Source: an uncultured Chloroflexia bacterium (GTDB taxonomy: Bacteria > Chloroflexota > Ktedonobacteria > Ktedonobacterales > JADMIN01). From it: 32,000 nucleotides of DNA. The stretch covers positions 570,001 through 602,000 of the forward strand of contig CAVRAI010000015.1 of NCBI GenBank assembly GCA_963718915.1. Direction: 5' to 3'. The translations under genes were made by a program, and so were the position numbers. This document shows positions 1 through 32,000 of the stretch, in pieces; the stretch's first letter is position 1; the number at the start of each line of letters is the position of its first letter. The notes under the pieces were generated by a model that saw only the letters and a list, made by a program, of their open reading frames with translations, made no database searches and was not told where the DNA came from.

Positions 1-1
1 C

Positions 2-661
2 CCGGCAGCGCACGCCTCGACGAGTCTGCATTACCAGCGAGGCTACTATCTCGACAATGGCTGGTACTGCTACGGATGGGCCAATGGCGCCTATCACTGC
101 ACAACCCGCTGGCATCGCGCCGCGAATGGCCAGATCATTTCCGACAATCCTGCCTGGGTGCCTAATAGCGCCTCGACGCCCACCAGCGGTACGAGTGGCG
201 CCAGTAGCGCCCCGACCAGCCAGCCTGTCAGCGGCACGAGTGGCTCGGTATCGCCCACTCCGGCTGGCATTGGGCCATGGGTACGGCCAGCAGGCTACTA
301 CTCCTACGCAATGTCGTCACATGGCTGGTATCCCAGTTACTTCGGCTGGTGTACGTGGTATGCCTCATATCGCAAGCAGAATGAGCCGCTGATGCAACTG
401 GGCAACGCCGCCGCCTGGGCGTGGAATGCTCCGCATCATGGGCTGCATACCGGCACACAGCCCGCTGTGGGCGCAACCGTCGTCTTCCAGCCGCACGTGC
501 AGGGCGCCAGCAGCGCGGGACATGTTGGCCATGTCGAAAAAGTCTACGCCAACGGCTGGTTCCTGGTCTCCGAGATGGCTTTCTACTGGAATGGTGGCGG
601 CTTTGGACGTGTCAGCTTCCGCTATGTCCACACTGGTCCGGGAGTGAGCTTTATCTATTAG
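2..661 (+). CDS. CHAP-domain peptidoglycan amidase/peptidase, 5'-partial (runs off the left edge)
   Basis: Frame 2 is open from nt 2 (..YYLDNGWYCYGWANG..). An S/T/P-rich linker follows, then a CHAP-like catalytic layout: Cys in FGWCTWYASY, His in SAGHVGHVEKV, then FLVSEMAFYWNGG. Stop at 659-661. Confidence 0.8.
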   Translation, partial: PAAHASTSLHYQRGYYLDNGWYCYGWANGAYHCTTRWHRAANGQIISDNPAWVPNSASTPTSGTSGASSAPTSQPVSGTSGSVSPTPAGIGPWVRPAGYYSYAMSSHGWYPSYFGWCTWYASYRKQNEPLMQLGNAAAWAWNAPHHGLHTGTQPAVGATVVFQPHVQGASSAGHVGHVEKVYANGWFLVSEMAFYWNGGGFGRVSFRYVHTGPGVSFIY

Positions 662-771
662 ACCCAGGCTGCTCTCCGCAGGCGGTGAGTGGCGCGCCAA
701 CCCCGGCATGGATAGCCAGGGAAGCCACTCTCGCCTCGCTCACGCGACCGTCGCACGTCGTCGTTATCCGC

Positions 772-819
772 CATATGCCTGCCCATATGCCTGCCTATAT
801 GCCTGCCTATATGCCTGCG
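772..819. repeat. Tandem 12-bp repeat, 4 copies (CATATGCCTGCC x2, TATATGCCTGCC, TATATGCCTGCG)
   Basis: Read directly at 772-783, 784-795, 796-807 and 808-819. Lies between the convergent stops of the CHAP gene (661) and the CPBP gene (844). Confidence 0.9.
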
Positions 820-843
820 TCCGCGTCCAGCTTTTGGCGCGTC

Positions 844-1674
844 TCAGTGGCCAGTCAGCGCGAGGATAATCGCAAGCCCCGCGGTTGCGTTGTTGGCCGC
901 GTGAATGACGATACCCGGCCAGATCGAGCCAGTGTGCCAGCGCACATACGCCAGCACCACCCCGAAGACGAACAGCACCGCGAATGAGCCGAGATCGCCA
1001 TGCGCCAGAGCAAAGAGGAACGCCGAGAGGAGCGCGGCGGGCCAGAAGTTCATCCGGTGCAGCAATCCTCCGAAGAGGAAGCCGCGAAAGAACAATTCCT
1101 CGCAGATGGGCGCCACCAGCACCGCGCCAGCGACCAGCGCCAGCGTTGAGATTGGGGCGTATTTCGCCTGTTGCAGCAGGGCATCCGAGTTGGTGTGCAG
1201 CGGCAGGTTGAGCGCCTGTATAAGGACGCTGTAGAGCACGTTGCAGCCGATGATGACCACGTAGCCGACGACCGTCGCGACGATTGCCGGGCCGAGGCGC
1301 GTTGAGCGCAGCCCCAGCGCGGCGAGTCCCTGGCGCGGGGAGATTCCCAGCGCGCGACGTATGAGCGCGTAGTAGGCGGGTGCGATCACGAAGGCCAGCT
1401 CGACGACTCCCGTGATGAAGAAGGCGAAGACGGCGCCGATGATATCCTCCGCTGGCGAGAGGCGTCGCTGATCGGAGGTCGCGCTCTGCGAGGTCAGCAG
1501 TTGCGTGCCGATGATGAAGATCAGCCACGGAGCCAGCGTCGCCACCGTGCCCCGCACCGTCTGGGCGAAGGTCCAGGGTGTCTGACCCACTTGCCCATAG
1601 CGCGCGGAATCGCCCGCTGGCGGCTGGGGACTGGATGGCTGTGTCTCATAGGCGGGACCAGGCGTATATGTCAT
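844..1674 (-). CDS. CPBP family (CAAX-type) intramembrane metalloprotease
   Basis: Three CPBP signature motifs: APICEELFFRG (EExxxR), FLFALAHG (FxxxH), VIHAANN (HxxxN). Multiple hydrophobic helices. I prefer the internal ATG at 1674 (MTYTPGPAY..) because the upstream 95 codons of the 371-aa ORF are R/S/A-rich and non-protein-like. Confidence 0.85.
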   Translation of the reverse strand: MTYTPGPAYETQPSSPQPPAGDSARYGQVGQTPWTFAQTVRGTVATLAPWLIFIIGTQLLTSQSATSDQRRLSPAEDIIGAVFAFFITGVVELAFVIAPAYYALIRRALGISPRQGLAALGLRSTRLGPAIVATVVGYVVIIGCNVLYSVLIQALNLPLHTNSDALLQQAKYAPISTLALVAGAVLVAPICEELFFRGFLFGGLLHRMNFWPAALLSAFLFALAHGDLGSFAVLFVFGVVLAYVRWHTGSIWPGIVIHAANNATAGLAIILALTGH

Positions 1675-1918
1675 GGCATCAACCTCACAGGCCTGTGCGG
1701 CGGGCCGGGAATAACGGCGCATCGGTGCGTTCGGCGCTCTCCTAATTGTACGTGGATATGCTGTAGCGGTGAAAGAGGCGCGACGAGCACGTGATCTTTC
1801 AGCGGCAATGTGCTTGCGAGACCGTTTGATGCCGCGTATACTTGCTGCATGACGAGGAGATGTGTTTTTCGCTGACGCGTGATGAACCAGAGATGAGCAG
1901 GGAAGGAGATGTATCGCA

Positions 1919-2200
1919 GTGAGTTTTGGCGTGACCGAAGATCCGCGCGAGAACATCAATTGGCGTCGTCACCGGCAAGGCTGCCCGCATTACCGCGAGC
2001 GTTGGTTCGCGCTGAGCAATCCCGATGATGGCGAGCCACTTTATCAGGTCTTTTGCCTGATGAATACCCCACCTGAAACCGCCGAAGAGCAAGAGCGCTG
2101 TCTCTCCAGCCGCACCTGCTGCTGGCGCATCGCCGAGGCGGCCCGGCATGGTGGCAAGACATCCGCCACCGATAGCAAGCGCCGACGCAACGCTTCCTGA
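1919..2200 (+). CDS. Hypothetical small Cys-rich protein (93 aa)
   Basis: GTG start 10 nt after GGAAGGAG (1901-1908). Balanced composition with 5 Cys (CPHY..FCLM..RCLSSRTCCW). Competes with an antisense ORF at 1799-2230 that is S/G/A-rich. No family recognised. Confidence 0.4.
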   Translation: MSFGVTEDPRENINWRRHRQGCPHYRERWFALSNPDDGEPLYQVFCLMNTPPETAEEQERCLSSRTCCWRIAEAARHGGKTSATDSKRRRNAS

Positions 2201-2446
2201 AGCGCTCCCGCTGCTGCCAGACATACGCACTCCGATTCCCCGACACTACTGTCCACACTCCCTGTTCACAGCAGTACCTCGGGCGCCACCTATCAGATTT
2301 CTGCGCCTCTCTCACGCACGCCGTTGACGCGCATCGCGTTGTCAGCTACACTGTCGCGGAGACCTGTCGGCGCCTGGAGATTGGACTCCGCTGACAGGTA
2401 CGCCGAAATACAGCCCGCAATTCACCACTTTAAGGAGGTATCGGAC

Positions 2447-2512
2447 ATGCCAGCTTTCTCTCCACGAGACGTTGTGGGATTCATCCGCAACCGTGGAGTC
2501 ATCGCGCGCTAA
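2447..2512 (+). CDS. Candidate 21-aa leader/small ORF (MPAFSPRDVVGFIRNRGVIAR)
   Basis: Consensus SD AAGGAGG at 2432-2438, 8 nt before ATG 2447. An 11-bp hairpin (2362-2372 / 2389-2399) lies upstream. GC-palindrome-rich 227-nt spacer before the MFS start. Confidence 0.3.
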   Translation: MPAFSPRDVVGFIRNRGVIAR

Positions 2513-2739
2513 CTGGCGCGCAGGCCGTGCCATGGCTACCATGGCGCGCTGGCTTCCGTACCTCATCGCTGCCCATCGCTACCGCGATCCAGCCTCCCCT
2601 ACGTCTCGATACAGTGTGCTTAAATGCGCTCTTCCGCGACCACAGCCAGATCACTCGCGCGCGTTGCCGTGCCTGACTGCGCCGTACCATCTCGCGCTGA
2701 TGCGCCGCGGTATTCGAGAAGTGTGTAGGGGAGTCTGCG

Positions 2740-4024
2740 ATGCGTCGTAACGCATATACTGTTTATCTGCTCCTGAGTGGATTATCGGCGGCCTTTTTCT
2801 ATCTGTATGGGGCTGTTGCCGCTGTCTACCGGGTTTCGCACGGCTGGCCTCAACCCGCTGCAGTTGGTGCTGGTGGGAACCGCGCTGGAGGCCGCGTGCT
2901 TCGTCGTGGGAGTGCCCACAGGCATTCTCGCCGACGTTCTGAGTCGCCGCCTGCTGGTAGTAATTGGCTTTCTGCTGGAAGGTCTGGGTTTTGCCCTTGA
3001 GGGGGCGATCCCGCATTTTGGGACGATTCTGGTTGCCCAGGTGCTTTGGGGCGGCGGCGCGATGTGTCTGGATGGCGCCTTCGAGGCCTGGATTGCGGAT
3101 GAGGTAGGCGACGAGCGCCTGGGACACATCTTCATTCGCGCCACCCAGGTGAGCCAGCTCTGCGGGATTGCCGGGATTCTGGGTGCTGGCCTGCTGGCGA
3201 GCATCAGCTACAACTTGCCGCTGCTGGTGGCGGGTGTGCTGATGTTTGCGCTCGGTATCTTCGCTGCCTTCCTGATGCCGGAGACCGGTTTTCATCCAGC
3301 GGGACACGCCGACGTAGTATCGCGGAGCGCCTGGCAGGCGGCAGGCGATACCCTGCGCCAGAGCGGGCGACTGGTGCGCCGCAGCCCAATCCTGCTGACT
3401 CTGCTTGGCGTGGCGGCTTTTTATGGTATGTCCAGCGAGGGATTCGACCGCCTCTGGGAGGCCCATATCCTGCTCGATGTCCATCTGCCGCCGCTCGGCC
3501 AGTTGAATCCGGTGCTGTGGTTCAGCATCATCCTGATCGCGGCGCAGCTGCTGAGCATCGCCTCGACTGAACTGGCCCGCCGACAGGTGAACACGCGGAA
3601 TCACGTCTCGGTGGCGCGGGCGCTCTTTGCCATCAATGCGCTCTTGATCGTCGTCGTGATCGTCTTCGGGCTGGCGGTCAGCTTTCCGCTGGCGGTCGCC
3701 GCCTACCTGATGGCTGACATCCTCCGCACGACGCGCCAGCCGATCTATCTGGCGTGGCTGACCCAGACGATTGATGCGCGGGTACGGGCGACGGTGCTCT
3801 CGATCAGCAGCCAGCTTGATGCCTTCGGGCAGATTGCGGGTGGCCCAGTGATCGGCGTCGTTGGCTCGCTGCGCTCGATACGCGCCGCACTGGTGGCCAC
3901 GGGCATCGCGCTCACCCCGGCGCTGCTGCTCTTCGCCCGCGCCGCGCGCTTGAAAGAGGTGCAGCCAGGCGATCAGGTGGACGGTGGCGAGACAACCATC
4001 ATGGAGGAAATCGCCGAAAGCTAA
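2740..4024 (+). CDS. MFS transporter, frame-disrupted in this sequence (TM1 in frame 1, rest in frame 2)
   Basis: ATG 2740 after AGGGGAG encodes a TM1-like MRRNAYTVYLLLSGLSAAFFYLYGAVAAVYRV. From about 2840 the other frame reads TAGLNPLQLVLVGTALEAACFVVGVPTGILADVLSRRLL (TM2 plus MFS motif A), followed by about 10 further helices to stop 4024. The intact ORF on its own is 2777-4024. Confidence 0.8.
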
Positions 4025-4073
4025 TAACACATCAGTTCGGGATAGGCTGTCCCATCAGCGCGGCTGTGCCGCG

Positions 4074-4180
4074 CGCCGTAGCCTGAAGGCCACGGCTAAT
4101 TCCAAAACGGCCGCACCAGCCGCCCGAGCAAAAGAGGGCTGGTGCGGCCAGGATTAGCCGCAGGGCTTTAGCCTGCGGCG
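4074..4180. repeat. Composite REP/MITE-like element: two inverted 30-nt hairpin arms flanking a central 13-bp-stem hairpin
   Basis: Left arm 4074-4103 is CGCCGTAGCCTGAAGGCCACGGCTAATTCC. Right arm 4151-4180 is GGATTAGCCGCAGGGCTTTAGCCTGCGGCG (reverse-complement orientation). Related arms occur at 21715, 21791, 27342 and 28804. Confidence 0.8.
4104..4149 (-). terminator. Rho-independent-type terminator for the methyltransferase gene
   Basis: Perfect 13-bp stem GGCCGCACCAGCC (4109-4121) / GGCTGGTGCGGCC (4137-4149) with a 15-nt loop. On the minus strand it is followed by GTTTTGG (4104-4108 region). Confidence 0.6.
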
Positions 4181-4188
4181 CGCTTACG

Positions 4189-4881
4189 TTAATGTTCCTT
4201 CTGCCAGACCATCGCGAAGCTGATGGGGCAATCGCGATACTGGCTCCATTTGGGTTTTGTCGCCAGATACTCCTCGTCTACCAGCCCCTCGTGCATCTCG
4301 CGTAACGACCATCCCGCCATCAGCGCCGCCCGGACGTGGTCGCTCGTGAGGTGGACGTAAGTTTCGATGGTGACTGGTTCGCCAGACTCGTTATGGTAAT
4401 GGGTCGGCATGCCGTTGAGAATGAAATAGGGATGATAACCCACGAGGACGAAATAGCCGCCTGGGAGCGCGATTCTGGCGGCCTCTTGATAGAGTGGGCG
4501 CAGGTCGGGGAGATGCTCATCCGCAAGGCTGACCGTCACCAGATCATACGCCGCCGAGAGTGAGGTGTCGCGCATGTCACCGACGACGAGTTCCCGGTAT
4601 ACTCCTTTGGCGCGCGCGCGTTCCAGCATCTCCGCCGTGAGATCGACGCCGTCGAGCGCGGCGACGCCATGCCGTTTGAGCCAGACCCCAATGCGCCCGG
4701 TACCACAGGCAAGGTCCGCTCCCGCCCGGACGCTATTCCATGCGACCGACTGGATCCGCTCCAGCAGGCGCAGATCCATCACATCCTGCACGATATCCTC
4801 GTAGGAGGCGGCCCATTCTCCGTAGCCTTCGCGCACGGAGCGGATGGGATATTTGCGCATGTCGAAGCGTGATGCGTCCAT
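4189..4881 (-). CDS. Class I SAM-dependent methyltransferase
   Basis: Motif I DLACGTGRIG, then LDGVDLTAEMLERARAKG and VVGDMRD. Rossmann-type MTase layout, 230 aa. Confidence 0.85.
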   Translation of the reverse strand: MDASRFDMRKYPIRSVREGYGEWAASYEDIVQDVMDLRLLERIQSVAWNSVRAGADLACGTGRIGVWLKRHGVAALDGVDLTAEMLERARAKGVYRELVVGDMRDTSLSAAYDLVTVSLADEHLPDLRPLYQEAARIALPGGYFVLVGYHPYFILNGMPTHYHNESGEPVTIETYVHLTSDHVRAALMAGWSLREMHEGLVDEEYLATKPKWSQYRDCPISFAMVWQKEH

Positions 4882-5044
4882 AGCTGTCTCTTGATCGATC
4901 CTCTACCAATTTCGTCATTCATATCAAAGTCACATGACCATGTGTAAACATTGTACTATTCGTGATGAGACACCTGGCATGCGAACGTTGATGTTCGTCG
5001 TTTGCCGGTCAGGGCCATTGGACAATGGGGTCGGGAGGCGTCAG

Positions 5045-6454
5045 ATGCAAATCGAGCAGTTCTTTATCGATGGTCTGGGACATCAGTCGTACTTCGTGCT
5101 GGATGAGAATGCCCATGTAGCTGCGGTTGTCGATCCGCGCCGCGATATCGAGGTTTACCTTCAGGCAGCCGACGCGGCCAACGCCCAGATCGCCTGGGTC
5201 TTCGAGACGCATATCCACAACGACTACATCACTGGCGCCTGCGAGCTACGAGAGCGAACCGGCGCCACCATCGTCAGTGCGGCGCGCGCTGGACTGGCCT
5301 ATGAGCATCAGGGGGTCAGCGACGGCGACCGGATCACTGTGGGCGCGCTGACATTCGCCGTACTCGCGACGCCTGGCCACACCCCCGACCACCTCAGCTA
5401 CGCGCTCTATGAAGCCGGGCGCGACACGCCCACCGCGCTCTTTACTGGTGGAAGCATGCTTGTCGGTAGCGCCGGACGCACTGATCTGGTCAGCCCTGGC
5501 ATGACGCTGACGCTGACCCGCGACCAGTATCACTCTCTGCGACGCCTGCTGGATACGATGCCCGACGACGTGCTGGTCTATCCGACGCATGGCGCGGGCT
5601 CGTTCTGTGGCGCGACGATGGATGGGCCATCGGCGCGGAGGAGCACGATTGGCCAGGAACGCCTGGCAAGCCCGGCGTCGCACGTCCACGACGAGGCCGA
5701 ATTTGTACACCGACAACTCGCGGGCTACGGCGTCTATCCCGCCTATTACCGCTACATGAGTGAGATCAATCTGGCGGGGCCGCGCATCCTCGGCGGGCTG
5801 CCAGAGCTACCGCCGCTGACCGCGCCATTGGTGCGCGGCAACCTCGATCACGGACTGCCACTGATCGATGGGCGTCGGCGTCGCGCCTTCGCGCAGGAGC
5901 ACGTTCCCGGCTCGCTCAACATCGAGCTGGATGGTTCGTTCGGCGCCTATGTAGGCTGGCTGCTGCCGTTCAACAAGCCGCTGATGCTGCTGATCGAAGA
6001 TGAAGCTGGGCGCAAGGAGGCCGTCACGCAACTCATCCGCATCGGCTACGAGCAGTTGCGCGGCCATCTGGATGGCGGCGTGGACGCCTGGAAGAGCGCG
6101 GGCTTCGCAACGGGCAGCCTTGAAGCGATCACGGTAGATGAGTTTCGCCAGCGTCTGGTGGGACACGAGCAGCTTGCCGTGCTGGATGTTCGCGATGAGA
6201 CGGAGTGGGAGAGCGGCCACATTCCCGGCTCACAGCACATTCATATTGGCGACCTGATGCAGCGCCTGCATGAGATTCCGTGTGATATTCCCGTCGCCAC
6301 GATCTGCCGCAGTGGCCACCGCGCCGCAATGGCCGCGAGCATCGTCGCCGCGCTTGGCCGCGAGACCGTCGCCGTTAGGCGTGGAGGCGTTCCCGACTGG
6401 CTGGCGATGGAGCGGGAGCAAGCGTCGCATGCGAGCGGACACGATCATCCGTAA
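5045..6454 (+). CDS. MBL-fold persulfide dioxygenase-like protein fused to two rhodanese domains (CstB-like architecture)
   Basis: MBL motifs ETHIHNDY and TPGHTPDH. Middle rhodanese-homology domain has no Cys (loop LLIEDEAGRK). C-terminal rhodanese has the active loop ICRSGHRA. Start chosen at ATG 5045 after GGGAGG (5032-5037). Confidence 0.85.
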   Translation: MQIEQFFIDGLGHQSYFVLDENAHVAAVVDPRRDIEVYLQAADAANAQIAWVFETHIHNDYITGACELRERTGATIVSAARAGLAYEHQGVSDGDRITVGALTFAVLATPGHTPDHLSYALYEAGRDTPTALFTGGSMLVGSAGRTDLVSPGMTLTLTRDQYHSLRRLLDTMPDDVLVYPTHGAGSFCGATMDGPSARRSTIGQERLASPASHVHDEAEFVHRQLAGYGVYPAYYRYMSEINLAGPRILGGLPELPPLTAPLVRGNLDHGLPLIDGRRRRAFAQEHVPGSLNIELDGSFGAYVGWLLPFNKPLMLLIEDEAGRKEAVTQLIRIGYEQLRGHLDGGVDAWKSAGFATGSLEAITVDEFRQRLVGHEQLAVLDVRDETEWESGHIPGSQHIHIGDLMQRLHEIPCDIPVATICRSGHRAAMAASIVAALGRETVAVRRGGVPDWLAMEREQASHASGHDHP

Positions 6455-6525
6455 GGGACGGCGGCGTGTATGTTGAGGTAGCGCAGTGTGTGTTCGTGCG
6501 TATGCGTCCGTTTCTGGGACGGGCA

Positions 6526-6531
6526 TATAAT
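6526..6531 (+). promoter_or_regulatory. Possible -10 box (TATAAT) for the SRPBCC gene
   Basis: Exact TATAAT 38 nt upstream of ATG 6569. The -35 at 17-nt spacing (TGCGTC) is weak. Confidence 0.3.
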
Positions 6532-6568
6532 GCACAGGCGACGAGAGACAGGAAGGGGCGGCGGAGCA

Positions 6569-7177
6569 ATGGCAGGGCAAAACAGCGAGCGATGGAAGCG
6601 TTTTGTAGCGCCGCTGGCTGGCGCGGCTGTGGGTTTAGCTGTAGGGGCCGTCATTGGCGGCGGCAAGCTGGTGCGTATCTATGACTGGACCACCGAGTGG
6701 ACTATTGATGCGCCTCGTTCCGAGGTCTTCCGCATCCTGAGCACGCCGGAAGAGCAGCGCCACTGGTGGCCCTCGATGGTCGTCGAGCGCGTCGAGCCGC
6801 TCCCCGACAACCCGGACGGGCGCATCATCACCTATCGCGTGCTGCAAGCGCCCAGTGTGCGCCGGTTTGCCCCGCCCTTCATCCTCGTCTCGACCATCGC
6901 CGATGTAGAGCATGATCGCCGCACGCGCGCCGTGGTGACGGGCGACCTCGCGGGCGTGCTCGATACGCTGCTCTATGACCGCCCCGATGGCGGCACGAGC
7001 ATAATTTTTCACTGGTACACGCGCGTCACGAATCCGGTGATGAATGCGCTGGGCTTCGTCATGACGTCGGCCTTCCGCGCCAGCCACGACCACGTCATGC
7101 GCGAAGGCGAGGCGGGGCTACGCGCGTATTGCGCGGCGCGCCTGGGAGAACGGTTGGCCGCGCAACCTGGTATGTAG
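6569..7177 (+). CDS. SRPBCC (START/polyketide-cyclase-like) family protein with N-terminal hydrophobic segment
   Basis: MAGQNSERWKRFVAPLAGAAVGLAVGAVIGG, then a Polyketide_cyc2-like IDAPRSEVFRILSTPEEQRHWWPSM. ATG 6569 preceded by GGCGGAG. Confidence 0.7.
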   Translation: MAGQNSERWKRFVAPLAGAAVGLAVGAVIGGGKLVRIYDWTTEWTIDAPRSEVFRILSTPEEQRHWWPSMVVERVEPLPDNPDGRIITYRVLQAPSVRRFAPPFILVSTIADVEHDRRTRAVVTGDLAGVLDTLLYDRPDGGTSIIFHWYTRVTNPVMNALGFVMTSAFRASHDHVMREGEAGLRAYCAARLGERLAAQPGM

Positions 7178-7236
7178 GCTGCGGCAAGCGATTCAACCAA
7201 CCGCCGCCATCCCGCGATGAACTGGGCGGCGCGCCA

Positions 7237-8511
7237 TTAGAAGTGGGTCATGCAGATCGGCTTCTCGTCGGTGGCGAAGAGGCGCGCCATCTGCTCGACC
7301 CGCGCCGTCTCTGAAATCTCGGCCAGCCCGTAGCGATACAGGCTGTGGAAGTCGGCGGCGCCCATCAGCAGCGACGAACACTCCGCGATATCGAGTGTAA
7401 TGCCAACATCGGGCGTCGCGGCCTGTTCCACCTCTGGATGTCCTTTGTTGAAGCGCACGGTCACGTGGCCATCATTCTCCGTCAGAAAGCTATCGGCCAC
7501 ATTGATGCGCAGCCTCAGCGACTCGCCTCCAAAGTTCACCGGACGCAGCAACTCAAAAGCGCGGCGCACATCCACAACGCGGTACATAATGCCGACACCC
7601 TGCACATTGCTGCGGTGGTAGACCGATGGTAGCAGCACATTGGAGCCGTCGCGCACATCATTCAGCAACAGGTGAAAATCTTCATCCTGGGTATTGATCT
7701 CGATCCGGCTGATCTGGTCAGCCTGGCTGCGAAGGAACGCGAGGAGACCGAGCAGCGCCTCGCGTGTCTCATAGACCATCTCCTCCACCAGCATGTCATA
7801 CGTTAGGAACTGATTGGGCGCAGCGGCCTTGAACGAGAAGACGAGATAGCCACGCAGCGTCTTGCCATCGCGATAGCCGACCACGCGCTTCGCGGGATTG
7901 CTGAAGAACCGGTTGAGTTCTTCGTCAGACTTGAGGATCATCCCGTGAGTGTGTTTCGCGACACGGGCATAACAGTCGCCGACAAGTGGCCTGTCGTCCG
8001 TATCGAGCAAGACAACATGTGACTTATCGCCGCTGGCGGGCAGCGCCGCGGGTGGCGCCTGATACTGGCTGAGCTTCGTGCCATAGCCGAACCCCATCTG
8101 CTTGTAAAAGTCTGGGCGGAAGGGGTAGAGCAGGGCAAATGGCACGCCCTGTTTGCGGCAGTACTCCAGCCAGCCATGCATCAGGTCGCGGGCCACATGC
8201 TCTTTCTTGTAGGCGAGGTCAACCGCCACCATACCGATGCCAGCCGCTGGGATCTGCGCCCCGCGCACGTTCATCACGAAGTCGTGCAATCGCGCGGCGC
8301 CCTGCAGCGTCTCGCCGCGATAGAGGCCAACATAGGCCATCGGCGACTTCGCCATCCGCTCGGCGATGCTGGCGCGGTACTTCTCGCGCTCGTTCGGCGC
8401 ACCCAGTTTGAAGTCGGGATAGGCGTTGTCGATGATGGTAATCAGCGCATCGTAGTCGCGTTCGGCAATCGCGCGAAACTCGGATTTTGGTGAGCTGGTG
8501 CGAGTGACCAT
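7237..8511 (-). CDS. GNAT N-acetyltransferase, Eis-like (GNAT + SCP2-like C-terminal domain)
   Basis: 424 aa. AAGIGMVAVDLAYKKEHVARDLMHGWLEYCRKQGVPFALLYPFRPDFYKQMGFGYG matches the acetyl-CoA-binding core of Eis/COG4552-type enzymes. Length and C-terminal region are typical of that family. Confidence 0.8.
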   Translation of the reverse strand: MVTRTSSPKSEFRAIAERDYDALITIIDNAYPDFKLGAPNEREKYRASIAERMAKSPMAYVGLYRGETLQGAARLHDFVMNVRGAQIPAAGIGMVAVDLAYKKEHVARDLMHGWLEYCRKQGVPFALLYPFRPDFYKQMGFGYGTKLSQYQAPPAALPASGDKSHVVLLDTDDRPLVGDCYARVAKHTHGMILKSDEELNRFFSNPAKRVVGYRDGKTLRGYLVFSFKAAAPNQFLTYDMLVEEMVYETREALLGLLAFLRSQADQISRIEINTQDEDFHLLLNDVRDGSNVLLPSVYHRSNVQGVGIMYRVVDVRRAFELLRPVNFGGESLRLRINVADSFLTENDGHVTVRFNKGHPEVEQAATPDVGITLDIAECSSLLMGAADFHSLYRYGLAEISETARVEQMARLFATDEKPICMTHF

Positions 8512-8812
8512 GGTTCTATCCTCTCTGGGGGGATGAATGACAACTCAACGTTATCGCTGGACGACGCACCCTCAAGATACCATGTACAGGGCGGATATGC
8601 CTCGTTGGATTTGCGTAGACGCCTGTTGGCTCGCGTGGCTATCTGGCGCGGGTTATAGAGTTTTAACACGATCTCCCTACGGAGCAAAGGGACAGTCTGG
8701 CAATGGGAAAATGATGAGCGGAGCATCCCCGGAAGGATACACCGCTCGTGTGGGCTTTCGTGAAGCCGTGGTATTACACTCGATCCGCCTCAGTTGTTTC
8801 CGTTTGGGAACG

Positions 8813-8834
8813 CGCCGTAGCGTTTACGCTACGG
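8813..8834 (-). terminator. Hairpin immediately after the Toastrack gene stop
   Basis: GCCGTAGCG-TTTA-CGCTACGGC, a perfect 9-bp stem 9 nt downstream of stop 8843-8845. No clear U-tract. The stem sequence resembles the dispersed GCCGTAG..CTACGGC repeat arms. Confidence 0.4.
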
Positions 8835-8842
8835 CATGCCTT

Positions 8843-10873
8843 CTAGCGCAGGCCGTTCAGGCGGCGCTCGGCATCTTCAATCGAGATGCTGCCAGTGCGC
8901 AACTGCTCCAGGATGGAGCGGCGCTCGGCCTCGCGATCAGCCTGAGACATGCCCGAGAAGCCAAAGTCGTCGCTGGCGTCGTCCTGTTCGATGCGCACGC
9001 GCTGCGCCGACGGGCGCGACCCACCGGATCCACCAGACGGGGCATCGCTGGGCTTGCGGCCTTCCCAGTCGCGCCGCATCGTGCCGAAGGCGTCTTCGAG
9101 GTCGCCCATAGCGCGTTCGATGGTCGAGCGCACCTCGCGTCCAATCGCCTGCCAGTCGGTGTCGCGGGCCTTCTGTGTCGCCTTCTCGGCATAGCGTGCG
9201 GCCTGCTCAGAGGCGCGGCGGGCTACCTGCTCGGCTTTCTCACGTAGCTCGTTCAGCTTGGCCTCATACTCGCCGTAGGTGCGCGGACCATGGCCACGCT
9301 CCCACTCGAAGCCAAAGTCGCGCGAGCCAGCGCCCGCATCCTCGGCGGTCTCGTCTTCGGTATACGGACCCTGGAAGTAGAGTCCAGCGCGATCTGGCCC
9401 GCGATCCACGCGCACGCGGAATTTATGCTTGCCAAAAGCGCCTTCGTAGGTCTTCGTCGAGGGATCATTCTGCCCGTCGCCGCTCTTCTGAGTATCATCG
9501 CTCATCGTATCTGCCCTTTCATATCGGTCTGTGGAGACGATTAAGATATCGCCGCCGCTGCGTAGAGTGACGGTCGCGTCGCCGCGTCCCAACACCCCAA
9601 CCAGATTGCGCCGCCGTCCGCGTTCTACCGTCAGCGGCAATCGTGTCCGAACCTCGCCACCAAGCGCCTGCGCCACAAATTTCGCATTGACCTCGCCTCG
9701 TGTGCGCAGAGTAATATCGCCACCCGCGGAGATGGTATATTCCGCGGCTCCCAGTTCGGTTTCCAGTGTGGCGTCGCCGCCGACCTGGCCGATTAACAGG
9801 CCACCCGGCGCGTGTGTCACTGAGAGATCGCCGCTGACGACATTGACACGAATGCGGCCCTGCACGCGCCGCAATGCGCTATCGCCGCTGACGACGTTGA
9901 CCTCCAGCGGGCCACTGATGGAGTGAATCTCCAGATCGCCGCCAACAACGCCGATGCCAGCCTCCTGCACGTCAACCAGTTTCGCATCGCCACCAACCGC
10001 ATCGGTAAAGACGCCCCCGGCGCAATGCTCGATATGCAGGTCGCCGCCAATCGCGCCATCCAGTATGGCCGAACGGCAACTTTCGATATGGACATCGCCG
10101 CTAACGCCTTCGCGTACCTCCAGTCCCTGTACGTTGCGCACGTCGAGGTCGCCACGCACCCCGCCGAGCAGCGGCGCCCCTGAGAAATCTTCGATACGCG
10201 CATCGCCGCTGGTCTCGCGCACCCGGATGTCATCTCCACGGCTTGCGCGCAGATCGCCACCAATATGGGCAATGCGCAACTGGCTCACACTACCGGTAGT
10301 GACATCGCCACCCACCTGCTCCACCTGGAGCAGACCATCGAAGCGCGAGGCGTGCAGGTCACCGTCCACGCTGCGCACGATCACCTCGAAGCCATCGGGC
10401 GCCCATAACTCAGCGCCATCGGGCAGGCGTCCGATCCGTACGACGCCGTCGTGCTGCACCACGGGATCGTCGGTATCTTCACCATGCGTATCAACCACCA
10501 CTTCGCTGCCACCGCCGCGTACGGAGAAATCGCCTCTGACGACCGCAATCTCGATGCGGCCCACAGGCCCAGATGGCCCGGCAGGCTCAGCGGACCCTGG
10601 CTGAGCCGATTGTTTGCCTGAATCCCCTGTGTCTGTCACTGGCTGCCCTCCGGCGTGCGTACTCTCCATATCTGGTTCGAGTGGAGGTGGCGGAGCGCTT
10701 TGGGCTTCATTGGCTTCATTGGCTTCATTGGCTTCCGCGCTATTGTTTACGCTACCGCCGTCGCTGGGTTGCGCCCCTTGCGCGGACGCCGCAGGTGTCT
10801 GATCTGTCTCCTGGTCCGGCAGTTGGCCTGATGTCTGATCGCCCGCCGGGGCGTCGCCATGCTCTTCGTCCAT
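8843..10873 (-). CDS. DUF4097/Toastrack-type beta-helix repeat protein with acidic N-terminus, coiled-coil region and SHOCT-like C-terminus
   Basis: 676 aa. At least 15 degenerate repeats marked by GGD/SGD (GGDLRAS, SGDVHIE, GGDLHIE, GGDAKLV, GGDLEIH, SGDLSVT, GGDATLE, GGDITLR, GGDILIV..). No TM or signal peptide seen. C-terminal ILEQLRTGSISIEDAERRLNGLR. An in-frame 9-bp repeat at 10703-10735 encodes (ANE)3. Confidence 0.75.
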   Translation of the reverse strand: MDEEHGDAPAGDQTSGQLPDQETDQTPAASAQGAQPSDGGSVNNSAEANEANEANEAQSAPPPPLEPDMESTHAGGQPVTDTGDSGKQSAQPGSAEPAGPSGPVGRIEIAVVRGDFSVRGGGSEVVVDTHGEDTDDPVVQHDGVVRIGRLPDGAELWAPDGFEVIVRSVDGDLHASRFDGLLQVEQVGGDVTTGSVSQLRIAHIGGDLRASRGDDIRVRETSGDARIEDFSGAPLLGGVRGDLDVRNVQGLEVREGVSGDVHIESCRSAILDGAIGGDLHIEHCAGGVFTDAVGGDAKLVDVQEAGIGVVGGDLEIHSISGPLEVNVVSGDSALRRVQGRIRVNVVSGDLSVTHAPGGLLIGQVGGDATLETELGAAEYTISAGGDITLRTRGEVNAKFVAQALGGEVRTRLPLTVERGRRRNLVGVLGRGDATVTLRSGGDILIVSTDRYERADTMSDDTQKSGDGQNDPSTKTYEGAFGKHKFRVRVDRGPDRAGLYFQGPYTEDETAEDAGAGSRDFGFEWERGHGPRTYGEYEAKLNELREKAEQVARRASEQAARYAEKATQKARDTDWQAIGREVRSTIERAMGDLEDAFGTMRRDWEGRKPSDAPSGGSGGSRPSAQRVRIEQDDASDDFGFSGMSQADREAERRSILEQLRTGSISIEDAERRLNGLR

Positions 10874-10970
10874 CGCATCTGCTCCTGGCCCGAGTGGCGC
10901 CGCGGCAGTTGAGCGCCGCCCGCCCCGGATTGCCCATCGGTGTCAACACCGATAGACGCTACTAGCCTTA

Positions 10971-11444
10971 CTAGCCTTCGTCATCATCCTCGTCGCGCAC
11001 CTCCGCGAGCAGGCGGTGAGCCTCCTCGGTGCTGATCTCGCCTGTCGCTAGGCGGCCAAGAATATCGCGGCGGGCGTGACGCGGCGCGGTGGTCATTTTC
11101 TCATCACCGCCAAAGCCCATCGCCTCCAGCACATTGGCCAGGCGCGACTTGACGGTGGGATACGAGATGCCGAGCATATCCTCGACATCCTTGATGGTGC
11201 CTCGGCAGCGCAAAAATACCTCGACGAATTCGAGTTGTTGATCGTTGAGTCGGGCCAGCCGCCCAAAGCGCTCATCGGCTTCGCGCCCGGTAGAGGCCGC
11301 GCCATTGCGACGAGTGGTGGGCTGGCCGGTGAGGGTCAAGGCGCCCTCGAGCGCGCTGCCACAACGATCACAACTCAGGCGTGAGATATACATGGCGTTG
11401 CCACAGACCGGGCACGAGCCATCAACCTCATGTGTATGAACCAT
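10971..11444 (-). CDS. DUF2089-family protein (N-terminal zinc ribbon + HTH) with SHOCT-like C-terminal tail
   Basis: CPVCGNAMYISRLSCDRCGS zinc ribbon. LNDQQLEFVEVFLRCRGTIKDVEDMLGISYPTVKSRL is the DUF2089 HTH core. Tail is ILGRLATGEISTEEAHRLLAEV. Confidence 0.8.
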   Translation of the reverse strand: MVHTHEVDGSCPVCGNAMYISRLSCDRCGSALEGALTLTGQPTTRRNGAASTGREADERFGRLARLNDQQLEFVEVFLRCRGTIKDVEDMLGISYPTVKSRLANVLEAMGFGGDEKMTTAPRHARRDILGRLATGEISTEEAHRLLAEVRDEDDDEG

Positions 11445-11539
11445 TGGCGAATCAGTCCTCCTCGCGCCTGACGAGCGCCCCGCGAGCTACGTTCGGAAAA
11501 TCGCACGCTCGCGGTAACAAGAGCAGCGCTGTCCGGGCG

Positions 11540-11640
11540 TTTCTCGTGTTGTATCTCACTGTAGCATTGAATCCAAAGAAAGTCAATATCATCTTCAACA
11601 AAATTAATAGTGAATTAACATGTTTGATGTGGATGGAGTG
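11540..11640. promoter_or_regulatory. AT-rich divergent intergenic/promoter region
   Basis: A sharp local GC drop (..ttgaatccaaagaaagtcaatatcatcttcaacaaaattaatagtgaattaacatg..) between the minus-strand DUF2089 operon and the plus-strand 11888 gene. Candidate TTCAAC-16nt-TAACAT on the plus strand; not verified. Confidence 0.3.
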
Positions 11641-11887
11641 TCACTCCTGTGGATAGGCGGCGGACATGCTGGAGGAGAACTCGTTGCTGGTCGCTCGTCA
11701 CGAGGGCAGAAATGGGCTGGCCCGAAAGCGCCATCGCGACGAGCAGCGCTTTTGGAGGGGGAGATGGTATTATCTGTGGCCGTTTGTCGTGCGGTTCGTC
11801 TTAACTGCTGTGACCAGGGTGGCGCCTGGCACATGCGGCTCCCACTGGGAACTCGCAGACTCACGCCACAGTTTAAGAGGAGACGGC

Positions 11888-12262
11888 ATGAGAACAGCAG
11901 CCCGTAAAACGGAACTCTCGCCGCTCGAAGCAATCGTTGTCGAGGGCACGCTGGGTGACGAGGCGCGCAGGAATGCGCAGAACGGCACCCTCGCTCGCAT
12001 TCAGCATCTCACCCGTGAGCGCCAGAAACTCTACGCCCGGTCGGTCGGCCGTCCCATGCTTGGGCCAGCCAACGCCGCGCGCATTCGTGCCATCAGCGTC
12101 GAGATCGAGATGCTGTGGGAGTTGCTGCGCCGCGAGCGCGCCATCCGGCGGGTTCAGATCGAGCGCGCCCTCAACGTTGTCAGCGAAGACGGCGACGACG
12201 ACGAACATCAACGGGCAAGCGATAGTTCCAGGGAATCGACGGATTCCACCGACGCAGCCTGA
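11888..12262 (+). CDS. Hypothetical protein, DUF2630-like
   Basis: ATG 11888 follows AAGAGGAG. ARIQHLTRERQKLYA..RIRAISVEIEMLWELLRRERA resembles the DUF2630 pattern (I.eL..E...L ... Rl..leveLdqcWDLLRqRrA), recalled from memory. Acidic tail. Confidence 0.55.
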   Translation: MRTAARKTELSPLEAIVVEGTLGDEARRNAQNGTLARIQHLTRERQKLYARSVGRPMLGPANAARIRAISVEIEMLWELLRRERAIRRVQIERALNVVSEDGDDDEHQRASDSSRESTDSTDAA

Positions 12263-12448
12263 TCGCGCATGTGATTCGCAGGTGATCGCTCGCGTCAACC
12301 CCACACCGGCAGGCCCGCAGCCTCCTGAAGCGCGTATTTTTGCGCGTCGTCATGAGCGTGTTGCGGGTGGGCCGGTGTCCTGTTTTCCCAGCGATGGCGG
12401 CTAGTGCTATGATGAGATGGAGATAGCGCTATCTGGAGAGGTCGCCCT

Positions 12449-13063
12449 ATGCCACGCATCCTGGAATCGACGGAGACGGCGGAACTTGACGATTCATCGG
12501 CGGCAGGCGCCGCCAGCGGCAGGGGAACGCTGCACTACATTATCCTGGGGCTGCTCGGCGCGCACCCCATGTCCGGCTATGACATCAAACGCGCCTTTGA
12601 CCGCTCGCTGGCAACCTATTGGAATGCGGGGAATAGCCAGATTTATACGACGCTCAAGACGCTCGCCGCGCGCAAACTGGTCTCCTCGGAGGTTATCCAG
12701 CAGGAGGGGCGTCCCAATCGGCGTGTCTACTCGCTCACTCCGGCGGGACGCGCGGCGCTGGATGCCTGGCTGGCGGAGCCGGTGCCGTCGCGCTTTACCA
12801 AGGATGAGTTCCTGACGCGGCTCTTCTTCTGCGGCCAGACGTCAGACGCGATTGCGCTGCGCCATCTGGAGGAACATGAGGAGGCGCTCCACGCGCAACT
12901 GGCCGATATGGAGCGGGCGCTGCGTGACTATGGCGACCGCCCCACCCGTCGCCCGCGCCTGCTGCACTATCAGATGCTTGTTCGCGAGTACAAACAGGCG
13001 CTGCTCCAGACTGACCTGGAGGTCACTCGTTCGGCCATTGCCCACCTGCGTCAGGGGCGCTAG
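12449..13063 (+). CDS. PadR family transcriptional regulator
   Basis: LHYIILGLLGAHPMSGYDIKRAFDRSLATYWNAGNSQIYTTLKTLAARKLV..RRVYSLTPAGRAALDAWL is a PadR winged HTH, followed by a C-terminal helical domain. Confidence 0.85.
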   Translation: MPRILESTETAELDDSSAAGAASGRGTLHYIILGLLGAHPMSGYDIKRAFDRSLATYWNAGNSQIYTTLKTLAARKLVSSEVIQQEGRPNRRVYSLTPAGRAALDAWLAEPVPSRFTKDEFLTRLFFCGQTSDAIALRHLEEHEEALHAQLADMERALRDYGDRPTRRPRLLHYQMLVREYKQALLQTDLEVTRSAIAHLRQGR

Positions 13064-13461
13064 CTCCAGTCGATGGGGAGATCCGGACGCGGGCGATACT
13101 GCTCTTCTTGGCGCGTCTCCCTGTCGATATCCCCCGCGGAGTCCTGGTTCGCCTGTTCACGGCCACTGCTATTCAGGCGGTCGAGCATCGTCTCGAAGGT
13201 GTCCGCGTCGATCTCGCCGCTTGCATACCTCTGGCGCAGCGTTTCCAGCGCCGACGCGGATCCTCCGGGTGCGGCGGGCAGCCAGCCGCCGAGCCGGTCG
13301 AAGAAATTGTGGCGGGCAGACCAGAGCAAGAGCGCCAGCACGGCCAGCACTGGCAGCACAAATAACAGCAGTGGCAGCGCCAGCGAGGCAAGCCCCAGGC
13401 CGCCTCCATGCCAGACGCCAAATGCATCGGGAGGGTGGTGGAAAAAGTGATACGGGCGCAT
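13060..13461 (-). CDS. SHOCT-domain membrane protein
   Basis: One TM (LGLASLALPLLLFVLPVLAVLALLLW), then the SHOCT motif LETLRQRYASGEIDADTFETMLDRL. Start at ATG 13461 after GAGGAG. The stop overlaps the PadR stop (CTAG at 13060-13063). Confidence 0.7.
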   Translation of the reverse strand: MRPYHFFHHPPDAFGVWHGGGLGLASLALPLLLFVLPVLAVLALLLWSARHNFFDRLGGWLPAAPGGSASALETLRQRYASGEIDADTFETMLDRLNSSGREQANQDSAGDIDRETRQEEQYRPRPDLPIDWS

Positions 13462-13608
13462 GTGTTCGTTAGGCTCCTCTCGACTCAGAGGGTTCCTACG
13501 CGCCACCTCTCGCTGAGTCGTCCGTGAGGCGGTCGTGGCTGGAACGTATCACCCAAATATTGAAAAACCATGAGAATCGCATAGTGGCGCGCTCATTCCT
13601 CCGGGCGC

Positions 13609-15096
13609 TCAGGCGTGCTGCTCCGCCTCATGTGTGGTATCGGCTGTGGTGGCGTTGGCGTCAGGCTCAGTCGTGCCGGTGGGGCGGTCGGTAGGCGTGA
13701 TCGCGGGAATCAGCAGGATGGCGGTGGTACCTTCGCCCGGCGCGCTTTCCAGGTCTAGCGAGCCGTTGTGCAGCGCGAGGATGCCACGTACTACCGAGAG
13801 TCCGAGGCCAGCGCCCCCAGCGGCGCGTGCGCGCGCTTTGTCGGGCCGATAGAACCGCTGACCCAGCAGCGGCAGATGTTCGGCGGCGATGCCAGGGCCA
13901 GTATCGTGGACGGCGAGCGTTGCCAGGTCGCCCTCATGGCTGGTGGAAAGCGAGATCTCGCTGCCACTGCCAGCGTATTTGAGCGCGTTGTCTACCAGCG
14001 CGAGCGTCGCCTGCGCCAGCAGTTGCGGATCCCCAAGCACTGCGACGCTCGTAAGTGCGCCCAGCCGGACAGTGATGCCGTGCTCACGGGCCAGCGCGTC
14101 TACACGGTGGGCGGCGTTGGTGGCGATAGTCGCCAGATCGACGACATCGGATTCCAGACGCATCGAGCCGCTATCGAGCCGAGCCAGCGTGAGCAGATTG
14201 TTGGCGATGGCGGAGAGATGCTCGGTCTCGACGACGATATCTTCGAGCAGCGCGGCATCGTCGGGGTCAAGCCGGGCGCGTCCGCGCAGCAGCACCTCCG
14301 CATCGGCGCGCAGCAAGGTCAGGGGCGTGCGCAACTCGTGCGAGGCGTCGGCAATAAAGGTCTGCTGGCGCTCGAAAGCCAGCCGCGCCGGGACAAGCGC
14401 GCGCTCAGCCAGGAAGAATCCGCCGAGTGTCGCGCCAAGTAGCTCCAGCGGGCCGAGGATGAGCAGCAACGTCAGCAAGGCATGCATCGCGTCGAGCTGG
14501 CCGCCAACCAGCACACCCACTTGAACGACGCCGAGTATTTGATGTGTATCAGGATCGCGCACCACCAGCGCATAGCGGCTGATCGCGCCAAGATCGTAGC
14601 CACCATTCGTGCTGCCGCCATCGACCACGTCACTGGCGGATGTGTCGTGGAGTGCGTTCCGTGCCAGCGATGTATCGAGGAAACCGGGCGCTTGATTGAC
14701 CAGACCCTGAAAGCCGGGGAACAAGTTTGCTGTGCCATCATAACACGCGACGAAGAGAACTCCGCCACCGCCGTCGCCCGGGCGGCTGCGCGCAGTGAAA
14801 CAGGGCTGCAGGCCAGTCTGTTGCCATCTGGCCGCATAGTCACTGGCGACGCTTGCCAGACCGCTATTGACTGGCCCCATCACCGTCTGCCACATGCTGA
14901 AGTAGAGCAGCCCGCTCGCCACCAGCAGCACGACCGCCAGCACGGAGGCGTACAGGAGTGTCAGCCGCAGGCGTATGCGCCGGTACATCGCGGCTGATGG
15001 GTCGGTGGATGTCTTGCGCCGACCGGACGAAAGCCGGTCGCGTAGCGCGTCGTAGCCCGCCATGATGCGTTGTGACAAAGGGTGTTGCGAGAGCAT
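13609..15096 (-). CDS. Sensor histidine kinase (HisKA + HATPase_c), two TM helices flanking an extracytoplasmic domain
   Basis: H-box FIADASHELRTPLT, N-box LVDNALKY, G1 VHDTGPGI, G2 GGAGLGLSV. ATG 15096 sits 1 nt downstream of the response-regulator stop codon (15098-15100). Confidence 0.85.
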   Translation of the reverse strand: MLSQHPLSQRIMAGYDALRDRLSSGRRKTSTDPSAAMYRRIRLRLTLLYASVLAVVLLVASGLLYFSMWQTVMGPVNSGLASVASDYAARWQQTGLQPCFTARSRPGDGGGGVLFVACYDGTANLFPGFQGLVNQAPGFLDTSLARNALHDTSASDVVDGGSTNGGYDLGAISRYALVVRDPDTHQILGVVQVGVLVGGQLDAMHALLTLLLILGPLELLGATLGGFFLAERALVPARLAFERQQTFIADASHELRTPLTLLRADAEVLLRGRARLDPDDAALLEDIVVETEHLSAIANNLLTLARLDSGSMRLESDVVDLATIATNAAHRVDALAREHGITVRLGALTSVAVLGDPQLLAQATLALVDNALKYAGSGSEISLSTSHEGDLATLAVHDTGPGIAAEHLPLLGQRFYRPDKARARAAGGAGLGLSVVRGILALHNGSLDLESAPGEGTTAILLIPAITPTDRPTGTTEPDANATTADTTHEAEQHA

Positions 15097-15097
15097 G

Positions 15098-15772
15098 TCA
15101 CGGTTCAATCTTGTAGCCAACCCCACGCATCGTCTTGAGCATGGGGTGCGAGAATCCGCGGTCGATCTTATCGCGAAGATAGTGAACATATATGTCTACC
15201 ACGTTCGAGAGCGCCTCGCTATCGTACTGCCAGACGTGATCGATGATCTGCGTTCGCGTCAGCACCTGACCAGGATGCCGCATAAGATATTCCAGCAGGG
15301 CGAATTCCTTGGCGGTCAGCTCGATCATCTTGCCGTCGCGGGTCGCCTCGCGTCGCATGAGGTCGAGCGAGAGATTGCCCACCTGAAGCGCCTTGACCTC
15401 GTTGATGGCGCGGCCCCGACGCAGAAGCGCATCCACCCGCGCCAGCAGCTCTTCCATCGCGAACGGCTTGACCAGATAGTCGTCGGCGCCCATGCGCAGC
15501 CCCGCCACGCGGTCTTCCACCGCGCCACGCGCCGTCAGCATCAGGATGACCGAGGAGATGTGCTGTGCCCGCACCTCGCGGCAGATATCCAGCCCATTAT
15601 ATTCGCCGGGCAGCATCAGATCGAGGATAATCAGGTCGTAGGTGCCACGCAGCGCCAGATACAGGCCGTTGTCGCCATCGTTCGCCACATCCACCACATG
15701 GCGCTCTTCGCCGAGGACACGCGCCACCAGCCGCGCCAATCGCTGCTCGTCTTCCACCACAAGAATATGCAT
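15098..15772 (-). CDS. OmpR-family response regulator
   Basis: MHILVVEDE, DLIILDLMLPG (phospho-acceptor Asp), LMLTARG, and the winged-helix KEFALLEYLMRHPGQVLTRTQIIDHVW..RGVGYKIEP. Confidence 0.9.
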   Translation of the reverse strand: MHILVVEDEQRLARLVARVLGEERHVVDVANDGDNGLYLALRGTYDLIILDLMLPGEYNGLDICREVRAQHISSVILMLTARGAVEDRVAGLRMGADDYLVKPFAMEELLARVDALLRRGRAINEVKALQVGNLSLDLMRREATRDGKMIELTAKEFALLEYLMRHPGQVLTRTQIIDHVWQYDSEALSNVVDIYVHYLRDKIDRGFSHPMLKTMRGVGYKIEP

Positions 15773-15987
15773 CTGCACTATCCAATATCCATGCGCCATG
15801 CGCTCCGTTCCCGGAGGGCGGCATCAATCGATCCCACACGATTCGCATACGTGGTCTGGATAGACTATAGCGCGCGAAGATTGGAGCAAGATTGAAAACA
15901 GGTAACACCGCTGGCATGGGTAGCGCGCATAGCAAACAAAAAAGCGGTGTGGAAACTCTGTGGTAAGCGCTGGGGGCCTGGTTGCGA

Positions 15988-16524
15988 TTACAGATAGCAG
16001 GGCGGGCTGCTGCCCCGGCGGCGTAGCTCGTCGCGGGCAATGGCCTCACGCGCCAGGCTCCAGAGCAGTTGGGCGGTAGGCGTGGTCACGGGATAGCCTT
16101 CCTCGTAGAGGAGCCGATGCGCCAGGTCGCGCGTTACGTGTGGGCCGATCAGCGCCACGAAGCTACGATCACGCAGGCCTAGCGCCTCGACGCGCTCCAG
16201 CAGCGCGGTCGCCGCCGCCAGTTCGTGCTCGTCATCGGCGGCCAGCCAGACCAGCACGACCTCGGCATCGGTCTGGACTGCCTGGCGCAATCCTTCTTCA
16301 GTCGTTGGGGCATGCGGCAACACCCGTATCTCCACGATGCTCGTGAAGCGCTCCATCAGCGCCACGATCTCACTGGTATGGGTATCTGCCAATGCCAGCA
16401 GGCATACTGTCATGCGACGGCCAAGCTGCCAGCGGAGCAGCCCATCGATGGCGTTGCGCTCACTCGCAGTGAGTGGCGCTGTCGCTGAGGTATTCGGTGT
16501 ATCTGTATCAGGCGAGTCGTGCAT
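15988..16524 (-). CDS. Hypothetical protein, B12-binding-domain-like (Rossmann-like) fold; start uncertain (16524 or 16581)
   Basis: RMTVCLLALADTHTSEIVALMERF..VEIRVL..EEGLRQAVQTDAEVVLVWLA..LLERVEALGLRDRSFVALIGPHV follows the beta-alpha pattern of cobalamin-binding domains. DTHTSE (16369-16386) sits where DxHxxG would be. Immediately downstream of hemL on the same strand. Confidence 0.45.
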   Translation of the reverse strand: MHDSPDTDTPNTSATAPLTASERNAIDGLLRWQLGRRMTVCLLALADTHTSEIVALMERFTSIVEIRVLPHAPTTEEGLRQAVQTDAEVVLVWLAADDEHELAAATALLERVEALGLRDRSFVALIGPHVTRDLAHRLLYEEGYPVTTPTAQLLWSLAREAIARDELRRRGSSPPCYL

Positions 16525-16675
16525 CAGGCTCCCGCGATTCATCACTATTTGTGCTAGCGGCCTAACGCCAGTATATATCATGCCGTGAGCATGTCATGCT
16601 GATGTGCGCCACTGTGCCATGGTCTGCAGCCCGCGCAGGCGGGCTTCGCGGCCGACAGGCCCATTAGGCGCGGCT

Positions 16676-17988
16676 TCAGCCGCCAGCCGTCTCCGCCAAC
16701 TCCCCCATCGTGGCCGCCGCCTTACTGATCGTGTCAGTGATATCGGCATCGGTGTGAGCGCTGCTCATAAACGCCGCCTCGAACTGGCTGGGCGCGAAGT
16801 AGACGCCCTGATCGAGCATCGAGTGGAAGAAGCGCGCGTATCGCTGGGTATCGGCGTACTGGCGGGCGGTCGCGTAATCAGTGATCGCCGCGCCTGGCTG
16901 TTGAGGAAGTAGAAGCCGAACATCGTGCCCGCCTGCCCGCTCTGTAGCGGTATTCCGGCGGCATCCGCGCTGGCCTGGATGCCGGTGGCAAGTCGAGCCG
17001 TCTGTTCTGCCGCAGCCTCAAAGACACCCGGTTCGAGCCAGGCGTTTAGCGTGGCGAGGCCCGCCGTCATCGCCAGTGGATTGCCGGAGAGCGTCCCTGC
17101 CTGATACATCGGCCCGGCGGGGGCCACCTGTCGCATGATCTCGCGCTTGCCAGCATACGCGCCGACCGGCAGCCCGCCGCCAATCACCTTGCCGAGGCAG
17201 GTGATGTCAGGATCGAGTCCCCAGGCGCCTTGTGCGCCACCGGGCGCAACACGGAAGCCGGTCATGACTTCATCGAGTATGAGGAGCGCGCCACGGTTCC
17301 GACATAACTCCTGGAGCTGCTGTAAGAAGCCCGGCTCAGGCAGGACGAAGCCCATATTCGCCGCGATTGGCTCGACGATGACGGCGGCAATCATGTCTGG
17401 GTAGAGCGCGAACAACTCCTCTATCCCGGCGCGGTCGTTGTATTCCGCCGTCAGCGTGTTGGCGACAGCAGCCGCCGGAACTCCAGGCGAATCGGGCAGT
17501 CCAAGTGTCGCGACACCGCTGCCCGCCTGTACCAGCAGCATATCGGCGTGGCCATGGTAGCAGCCGGCGAACTTCACGATTTTGTCGCGTCCGGTGGCGG
17601 CGCGCGCCAGCCGAAGCGCGCTCATCGTGGCTTCGGTGCCGCTATTGACGAAGCGGACCATCTCAACCGACGGCACGGTGGCGATAATCCGCTCGGCGAG
17701 TTCGCTTTCCAAGGCGGTTGGCGCGCCATAGCTCGTGCCGCGTTGTAGCGCATCCGTCAGCGCGGCGACGACGGCGGGGTGAGCGTGTCCCAGCGCCAGT
17801 GGTCCCCATGAGAGCACGTAGTCCAGATAGCGGTTGCCGTCCACATCGGTCATCCATGCGCCACTGCCTGAAGCGATGAAGCGCGGGGCGCCGCCGACGC
17901 CACGAAACGCGCGCACGGGACTGTTCACGCCGCCGGGGATCACTTGCTGCGCCTCGGCAAAGAGCCGGGCCGATTCGCTGGTATTCAT
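16676..17988 (-). CDS. hemL: Glutamate-1-semialdehyde 2,1-aminomutase (HemL/GsaM), frame-disrupted near 16888-16893 in this sequence
   Basis: The N-terminal 375 aa are classic HemL (PLP Lys in [17 protein letters not shown]; [10 protein letters not shown]). After LNSQ the annotated frame becomes junk ([13 protein letters not shown].., stop 16765). The -1 frame reads [55 protein letters not shown].. to stop 16676-16678. Span is 1313 nt, i.e. 438 codons minus 1 nt. Confidence 0.9.
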
Positions 17989-19478
17989 ACGGGTTGCCTC
18001 CTAGCCACCGTTCGTCTGTTCTTGAGCTTCTCGACGATCTTCGCCGCCGCCAGTTCGCCCTGGTGAATGCAGTCGGGCACGCCTACACCGCGATACGAGC
18101 TACCCGCCACGGCCATGCCTGATGGGAGCGCCTCCTCGATGGCCGCCACGCGCTCCAGATGGCCAACGTCATACTGCGGATAGCCGTCGGGCCAGCGGAA
18201 GATGCGCGTGAAGAGCGGGGCCGCTTGCACGCCCAGGATGTCGGCCAGCTCCTCGCGCACAATTGCGATCAGTCTCGCGTCGTCCAGGCGCAGCATCGCG
18301 CGGGTATGCGGCCCACCGAAGAAGACGCGCACCAGCGCATGCCCAGGCGGCGCGCGGTGGTTCCATTTCGAGGATACCCAGGTGATGCCGTCAATGCGGC
18401 GGCCCTCAGTCGGCGGAATGACGACACCAGTGCCGTTGAGCGGATGGGCGATGTCATCCCGTCGGTAGGCCAGATAGATCGCGCCGATACCCGCATAGCG
18501 GATGCCAGCCAGTAGCGCGGCGGCCTCCGGCGCAATCTCGTGTGTGAGGGTCGCGGAGACGTTGGCGGGCGTGGCGTGAATCACAGCATCGGCGGTCAGC
18601 GACGCGCCATCGTCGAGGTGTATCACGTAGTTTCCATTGTCAGTCGGCGTGATGCTACAGACGGTTGTGTCTAGCCGCAGCGCGCCAGTTAGCCTGGCTA
18701 CGAGCGCATCCACCAATGACTGATTGCCCGCCTCGAATGAGAGAAATGCGGGCGTCTCGGATGGCGGCTGTTGGCGGCTGGCAGCGCGCAATCCGCGGAT
18801 GACGCTGCCGTGCGCGCGTTCGAGCGCCGGAAATTGCGGGAAGGTCGCCAGGATGCTCTGGCGCTCAGGCTCGGCGTTATAGACACCCGCCAGCATCGGC
18901 TCGGCCAGCCGTCGCAGCGCCTCATCGCCGAAGCGCCTGCGCACGAATGTCGCCAGCGATTCGTCGTCAGCCTGTCGTCGTGGTGGCAGCAGCAGATCGA
19001 GGGTGATACGTACTTTGCCCCAGGGCGAGAAGAGCGGCGAGCGCAGAAACGGTAGCCACTGTGTCGGCGCAAGCAGTTGCAGGCCGGCAGGCAGTGGCTC
19101 CGGCTTGCCCCCACGCAGCACGAAGGTGCGGCTGTTCTCGCGGTTGACGAAGAGGAAATGCTCGTCCAGGCGCAGATCACGCGCCAGCGCGAGCGCCCAG
19201 GGCTTGCGCGTCAGCAGCCCATCCGGCCCCGCCTCCAGCACCCAGGCGGGCGCGCCGTCGCGCTCTATCACTTCCGAGCGCACCTTGCCACCCCAGCGGC
19301 TGGATTGCTCGACCAGGGTGTACGTAATTGGCAGGCCGTCACGCGCCGCCGCCTGTTGCAGATGCCACGCCGCGCTCAACCCGGTGATACCGCCACCGAG
19401 AATCACCACATGCGCGTCCAGAGCCTCTGGCTCCCCCTCTCCTCGCGGGAGAGGAGGCCGGGGGGTGAGGTCATCCAT
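17985..19478 (-). CDS. hemY: Coproporphyrinogen III / protoporphyrinogen oxidase (HemY/CgoX), FAD-dependent
   Basis: [17 protein letters not shown] dinucleotide-binding motif, with HemY-like length and C-terminus. ATG 19478 overlaps the hemE stop by 8 nt; an alternative GTG lies at 19409. The stop overlaps the hemL start (ATGA at 17985-17988). Confidence 0.85.
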
Positions 19479-20517
19479 TGCCAGCCGCCGTCTGCTCATG
19501 GACGAAATCCACCAGTCGCTTGACGTTATCGGTCGGTGTCTCTGGCAGGATGCCGTGGCCCAGGTTGAAGATGTGGCCCGCGCGTCCGTCTGCCTGATCC
19601 AGAATCGCCTGCGCGCGCTGCTTGAGCGCATCCCATGGGGCAAGCAGCGCGACCGGATCGAGATTGCCCTGCACCGCCGCATCTTCTCCGAGCCGCTGCC
19701 ACGCCGCGCCCAGGTCGATGCGCCAGTCCACGCTGATGACATCTGCGCCCGTCTCGCGCATTGCCTCCAGGTAGCCGCTGGTATCCGTGGCAAAGTGGAT
19801 GATGGGCACGCCTGCCTCGCGGGCAATCGTGATGGCGCGCTGGGTATAGGGCAGCGCGAACTGGCGATAGTCGCTGGCGGAGAGTTGGCCTGCCCAGCTA
19901 TCGAAGAGTTGCAGCGCCTGCGCCCCGGCACGCGCCTGTGCCAGCAGATACGTCCCAACCACCTCGCTGAGCTTCGTCATCAGTTCATCCCAGGCGGCGG
20001 GCGCGCTCATCATCAGCCCCTTCGCCAGGGCGTAGTTGCGGCTGCCTCTTCCCTCGATGGCATAGGCCGCCAGCGTGAACGGCGCGCCGCTGAAGCCAAT
20101 CAGCGGGATGTTGCGTCCGTCCAACTGTGCGCGCGCCAGCCGGATCGCCTCCAGCGTGAAGGGCAGCGTCTCCTCAGGCGGGTGTACCCGCAGCCGCGTG
20201 ATGTCGTCCACCGTCCGCACTGGATTGCCAATCACTGGCCCCTCACCCTCGGCGAAACGCAGGTGCAACCCCATCCCTTCGAGCGGCGGCAGGATATCGG
20301 CGAAGATGATGGCGGCGTCGAGGTCGAACGTTTCGATGGGTTGGAGCGTCACCTCGCAGGCCAGCTCGGGCGTCTTGATGATCGTCAGTAGCGGATGATG
20401 CTCCCGCACCTTACGATATGCGGGCATGTAACGCCCCGCCTGGCGCATCAGCCAGATCGGCGTCGCATCGGTTGGTTCGCGGCGGCAGGCCTTCAGAAAG
20501 CGGCTCTCGGCGGTCAT
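19471..20517 (-). CDS. hemE: Uroporphyrinogen decarboxylase (HemE/UroD)
   Basis: N-terminal FLKACRREPTDATPIWLMRQAGRYMPAYR signature, 348 aa. Directly abuts the hemB stop. Confidence 0.95.
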   Translation of the reverse strand: MTAESRFLKACRREPTDATPIWLMRQAGRYMPAYRKVREHHPLLTIIKTPELACEVTLQPIETFDLDAAIIFADILPPLEGMGLHLRFAEGEGPVIGNPVRTVDDITRLRVHPPEETLPFTLEAIRLARAQLDGRNIPLIGFSGAPFTLAAYAIEGRGSRNYALAKGLMMSAPAAWDELMTKLSEVVGTYLLAQARAGAQALQLFDSWAGQLSASDYRQFALPYTQRAITIAREAGVPIIHFATDTSGYLEAMRETGADVISVDWRIDLGAAWQRLGEDAAVQGNLDPVALLAPWDALKQRAQAILDQADGRAGHIFNLGHGILPETPTDNVKRLVDFVHEQTAAGNG

Positions 20518-21585
20518 CTATTCGGCTCCATCCAGCCAGCGTGCGGCGTCTTTGGCGAAGTAGGTCAGGATCATATCGGCCCCGGCTCTTTTGATGCTGA
20601 CGAGGCTTTCCAGCGCGCATCGCTTCAGGTCGAGCCAGCCGTTGGCCGCCGCCGCGTGGAGCATCGCGTATTCGCCGCTCACCTGATACGCCGCGACTGG
20701 CAGCGAGAATGACTGGCGCACCTCGCTCAGCACGTCCAGATAAGGCAGCGCGGGCTTGACCATCAGCATGTCTGCCCCCTCGGCGACATCCATCGCCACC
20801 TCGCGTAGCGCCTCGCGCCGGTTGGCGGGATCCATCTGATACTGGCTGCGGTCGCCAAAGGCTGGCGGACTCTCCGCCGCGTCGCGGAATGGGCCATAGA
20901 AGCCGCTGGCATACTTGGCGGCGTAGCTGAGAATGGCGACGTGATCGAGTCTGTGTTCGTCTAGCGCGGCGCGAATCGCCCCCACCATGCCATCCATCAT
21001 GCCCGATGGCGCGATGATATCTGCCCCTGCCTCGGCATGCGCCACCGACGCGCGACCCAGCAGTTCGAGTGTCAGGTCGTTCAGCACGTAACCCTCAGGC
21101 AGCCGATTGGTATAGTGGCTGGCGCCCGGCGTGTTGATGATGCCGCAGTGGCCGTGGTCGGTATACTCGCAGAAGCACATGTCGGAGATAACGACCATCT
21201 CTGGTGTGACCTCTTTGATGGCGCGAATCGCCCGCGGCACGATGCCATCGGCGGCGTAGTTTTCGCTGCCCGTCGCGTCTTTGCTTGCTGGAATGCCAAA
21301 AAGCACGACCGCCGGAATGCCCAGCGCGGCGATCTCGCGCGCCTCGTCGCGCAGCCGATCCACCGACCATTGAGACTGGCCCGGCATAGATGCTATTGGT
21401 TGCCTGATGTTCTCGCCATGGCGCACGAACAGCGGATAGATAAAGTCCGATGGACTGAGCGTCGTCTCGCGTACCATCCGGCGCATCGTCTCGCTTAGAC
21501 GCAGCCGACGCGGGCGGGCGACCGGGAAGCCCGCCGATGTCTCGGCGGTCTGTTGCGGACTTGTCCGCCTTCGGGAAGTCACCAT
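20518..21585 (-). CDS. hemB: Porphobilinogen synthase (HemB/PbgS), Zn-type
   Basis: [18 protein letters not shown], Cys-rich metal site [14 protein letters not shown], Schiff-base Lys region [19 protein letters not shown] upstream. Confidence 0.95.
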
Positions 21586-21714
21586 CGCGTTATCCGCTCC
21601 TTATCGTCGTTTGTTGGCGTAGGTTGTCTGTGTGTCAATGCTGGCAGCCGAAGCCATCTTGTTATTTCGTGAGGATGTGGGCGCTGAATGGCAAAATTCG
21701 TCTGGTTGTGCGCT

Positions 21715-21817
21715 CGCCGTAGGCTGAAGACCTACGGCTAATCCCGCCGCGGGCGCGGTCACCTGCCCTTATACACGGCGTTGCGCTTCGGGATTAGCCG
21801 CGGCATTCATGTCGCGG
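21715..21817. repeat. Second composite REP/MITE-like element, splitting the heme cluster between hemD and hemB
   Basis: Left arm 21715-21744 is CGCCGTAGGCTGAAGACCTACGGCTAATCC. Degenerate inverted right arm 21791-21817 is GGATTAGCCGCGGCATTCATGTCGCGG. Confidence 0.7.
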
Positions 21818-21894
21818 ACGGTCGCCACACTGCGTCACGTGCCATCCAGGCGCATTCCTCCGATTGCGATAACCGACCATGTGCTCTCTTGTGA

Positions 21895-22683
21895 TTATCC
21901 CGCTTGCCCGAAATATGGAACAAGCGCCTGCACCAGCCCGGTCAGTGTGTGCTCTGATGCTACTACTGTCGCCCGCAGGCCCAGCGCCTCAACTGCCTGC
22001 GCGGTGCTGGGGCCGATGCATGCGAGGCAGACACTCTGTAGCGTCTGCACGTCGCCATCCTCCAATTGTAGTCGCCGCACCAGATTGTTTGCCGTCGAGC
22101 CACTCGTCAACGTGATAGCGTCCACCGCGCCCCTGGCGAGCAGCGTGGGCAGATCAACACCGCCGCGGCTCATCCCCGGCTGATACGCGACGACTGCCGC
22201 GACGCGCGCGCCACGTTTTGCCATCGCCCGCGCCATCTCGTTGTTATCGAGAGCGGAGTGTGGCAGCAGAATCGTTGCGCCCGTGATGTCTGGAAAAGCC
22301 GCCACCATATCCAGCGCACTGTAGCTATTCTCCGGGATCATCTCGACACGCAGCCCCAGCGCTTCTTCAGTCGCCCGCGCCGTAGATGGGCCGACGGCGG
22401 CCACCCGCAGCCCCGCCAGCGCGCCCGATGGCATTCCAAGCGCTGCCACCCGCTGCGCCACGGCATCCACAGCATTGGCGCTGGTTAAGGCTAGCCAGTC
22501 ATACTGGCCCGCCACCGCCGCCCGGAGCGCGTCATCCAGCGGACCGAGATGGTCGGGCGGCGCAATCGCCAGGCAGGGATAGCGGTAGACCGTCGCGCCC
22601 TCCGCCTGGAGCAGCGATTCGAGCGCCGCCGCCTGGTGTTCGGCCCGCGTGACGATCACCACCCTGCCCGCCAGCGCGCTCAT
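21895..22683 (-). CDS. hemD: Uroporphyrinogen-III synthase (HemD/UroS)
   Basis: LAGRVVIVTRAEHQAAALESLLQAEGATVYRYPCLAIAPP with a two-lobed repeat layout, 262 aa. ATGA overlap with the hemC stop (22680-22683). Confidence 0.8.
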   Translation of the reverse strand: MSALAGRVVIVTRAEHQAAALESLLQAEGATVYRYPCLAIAPPDHLGPLDDALRAAVAGQYDWLALTSANAVDAVAQRVAALGMPSGALAGLRVAAVGPSTARATEEALGLRVEMIPENSYSALDMVAAFPDITGATILLPHSALDNNEMARAMAKRGARVAAVVAYQPGMSRGGVDLPTLLARGAVDAITLTSGSTANNLVRRLQLEDGDVQTLQSVCLACIGPSTAQAVEALGLRATVVASEHTLTGLVQALVPYFGQAG

Positions 22684-23627
22684 GACTCGTCCTCCAGCAG
22701 TTCGTCGGCATGCTGCGCCAGCGCCATCTCCGCCAGCCGCTGGCCAAGGGTTGCCGCGCCTTTGGGAGAAGCGGATCCTTCGAGCGTGACATCCACTTGA
22801 CGCGAGCCATCCGGCGCAGTGACACGACCGCGTAACACAAGTCGCCGATTCCTGATCTCGGCGTAGGCCGCGACCGGCGTCGCGCAGCCGCCACCGAGCG
22901 CCGCCAGAAACGCGCGCTCCGCCGTGACCGCCAGCAGCGTTGGGCGGTGGATGATGGGCGCGAGTAATGCCCGTGAGGCCGCCTCGTCACGGCATTGCAC
23001 CGCAAGCGCGCCCTGACCCGGCGCGGGCAACATCTCATCCAGCGATAGATCCTGGCTGATTTCCCCCGCTCGCTTCAGACGGTCAAGTCCCGCCATTGCC
23101 AGCACAATGGCGTCATATGGGCCATCCGCCGCCAGCGCCTTGCGCATCCGTGTATCGACGTTACCGCGGATATCGAGCAGGCGCAGGTCGGGCCGCCGCA
23201 CGAGCAATTGCGCCGCGCGCCGTCGGCTGCTCGTGCCGACTGTCGCGTGTGCGGGCAATGAGTCCAGCGTGTGGTTCGCTCGACTGATGAGCGCGTCGTG
23301 CGCGTTGCCGCGCTGTGGGATCGCGCCGATGATGAGTCCCTCGCTGTTGTCGGTGGGCAGGTCTTTCAGACTGTGGACGGCGAGATCAATCGCGCCATTG
23401 CGGAGAGCCGCCTCCAGTTCGGCGGTGAAGACGCCCTTGCCGCCAATCTGCGGCAGCGGCGAGTCCAGTGTGATGTCGCCCTGTGTCTTCATCACCTCAA
23501 TGCTGACAGCGAGCGACGGCCAGGCCTGCCGCAACAGGTCGCGAACGTGGTGCGCCTGCCAGAGCGCCAGCGCCGAGCCGCGCGTGCCAATGCGCACCGC
23601 ATCCATCGGACTTATCAGGCTAGTCAT
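22680..23627 (-). CDS. hemC: Hydroxymethylbilane synthase / porphobilinogen deaminase (HemC/HmbS)
   Basis: VRIGTRGSALALWQAHHV, and the cofactor Cys in LGGGCATPVAAYAE. Start is ATG 23627 (overlaps the hemA stop) or ATG 23606. Confidence 0.9.
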   Translation of the reverse strand: MTSLISPMDAVRIGTRGSALALWQAHHVRDLLRQAWPSLAVSIEVMKTQGDITLDSPLPQIGGKGVFTAELEAALRNGAIDLAVHSLKDLPTDNSEGLIIGAIPQRGNAHDALISRANHTLDSLPAHATVGTSSRRRAAQLLVRRPDLRLLDIRGNVDTRMRKALAADGPYDAIVLAMAGLDRLKRAGEISQDLSLDEMLPAPGQGALAVQCRDEAASRALLAPIIHRPTLLAVTAERAFLAALGGGCATPVAAYAEIRNRRLVLRGRVTAPDGSRQVDVTLEGSASPKGAATLGQRLAEMALAQHADELLEDES

Positions 23628-24936
23628 CGTCAGAGTCCGTTTCAGTGTCTGGCTCAGCCTCAGCTGGCGCATCGAGGGCGAACATTTTGCGGATGGCATG
23701 CTCGTAGTCGAAGTGATCGCCATGGGCTGCCCGCCACTTCAGGTTGACTGTAGGCGTGTGCAGCAGCTTGTTGACGATGCGTTGCGCCATCTGCGCCACC
23801 ACGTCGCGCTCGTGTTGATCCAGGTCGGGCAGGCGATTCAGCGCGTGTTCAAGCTCCGCCTCGGCAATGGTGTCGGCCCGGCCTCGTAGCTCGGTCAAGA
23901 CAGGAACGATGCGGCGACTCCTGAGCCAGTTGACGTATGTCACCGCCTCGCCTTCGATAATCCCCTCGACGGACGTCACCTCAGCCTCACGCAATATCCG
24001 GTGTTGCGCGACCACCGCCTGCAAGTCGTCGATATCATGCAGGCGAATCGCGGGCGCCAGGTCTGCCGCAGGCGCGATGTTGCGCGGGACGCCGATATCC
24101 ACCAGCAACAGCGGTCTCGCCACAAAGTCGCGCGCGCTCGTGGCGATCTCGTCCGTGCGCAGAATCGGCTGGCGCGCGCTGGTCGCTGTGATGACGGCGT
24201 CGGCGCTGGCAATCGCCCGCCGCAACTCCCCCCACGGGCGAGCCTGGATGCCTAGCTGATTAGCGAGGGCTTGAGCGCGATCAGCGCTGCGGTTGATGAC
24301 GGTGAGTGTGCTGCCGGTGTCGGCGGCGTGCTGCGCCAGCGCTCCCACCGCCAGGGTTGCCATCTCGCCCGCGCCCACCACAACGATATGCGGACGCTCC
24401 ATGTTCGCCGTCTCGCGCTGAACGAGTTGGGCGGCGGCGTGGCTGATCGAGAGGGTGTGCTGGCTGATGGCCGTCTCGGTGCGGGCGCGTTTGCCGGTGT
24501 GCAGCGAGGCGGTATAGAGACGGTTGAGCAGCGCGCCGCTCGTACGCGCTTGTCGCGCCTGGTCGAGCGCCTCGGTAAGCTGGCGCATGATTTGTGTCTC
24601 GCCCAGCACCAGCGATTCCAGCCCGGCGGCGACGCGGAAGAGATGGCGTACCGCATCAGCATCATCCTTGCGATAGAGCGAATCGAGCAAGGGACGCATC
24701 GGGATGCTTTCGGCGTTGAGCAGGCAATCGACAATCGCATCCTGGGCAAGTGTCAGATCGTCGCAGGTGGCGAAGACTTCATAGCGGTTGCAGGTGGAGA
24801 GAACCACCAGCTCGTCCAGCAGCCCATGTCGCAGCGACGCCAGCAGTGGTAGCAGGTGCGTGTCATCCGCCTGGAGCCGCTCGCGCAACTCCAGCGGTGC
24901 TGTGCGGTAGTCTAATCCGACAAGAATAAGCCTCAT
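23620..24936 (-). CDS. hemA: Glutamyl-tRNA reductase (HemA/GtrR)
   Basis: MRLILVGLDYRTAPLELRERL, active-site VLSTCNRYEVF, NADPH site VVVGAGEMA. Acidic C-terminal tail. Confidence 0.9.
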   Translation of the reverse strand: MRLILVGLDYRTAPLELRERLQADDTHLLPLLASLRHGLLDELVVLSTCNRYEVFATCDDLTLAQDAIVDCLLNAESIPMRPLLDSLYRKDDADAVRHLFRVAAGLESLVLGETQIMRQLTEALDQARQARTSGALLNRLYTASLHTGKRARTETAISQHTLSISHAAAQLVQRETANMERPHIVVVGAGEMATLAVGALAQHAADTGSTLTVINRSADRAQALANQLGIQARPWGELRRAIASADAVITATSARQPILRTDEIATSARDFVARPLLLVDIGVPRNIAPAADLAPAIRLHDIDDLQAVVAQHRILREAEVTSVEGIIEGEAVTYVNWLRSRRIVPVLTELRGRADTIAEAELEHALNRLPDLDQHERDVVAQMAQRIVNKLLHTPTVNLKWRAAHGDHFDYEHAIRKMFALDAPAEAEPDTETDSDDD

Positions 24937-24973
24937 ATGTACTTCATTCATCTCATTGTGCCGCAATCATCAT

Positions 24974-26047
24974 TCATTCGTGTTTCGCCGTCTCATGTCT
25001 TCCGGTCGCAATGCCGCCACAACAATCGATTCCGCACGTATCGGGGCTGGCTCCCTCCGAACCGAGAAATCGGCGCTCCGTTCCCGGCTGGATACGCTCG
25101 ACGATGAGTTGACGGATCATATCGACAAATGCCGGATGTGTCCCCGCCGTCTGCGCGCGCGCCATCGTTATCCCCAACTCATCCGCCAGTTGCCGCGCCT
25201 CCGCATCGAGATCATAGAGTACCTCAACATGATCGGACAGAAAGCCAATCGGCGCAACCACGACAGTCTCTTCGCCTTCATCTTTCAGTACGCGCAGGGT
25301 ATCGCAGATGTCTGGCTCCAGCCATGGTTGCGACGGCGAGCCGCTCCGGCTCTGGTACGCCAACTGCCATCGGGCACCAAGTCCCAACTCTGCGGCGATA
25401 AGCCGCCCCGTCTCGCGCAACTGGTCGACGTAGCGGCTGTTTCGCGCCATGCTCAGCGGAATGCTGTGCGCTGTGAAGACGACTTCGACGTCCGACTGTC
25501 GCGGCTTGGGAATCGTCGCCATCGCCGCGCGCACCCGGTCGGCGTTGGCGCGGATGAAGTCGGGATGGTTGTAGAACTTGCGCAGTGCGCTCACCACTGG
25601 CGCGTCAGGCCCAACCTCGTGTTGCGCGCGCTCGATATCTTCGAGATACTGGCGACAGCCCGAATACGAACTATAGGCCGATGTGATGTATGCCAGCGCG
25701 TGCCGTCTGCCGTCGCGCGCCATCTCGCGCAGGGTATCGGGCAGTAGCGGGCGCCAGTTGCGGTTGCCCCAGTAGATCGGCAGGTTGATGCCATGCGCGT
25801 CGAGCGATTGGCGCAGCGCCGCGATCAGGTCGCGGTTTTGCTGGTTGATCGGGCTGACCCCGCCGAATAGTTCGTAGTGATGCGCCACCGCCAGCATACG
25901 CTCACGCGGCACATTACGCCCGCGCAAGACGTTTTCCAGAAAGGGCATCACATCGTCCATGCCCTCGGGGCCGCCAAACGCGACGACCAGAATCGCATCG
26001 TAGGGCGCAGATATCGCGCTGACGTCCGTGGCAGCGTACTCTGTCAT
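24974..26047 (-). CDS. hemH: Ferrochelatase (HemH; coproporphyrin ferrochelatase CpfC by context)
   Basis: ILVVAFGGPEG, FTAHSIPLS (catalytic His), FLSDHVEVLYDLD. C-terminal Cys cluster DTCGIDCCGG. Confidence 0.9.
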   Translation of the reverse strand: MTEYAATDVSAISAPYDAILVVAFGGPEGMDDVMPFLENVLRGRNVPRERMLAVAHHYELFGGVSPINQQNRDLIAALRQSLDAHGINLPIYWGNRNWRPLLPDTLREMARDGRRHALAYITSAYSSYSGCRQYLEDIERAQHEVGPDAPVVSALRKFYNHPDFIRANADRVRAAMATIPKPRQSDVEVVFTAHSIPLSMARNSRYVDQLRETGRLIAAELGLGARWQLAYQSRSGSPSQPWLEPDICDTLRVLKDEGEETVVVAPIGFLSDHVEVLYDLDAEARQLADELGITMARAQTAGTHPAFVDMIRQLIVERIQPGTERRFLGSEGASPDTCGIDCCGGIATGRHETAKHE

Positions 26048-26050
26048 AGC

Positions 26051-27208
26051 TTACCTGCTCACCTCGCTGGGCGGCTTTGTGCCGACATAGACGACGCCAT
26101 CGCGCACCTCGACCTGATAGGTCGGCACCGGAGCGCTGGCGACGCCATCCACGACCTTGCCCGTCTCCAGATCGTACTGGGCAAAGTGCCAGGGGCAGGT
26201 GACGATGCACGCGCCGTCGCCGATGGATAGCTCGCCCTCGCTCAGCGGCCCGCGCGCGTGGGAGCAGCGGTTGCCGATGGCGTAGAAACGTCCGCCCGCG
26301 TGGAAGAGCGCCACCTGCTGGCCGTTGAGATAGACCACCCGCGTCGTGCCCTCGGCAATATCCTCGACGGGCGCGACATCTATCCACGCCTCGACGTACT
26401 TCTCGGCCTGGCGCGGCTTCGCGATCTTTGGCCCGCCCAGCGCATCAAGCGTCTCCGCCAGCGTCATGCGAATGCAGCTATAGAGCGGCGTATCGCGCAG
26501 GGTATACATGCTGGACTCAGTATCACGTAGTTCCTGCACCAGATCGAGGAAGTCGGAGGGTTCATCGGTCTCGAAGGCAACCACGAATTCCTGGTCGTCC
26601 AGCCCGAACGAGTAGGTGGTATTCAGCTTGACCGCCGGATATTTGCGGCCAATGCGGATGTGCTCATCCATAACCGCCTGACGCTCTTCCATCGGAAGGC
26701 GATACCAGGGCCGTGTCTTGACGAATGGGTAGACGAAGAGATATTTGGCGTCGCTGGGCGAGATGACCAGCCGCTCGGCATCCTCGTCGGGGTTGTCGCG
26801 AATCTCGTAGATCGAGCGTTTGGTCTGCGAGAGATACGACGAACCCAGGCGCAGGTAGCCGCCGATAGTGGTTGAGAGAATCGCCGTCGCCAGCTCCTGG
26901 ATTGGTTCGAGCGATTCGGCGACCTGCCAGAGCAGCAGTTCGGCGTCGGCGCGGGTGCCCATCAGGCTATATGGCCGCATCAACATCTGGCGATGAAACG
27001 ACTCAATCGTCTCGACCAGTTCCAGCTTCTGCTGCTTCTGGCGCTCGGCGGGCAGACGTCGCCACTGTGGGTCGATGGTGTAGAAGGCGAAACGAACGTA
27101 CTGGCGCTTCGTCGGCTTCGGATGCGCGGCGGGCTTTGGCGCGGCGGCAGGCGCGCTTTGTGATCGTTGAGGCCGCTGGGTTCGTTGGGTGGTGATATTC
27201 TGGGCCAT
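26051..27208 (-). CDS. hemQ: Chlorite-dismutase-family coproheme decarboxylase (HemQ/ChdC) fused to a C-terminal Rieske [2Fe-2S] domain
   Basis: HemQ part: YVRFAFYTIDPQW, YLFVYPFVKTRPWYRLPMEERQAVMDEHIRIG, TYSFGLDDQEFVVAFETDEPSDFLDLV. The last ~116 aa (26054-26401) are NirD-like Rieske: CSH (26258-26266) and CPWH (26186-26197). One continuous frame. Confidence 0.85.
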   Translation of the reverse strand: MAQNITTQRTQRPQRSQSAPAAAPKPAAHPKPTKRQYVRFAFYTIDPQWRRLPAERQKQQKLELVETIESFHRQMLMRPYSLMGTRADAELLLWQVAESLEPIQELATAILSTTIGGYLRLGSSYLSQTKRSIYEIRDNPDEDAERLVISPSDAKYLFVYPFVKTRPWYRLPMEERQAVMDEHIRIGRKYPAVKLNTTYSFGLDDQEFVVAFETDEPSDFLDLVQELRDTESSMYTLRDTPLYSCIRMTLAETLDALGGPKIAKPRQAEKYVEAWIDVAPVEDIAEGTTRVVYLNGQQVALFHAGGRFYAIGNRCSHARGPLSEGELSIGDGACIVTCPWHFAQYDLETGKVVDGVASAPVPTYQVEVRDGVVYVGTKPPSEVSR

Positions 27209-27341
27209 TGGCTATCTTTTCACGTTAACGCACAGGTTAAGCAAAATCACTTACACTATACCGGAACAGGCAAGACTACGCTAGTGGCGGCCAGAGTGGC
27301 TATGGATGGCGCGGGAGGGCTAGATTACTCTGGGGCAACCA

Positions 27342-27371
27342 CGCCGCAGGCTGAAGCCCTGCGGCTAATCC
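27342..27371 (+). repeat. Solo REP-like hairpin arm
   Basis: CGCCGCAGGCTGAAGCCCTGCGGCTAATCC, lying between the hemQ start and the FHA gene stop. Confidence 0.8.
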
Positions 27372-27380
27372 TTAATCATG

Positions 27381-28040
27381 TTAGAAGCCGCCGAAGACAA
27401 ATAATGTCTGCCCAATCTTAATTTCGTCTTCTTCGTCCAGTACATGCTGACTGATTCGCTGGTCATTGACTATTGTGCCATTGGCGCTGTTCTCGTCGTG
27501 CAACAGATAGCGGCCATTGGGCTGCCGGTTGATGGTGGCGTGTATGCGTGAGACCTGCAAGTCATCAAGGAAGACGTCGCTCTCGCGGCTGCGCCCGATG
27601 GTGATGCGGTCTTTGCGCAGGTCGTAGGAGCGCCCCTGTTCTTTGCCCTCTCTGACCACCAGCTTCGGCTTGCCCCGATTGGACGTCGGCCGCAAGACGT
27701 AGGTGCTTTGGTTGTCGGCATAGGCAGCATTGCCAAAGCCCTTCCAGCTATCGTACGCGCCCGCAGGGGCAGGCGCACCCCAATCCTGATTGGGCGGAGT
27801 CGGCCTGGCGGGTGGATTGTTCCAGTCATTGCCTGCAGCAGGAGCGCTCGTTCCGTCAGCATCATTCAGGGCGCCAACTCGACAGCGGGAGTGCCCCACC
27901 CGGCGGCCGCCTGCGCGGCTGGCGGGCTGCCCCACTGTGGCTGCTGCCCTATGGTATCTGGCGGGCCGCCCCACTGGGGAACAGACCCCTGCTGGTCGCC
28001 CCACCCCCGGCTTGGTGACGGAGGCTGGTCTTCTTCCCAT
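27381..28040 (-). CDS. FHA-domain protein (ORF as it stands; only about 27381-27875 is homologous to the FHA paralog, the N-terminal ~55 codons look out-of-frame)
   Basis: FHA core RITIGRSRESDVFLDDLQVSRIHATINRQPNGRYLLHDENSANGTIVNDQRI. Colinear with the 31006-32000 paralog from AAGNDWNNPP onward. The N-terminal MGRRPASVTKPGVGRPAG.. is Arg-rich junk overlapping the other two frames. Confidence 0.75.
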   Translation of the reverse strand: MGRRPASVTKPGVGRPAGVCSPVGRPARYHRAAATVGQPASRAGGRRVGHSRCRVGALNDADGTSAPAAGNDWNNPPARPTPPNQDWGAPAPAGAYDSWKGFGNAAYADNQSTYVLRPTSNRGKPKLVVREGKEQGRSYDLRKDRITIGRSRESDVFLDDLQVSRIHATINRQPNGRYLLHDENSANGTIVNDQRISQHVLDEEDEIKIGQTLFVFGGF

Positions 28041-28057
28041 TCGTCATCCAATTCCAT
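27866..28057 (-). other. WG-rich linker segment in a third frame (fragment of the disrupted TIR/FHA locus)
   Basis: ELDDEWEEDQPPSPSRGWGDQQGSVPQWGGPPDTIGQQPQWGSPPAAQAAAGWG aligns with GWGEQQGTVPQWGGPPDSMGQQPQWSGQPAAPAPAGWG of the downstream paralog. The underlying DNA (27903-27979 vs 31582-31658) aligns without gaps. Confidence 0.65.
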
Positions 28058-28653
28058 TCGTCATCCAATTCGTCATCCAATTCGTCATCCAATTCGTCAT
28101 CCAATTCGTCATCCAATTCGTCATCCAATTCGTCATCCAATTCGTCATCCAAGTCCTGCTCATCCCAATCAGATTCGATTATTCCGCTTCCTCCACTATC
28201 GGCCTTAGAAGGCGCAAGTGCGGAGTGAGCTACTAAGTTACCGGCTATTTCACCTTGCCGCATTAACCGTTGACGTAATTGTTGCAGACCATGATATTCG
28301 TCAACCTGCATATCTATATATTGTAGCTCCACCAGCAGCATCGGGATCCGCTCTACTTGGTGCAGCAAGACAGGAATAATGGGCTTACCCAATTGTTGCG
28401 AAAAGAACAACTCCCTTCTCACCCAGGGCGAGGCCACAGCCTCGGGCGAGAGGCCAACCACAACGACATCGCTCGTTTGAATAGCGAGCTCGATCTGTGC
28501 CACCCACTTGTCGCCACCCTCCAGATGCGCACGATCAACCCAGGTGCGAAAGCCATAGCTAATCAGTTTCGCCTCCAGTCGATCTATGGTCGTGCTATCG
28601 GCGCGGGCGTAGCTGATGAAGACGCTGATTGGCTGATTCACAGGTGCCACCAT
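27949..28653 (-). CDS. TIR-domain protein with C-terminal (DDEL)8 acidic repeat (ORF as it stands)
   Basis: ISVFISYARADS, GGDKWVAQIELAI, VVVVGLSPEAVASPWVRRELFF (conserved Glu at 28411-28413), GKPIIPVLL: a TIR_2-type layout. SD GGAG upstream of ATG 28653. The tail after DDEW (NWMTNGKKTSLRHQ..) looks like frame run-on. Confidence 0.8.
   Translation of the reverse strand: MVAPVNQPISVFISYARADSTTIDRLEAKLISYGFRTWVDRAHLEGGDKWVAQIELAIQTSDVVVVGLSPEAVASPWVRRELFFSQQLGKPIIPVLLHQVERIPMLLVELQYIDMQVDEYHGLQQLRQRLMRQGEIAGNLVAHSALAPSKADSGGSGIIESDWDEQDLDDELDDELDDELDDELDDELDDELDDELDDEWNWMTNGKKTSLRHQAGGGATSRGLFPSGAARQIP
28040..28152. repeat. Tandem 12-nt repeat TTCGTCATCCAA (minus strand: LDDE), 8 perfect copies, then a 5-nt partial unit and a ninth copy
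   Basis: Units at 28057, 28069, 28081, 28093, 28105, 28117, 28129 and 28141. Orphan TTCCA at 28052-28056. Extra unit at 28040-28051. Confidence 0.95.
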
Positions 28654-28803
28654 ACCATATGCTCCTGCGCGTTCATAGGGGCCGCAAGCGTGCCATCAGT
28701 ATAGCATGGAATTGCTTTAGTTCACAGCCGCTTTATGATGATGGAAACCATAACATTGCCTGCTGTGCTTCAATTTTGCCAGATGCGGGATATGGCGTGT
28801 TCA

Positions 28804-28833
28804 GGCTTAGCCGCAGGGCTTCAGCCTGCGGCG
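28804..28833 (-). repeat. Solo REP-like hairpin arm (inverse orientation)
   Basis: GGCTTAGCCGCAGGGCTTCAGCCTGCGGCG. Its reverse complement matches the 27342 copy except for one base in the TAATCC tail. Confidence 0.8.
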
Positions 28834-29082
28834 CGTGAATCATAGGTATCTGTTTAACCTGTGGGACGACATTGTACTTCCAACCTCACGCCAGCACCGG
28901 CTCGGCCAGCGTCCACAATGCTTCACCGATTCATCTGGCGTAGCAATCCAGGCCATTGCCCACGTTATAAATGACCGATTTTGTGCGGCGCTCTCAGATA
29001 GTACACTGTGTCGCGTGGAGTGCATGAGGGGGCGAGCGCCCCAGCGACGACCATACATAAGTGAAGAAGAAGGAGCAGACAG

Positions 29083-29679
29083 ATGCGCAAGATCGTTGTC
29101 TCAGAGTTTGTGACGCTGGATGGGGTCATGCAGGCGCCGGGCGGCAAGGATGAGGATACCGAGGGTGGGTTCGCCTATGGCGGGTGGACGTGGCCCTATT
29201 GGGACGACGGGATTGGCGCCCACTTTGCCGAGGTGATGAGCGAGAGCGATGCCATGCTCCTGGGGCGCAAGACGTGGCAGATCCACGGCGGCGCCTTCGA
29301 GCCGATGGCGGCGGGCGACCCATTTGGCGACGCAATGAACGCAATGCCGAAGTACGTCGTCTCCACCACCCTGACCGATACCTCGGCCTGGCGGAACTCC
29401 ACCCTCATCAGCGGCAATGTGGCGGAAGAGGTGCGCGCCCTGAAGACGCAGCCGGGCAAGAATATCATCATCGATGGCAGCAGCGTCCTCATCCATACCC
29501 TGGCGCGGAACGACCTGATTGATGAGTACCGCCTGGTCGTCTACCCGCTGGCGCTGGGCGGCGGCAAGAAGGTGTTCCCAGACGGGGTGCGGCTCAACCT
29601 GCGGCTCGTCGAGGCACATTCCCTTCCTTCCGGGGTCGTGCTGACGCATTATACGGTGGAGCGCTCCGCATCGGCGTAG
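29083..29679 (+). CDS. Dihydrofolate reductase family protein (RibD C-terminal domain)
   Basis: MRKIVVSEFVTLDGVMQAPGG, LLGRKTW, PKYVVSTTL, IIIDGSSVLIHTLARNDLIDEYRLVVYPLALGGGKKVF. SD GAAGGAG upstream. Confidence 0.85.
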   Translation: MRKIVVSEFVTLDGVMQAPGGKDEDTEGGFAYGGWTWPYWDDGIGAHFAEVMSESDAMLLGRKTWQIHGGAFEPMAAGDPFGDAMNAMPKYVVSTTLTDTSAWRNSTLISGNVAEEVRALKTQPGKNIIIDGSSVLIHTLARNDLIDEYRLVVYPLALGGGKKVFPDGVRLNLRLVEAHSLPSGVVLTHYTVERSASA

Positions 29680-29721
29680 TAGGCGCTGAGGGGTGTAGCA
29701 ACGGTGTTGGCGGCTGGCGCT

Positions 29722-30969
29722 TCACCCAAGTGAGTTGCCACACTTGGTGCAGAAGCGGACTCCTGCCGCATTGCGTGTGCCGCAGCGGCTGCAAGCGCGC
29801 CCGACAACTCCGGTGAGCAGGGAATTGCCGCAGGTGGTGCAGAAGCGGTCGATGGCGCGATTGGGCTGGTGACAGTTGGGGCACGTCACCCACGACTCCG
29901 GGTTACCAGTGGCTGGAGCGGGCTTGCGCGGAACGGAAACCGAGCCAGTGCCCAGGGGTGCGCCACAGGTCGTGCAGAAGCGCTGCTGTGGGGCATTGGG
30001 CGCGCCACACTTCGCGCACGTGACCATCGAGGCAGGCCCGCGCCCGCCAGTGACACGTGGCGCCGGGACGGGAAGCGGCTTCTGGGAGTCCATCGCCTCC
30101 GAGAGCGCCAGCGCCATGTCGGTCGCCTGCTGGAAGCGTTCGGAGGGGTCTTTTTCGAGCGCCTTCATCACGACCGCCTGCACCGCTGGCGAGACGCGCG
30201 GATTACGGGTGGAGGGTAGCGGCGCTGGCTCGTAGATATGCGAGTGCGCCAGCGCGGTGTAGTTGTCGGCCTCGAAGGGGGTATGGCTCGTCAGCATCTC
30301 GTAGAGCATCACGCCGAGCGCATAGATATCGCTGCGCGCGTCCACCATCGCGCCGCGACACTGCTCCGGCGACATGTATTCCGGCGTGCCGACGCCCGCG
30401 CCGGTATGTGTGATGACATTCGAGCTGGCGATCATCTTCGCGATGCCGAAGTCGCTAAGGACGACACGGCGGCTGGCCGTTTCCTTGCCGTTGCCATCCA
30501 CCCGTCGCTGGGTATCCATCAACACATTCACCGGCTTGACATCACGATGGACGATGCCCTGCGCATGCGCATATGAGAGCGCGGAGGCCAGGTCGTGGAT
30601 GATGGGCGGAATATCGGCGAAGGTGAACGGGCGGCTCTCCATGTAATCTTTCAGATTGCCACCAGCGATATATTCCATCGTAATGAACAGGTGGCCCAGT
30701 TCGCGGCCAGCATCATGCACCACGAGGATATTGGGGTGCGTGAGCCGCGCCATCGCCCGCGACTCGATTTTGAAGCGCTCGACGAAGGCAGGATCGGCGG
30801 CATAGTAGGGTGGCAGCACCTTCACAGCGACACGACGGTCGAGGTGCGCCTGATAGGCGCGATAGACCCGGGCCATGCCGCCCTGGCCTATCAACTCCTC
30901 GATCACACAATGGCCGAGCGTCTTGCCAATCAGTTCGTCAACGCCCTGGTCATCAACCTGTTCTGCCAC
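29722..30969 (-). CDS. Hanks-type Ser/Thr protein kinase with three C-terminal zinc-ribbon repeats
   Basis: GQGGMARVY, VAVKVL, HRDVKPVN, SDFGIAK, GTPEYMSPEQ. The C-terminus (29725-30030) has three repeats: CAKCG..FCTTCG, CPNCH..FCTTCG, CSRCG..FCTKCG. No TM segment seen. Confidence 0.9.
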   Translation of the reverse strand: MAEQVDDQGVDELIGKTLGHCVIEELIGQGGMARVYRAYQAHLDRRVAVKVLPPYYAADPAFVERFKIESRAMARLTHPNILVVHDAGRELGHLFITMEYIAGGNLKDYMESRPFTFADIPPIIHDLASALSYAHAQGIVHRDVKPVNVLMDTQRRVDGNGKETASRRVVLSDFGIAKMIASSNVITHTGAGVGTPEYMSPEQCRGAMVDARSDIYALGVMLYEMLTSHTPFEADNYTALAHSHIYEPAPLPSTRNPRVSPAVQAVVMKALEKDPSERFQQATDMALALSEAMDSQKPLPVPAPRVTGGRGPASMVTCAKCGAPNAPQQRFCTTCGAPLGTGSVSVPRKPAPATGNPESWVTCPNCHQPNRAIDRFCTTCGNSLLTGVVGRACSRCGTRNAAGVRFCTKCGNSLG

Positions 30970-31005
30970 CCGCGCTGCCCTTCTTGCGGAGAACGCCCGG
31001 CCGCG

Positions 31006-32000
31006 CTAGCGGTAGACGAAGACCAGCAACGTCTGGCCCACCTGGATCTTGTCGCCGTCCTCCAGCATGTGCTCGGAGACGCGCTGGCCATTGACGAGCG
31101 TGCCGTTCGCGCTCTGCTCGTCACGCAGCAGATAGCGGCCATTCTGCTGCCGGTTGATCGTCGTGTGGGTGCGCGAGACGGCCAGGTCTTCGAGGAAGAC
31201 ATCGCTCTCGCGGCTGCGCCCGATGGTGATGCGGTCTTTGCGCACGTCGTAGGAGCGGCCCTGTTCTTTGCCTTCCTGCACGACCAGTTTCGGCTCGCCC
31301 TGCCCCGTCTGTGGCCGCACGACATAGGTGCGCTGGTCCTCGGTGTAGGCGCCATTGCCATAGCCCTGCTGACCGCTGTACGCGCCAGCTGGAGCAGCGG
31401 CGCCCCAATCCTGACTGGGAGCAGTCGGGCTGGCGGGCGGATTGTTCCAGTTGGGGGCGCCCTGCGGCGCGGGCTGATCCCAGGCCTGTTGTGGCGCGGG
31501 CTGCTGGTTCCACCCCTGTTGCGGGTCTGGTGGACGTTGATTCCAGTCGCTGCCCGCGGCGGGAGCGCCCCCGCCCCACCCGGCAGGCGCCGGTGCGGCT
31601 GGCTGACCGCTCCATTGTGGCTGCTGGCCCATACTATCTGGCGGGCCGCCCCACTGGGGAACGGTACCCTGCTGCTCGCCCCATCCCTGGCCTGATGGTG
31701 GTCCCCATCCGCCTGGAGCGCTACCACGTCCAGCGTTCGCCGCGGCTGGCGCGCCCTGATTCCCGTAGGATGCCCAGTCGCTAGAGGCGGCCGGTCCGGC
31801 ATTCGGACGGCTCGCGGGGCCACTGTAGTCCTCGCCCCAGCCGCCGCCTGGACGCGAACGGCCGGGCTGGCTCACAGGCGCGCGCGACTGGCCGTATGGC
31901 CCCTGATTCGCATCGTAGCCAATGCCGCGCGATGTCTTTTTCGCGTCACCATTGCTGCGCAGCACCATCACGAACACCAGAAGGATCGCGATGATGACGA
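31006..32000 (-). CDS. FHA-domain protein with N-terminal TM anchor and long W/G/Q/P-rich linker, 5'-partial (runs off the right edge)
   Basis: The frame stays open to nt 32000 (..VIIAILLVFVMVLRSNGD = TM helix). FHA core RITIGRSRESDVFLEDLAVSRTHTTINRQQNGRYLLRDEQSANGTLVNGQRV. Stop is 36 nt upstream of the kinase start. Confidence 0.85.
   Translation of the reverse strand, partial: VIIAILLVFVMVLRSNGDAKKTSRGIGYDANQGPYGQSRAPVSQPGRSRPGGGWGEDYSGPASRPNAGPAASSDWASYGNQGAPAAANAGRGSAPGGWGPPSGQGWGEQQGTVPQWGGPPDSMGQQPQWSGQPAAPAPAGWGGGAPAAGSDWNQRPPDPQQGWNQQPAPQQAWDQPAPQGAPNWNNPPASPTAPSQDWGAAAPAGAYSGQQGYGNGAYTEDQRTYVVRPQTGQGEPKLVVQEGKEQGRSYDVRKDRITIGRSRESDVFLEDLAVSRTHTTINRQQNGRYLLRDEQSANGTLVNGQRVSEHMLEDGDKIQVGQTLLVFVYR

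Follow-up and report, generated by a model that had tools for sequence, protein, structure and literature searches.

The window analysed here, a stretch of 32,000 nucleotides, carries a single gene in which a coproheme decarboxylase (ChdC, or HemQ) domain is joined through a linker to a Rieske [2Fe-2S] ferredoxin-type domain, and this ChdC-Rieske fusion heads a complete coproporphyrin-dependent (CPD) heme operon. At least 80 species, from Chloroflexota and Armatimonadota, share the fusion, and it is very probably what it appears to be, a ChdC-Rieske protein acting as heme synthase. Its placement as the terminal enzyme of the CPD pathway, i.e. as a coproheme decarboxylase, is well supported, with conversion to heme b as its predicted reaction. 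As to the part played by the appended domain, the reading we favour is that of a genuine ChdC whose coproheme iron receives electrons one at a time from a Rieske domain of low-potential type, so that the enzyme would be able to use O2; taken as a whole, with its O2-activation mechanism, this reading is a tentative one.

Organisation of the fused gene and its operon

The gene and the poorly conserved N-terminus of its product are positioned as follows:

26051..27208 (-): ChdC-Rieske fusion gene, complete; 385 aa, ATG start, TAA stop
27107..27208 (-): N-terminal tail, residues 1-34, variable and of low complexity; 25% mean pairwise identity

A first-pass annotation, made from the sequence of the window, had described a single uninterrupted ORF joining two domains. 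The ORF and sequence check bore this out, since the frame of 385 aa runs from its ATG with no internal stop, and the protein cluster search returned a database protein, P0001, that is identical to the fusion of the window. The motif that had been singled out in the chlorite-dismutase-family domain, YLFVYPFVKTRPWY, corresponds to residues 156-169, and the short linker, GGPKIAKPRQAEKYVEAW, to residues 258-275, while the CSH at 26258-26266 and the CPWH at 26186-26197 were identified as C315-S-H317 and C338-P-W-H341, respectively. Residues 1-30 have a pLDDT below 50 in the AF2 model. At its other end the protein stops at residue 385, 8 residues past the Rieske domain, with no mononuclear-iron catalytic domain C-terminal to it.

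The fusion had been thought to be uncharacterised, and the searches agree with this. No solved PDB structure covering both the ChdC and the Rieske domains was found in a PDB search, and searches of the literature open without subscription, on ChdC, HemQ or chlorite dismutase in combination with Rieske, fusion, 2Fe-2S or Chloroflexi, returned no relevant paper. A 2026 review of heme biosynthesis never mentions Rieske.

The remaining genes of the operon are:

24974..26047 (-): hemH, coproporphyrin ferrochelatase (CpfC); four invariant Cys, C131, C338, C342 and C343
23620..24966 (-): hemA, glutamyl-tRNA reductase
22680..23723 (-): hemC, porphobilinogen deaminase
21895..22683 (-): hemD, uroporphyrinogen-III synthase
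20518..21585 (-): hemB, ALA dehydratase
19471..20517 (-): hemE, uroporphyrinogen decarboxylase
17985..19478 (-): hemY/CgoX, O2-dependent coproporphyrinogen oxidase; start probably the ATG at 19478
16765..17988 (-): hemL, glutamate-1-semialdehyde aminomutase (class-III aminotransferase)

As the first-pass annotation had it, the fusion is the first gene of the operon and lies 3 nt from hemH, its TAA stop ending at 26051 and the hemH ATG lying at 26047; hemH, hemA, hemC, hemD, hemB, hemE, hemY and hemL then follow on one strand. The association with CpfC and CgoX that goes with the CPD pathway is found here, both genes being in the operon of the fusion. The listed ORF of hemY/CgoX extends upstream to 19958. 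Neither a reductase gene nor AhbD was found in the 32-kb window, and a promoter and terminator scan of 16400-27500 gave counts equal to the shuffled expectation.

Conservation and genomic context of the fusion

The fusion was present in all 120 of the best protein clusters from the protein database search, at 65-100% identity, and in all 80 of the best species-level genomes, of which about 67 are Chloroflexota and 8 Armatimonadota, with 5 odd bins. In one of these loci, L001, the protein is 93% identical to the fusion of the window, a match by which the host was tentatively placed as Ktedonobacterales-like. When ORFs were pulled from the fusion loci by motif anchors, the Rieske CxH...CxxH and the ChdC YPxxK motifs were intact in each of them (73/73). 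Residue invariance was counted over an alignment of 85 fusion sequences, in which C315, H317, C338, H341, Y160, K164 and H183 do not vary. A stop or frameshift at 26390-26440, which had been named as the result that would split the ORF into two genes, is excluded by a read-through kept in at least 80 genomes, and an assembly artefact or frameshift was likewise rejected on the conservation of the fused ORF across the 120 clusters, the 80 genomes and the 73 motif-intact ORFs. A 573 aa protein composed of ChdC and a C-terminal half (P0126) was set aside, as that half is Arg/Ala/Gly-rich, has no domain match and is probably a frameshifted read-through.

In 74 of the 80 loci the gene immediately downstream of the fusion is hemH. 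Every ORF of at least 90 aa from the 80 loci was clustered in a search for conserved neighbours, and only heme genes, an AhbD-like gene and shadow ORFs were found to recur, with no reductase or other non-heme neighbour conserved across them. The AhbD-like gene, for an oxygen-independent coproheme decarboxylase, is co-encoded in 24 of the 80 fusion operons. A triple fusion, P0124, has the same module joined to a siroheme decarboxylase, which provides a second link of the module to heme; ferrochelatase is not on its contig, which is only 4.1 kb long. Beside the nearest unfused ChdCs the neighbourhood check found no separate Rieske gene; a conserved aldo-keto reductase lies upstream of them in all contexts, two of which also have an adjacent gene for siroheme decarboxylase.

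The steady company of hemH bears on an alternative in which the Rieske domain serves for sensing or docking and stays outside catalysis. It would then signal iron, Fe-S, O2 or redox status and so gate the last heme step, or it would dock to, or exchange electrons with, the neighbouring ferrochelatase. Besides the position of hemH, the four cysteines of this CpfC, invariant in 68 of 68 loci, favour such a role, and the enzyme appears to carry a [2Fe-2S] cluster. CpfC and ChdC are also known to interact and to occur as a natural fusion (2026 review), and iron and oxidative stress regulate heme synthesis in other CPD bacteria (review). However, the domain resembles electron-shuttling ferredoxins and not known sensors, and in P0124 the partner of the module is a siroheme decarboxylase, while the short contig of this protein shows no ferrochelatase. 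Moreover, Rieske clusters are, to our knowledge, not typical sensory clusters. A sensor or docking function is thus considered unlikely, and the supply of electrons to the coproheme iron is still the reading that we favour.

Active-site features of the ChdC domain

The ChdC domain and the residues discussed below are located as follows:

26441..27106 (-): coproheme decarboxylase (chlorite-dismutase-fold) domain, residues 35-256; Pfam PF06778, PDB matches, 80% identity
26729..26731 (-): Tyr160 in the YPFVK motif; aligned with catalytic Tyr135 of C. diphtheriae ChdC, invariant in 85/85
26717-26719 (-): Lys164 in the YPFVK motif; aligned with the Lys/Arg that binds propionate 4 (p4), invariant in 85/85
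26660..26662 (-): His183 in the MDEHI motif, proximal heme-iron ligand; aligned with ChdC structures, invariant in 85/85
26741..26827 (-): inter-subdomain loop, residues 128-156; acidic (D138, E142, D143, E145), without the actinobacterial distal His118

A Pfam search finds Chlor_dismutase and Rieske in one protein. The Chlor_dismutase match (PF06778) covers residues 62-247 with an E value of 6.2e-57 and 192.8 bits against a cutoff of 25, and Foldseek assigned the chlorite-dismutase fold, a dimeric alpha+beta barrel, with a probability of 1.00 to both ChdC and Cld structures. Mean pairwise identity of the domain among the 85 fusions is 80%. The HemQ hallmarks claimed for it were recovered, as the proximal His183 and the catalytic Tyr160 align with ChdC structures. 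In ChdCs the catalytic Tyr adjoins propionate 2, and a Lys or Arg is the partner of p4 (PMC7611857); the p4 partner is Lys in Firmicutes and Arg in Actinobacteria, and Clds have Ile in place of the catalytic Tyr. The basic residue for p4 is present in the fusion as K164 and is invariant across the 85 sequences.

The best sequence matches were to the actinobacterial ChdCs of Streptomyces coelicolor (9miq/9mhq) and Corynebacterium diphtheriae (6xub/6xuc), with E values of 3.5e-27 and 1e-20. They have the same fold and share with the fusion the proximal His, the catalytic Tyr in a YPF motif and the last CPD step beside CpfC. Identity to them is, however, only about 27%, and the fusion misses the cutoff of the HemQ_actino profile NF042928 (128.1 vs 235 bits) as well as that of NF008913 (83.1 vs 253 bits). 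As it falls below the NCBI equivalog cutoffs for both characterised ChdC types, the domain belongs to a separate clade, and its ChdC membership is assigned on residues and genomic context and not on an equivalog score. Whereas the actinobacterial enzymes have distal His118 and a p4 Arg, the fusion has the acidic loop and a p4 Lys as in Firmicutes; His118 of C. diphtheriae aligns to D143 or D138, and any His within loop 128-156 occurs in only 7 of the 85 sequences. The Firmicute ChdC/HemQ proteins of Listeria monocytogenes (5loq) and Geobacillus (1t0t/5t2k) are like the fusion in having no distal His and a p4 Lys, and the same reaction is expected. They are more distant (E of about 1e-12 to 1e-15) and have Gln at the distal position in place of Asn196. 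Neither the characterised actinobacterial ChdCs nor the Firmicute enzymes carry a Rieske domain.

Pipelines annotate these proteins as 'chlorite dismutase family protein', which, together with scores under the NCBIfam ChdC equivalog cutoffs, could suggest that at the N-terminus there is a chlorite dismutase or another peroxidase and not a heme synthase, or that two genes have been joined artefactually. The essential distal Arg of Clds is taken by us to lie 13 residues after the proximal His, a spacing based on the numbering of NdCld and DaCld. At this position 84 of the 85 fusions have Asn196, with K194 and L195 beside it, so that the catalytic distal Arg of a functional chlorite dismutase appears to be replaced. 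A catalytic Tyr stands where Clds have Ile, the operon context is strict, with hemH adjacent in 74 of 80 loci, and the ORF is continuous in the 120 top clusters and the 80 genomes, which are independent assemblies. Either form of this alternative is thus extremely improbable, and the domain is treated below as that of a genuine ChdC.

The linker and the Rieske domain

The C-terminal part of the protein comprises the following features:

26387..26440 (-): linker, residues 257-274, conserved, starting with the LDALGGPxxA motif
26078..26386 (-): Rieske [2Fe-2S] ferredoxin-type domain, residues 275-377; PF13806, PF00355, PDB matches
26258..26266 (-): Rieske box I, C315-S-H317; C and H invariant in 85/85 sequences and in 73/73 loci
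26186..26197 (-): Rieske box II, C338-P-W-H341; ligands C338 and H341 invariant in 85/85
26207-26209 (-): extra conserved Cys334, near box II; L019 and the distant fusions P0124 and P0125 lack it

In the linker region D255, G258 and G259 are invariant and A263 is present in 84 of 85 sequences. Residues 251-280 have a pLDDT of 86-95 in the AF2 model, whose pTM is 0.74, and the linker, which is short and conserved, is probably ordered. The conservation of both the LDALGGPxxA motif and W275, along with these pTM and pLDDT values, lends support to a fixed docking of the Rieske domain.

Rieske_2 (PF13806) and Rieske (PF00355) were matched at residues 275-375 with E values of about 1e-19 and with 70.1 and 68 bits against cutoffs of 27 and 20.3, respectively, and the domain is all-beta and of high pLDDT in the AF2 model. 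Its mean pairwise identity is 66%, in contrast to 25% for the N-terminal tail, which points to purifying selection on it. Judged by its sequence, the domain quite probably binds a cluster. The best PDB and profile matches were ferredoxins that donate electrons to dioxygenases (CarAc, the NDO ferredoxin and HcaC). The disulfide cysteines of the bc1/b6f type (CTHLGC / CPCHGS) are missing, the boxes reading CSHARGPL and CPWH, and by these motifs and matches the domain is classed as a low-potential ferredoxin type.

It had been described as NirD-like in the first-pass annotation. The Rieske assignment stands, with all four ligands in place, but the NirD label is valid at the level of the fold only, because dioxygenase ferredoxin subunits match at least as well. 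The NirD profile TIGR02378 was missed (69.4 vs a cutoff of 74.65), and NirB was found neither in the 32-kb window nor in the 80 loci. Rieske ferredoxins (CarAc 1vck, NDO ferredoxin 2qpz, BphF 1fqt, HcaC) and NirD-like Rieske_2 proteins share with the domain their fold, the CxH...CxxH pattern, a length of about 100 residues and the lack of a bc1-type disulfide; the scores of the domain are below all equivalog cutoffs. Those proteins are free-standing shuttles or are subunits, and the enzymes they serve are non-heme-iron oxygenases or nitrite reductase, whereas the domain studied here is covalently attached to an enzyme whose substrate is a heme.

The type of the domain also bears on the possibility that electrons flow the other way, the Rieske cluster acting as an acceptor that would pass two electrons per decarboxylation downstream and allow ChdC to work without O2 or H2O2. 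Many fusion hosts belong to Anaerolineae, a class with many anaerobes, which favours such a role. FMN can replace H2O2 for ChdC, and anaerobic function is considered possible (review). A low-potential ferredoxin type without the bc1-type disulfide is, however, at odds with an acceptor, as are the O2-dependent CgoX in the same operon and the 24 of 80 operons that already have AhbD for anaerobic conversion. On general redox grounds a Rieske cluster should, moreover, be far too weak an oxidant to generate a Tyr radical. In the mechanism known from the literature this radical requires Compound I. We therefore regard an acceptor role as very unlikely, and return to the donation of electrons to the coproheme iron.

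A possible route to O2 activation

In the mechanism that we tentatively favour, a general cellular reductase, encoded outside the operon, would reduce the Rieske cluster, which would pass single electrons to the coproheme iron of its own subunit or of a neighbour within the expected pentamer. The ferrous coproheme would bind O2, and a further electron and protons would lead to a ferric-hydroperoxo species and on to Compound I, so that the oxidant would be made in place from O2 and free H2O2 would not be needed. Compound I would oxidise Tyr160, which would then abstract a propionate beta-hydrogen; CO2 would be lost, a vinyl group formed, and the cycle repeated for the second propionate. In its logic the scheme would follow a Rieske oxygenase, the heme iron of the substrate replacing the mononuclear iron. 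Rieske non-heme iron oxygenases offer a functional analogy only, in that their cluster is placed to give single electrons to an O2-activating iron; unlike the fusion, they have a mononuclear-iron catalytic domain.

The ChdC half retains the proximal His183, the radical-forming Tyr160 by propionate 2 and Lys164 for propionate 4. The physiological oxidant of ChdC had been called unsettled in the first-pass annotation, and reviews agree, naming H2O2 as 'most probably' the oxidant in vivo and describing a poor reaction with H2O2 in ChdCs without a distal base. The missing distal His, taken with the poor peroxide reactivity of such ChdCs, argues for a need for oxidant activation, and the AhbD-like gene in 24 of 80 operons argues for an aerobic role of ChdC-Rieske. 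This arrangement has a parallel in Haloferax volcanii, where aerobic growth depends on PitA and anaerobic growth on AhbD. Like the fusion, PitA is a ChdC with an accessory domain attached to its C-terminus via a linker, but that domain is a heme-binding ABM-like fold and not an iron-sulfur one, and the protein is archaeal and belongs to the siroheme route. AhbD, a radical-SAM heme b synthase, brings about the same net reaction, from coproheme to heme, with an unrelated fold and by oxygen-independent radical-SAM chemistry. The CpfC-ChdC protein (HemH-HemQ) of Cutibacterium acnes, a natural ChdC fusion that gave the first pointer to a role in heme synthesis (2026 review), joins two consecutive pathway enzymes and has no redox cofactor domain added. 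The idea that the enzyme has in its Rieske domain a redox partner of its own, or one that confers O2-dependent chemistry, is put forward as a hypothesis, with which the ferredoxin-type domain, the missing distal base and the co-occurring AhbD are compatible; a search of the literature open without subscription found nothing relevant on O2-plus-reductant chemistry of ChdC.

Against the O2-activation mechanism stands the lack of a reductase conserved beside the gene in the 80 loci or present within the window. In addition, CgoX of the same operon makes H2O2, so peroxide is not obviously lacking, and the acidic loop (D138, E142, D143, E145), at the place of the DyP catalytic Asp, could provide a distal base and render O2 activation unnecessary. 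The same observations favour an ordinary H2O2-dependent ChdC, its peroxide supplied by CgoX and activated at the acidic loop, in which the Rieske cluster would be a protective or tuning one-electron reservoir. The cluster would neutralise stray Compound I/II or tyrosyl radicals in the event of a mispositioned substrate, or hold the iron in the right redox state, limiting heme bleaching and cross-linking; excess H2O2 is known from the literature to damage or cross-link the product in vitro. However, re-reduction by some partner would still be required, most ChdCs do without such a domain, and the strict conservation of domain and linker in two phyla suggests a core catalytic role. A reservoir function is thus judged improbable. 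It is somewhat doubtful whether ChdC-Rieske is a heme synthase that activates O2 self-sufficiently, as the heme-based counterpart of the Rieske oxygenases, its cluster injecting electrons into coproheme. If so, Compound I would arise from O2 within the active site, and dependence of the pathway on free H2O2 would end.

Implications for heme synthesis

Only in 2015 was ChdC recognised as the enzyme that completes heme synthesis in the coproporphyrin pathway. A natural and widely conserved fusion to a one-electron carrier acts as a Rosetta stone, which says that the enzyme works together with a redox partner in two phyla and which may show how ChdC obtains its oxidising power in the cell. The present annotation as 'chlorite dismutase family protein' is misleading for these fusions, and the protein offers an experimentally tractable means of comparing O2 plus reductant with H2O2. 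Should the O2-activation mechanism be true, unfused ChdCs may use a separate electron donor in vivo, and the conserved aldo-keto reductase by the sister-clade ChdCs may be a hint of such a donor. Catalysis driven by the cluster would alter the stoichiometry given for the step in textbooks, and would suggest that the ChdCs of Firmicutes and Actinobacteria, which are medically relevant, have partners that are still missing. Otherwise the protein would still be the first iron-sulfur-containing ChdC, paired with a probable [2Fe-2S] ferrochelatase.

The fusion gene and its operon

The first-pass annotation had described a chlorite-dismutase-family domain and a Rieske domain within a single uninterrupted ORF heading a heme operon, and this was borne out. 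The gene runs through 385 codons without interruption, and both domains of its product scored above their Pfam cutoffs, Chlor_dismutase at residues 62-247 (E 6.2e-57; 192.8 bits, cutoff 25) and Rieske_2 and Rieske at residues 275-375 (70.1 and 68 bits, cutoffs 27 and 20.3). The positions assigned earlier were also correct, with the ChdC motif YLFVYPFVKTRPWY at residues 156-169, the linker GGPKIAKPRQAEKYVEAW at residues 258-275, the Rieske motifs CSH and CPWH at 26258-26266 and 26186-26197, and a 3-nt gap between the fusion stop, ending at 26051, and the start of hemH at 26047.

Features of the window
26051-27208, minus strand: ChdC-Rieske fusion gene, one ORF of 385 codons, ATG start, TAA stop
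24974-26047, minus strand: hemH, ferrochelatase, adjoining the fusion gene
17985-19958, minus strand: hemY/CgoX as a mechanical ORF, 657 aa, TTG start, overlapping hemE by about 490 nt
27381-28040, minus strand: FHA-domain protein, just upstream of the heme operon
27949-28653, minus strand: TIR-domain protein, just upstream of the heme operon
29722-30969: Ser/Thr kinase with repeated zinc-ribbon-like CxxC motifs, near the TIR/FHA genes
31006-31977: second FHA protein, near the TIR/FHA genes

On the same strand and 3' of the fusion, hemH, hemA, hemC, hemD, hemB, hemE, hemY/CgoX and hemL are tightly packed or overlapping, which confirms the proposed place at the head of a hem operon. The hemH product matched ferrochelatase (NF000689, 451.7 bits, above cutoff) and that of hemY/CgoX belongs to the amine-oxidase family; since homology of the mechanical hemY ORF with other CgoX proteins starts only at residue 184, translation probably begins at the ATG at 19478 (or 19499). 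Together these genes make up a complete coproporphyrin-dependent (CPD) heme operon, in which no gene other than the fusion is a candidate for the final enzyme. No reductase, AhbD (radical-SAM heme b synthase) or further heme gene was found in the remainder of the window, and promoter and terminator scans of the heme region gave counts at chance level. The FHA and TIR genes upstream are unrelated; the TIR-domain protein has a long (DELD)n acidic repeat tail and overlaps the start of its FHA neighbour, and with the second FHA gene and the kinase these could form a cluster for signalling or defence.

The ChdC half

The closest structure was Streptomyces coelicolor ChdC (9miq/9mhq, E 3.5e-27), followed by Corynebacterium diphtheriae ChdC (CdChdC; 6xub, E 1e-20) and then Nitrospira chlorite dismutase (Cld) at about 1e-19 to 1e-20. 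Invariant in all 85 aligned family members are Y160, aligning with the catalytic Tyr135 of CdChdC, H183, aligning with the proximal His, and K164, the residue binding propionate 4, which is Lys in ChdCs of Firmicutes and Arg in those of Actinobacteria (PMC7611857). In contrast to actinobacterial ChdC, where the distal base is His118, either D143 or D138 of the fusion aligns there, depending on gap placement, and only 7 of the 85 have any His in loop 128-156. The loop is acidic (D138 in 82/85, E142 in 74/85, D143 in 65/85, E145 in 74/85), and since DyPs carry their catalytic Asp at this loop position (PMC7611857), Asp or Glu is conceivable as the distal base. An enzyme that is otherwise peroxide-dependent, with the Rieske cluster as a protective or tuning electron reservoir, seems rather unlikely.

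Chlorite dismutase identity was rejected because the residue 13 positions past the proximal His, the site of the essential Arg in Clds, is Asn196 in 84/85. Scores against two NCBI ChdC equivalogs fell far under cutoff (128 vs 235 and 83 vs 253), and by sequence the ChdC half represents a separate ChdC clade; only clades 1, 2 and 4 have a well-described physiological role (2020 review of the fold).

The Rieske half and the linker

The predicted cluster ligands C315, H317, C338 and H341 are invariant in the alignment, in boxes reading CSHARGPLSEG and C-x-V-x-CPWH. Best matches were the electron-donating dioxygenase ferredoxins CarAc (1vck, 6e-13), 5bok, NDO ferredoxin (2qpz) and HcaC, with NirD-type domains also among them, and scores lay below every equivalog cutoff tested. 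Because the disulfide cysteines of bc1/b6f Rieske proteins are missing from these boxes, the sequence points to a low-potential, donor-type cluster. An extra Cys334 (26207-26209), four residues ahead of the CPWH box, is invariant in the 85 close fusions but lacking from the L019 fusion and from the distant P0124 and P0125, and probably does not act as a cluster ligand. Armatimonadota members have a further Cys in box I (PLCEG).

Mean pairwise identity by region of the fusion
ChdC domain: 80%
Rieske domain: 66%
Linker: 51%
N-terminal tail: 25%

On these regional identities, purifying selection clearly acts on the Rieske domain. The start of the linker is conserved (L254, D255, G258, G259, A263), as is W275, and an AlphaFold2 model built from the 85 sequences (mean pLDDT 81, pTM 0.74) suggests a fixed docking geometry of the two domains, since pLDDT reaches 86-95 at residues 251-280. 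No PDB chain spanned both domains, the best alignments covering about 230-240 columns at a query-normalised TM-score of at most 0.48.

Spread and neighbourhoods of the fusion

In a search of 5.8 billion proteins, both Pfam domains were present in each of the best 120 matches considered (65-100% identical), whose named hosts were almost all Chloroflexota (Ktedonobacterales, Anaerolineae). Among GTDB species, each represented by one genome, 524 relatives were found; the matches of the top 80 extended to about query residue 375-385, and these are therefore fusions. About 67 were from Chloroflexota (Ktedonobacterales, Anaerolineae, Aggregatilineales, Caldilineaceae, Phototrophicaceae, Chloroflexia), 8 from Armatimonadota and 5 from single odd bins, possibly mis-binned; the best locus, at 93% identity, came from a Ktedonobacterales MAG, which makes this order the probable source of the window. 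The frameshift raised earlier as an objection is excluded, since the CxH...CxxH and YPxxK motifs were both intact in all 73 ORFs extractable from the loci by motif anchors, and that the fusion is an artefact or has a non-ChdC function is scarcely credible. Clustering at 50% shrank the family to a few representatives (P0122, P0123, P0125 and the 736-aa P0124), and the nearest unfused ChdCs were 45-48% identical.

Directly after the fusion, hemH was found in 74/80 loci, and within the flanks retrieved hemA followed in 53, hemC in 47, hemD and hemB in 43 each and hemE in 39. Clustering of all ORFs of the 80 loci revealed no conserved reductase and no other conserved neighbour except a radical-SAM/SPASM gene, present in 24 loci and, where examined, lying between hemH and hemA, as in these examples.

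AhbD-like genes between hemH and hemA
L043, 8361-9473
L055, 8327-9442
L070, 8295-9413

Because this gene matches the heme b synthase model for AhbD (TIGR04545; 454.6 bits, just below the 500-bit cutoff), 24 of the 80 CPD operons encode both ChdC-Rieske and an AhbD-like oxygen-independent coproheme decarboxylase; the AhbD-like gene is absent from the window. The division would be the same as in Haloferax, where an aerobic/anaerobic split between PitA and AhbD was shown genetically. That the Rieske cluster is an electron acceptor enabling anaerobic turnover is highly unlikely, as it cannot produce a Tyr radical and anaerobiosis is already covered by AhbD.

In the ferrochelatases adjacent to the fusion (loci within L001-L079 and the window), C131, C338, C342 and C343 were invariant in 68/68, the last three within a C-terminal motif HD[VI]CPxxCC. 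One internal and three C-terminal cysteines is the pattern of [2Fe-2S] ferrochelatases, in contrast to the CX3CC groupings that a published survey treats as incomplete motifs without the fourth Cys (PMC8529089). Because of this fourth invariant Cys, two consecutive heme enzymes may both carry putative 2Fe-2S clusters. That the Rieske domain serves for sensing or docking, perhaps in partnership with this four-Cys ferrochelatase, also seems rather unlikely.

More distant relatives

P0124 (L081 1867-4077, 736 aa), known only from 4 short contigs, joins ChdC and Rieske to a tandem AhbA/B-like siroheme decarboxylase (NirDL HTH and AsnC_trans_reg2, twice); its sequence hints at a hybrid route, with ChdC-Rieske completing a siroheme-dependent pathway. 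Orthologous aldo-keto reductases, 47-59% identical mutually, lie directly upstream of ChdC in four otherwise different contexts, those of this triple fusion and of three among the nearest unfused ChdCs.

Aldo-keto reductase genes
L081, 713-1726
L082, 3928-4944
L083, 174-1223
L085, 2504-3511

A siroheme decarboxylase gene also adjoins in L082 and L083/84. No aldo-keto reductase of this kind occurred in the window or in any of the 80 fusion loci; the enzyme may serve the sister-clade ChdCs as an NAD(P)H-linked partner. DUF1802 is also linked to ChdC, as a C-terminal fusion in P0236 (397 aa) and as a gene two upstream of the triple fusion (L081 43-630). The ChdC relative P0128 (330 aa) has an N-terminal PCP_red domain, the small domain found in the 57-kDa subunit of protochlorophyllide reductase. 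Its sequence stops precisely with the conserved linker motif (...LLGG), so the end of a contig may have cut it short and a Rieske domain could follow.

Proposed mechanism

We tentatively propose, at somewhat under even chances, that the cluster, reduced by a housekeeping reductase, feeds electrons to the coproheme iron, so that O2 yields the Compound I driving the ChdC decarboxylations. The proposal draws on what the analysis established, namely the identity of the enzyme, its pathway context, conservation of both active centres, the Rieske domain's ferredoxin-type affinity, the missing H2O2-activating His and AhbD co-occurrence. The cluster would hand single electrons to the iron, ferrous coproheme would bind O2, and one further electron with protons would give Compound I, which would oxidise Tyr160 for the two decarboxylations that ChdC is already known to carry out in sequence (PMC7611857). 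As the coproporphyrin ferrochelatase CpfC supplies ferrous coproheme, the first cycle might need just one extra electron, which would fit a one-electron carrier such as a Rieske cluster.

The architecture is visible to automated annotation, being labelled 'chlorite dismutase/nitrite reductase/ring-hydroxylating ferredoxin subunit' by JGI and 'chlorite dismutase family protein' by NCBI. It appears uncharacterised, as the first-pass annotation had supposed: neither a comprehensive 2026 review of heme biosynthesis nor the 2020 review of the fold mentions a Rieske domain on ChdC, and full-text searches, mostly outside subscription-only papers, for ChdC, HemQ, coproheme decarboxylase or chlorite dismutase with Rieske, fusion or 2Fe-2S returned none. 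The two known ChdC fusions, CpfC-ChdC of Cutibacterium acnes and haloarchaeal ChdC-ABM (PitA), add no iron-sulfur centre. The fusion is real: in Chloroflexota and Armatimonadota, two phyla to which heme research has so far paid little attention, a known enzyme occurs in a conserved variant form that carries an unexplained redox domain, and this makes the source of ChdC's oxidising or reducing equivalents in vivo directly testable.

What the first reader, a model, noticed from the sequence alone, without database searches (positions are those of the whole stretch)
27381..28653. TIR domain, acidic (DDEL)n repeat, WG-rich linker and FHA domain are colinear but split over three reading frames
Reading the minus strand from ATG 28653:
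- Frame X gives a TIR domain (conserved Glu in SPWVRRELFF), eight perfect DDEL units, then DDEW and an uncharacteristic tail to stop 27949.
- Frame Y (-1 from X) opens inside the repeat. It reads ELDDEWEEDQPPSPSRGWGDQQGSVPQWGGPPDTIGQQPQWGSPPAAQAAAGWGTPAVELAP*, which matches the linker of the FHA paralog at 31006-32000.
- Frame Z (a further -1) continues that colinearity (AAGNDWNNPP..QDWGAPAPAGAY..KPKLVVREGKEQGRSYDLRKDRITIGRSRESDVFL) into a complete FHA domain ending at 27381.

One extra G at the GG of 28056/28057 (tgg-aa-ttg to tgg gaa ttg), plus one nucleotide near 27868-27876, would restore a single ~424-aa TIR-acidic repeat-linker-FHA protein. Between GWG and DW the locus has 65 nt where the paralog has 24. 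The difference is not a multiple of 3, so the break is visible at DNA level.

I do not recognise TIR-FHA as a described domain architecture.
Basis: partly seen in the sequence, partly recalled or inferred. Interest (0 to 1): 0.8.

Follow-up and report, generated by a model that had tools for sequence, protein, structure and literature searches.

The report
Disrupted chimeric TIR–FHA gene
A soil Ktedonobacterales genome carries a lineage-specific gene that once joined an NAD-cleaving TIR effector domain to a phospho-threonine-binding FHA domain, but two small insertions (17 and 47 bases) now split it over three reading frames, so it is most likely a recently broken gene and not a new kind of system.

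Summary
On the minus strand, a TIR ORF (28653-27949), a WG-rich linker ORF (28057-27866) and an FHA ORF (28040-27381) are colinear in three frames. The breaks are not best explained by single-base losses. One is a perfect 17-bp tandem duplication at the end of a 12-bp (DDEL) repeat. The other is a 47-nt insertion in the linker. Removing exactly these two restores one 402-aa ORF whose junction (AGWG|APAAGNDWN) matches intact relatives. The whole ~1.6-kb segment is missing from the same site in two related genomes. Its FHA half is a diverged copy of the membrane-anchored FHA gene 3.6 kb away. Its TIR half, with promoter and leader, belongs to a multi-copy Ktedonobacterales TIR family. No full-length homologue of this chimera was found. 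TIR+FHA proteins do exist intact elsewhere: 16 of the 150 best representative clusters, mostly soil Chloroflexota. The searchable literature does not name the combination. Most likely this is a young, lineage-specific TIR–FHA fusion that has recently been inactivated, or reduced to a TIR-only product. Reads were not available, so an assembly artefact cannot be excluded. Interest is modest.

The parts
27373..28970 (-). Lineage-specific ~1.6-kb segment inserted in the divergent intergenic region between the RibD_C-like gene (29083-29679, +) and hemQ-Rieske (27208-26051, -)
   Evidence: blastn and global alignment to L002 (87-89% identical flanks) leave 28970-27373 unmatched. L001, a more distant relative, also has an empty site. 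All nine loci L002-L010 have only ~230-280 bp between these genes. GC is 47-57% against 62-66% in the flanks.
28800..28833 (-). Upstream REP-like hairpin (arm of the 34-nt inverted repeat flanking the locus)
   Evidence: the repeat finder pair I1 is 94% complementary. The core is one of 4 copies in the window, with 0 expected by chance. It folds at -19.5 kcal/mol.
28654..28760 (-). Conserved promoter/5' leader of the TIR family (TGCTATACTG ... GCAGGAG ... ATG)
   Evidence: It aligns with the leaders of the TIR paralogs in L001 and L012/L013, although synonymous sites of the coding parts are saturated. AGGAG lies before the ATG.
27949..28653 (-). Frame X ORF, 234 aa: TIR domain, short family-type helix, acidic repeat, then a 34-aa out-of-frame tail
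28276..28623 (-). TIR_2 domain (aa 11-126), with catalytic-type Glu81 at 28413-28411
   Evidence: Pfam PF13676, E=6e-25. Aligned to TLR and bacterial TIR structures. dN/dS versus paralogs is about 0.03.
28056..28152 (-). Perfect 12-bp coding repeat GATGACGAATTG (DDEL x7, then DDEW)
   Evidence: TRF gives 8.1 copies at 100% match. Unit count.
28037..28070 (-). First frame break: perfect 17-bp tandem duplication AATTGGATGACGAATGG x2 (copies 28070-28054 and 28053-28037)
   Evidence: TRF period 17, 2.1 copies, 100%. Deleting one copy joins frame X to frame Y as ...DDELDDEWEEDQPPSPSRGWG.
27866..28057 (-). Frame Y ORF, 63 aa: WG-rich linker homologous to the linker of the membrane-anchored FHA protein
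27846..27892 (-). Second frame break: 47-nt insertion ACTCCCGCTGTCGAGTTGGCGCCCTGAATGATGCTGACGGAACGAGC carrying the frame-Y stop TGA
   Evidence: Absent from the paralog and from L002. No source was found in the window or loci. Its removal together with the 17-bp copy gives one 402-aa ORF with the junction AGWG|APAAGNDWN, as in P0003.
27381..28040 (-). Frame Z ORF, 219 aa. Only the part downstream of ~27845 is homologous to FHA proteins. The source genome's gene call (P0064, 184 aa) starts at GTG 27935.
   Evidence: No SD-like site lies before any in-frame start.
27411..27605 (-). FHA domain. The pThr-binding motifs are retained: GR (27596-), SR.H (27554-27540), NGT (27488-27474).
   Evidence: Pfam PF00498, E=9e-20. 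Aligned to GarA/OdhI. Coordinates.
27342..27375 (-). Downstream REP-like hairpin, 6 nt after the FHA stop codon (other arm of the inverted repeat)
31006..32000 (-). Intact paralog: membrane-anchored, WG-rich-linker FHA protein (P0001, 360 aa; its start lies beyond the window). It is the first gene before the Ser/Thr kinase at 30969-29722.

Best explanation
This is a real, lineage-specific chimeric gene that has recently been broken.

Origin (inferred). In an ancestor of this Ktedonobacterales genome, the promoter, leader and TIR domain of a multi-copy TIR family were joined to the 3' two-thirds (WG-rich linker plus FHA domain, without the membrane anchor) of a gene of the membrane-anchored FHA family. 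That family normally has the layout TIR / helical TPR-like region / WD40, zinc-ribbon, PQQ or FHA. The FHA family sits in the neighbouring Ser/Thr-kinase operon. The join runs through a short acidic segment that later expanded into a perfect (DDEL)n repeat. The segment lies between two inverted REP-like hairpins in the ribD_C-hemQ intergenic region.

Intact form (inferred). The 402-aa product would have been a TIR NAD-cleaving effector tethered by a disordered linker to a pThr-binding FHA module. That is an effector recruited or gated by Ser/Thr-kinase signalling. The same domain combination is kept intact in other Chloroflexota.

Present state. Two insertions have split the gene: a 17-bp tandem duplication at the end of the repeat and a 47-nt insertion in the linker. 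Only a 234-aa TIR-plus-acidic-tail product has normal translation signals. The FHA part is probably untranslated.

Shown versus inferred:
- Shown: the anatomy, the two insertions, the absence from related genomes, the origin of each half, and past purifying selection.
- Inferred: NADase activity, pThr gating, and present non-function.
For: 1. Both breaks coincide with discrete insertions. Deleting exactly these restores a 1209-nt ORF with an orthologue-like junction.
2. The assembly is otherwise indel-clean. Nine neighbouring genes align end to end in one frame with L002 orthologues over about 12 kb.
3. The segment is absent at the same site in L002-L010 and in L001.
4. The TIR half is 70-76% identical to family members P0006, P0008, P0013 and P0015. 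Its dN/dS is about 0.03 and it shares their 5' leader.
5. The FHA half is homologous to the TM-FHA gene. It has 64 lineage-specific substitutions, against 12 and 9 in the two orthologues, and they are GC-to-AT biased (41 versus 12). Even so, dN/dS is about 0.3, significantly below 1 (binomial p=6e-5), and the pThr-binding motifs are kept. It therefore functioned for most of its separate history.
6. There is no SD-like site before any frame-Z start. AGGAG lies before the TIR start.
7. Intact TIR+FHA proteins exist, so the combination is viable. Some carry FHA domains of this same subfamily: P0070, P0075, P0157, P0194, P0111.
8. A second member of the family (the P0008 locus) is split between its TIR-helical part and its WD40 part by a 1-nt insertion. 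The split is identical in three independent assemblies. Real disruption therefore occurs in this family.
Against: - No reads or second assembly of this genome could be examined.
- The perfect 17-bp duplication and the perfect 12-bp array are very young. The state could be a minority variant captured by the assembler.
- dN/dS of about 0.3 does not show when constraint stopped. Part of the divergence may have accrued in a donor lineage before the fusion.
- Leaderless or SD-independent translation of the FHA ORF cannot be excluded.
- NADase activity and pThr binding are inferred from motifs only.
Confidence: 0.6

Rival explanations
1. Assembly or sequencing artefact. The real gene is intact. It is either 402 aa (neither insertion is real) or about 424 aa (in-frame 18-bp and 48-nt insertions with two single-base undercalls).
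For: - Both frames can be restored by one extra base in a short homopolymer.
- The first break lies inside a tandem-repeat array, where assemblers and long reads are least reliable.
- The FHA part keeps its key motifs and has dN/dS below 1.
Against: - Nine neighbouring genes show no frame error over about 12 kb, so two errors within 190 nt would be a marked local excess.
- The homopolymers are only 2-3 bases long.
- The artefact model needs each single-base loss to fall exactly at a novel multi-base insertion. The insertions alone (17 and 47 nt) already explain the frames.
Confidence: 0.12
2. Functional split. The locus now works as two genes: a TIR-acidic-tail protein and a separately translated soluble FHA protein, as in the source genome's own gene call P0064.
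For: - Gene prediction on the source contig calls a 184-aa FHA protein.
- The FHA domain motifs are intact.
- The TIR ORF has its own promoter-like leader and SD.
- The P0008 locus shows another TIR | sensor split that persists in three assemblies.
Against: - None of the 7 in-frame starts has an SD-like site.
- The N-terminal 30-90 residues of any such product would be out-of-frame linker sequence.
- No orthologous separate genes exist anywhere.
- Frame Y ends in a stop inside a non-homologous 47-nt insert, which looks like damage and not design.
Confidence: 0.17
3. Programmed recoding or phase variation. Two -1 ribosomal frameshifts, or reversible slippage in the repeat, produce the full TIR–FHA protein conditionally.
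For: - Both shifts are -1, and the first lies beside a slippage-prone perfect repeat.
- Short tandem duplications can revert.
Against: - There is no X_XXY_YYZ slippery heptamer in either overlap window, in any frame.
- No Rfam element was found.
- Changes in 12-bp unit number keep the frame.
- The 47-nt insert is not a repeat and cannot revert by slippage.
- Intact relatives need no recoding.
Confidence: 0.03

Closest known systems
Ktedonobacterales TIR / helical(TPR-like) / variable C-terminus family (P0006 TIR-helical-Zn-ribbon; P0008 and P0013-P0017 TIR-(helical)-WD40; P0024 TIR-PQQ propeller; P0070 and P0075 TIR-helical-FHA)
   Same: - The N-terminal TIR_2 domain is 62-76% identical.
- It has the same SPWV..EL motif and the same helix after the domain.
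- It shares the conserved 5' leader.
- It shares the low GC3.

   Different: - The helical TPR-like region is missing. Homology to the family ends near aa 140-160. It is replaced by a (DDEL)n repeat and a WG-rich linker.
- The gene is interrupted.
Intact TIR+FHA proteins in public metagenomes and genomes: TIR-linker-FHA (P0157, P0194), FHA-FHA-TIR (P0092 cluster, including NCBI HEX3054168.1, Aggregatilineaceae), TIR-FHA-FHA (P0101, P0120), TM-WG-linker-FHA-x-TIR (P0111)
   Same: - The same two Pfam domains occur in one polypeptide.
- Several carry an FHA domain of the same subfamily (…GRSRESDIFLEDLAVSR.H…DENSANGT…).

   Different: - They are at most 30-50% identical to the locus.
- They have different linkers, and often a different domain order or number.
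- None is a full-length homologue, so the fusions look independent.
- None is experimentally studied as far as the library shows.
Membrane-anchored WG-rich FHA protein of the conserved STK-FHA / TM-FHA / STK-Zn-ribbon operon (P0001-P0005; window 31006 to beyond 32000)
   Same: The linker and FHA domain of the locus are homologous to it at the DNA level (79-86%). The order of linker motifs is the same.
   Different: - The locus copy lacks the N-terminal transmembrane segment and the first ~130 residues.
- It lacks the DWNQRPP…APNWN block.
- It has evolved 5-7 times faster, with changes at positions invariant in all orthologues.
TIR-effector conflict / programmed-cell-death systems of multicellular bacteria (Kaur, Burroughs, Iyer, Aravind; eLife 2020 PMC7159879 and 2021 PMC8195603)
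   Same: A TIR effector is joined to variable repeat or adaptor domains in filamentous bacteria with large genomes. Those papers list FHA and S/T kinases among the domains that occur sporadically in such systems.
   Different: - No STAND/NACHT NTPase, vWA-MoxR or other core component lies next to this locus.
- It sits in a haem-biosynthesis cluster.
- The papers do not describe a direct TIR–FHA fusion in the passages found.
Thoeris ThsB and other defence-system TIR proteins (PADLOC models)
   Same: The TIR domain gives weak to moderate matches: Aga_TIR-PNTD E=5e-16, SAVED_TIR E=7e-13, ThsB E=2.5e-6.
   Different: The matches cover the TIR domain only. No ThsA, SAVED, Argonaute or other partner gene is present in the window.

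Membership tests
TIR domain proteins (Pfam PF13676 TIR_2) | Significant match to the family profile over the whole domain | tested here: met
   E=5.7e-25, 88.6 bits against a cut-off of 28, profile positions 1-121 of 122
TIR domain proteins (NADase-competent subset) | Conserved glutamate in the W..E motif after the betaC strand | tested here: met
   E81 in SPWVRRELFF aligns with the W..EL of TLR and bacterial TIR structures. It is invariant in the family alignment. Enzyme activity itself was not tested.
TIR domain proteins (NADase-competent subset) | NAD+ cleavage on oligomerisation | not testable with these tools
   Needs a biochemical assay.
FHA domain proteins (Pfam PF00498) | Significant profile match, plus the Gly-Arg, Ser-x-x-His and Asn-Gly motifs that contact pThr | tested here: met
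   E=9e-20, full profile 1-67. GRSRES, VSRIH and SANGT align with GarA/OdhI.
Ktedonobacterales TIR-helical-X family | TPR-like helical region (…DLNDLF.QG…LLRQVVERD..FGNG…) after the TIR domain | tested here: not met
   Alignment and blastn homology stop near aa 127-160. The helical region is absent.
Pseudogene / disrupted gene | Frame-disrupting changes relative to intact homologues, with colinear homology continuing in other frames | tested here: met
   17-bp duplication and 47-nt insertion. tblastn of the L002 FHA protein hits frames -2 and -1 in succession.
Pseudogene / disrupted gene | The sequence as assembled is what is in the cell | not testable with these tools
   No reads. Only indirect evidence: the neighbouring genes are frame-clean.
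Programmed -1 ribosomal frameshift | Slippery heptamer X_XXY_YYZ in the overlap of the two frames | tested here: not met
   None in either overlap window, in any frame.
Thoeris (ThsA/ThsB) defence system | A ThsB-type TIR gene adjacent to a ThsA (SIR2/Macro-SLOG) gene | tested here: not met
   Only a weak ThsB TIR-domain match. The neighbours are haem-biosynthesis, RibD_C and kinase genes.
REP-like (repetitive extragenic palindrome) elements | A short palindromic sequence repeated in intergenic regions of one genome | tested here: met
   4 copies in 32 kb, 0 expected, all intergenic. One copy has compensatory stem changes. Hairpins fold at -18 to -20 kcal/mol. Association with a RAYT transposase was not tested.

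The most novel reading that the evidence does not exclude
The locus may be a snapshot of how Chloroflexota build, and lose, an undescribed class of phospho-threonine-gated TIR effectors.

In this reading, a promoter-bearing TIR cassette, here bracketed by inverted REP-like hairpins, lands next to the conserved Ser/Thr-kinase/FHA operon. It then captures a copy of the 3' part of a neighbouring signalling gene. Here that is the FHA linker and domain. In the related MAG contig L001 it is the zinc-ribbon tail of the kinase.

The many intact TIR+FHA proteins would then be functional outcomes of the same process. They would wire NAD+ depletion to kinase signalling.
Probability: 0.15. Interest if true: 0.6.

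Novelty: new variant of a known kind. Interest (0 to 1): 0.3.

Why it matters
The locus itself probably matters little, because it looks like a young gene that has already been disabled. It points to two things worth knowing.

1. TIR+FHA proteins are recurrent and intact in soil Chloroflexota, in several domain orders. The searchable literature does not name them. They suggest a direct link between Ser/Thr-kinase (pThr) signalling and TIR NAD-consuming effectors that could be tested biochemically.

2. Two related genomes each have a TIR gene beside the same kinase/FHA operon, fused to a ~20%-diverged copy of a neighbour's C-terminal domain. This is a concrete example of domain shuffling by partial gene duplication in bacteria with large, paralog-rich genomes.

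For annotation, the case shows that three 'hypothetical / FHA / TIR' ORFs should be read as one disrupted gene.

Tried and rejected
- Exact look-ups of the TIR ORF, P0001, the window kinase and P0015 for encoding contigs all returned 'not on record'. The source 1.04-Mb contig could not be fetched.
- The genome-contig scan found only a 76%-identical TIR (L001). The metagenome-contig scan found only a 29% hit (L011). No second copy of the chimera exists in those collections.
- A second word-indexed protein search with the TIR part alone returned only two distant hits. It did not even recover P0006, so it adds nothing.
- Programmed frameshifting was rejected: no slippery heptamer and no Rfam hit.
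- The consensus promoter/terminator scan found nothing relevant on the minus strand.
- The origin of the 47-nt insert was sought in the window and all loci. Only chance 9-12-mers were found.
- I considered a simple recent duplication of the adjacent FHA gene and hedged it. dS to the neighbour is about 0.6-0.7, against 0.23 between the orthologues. The copy is therefore either older than the split from the L002 species, or imported from a relative, or accelerated by relaxed codon selection. TIR-family genes everywhere have low GC3.
- I considered membership of Thoeris or another defence system and rejected it. Only the TIR domain matches and there are no partner genes.
- Structure prediction was not run. 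It would not separate the hypotheses.
Full report
**1. What is in the sequence**

- ATG 28653 opens a 234-aa ORF, frame X, with its stop at 27949.
- A 63-aa ORF in the -1 frame, frame Y, runs 28057-27866.
- A 219-aa ORF one further frame back, frame Z, runs 28040-27381.

Pfam finds TIR_2 at residues 11-126 (E=6e-25) and a complete FHA domain (E about 1e-19). The Glu of SPWVRRELFF is E81. It aligns with the W..E motif of solved TIR domains. The FHA part keeps the GR, SR.H and NGT motifs that align with GarA/OdhI.

The acidic repeat is a perfect 12-bp array, 8.1 copies at 28056-28152. It encodes DDEL seven times and then DDEW.

**2. What the two frame breaks are**

The first break is a perfect 17-bp tandem duplication, AATTGGATGACGAATGG x2, at 28070-28037, at the 3' end of the array. 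Deleting one copy reads ...DDELDDEWEEDQPPSPSRGWGDQQ... straight into frame Y.

The second break is a 47-nt insertion. I aligned the locus with the paralog (31006 to beyond 32000) and with its orthologue in locus L002. The locus carries 47 extra nucleotides at 27892-27846, directly after GGGTGGGGC. These hold the frame-Y stop.

Removing the 17-bp copy and these 47 nt yields one ORF of 1209 nt (402 aa). Its junction, AGWG|APAAGNDWN, is that of intact relatives such as P0003.

It would make the insertions in-frame (18 and 48 nt; about 424 aa). But it needs a single-base loss exactly at each novel insertion.

The assembly is otherwise clean. Nine neighbouring genes align end to end in a single frame with their L002 orthologues. 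There is no slippery heptamer in either overlap and no Rfam match.

**3. Where it sits and where it came from**

Source genome:
- The window's kinase, the FHA paralog (P0001) and the FHA-piece gene call (P0064) all map to one 1,044,980-bp contig from NCBI/ENA.
- The nearest named relatives are Ktedonobacterales MAGs.

Synteny:
- Nine soil-metagenome contigs (L002-L010) carry a kinase clustered with the window's at 90% identity or more.
- They show the conserved order: STK-FHA, TM-FHA, STK-Zn-ribbon, RibD_C (opposite strand), hemQ-Rieske, hemH, hemA/C/D/B/E.
- Only 230-280 bp separate RibD_C and hemQ.
- Against L002, window 28970-27373 is unmatched.
- The more distant L001 also lacks it there.

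So the ~1.6-kb segment is an insertion in this lineage, inside a haem-biosynthesis neighbourhood. There is no transposase and no defence island. The segment has lower GC than its flanks. A 34-nt inverted repeat brackets it, at 27342-27375 and 28800-28833.

**4. The two halves**

TIR half:
- It is 62-76% identical to a family of Ktedonobacterales proteins. These have a TIR domain, a TPR-like helical region and a variable C-terminus: zinc ribbons, WD40, PQQ propeller.
- Against two paralogs, dN is 0.13 while dS is saturated, so omega is about 0.03.
- About 60-100 nt of 5' leader are conserved (TGCTATACTG … GCAGGAG … ATG).
- Homology to the family ends around residue 127-160. The helical region is absent.

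FHA half:
- It is homologous to the membrane-anchored, WG-rich FHA gene of the adjacent operon: linker 86%, domain 79% to L002, against 88.7% for the true orthologue.
- It lacks the transmembrane N-terminus.
- It branches at the base of that orthologue clade on a long branch.
- It has 64 private substitutions, against 12 and 9 in the orthologues. These are strongly GC-to-AT biased, 41 versus 12.
- Its dN/dS is about 0.3, significantly below 1 (p=6e-5).
- TIR-family genes have low GC3 in every genome examined. The drift therefore fits long residence in that gene context as well as it fits decay.
- The FHA part was under selection for most of its separate history.
- None of its seven possible in-frame starts has an SD-like site. 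The TIR start has AGGAG.

Together these points argue for a once-intact fusion.

**5. Is TIR+FHA new?**

No full-length homologue of this chimera was found in any of three searches:
- the 5.8-billion-cluster search;
- the JGI metagenome scan;
- the exhaustive search of 1.84 billion representatives.

However, 16 of the 150 best representatives in that last search contain both domains.
- FHA-FHA-TIR: eight clusters. The P0092 cluster includes NCBI HEX3054168.1 from Aggregatilineaceae. P0208, a member of that cluster, lies in genome assembly GCA_964472565.1.
- TIR-FHA-FHA: P0101 and P0120.
- TIR-helical-FHA of the same family as the locus: P0070 and P0075.
- Simple TIR-linker-FHA: P0157, seen on four contigs, and P0194.
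- TM-WG-linker-FHA-x-TIR: P0111.

Several use an FHA domain of the same subfamily as the locus. No paper in the library contains 'TIR-FHA' or 'FHA-TIR'. The Aravind-group papers list TIR and FHA among the effector and adaptor domains of conflict systems in multicellular bacteria. The passages found do not describe this fusion.

PADLOC models match only the TIR domain.

**6. Interpretation**

The best-supported reading (about 0.6) is a young, lineage-specific TIR–FHA fusion, recently disrupted by two insertions.
- In its intact form it would plausibly have tethered a TIR NAD-consuming effector to pThr marks made by the neighbouring kinases. This is inference from domain functions established elsewhere.
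- It now most likely yields a 234-aa TIR/acidic-tail protein at most.

Rivals:
- an assembly artefact (0.12);
- a functional split into separate TIR and FHA genes (0.17);
- recoding or phase variation (0.03).

Reads or an amplicon across 27830-28170 would decide between them.

**7. Verdict**

- The thing is a new, and broken, variant of a known kind. That kind is bacterial TIR effectors with swappable C-terminal signalling domains.
- Interest is about 0.3. Most of it lies in the wider, unstudied TIR+FHA protein set and in the apparent capture of neighbours' 3' domains, not in this locus.

Noticed in passing
window 4154-4180 (+), 21715-21741 (-), 27342-27368 (-), 28807-28833 (+): A dispersed REP-like hairpin, TTAGCCGCAGGGCTTCAGCCTGCGGCG, occurs 4 times in 32 kb (0 expected). 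All copies are intergenic. The 21715 copy has compensatory stem changes (GCCGTAGG…CCTACGGC). There is no exact copy in the related loci L001-L010. L002 has only the half-site GGATTAGCCGCAG at the empty insertion site, and L001 has a diverged copy upstream of its TIR gene.
   Followed up: partly
L001 (JAICKD010000104.1) 1-2508: In this related MAG a TIR-helical-zinc-ribbon gene (P0006, 427-1719) sits in the same neighbourhood but in the other gap, between the kinase and RibD_C. Its zinc-ribbon tail is a 77-80% DNA copy (64% aa) of the adjacent kinase's own tail. This parallels the captured FHA part in the window.
   Followed up: partly
L012 6001-8011; L013 3541-5551; L014 173-2183: Another family member is split. 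P0008 (TIR-helical, 365 aa) is followed by an overlapping +1-frame ORF of 314 aa made of six WD40 repeats. One extra T (GCTGCT|T|GGGTCG) explains it. The 2011-nt region is identical in three independent assemblies: an NCBI MAG, a JGI metagenome and a Logan assembly.
   Followed up: partly
window 28654-28760 (-); L001 300-426; L013 3414-3540: The 5' leader of the TIR paralogs (TGCTATACTG … CGCTT.C … CT.TGAA … GCAGGAG) is conserved, although synonymous sites of the coding regions are saturated. This suggests a constrained promoter or regulatory leader. There is no Rfam match.
   Followed up: partly
window 26051-27208 (-): HemQ (chlorite-dismutase-like) is fused to a C-terminal Rieske [2Fe-2S] domain in one 385-aa protein. 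The fusion is conserved in all related loci (392 aa) and sits at the head of the haem cluster.
   Followed up: no
window 29722-30969 (-): The Ser/Thr kinase has a C-terminal tail of three zinc ribbons and no recognisable membrane or sensor domain. It is clustered at 90% identity or more with kinases on many soil-metagenome contigs (54 cluster members).
   Followed up: no
L020 259-8732: An intact TIR-FHA-FHA protein (P0120) lies about 3 kb upstream of three tandem TIR–FGE-sulfatase (FGS) paralogs on a 16-kb contig.
   Followed up: no
L018 2426-4825 and 8001-9110 (GCA_964472565.1): Two different TIR+FHA proteins lie within 6 kb of each other: a 799-aa one and the 369-aa FHA-FHA-TIR. Response-regulator and vWA genes are nearby.
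   Followed up: no
window TIR/FHA locus; L001, L013, L015, L016 TIR genes: TIR-family genes have markedly lower GC3 (0.54-0.63) than housekeeping neighbours (about 0.8) in every genome looked at. This is a family-wide compositional trait.
   Followed up: partly

Follow-up and report, generated by a model that had tools for sequence, protein, structure and literature searches.

A disrupted TIR-FHA reading frame in a variable islet beside a conserved FHA-kinase pair of Ktedonobacteria

Gene content of the locus

The window, by which we mean the whole 32,000-nt stretch of DNA from an uncultured Chloroflexia bacterium analysed here, carries near its end the reverse-strand genes for an FHA protein (FHA2) and a Hanks-type kinase, which are followed, on the way to the hemQ operon, by an oppositely oriented RibD_C gene and by a TIR reading frame that overlaps a second FHA reading frame (FHA1). 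Read in the direction of FHA2 transcription, the features are:

31006 to beyond 32000, (-): FHA2, first gene of the FHA2-kinase pair in the window (Pfam FHA, E 2e-18)
29722-30969, (-): soluble Hanks-type Ser/Thr kinase (Pkinase, E 7e-49)
about 29725-30030, (-): C-terminal triple zinc-ribbon tail of the kinase (Zn_Ribbon_1, DZR and Zn_ribbon_3 in three stretches)
29083-29679, (+): RibD_C (dihydrofolate-reductase-like) gene (Pfam RibD_C, E 5e-25)
28800-28833, no strand assigned: REP-like hairpin in a 430-nt low-GC region upstream of TIR, inverted partner of 27342-27375
27949-28653, (-): TIR ORF as now read, 234 aa (TIR_2, E 3e-25)
about 28276-28623, (-): TIR domain, E81 kept
28056-28152, (-): 12-nt tandem repeat, 8.1 copies, coding for (DELD)8 (TRF, 100% matches, score 194)
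28037-28071, (-): perfect 17-nt tandem duplication (GAATTGGATGACGAATG x2; TRF), the first frame-breaking lesion
27866-28036, (-): FHA2-derived linker, in the third frame only (…EEDQPPSPSRGWGDQQGSVPQWGGPPDTIGQQPQWG…), ending at TGA 27866 (ORF 27866-28057)
27381-28040, (-): FHA1 ORF, up to 219 aa (Pfam FHA, E 1e-19)
about 27411-27605, (-): C-terminal FHA domain of FHA1, duplicated from an FHA2-type gene
27342-27375, no strand assigned: REP-like hairpin just past the FHA1 stop, before the hemQ operon

FHA2 is built from an N-terminal transmembrane (TM) helix that is cut by the window end, a linker rich in Pro, Gln, Trp and Gly, and a C-terminal FHA domain. Its ORF leaves the window as '...VIIAILLVFVMVL' and stays open upstream, where it reads VIIAILL. 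The database protein P0015 (360 aa), identical to FHA2 over the window-encoded residues, has an N-terminal TM helix, and in the orthologue from L004, the closest relative in the species-representative collection, the helix lies at residues 23-41 (KD 3.33). FHA2 ends 36 nt upstream of the kinase, whose translation shows VAVK, HRD, DFG and SPE motifs and in which a hydrophobicity scan found no TM segment (maximum KD19 = 1.25). The soluble kinase with three zinc ribbons and the membrane FHA protein described in the first-pass annotation are thus both borne out.

Full-length kinase orthologues, 45-80% identical, occur across Ktedonobacteria. In L001-L017 and L021, a set that reaches from Ktedonobacterales to Thermogemmatispora and Dictyobacter, the gene immediately upstream of the kinase is FHA2. 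Among FHA2-kinase loci of species-representative Ktedonobacteria for which 2 kb or more of downstream sequence is available, no TIR was found in 15 of 15, and in L004 the kinase runs straight into hemQ. As judged from sequence conservation, FHA2 and the kinase are a chromosomally encoded Ser/Thr phospho-signalling pair that Ktedonobacteria have conserved and that exists independently of any TIR. This distribution does not bear out the suggestion that the three genes form a conserved system; what we find is largely the TIR-independent housekeeping operon that the first-pass annotation had itself named beforehand as evidence against its reading.

A TIR and an FHA domain in different frames

The TIR ORF scores 89 bits against Pfam TIR_2 (cut-off 28) and reads, in order, TIR domain, (DELD)8 and an out-of-frame tail of 34 aa. 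E81, which sits in 'SPWVRRE', corresponds in the alignment to the W..E(L)-motif Glu of the AbTIR, SARM1 and TLR TIR chains, the catalytic Glu of TIR NADases, and is unchanged across 35/35 TIR family sequences; all other TIR residues invariant in the family are likewise kept in the window copy, so that the Glu-retaining TIR reported earlier is indeed present. An AF2 model of the TIR (pLDDT 86, pTM 0.81) superposes in Foldseek on the TIR domains of SPARTA, SARM1 and AbTir with TMq 0.66-0.80 (0.75-0.80 for SPARTA). Pairwise dN/dS of TIR is 0.13-0.17, and dN on the window branch is about twice that on the L088 branch.

FHA1 is 77-83% identical to FHA2 at the DNA level (77% to 31017-31316) and nests in a tree inside the clade of FHA2 orthologues, and the linker DNA is 83% identical to 31573-31697 in FHA2, a match also seen in the alignment to FHA2. 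By these sequence comparisons, FHA1 arose long ago by duplication of the linker and FHA half of a gene of the FHA2 type, and it is joined to TIR via (DELD)8. The two copies differ by dS 0.72 and dN 0.20, for comparison with a hemQ dS of 0.44-0.73 between genomes. The dN/dS of the FHA1 branch, about 0.36, is about twice that of FHA2, and pN/pS of the linker is lowest (0.41) in the third, that is the ancestral, frame; together these values indicate that selection acted on the copy over a large part of its history. FHA1 keeps the pThr-binding residues GR / SxxH / NG and carries substitutions where FHA2 orthologues do not vary (NGQ to NDQ, GD to ED, LAVSR to LQVSR), and its ligand may therefore differ from that of FHA2.

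The TIR and FHA1 ORFs lie in different frames and overlap by 15-92 nt. When one copy of the 17-nt duplication (period 17, 2.1 copies, 100% matches in TRF) is deleted, the TIR frame joins the FHA2-like linker frame; the second lesion is a -1 shift somewhere within 27866-27988, and a 1-nt insertion anywhere in this interval, together with removal of one 17-nt copy, produces a 418-aa TIR-FHA ORF. With its two frame breaks, the locus now encodes a 234-aa TIR-only product plus, at most, a separate FHA-only product, and the chimera is most likely a recently inactivated gene. The physical link between TIR and FHA proposed in the first-pass annotation holds to the extent that an FHA domain lies behind the TIR, but the different frames make it neither a clean fusion nor a simple adjacency.

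One lesion falls in a tandem repeat and the other in low-complexity DNA; both could be assembly errors, in which case the gene would be an intact TIR-FHA fusion and no pseudogene. We regard it as unlikely that both breaks are assembly or consensus errors and that the cell makes a 418-aa TIR-(DELD)n-linker-FHA protein. The small size of the two changes needed for a single ORF, dN/dS below 1 for the TIR, linker and FHA parts, and the retained family-invariant TIR and pThr-binding FHA residues would fit such a protein; however, a perfect 17-nt duplication is atypical for base-calling error, the neighbouring hem, kinase and FHA2 genes are full-length and unshifted, and the FHA1 branch dN/dS and the window TIR dN are each about doubled. 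In addition, the protein database has FHA1 as a separate 184-aa entry (P0007, identical to the last 184 residues of the ORF), and the collection holds FHA1 and FHA2 (P0015) and no TIR protein with the window's sequence. That 184-aa entry, the two open frames with their short overlap and the key residues kept in both domains would also suit a system in which TIR (234 aa) and FHA1 (184-219 aa) are translated separately and act together non-covalently. This arrangement seems to us very improbable, as inspection of the FHA1 start found no convincing ribosome-binding site and no conserved start, the N-terminal 60-90 residues of the FHA1 ORF result from reading the FHA2 linker out of frame, and no relative is split likewise, all others being single polypeptides.

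A variable islet between kinase and hemQ

Window positions 32000-29737 match L004 1948-4249, and 27113-23000 match L004 4616-8702; from these breakpoints, 2.6 kb of the window replace 366 bp of L004. The insert holds the RibD_C gene and the TIR-FHA1 segment. Because the RibD_C gene, which is convergent with the kinase and divergent from TIR, fills the roughly 1-kb gap, TIR lies outside the kinase operon; the earlier description of an FHA2-kinase operon about 1 kb past the TIR is correct as to the operon but left out the opposite-strand gene in the gap. RibD_C is 93% identical in L088 and absent from L004 and from L092/L093, and as part of the variable islet it is probably a passenger. Neither gene is present in the islet of L004. 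In L092/L093 the islet contains a TIR-zinc ribbon gene, which is joined by RibD_C in L088, and in the window RibD_C is accompanied by TIR-FHA1. The two REP-like hairpins form a 34-nt inverted repeat, 94% complementary, with further copies at 4157 and 21716 (the latter with compensatory changes) and one between kinase and TIR in L092/L093; the element has no match in Rfam.

The window TIR belongs to a Ktedonobacterales-specific family of single-gene TIR proteins with the build TIR-TPR-like-X, the variable C-terminal module X being WD40, zinc ribbons or FHA; in the alignment its TPR-like region is missing and the acidic (DELD)8 spacer stands in place of this middle domain. The TIR tree has two clades, the window falling in clade I with 100% bootstrap, where it is 76% identical to P0008 and 62-72% to the other TIRs. 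Intact FHA fusions are in clade II: at least ten TIR-TPR-like-FHA proteins of Ktedonobacterales form this separate clade, at other loci and with no kinase close by in the flanks covered, and among the non-TIR proteins compared their FHA domains are closest to FHA2-type FHA. FHA has joined the TIR family at least twice independently. The coupling of a TIR to a phosphothreonine reader suggested by the first-pass annotation is thus a recurrent arrangement, albeit disrupted in the window copy, and its interpretation as a whole is partly supported.

In three close lineages (the window, L088 and L092/L093), the space between kinase and hemQ contains a family TIR, and in L088 this TIR has acquired the kinase's zinc-ribbon tail as a copy, on which purifying selection has acted (dN/dS 0.18-0.24). 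These kinase-adjacent TIRs, together with two C-terminal captures from operon genes, offer hints at sequence level of a functional tie. They would also suit a single conflict or defence module that unites TIR(-FHA1), membrane FHA2 and the zinc-ribbon kinase and places the TIR under the control of kinase activity, with FHA1 copied from the kinase's own FHA partner and the L088 tail from its zinc ribbons (dN/dS from 0.18), and with PADLOC PD-T4-6 models matching the kinase. We think such a module improbable: those models match the generic kinase domain only and NCBIfam equivalog cut-offs are not reached, TIR is missing from the 15 wider relatives' loci and from L004, the opposite-strand RibD_C and the REP hairpins part the transcription units, the TIR-FHA frame is broken twice, and family TIRs are also found as lone genes in unrelated neighbourhoods (Lgt-HIT-TIR-DinB and GT-TIR-FHA-GalT-like), where the flanks covered (up to 10 kb each side in L089/L096) yielded no kinase call.

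At the other extreme, the kinase-hemQ gap may be a recombination and insertion hot spot whose copied tails are accidental, fast-decaying and without any link to phospho-signalling. The islet differs in every lineage, frameshifts interrupt the window copy, one Cys is lost from the second zinc ribbon of P0008 (RFYSSCG), REP hairpins flank the cassette, and at this locus the TIR alleles have saturated dS against 0.44 for flanking hemQ, which suggests allele replacement and not co-evolution. Purifying selection on both captured tails (the L088 zinc ribbons and, at 0.36, FHA1) and the repeated joining of FHA, with clade II domains nearest the FHA2 type, nevertheless make a purely neutral origin rather doubtful. 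With moderate confidence, we instead favour two separate neighbours: the conserved FHA2-kinase pair, and an islet with a decayed, lineage-specific TIR-FHA chimera.

Given the intact TIR-FHA fusions in related bacteria, phospho-control of the TIR is plausible from sequence for this family. We suggest a mechanism that would apply to the intact 418-aa form and to the intact TIR-TPR-FHA relatives. The FHA domain would dock on threonines that a Hanks kinase has phosphorylated; FHA1 may share its target sites with FHA2, and the kinase next door or its substrates probably carry them. Partners phosphorylated at several positions would thereby concentrate TIR domains, which could then oligomerise into active NAD+ hydrolases or signal generators, as in SPARTA, SARM1 and AbTir. 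In the window copy, the family's TPR-like and sensor part is missing and the TIR is joined via (DELD)8 to an FHA2-type linker-FHA. Docking, oligomerisation, NADase output and any role in defence are what we infer from these domains.

Relation to known systems

The FHA2-kinase pair resembles actinobacterial FhaB/FipA (Rv0019c)-PknA/PknB, where a TM-linker-FHA protein is likewise encoded beside a Hanks kinase, and the best NCBIfam matches of FHA1 and FHA2 are FhaB_Rv0019c and OdhI. No equivalog cut-off is reached by the kinase or the FHA proteins (FhaB 68-75 against 125 bits; PknB_PASTA 321 against 450), and where PknB has TM and PASTA, the window kinase, a soluble protein, has a triple zinc-ribbon tail. 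No cell-division or PP2C genes lie in the window part of the operon. In Ktedonobacteria the pair is kept across the whole class.

In passages of a survey of conflict systems in multicellular bacteria, TIR effectors are joined to the superstructure-forming repeats TPR and WD40, and FHA domains appear sporadically among the effectors (Kaur, Burroughs, Iyer and Aravind, 2020, eLife; PMC7159879). As in the systems described there, the family has an N-terminal TIR followed by TPR-like and WD40 modules in a filamentous Chloroflexota lineage; no fused or neighbouring STAND, MoxR-vWA or GTPase partner was called at the TIR family loci inspected. The family appears to differ in that its variable module includes copies of a neighbour kinase's tail and of that kinase's FHA partner, a kind of capture not described in the passages of that survey that were searched.

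With the TIR NADases SPARTA (TIR-APAZ), SARM1 and AbTir, the window TIR shares TIR_2, the catalytic Glu and the predicted fold; those TIRs are oligomerisation-activated NADases, and the activity of the window TIR is predicted only. Thoeris ThsB is the bacterial defence example among the TIR systems compared; within the window the TIR has no Argonaute, ThsA, SAVED or STING partner. In contrast to SPARTA, SARM1 and AbTir, its putative regulatory module is an FHA phosphopeptide reader, for which no TIR-regulating counterpart was found in the literature searched. Plant NLRs carry 'integrated decoy' domains, for example RRS1-WRKY. The window TIR, from another kingdom and without NB-ARC or LRR, may be compared with them by analogy, as a lead only: in both, an immune-type TIR protein would carry the duplicated interaction domain of a host signalling protein.

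The FHA2-kinase operon and its neighbours

Window positions 27381-32000 hold four ORFs on the minus strand (FHA2, a Hanks kinase, the TIR ORF and FHA1) together with a plus-strand RibD_C gene between kinase and TIR, which the first-pass annotation did not mention:

31006 to beyond 32000, minus: FHA2 (Pfam FHA, E 2e-18)
29722-30969, minus: Hanks kinase (Pkinase, E 7e-49), beginning 36 nt past the FHA2 stop
29083-29679, plus: RibD_C gene
27949-28653, minus: TIR ORF (TIR_2, E 3e-25)
27381-28040, minus: FHA1, the FHA ORF behind TIR (Pfam FHA, E 1e-19)

That annotation had described a TIR protein linked to an FHA domain, a soluble kinase with three zinc ribbons and a membrane FHA protein, and these components are borne out by Pfam profiles, transmembrane helices and an AF2 model. 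In translation, the kinase (Pkinase, 167 bits) contains the β3 Lys, HRD, DFG and A/SPE elements (VAVK, HRDVKPVN, DFG, TPEYMSPE) and three stretches matching zinc ribbons, with no transmembrane or other hydrophobic segment. FHA2 leaves the window end as '…VIIAILLVFVMVL' and its in-window part looks soluble; 'membrane FHA protein' is correct for it because the 360-aa database protein (P0015) and the orthologue in L004, the closest relative in the genome collection, bear an N-terminal transmembrane helix.

When the genome collection was scanned with the kinase, the window fell in the Ktedonobacterales, with the best match in L004 (80% identical). In L001-L017 and L021, which include Thermogemmatispora and Dictyobacter, the gene directly upstream of the kinase is FHA2. 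Five TIR queries found no TIR in the FHA2-kinase loci, 15 of which are species-representative loci with at least 2 kb downstream of the kinase. A conserved system of TIR, kinase and FHA2 is contradicted by these loci, the TIR being missing from all 15 and from L004; the islet TIR is confined to three closely related lineages (the window, L088 and L092/L093). Since the FHA2-kinase pair is conserved without TIR outside these few close relatives, the situation is largely the one that the first-pass annotation had set against its own proposal, a conserved pair that stands without the TIR gene. The gene order in L004 is kinase-FHA fusion, FHA2, kinase, hemQ, hemH, hemA, and the conserved cluster, judged from gene order, is probably kinase-FHA, TM-FHA and zinc-ribbon kinase. 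The first gene of this order in L004 (657-1829, upstream of FHA2) encodes a Hanks kinase that itself ends in an FHA domain; the window stops short of the corresponding position.

The TIR domain and the broken TIR-FHA1 gene

Both its sequence and its model make the window TIR domain competent-looking as an NADase-type TIR. The TIR_2 profile (PF13676) scores 89.4 bits over residues 11-126 against a cut-off of 28. As the first-pass annotation held, the conserved glutamate is retained: E81 in 'SPWVRRE', after the 'S.W' motif of helix αC, aligns with the W..E(L) glutamate of the AbTIR, SARM1 and TLR TIR chains, and its column is among the four that do not vary in an alignment of 35 family sequences. 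The glutamate of this motif is the established catalytic residue of TIR NADases. The AF2 model of residues 1-140 (pLDDT 86.4, pTM 0.81) has the flavodoxin-like TIR fold, and Foldseek matches it to the SPARTA TIR-APAZ (probability 1.00, TMq 0.75-0.80) as well as to the TIR domains of SARM1 and AbTir. Pairwise dN/dS of the TIR domain is 0.13-0.17, and dN on the window branch is about twice that of the L088 relative.

The two FHA domains score 70.9 bits (FHA1) and 66.8 bits (FHA2) against the PF00498 cut-off of 20.7, and both keep the predicted pThr-binding residues (Gly-Arg, Ser-x-x-His and Asn-Gly, in 'IGRSR', 'VSRIH'/'VSRTH' and 'SANGT'); FHA1 has changes at positions invariant elsewhere (NGQ to NDQ, GD to ED, LAVSR to LQVSR). 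Because its DNA is 83% identical to the FHA2 gene in one block (27893-28017 against 31573-31697) and 77% in another (27392-27691 against 31017-31316), FHA1 evidently arose by duplication of an FHA2-type gene, of which it carries the linker and FHA half but not the transmembrane anchor.

The TIR ORF contains a perfect 12-nt tandem repeat at 28056-28152 (8.1 copies), which encodes (DELD)8, followed by a perfect 17-nt tandem duplication at 28037-28071 (unit GAATTGGATGACGAATG), and it terminates in a 34-residue tail that is similar to nothing. The third frame, at 27866-28057, translates as 'ELDDEWEEDQPPSPSRGWGDQQGSVPQWGGPPDTIGQQPQWG…', parallel to the FHA2 linker. Removal of one 17-nt copy in silico places TIR in frame with the linker, with a stop at 27866, and the further insertion of one base anywhere in 27866-27988 yields a single 418-aa TIR-(DELD)8-linker-FHA ORF. 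As sequenced, the TIR-FHA1 gene is broken twice; it is a damaged chimera, specific to its lineage, next to an operon of housekeeping type.

By Nei-Gojobori counts over 115 FHA codons, FHA1 and FHA2 are separated by a dS of 0.72 and a dN of 0.20, and FHA2 and its L004 orthologue by 0.67 and 0.11; for hemQ, dS is 0.44 between the window and L088 and 0.63-0.73 between the window and L093 or L004. Set against these hemQ distances between genomes, the FHA1-FHA2 dS indicates that the FHA duplication is old; the perfect 17-nt duplication, to judge by its sequence, must be recent. Three-taxon estimates put branch dN/dS at about 0.36 for FHA1, as against 0.15-0.17 for FHA2 orthologues, and pN/pS of the linker is lowest (0.41) in the ancestral frame, a figure with only 21 differences behind it. 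Our reading is that the TIR-FHA1 gene was long under selection and was inactivated recently; the alternative is that the gene is mis-assembled. In the database, FHA1 is a separate entry of 184 aa (P0007) with the same sequence as in the window, and a search of the protein database found no TIR protein with the window's sequence, a combination that fits treatment as a pseudogene and is no proof of it. Phase variation, in which the number of 17-nt copies would toggle TIR into the FHA frame, was also considered and was rejected because three or four copies lead to a stop after 208 aa.

The islet and the TIR family

The islet, the variable segment between the FHA2-kinase operon and the hem operon, spans 2.6 kb in the window (27114-29736) and stands in place of 366 bp in L004.

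Gene content of the islet from kinase to hemQ
L004: kinase, hemQ; no TIR
L092/L093: (FHA2,) kinase, REP hairpin, TIR-TPR with two zinc ribbons (P0011), hemQ
L088: kinase, TIR-TPR with triple zinc ribbon (P0008), opposite-strand RibD_C, hemQ
Window: kinase, opposite-strand RibD_C, TIR-FHA1, hemQ

By hemQ the closest locus to the window is L088 (90% identity). There, the last ~57 codons (171 nt) of the TIR-TPR-zinc-ribbon protein P0008 (427-1719) copy the zinc-ribbon tail of the adjacent kinase, with 80% DNA identity, a dS of 0.92 and a dN/dS of 0.18 between the two tails; in the second ribbon of P0008 one cysteine zinc ligand is changed to tyrosine (RFYSSCG). The contiguity of kinase tail and RibD_C in the window matches that of TIR tail and RibD_C in L088. 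Recombination between the two tails is one possible history of the islet, and differential loss of two ancestral TIR paralogues another. The TIR domains of clade I, the group that includes the window copy, are about 53-55% GC (GC3 ~0.6) against a window mean of about 63%, L082 (62% GC) being the exception. Clade I domains with this composition:

Window: 28234-28653
L088: 427-831
L093: 1832-2236
L089: 10001-10405

Because the window and L088 TIR genes have reached saturation at synonymous sites despite the flanking hemQ dS of 0.44, and because of this base composition, the sequences suggest that the TIR alleles at the islet are anciently diverged or have been replaced as a cassette.

A mobile cassette bounded by 34-nt inverted repeats was rejected, the hairpin also being present at 4157 and 21716 in unrelated intergenic DNA, and a Pfam scan of the window ORFs found no transposase. 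The hairpin is a REP-like palindrome, GCCGCAGGCTGAAGCCCTGCGGC, with a TAATCC tail (TAAGCC in the 28810 copy), in four intergenic copies and both orientations:

4157-4179, REP-like element
21716-21738, REP-like element
27343-27365, REP-like element
28810-28832, REP-like element

The 21716 copy has compensatory stem changes, and L092/L093 have a related copy in the kinase-TIR interval. The element matches nothing in Rfam and has no exact counterpart in the first 80 loci fetched; by its sequence and placement, we conclude that the hairpin is a genome-wide REP-like element and not a transposon end. Elsewhere in the window, the scanned ORFs belong to the hem operon or are ordinary genes of metabolism and regulation; no further defence genes or mobile elements were found among them. 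The hem operon (hemQ, hemH, hemA, then hemD, hemB, hemE, hemY, hemL) is headed by a gene (26051-27208, minus) for HemQ, the chlorite-dismutase-like coproheme decarboxylase, fused to a C-terminal Rieske [2Fe-2S] domain, a fusion conserved in L004, L088 and L092/L093.

The wider family was found by a protein search with the TIR+FHA1 chimera, followed by exact-protein look-ups; the TIR domain alone gave only six distant matches. Its Ktedonobacterales members start with a TIR domain, continue with a TPR-like region of about 200 aa and differ in the C-terminal module. The window TIR groups in clade I with 100% bootstrap, and the window copy has (DELD)8 in place of the TPR-like middle and FHA1, out of frame, as its C-terminal module. 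Other clade I members have the context Lgt-HIT-TIR-TPR(-WD40)-DinB, with no kinase called nearby; the HIT-family gene lies upstream of the TIR gene in L089, L090 and L081. In L090 (3541-5551) and L091 (173-2183), the 365-aa TIR-TPR protein P0009 overlaps a 314-aa ORF consisting entirely of WD40 repeats by 32 nt, which looks like another frame-split, or a programmed two-ORF, TIR-TPR-WD40 gene; its relatives P0103 and P0104 are TIR-TPR-WD40 as one protein of 670-680 aa.

Clustered at 90% identity, the TIR-TPR-like-FHA proteins returned by a search with the query protein P0010 (435-529 aa long) form at least 10 further clusters, all from Ktedonobacterales where a source is named, and their close relatives include WD40-ended and zinc-ribbon-ended proteins. 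The TIR domains of these intact fusions form a clade (clade II) apart from clade I. In a neighbour-joining tree of FHA domains, for which bootstrap values are not displayed, clade II FHA domains are closest to the FHA2-type FHA among the non-TIR proteins compared, and FHA1 nests inside the near FHA2 orthologues. Since the TIR clades are separate and the two kinds of FHA domain are placed differently, phylogeny indicates that FHA has been joined to the Ktedonobacterales TIR family at least twice. The canonical pThr-binding residues are lost in several clade II members and kept in others.

The clade II context is a glycosyltransferase, the TIR-FHA gene and a conserved 375-381-aa GalT-like protein, and no kinase was called near intact TIR-FHA genes in the flanks fetched. 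The conserved downstream gene begins 16-18 nt after each intact TIR-TPR-FHA gene examined, and its product is 375-381 aa in L096, L099 and L100:

L096 11585-12730, GalT-like gene
L099 6318-7445, GalT-like gene
L100 3611-4738, GalT-like gene
L087 1582-1644, GalT-like gene, cut by the contig end

No Pfam family covers this protein, which has an 'HGHAQ' (HxHxQ-like) motif and a single PDB match, a weak one to galactose-1-phosphate uridylyltransferase (E 0.096). Because the L096 and L099 copies are 81% identical, whereas the adjacent TIR-FHA proteins are each only 52-59% identical to P0010, it looks more like a conserved flanking gene than a partner of TIR-FHA; the HIT-family neighbour of clade I, likewise nucleotide-handling, may be either. 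The family appears, from these neighbourhoods, to consist of single-gene insertions in several conserved contexts, and adjacency is correspondingly weaker as evidence of a link to the kinase.

Proposed phosphothreonine gating and comparison with known systems

FHA domains are readers of the phosphothreonine made by Hanks kinases, and the TIR NADases SPARTA, SARM1 and AbTir are activated by induced oligomerisation. In an intact protein, FHA could dock on phosphorylated partners and so concentrate the TIR domains, which would switch on NAD+ cleavage or signal synthesis; the ligand of FHA1 would likely be that of FHA2, plausibly the adjacent kinase or its substrates. The first-pass proposal of a phosphothreonine-gated TIR module survives in part, in that FHA-coupled TIR architecture recurs in the family; the window copy is broken and the three-gene arrangement is unconserved. 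We lean slightly towards a composite, in which an independent conserved operon stands beside a lineage-specific chimeric TIR-FHA that is now disrupted. By analogy, pThr-gated NADase chemistry in the intact proteins is conceivable, if rather unlikely. Capture of FHA and zinc ribbons by the TIR family is recurrent: L088 has the kinase's triple zinc-ribbon tail, the window copy the linker and FHA of FHA2, and clade II an FHA resembling that of FHA2. It would be a long shot to suppose that family TIRs repeatedly incorporate interaction modules of FHA2 and the zinc-ribbon kinase as integrated baits that report tampering with the pathway, or as adaptors that put an NAD+-cleaving TIR under pThr control.

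Were the bait or adaptor reading true, the family would offer a bacterial parallel to integrated-decoy immune receptors, or a new signalling route from kinase to TIR; an FHA-coupled TIR would tie Hanks-kinase signalling to NAD+ depletion or NAD-derived signals. If such readings are wrong, the locus amounts to a conserved kinase operon of the usual kind next to a single-gene islet in decay. The locus also illustrates how new TIR architectures originate: local duplication supplied the TIR with the 3' ends of adjacent genes, a process that resembles domain integration in eukaryotic immune receptors. The family, which includes intact TIR-TPR-FHA proteins and TIRs with a neighbouring kinase's tail, is a novel variation on TIR effector architecture and opens a testable route to a phosphorylation-controlled TIR; intact proteins such as P0096 and P0099 suit that purpose better than the disrupted copy in the window.

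Known activators of bacterial TIR effectors are nucleic-acid sensors, cyclic nucleotides and phage proteins, and we found no described case in the searchable literature of one controlled by Ser/Thr phosphorylation, nor any description there of TIR-FHA or FHA-TIR fusions. Thoeris and other catalogued defence systems were rejected, the matches being at domain level only. For Thoeris these are ThsB_TIR and PADLOC ThsB matches; the locus is not Thoeris because the annotated window ORFs include no SIR2, SLOG or Macro gene (the parts of ThsA) and equivalog scores are sub-threshold (NCBIfam Thoeris ThcB4, 34 against a cut-off of 220). The kinase is at most a candidate member of PD-T4-6, a single-gene kinase defence in PADLOC: its strong matches (E 5e-90) are confined to residues 15-305, the generic kinase domain, and its gene belongs to an operon conserved across the class and lies next to the hem operon.

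The layout of TM-FHA protein and kinase is shared with PknB/FhaB-type modules. The window FHA proteins, at 74.8 and 68.5 bits, fall short of the FhaB/FipA equivalog cut-off of 125 (NF049868) and are not FhaB equivalogs by it, although the TM-linker-FHA architecture is the same. Against the PknB/Stk1 PASTA kinases (NF033483), the window kinase reaches 320.8 of 450 bits, over the kinase domain only, and is not a member; PASTA kinases have a transmembrane segment and PASTA repeats, whereas the window kinase has no transmembrane segment and carries zinc ribbons instead. The family's nearest conceptual relatives are effectors that combine TIR with repeats, from conflict systems of multicellular bacteria (PMC7159879); in the passages searched of that paper, FHA is mentioned only as a domain sporadically associated with effectors.
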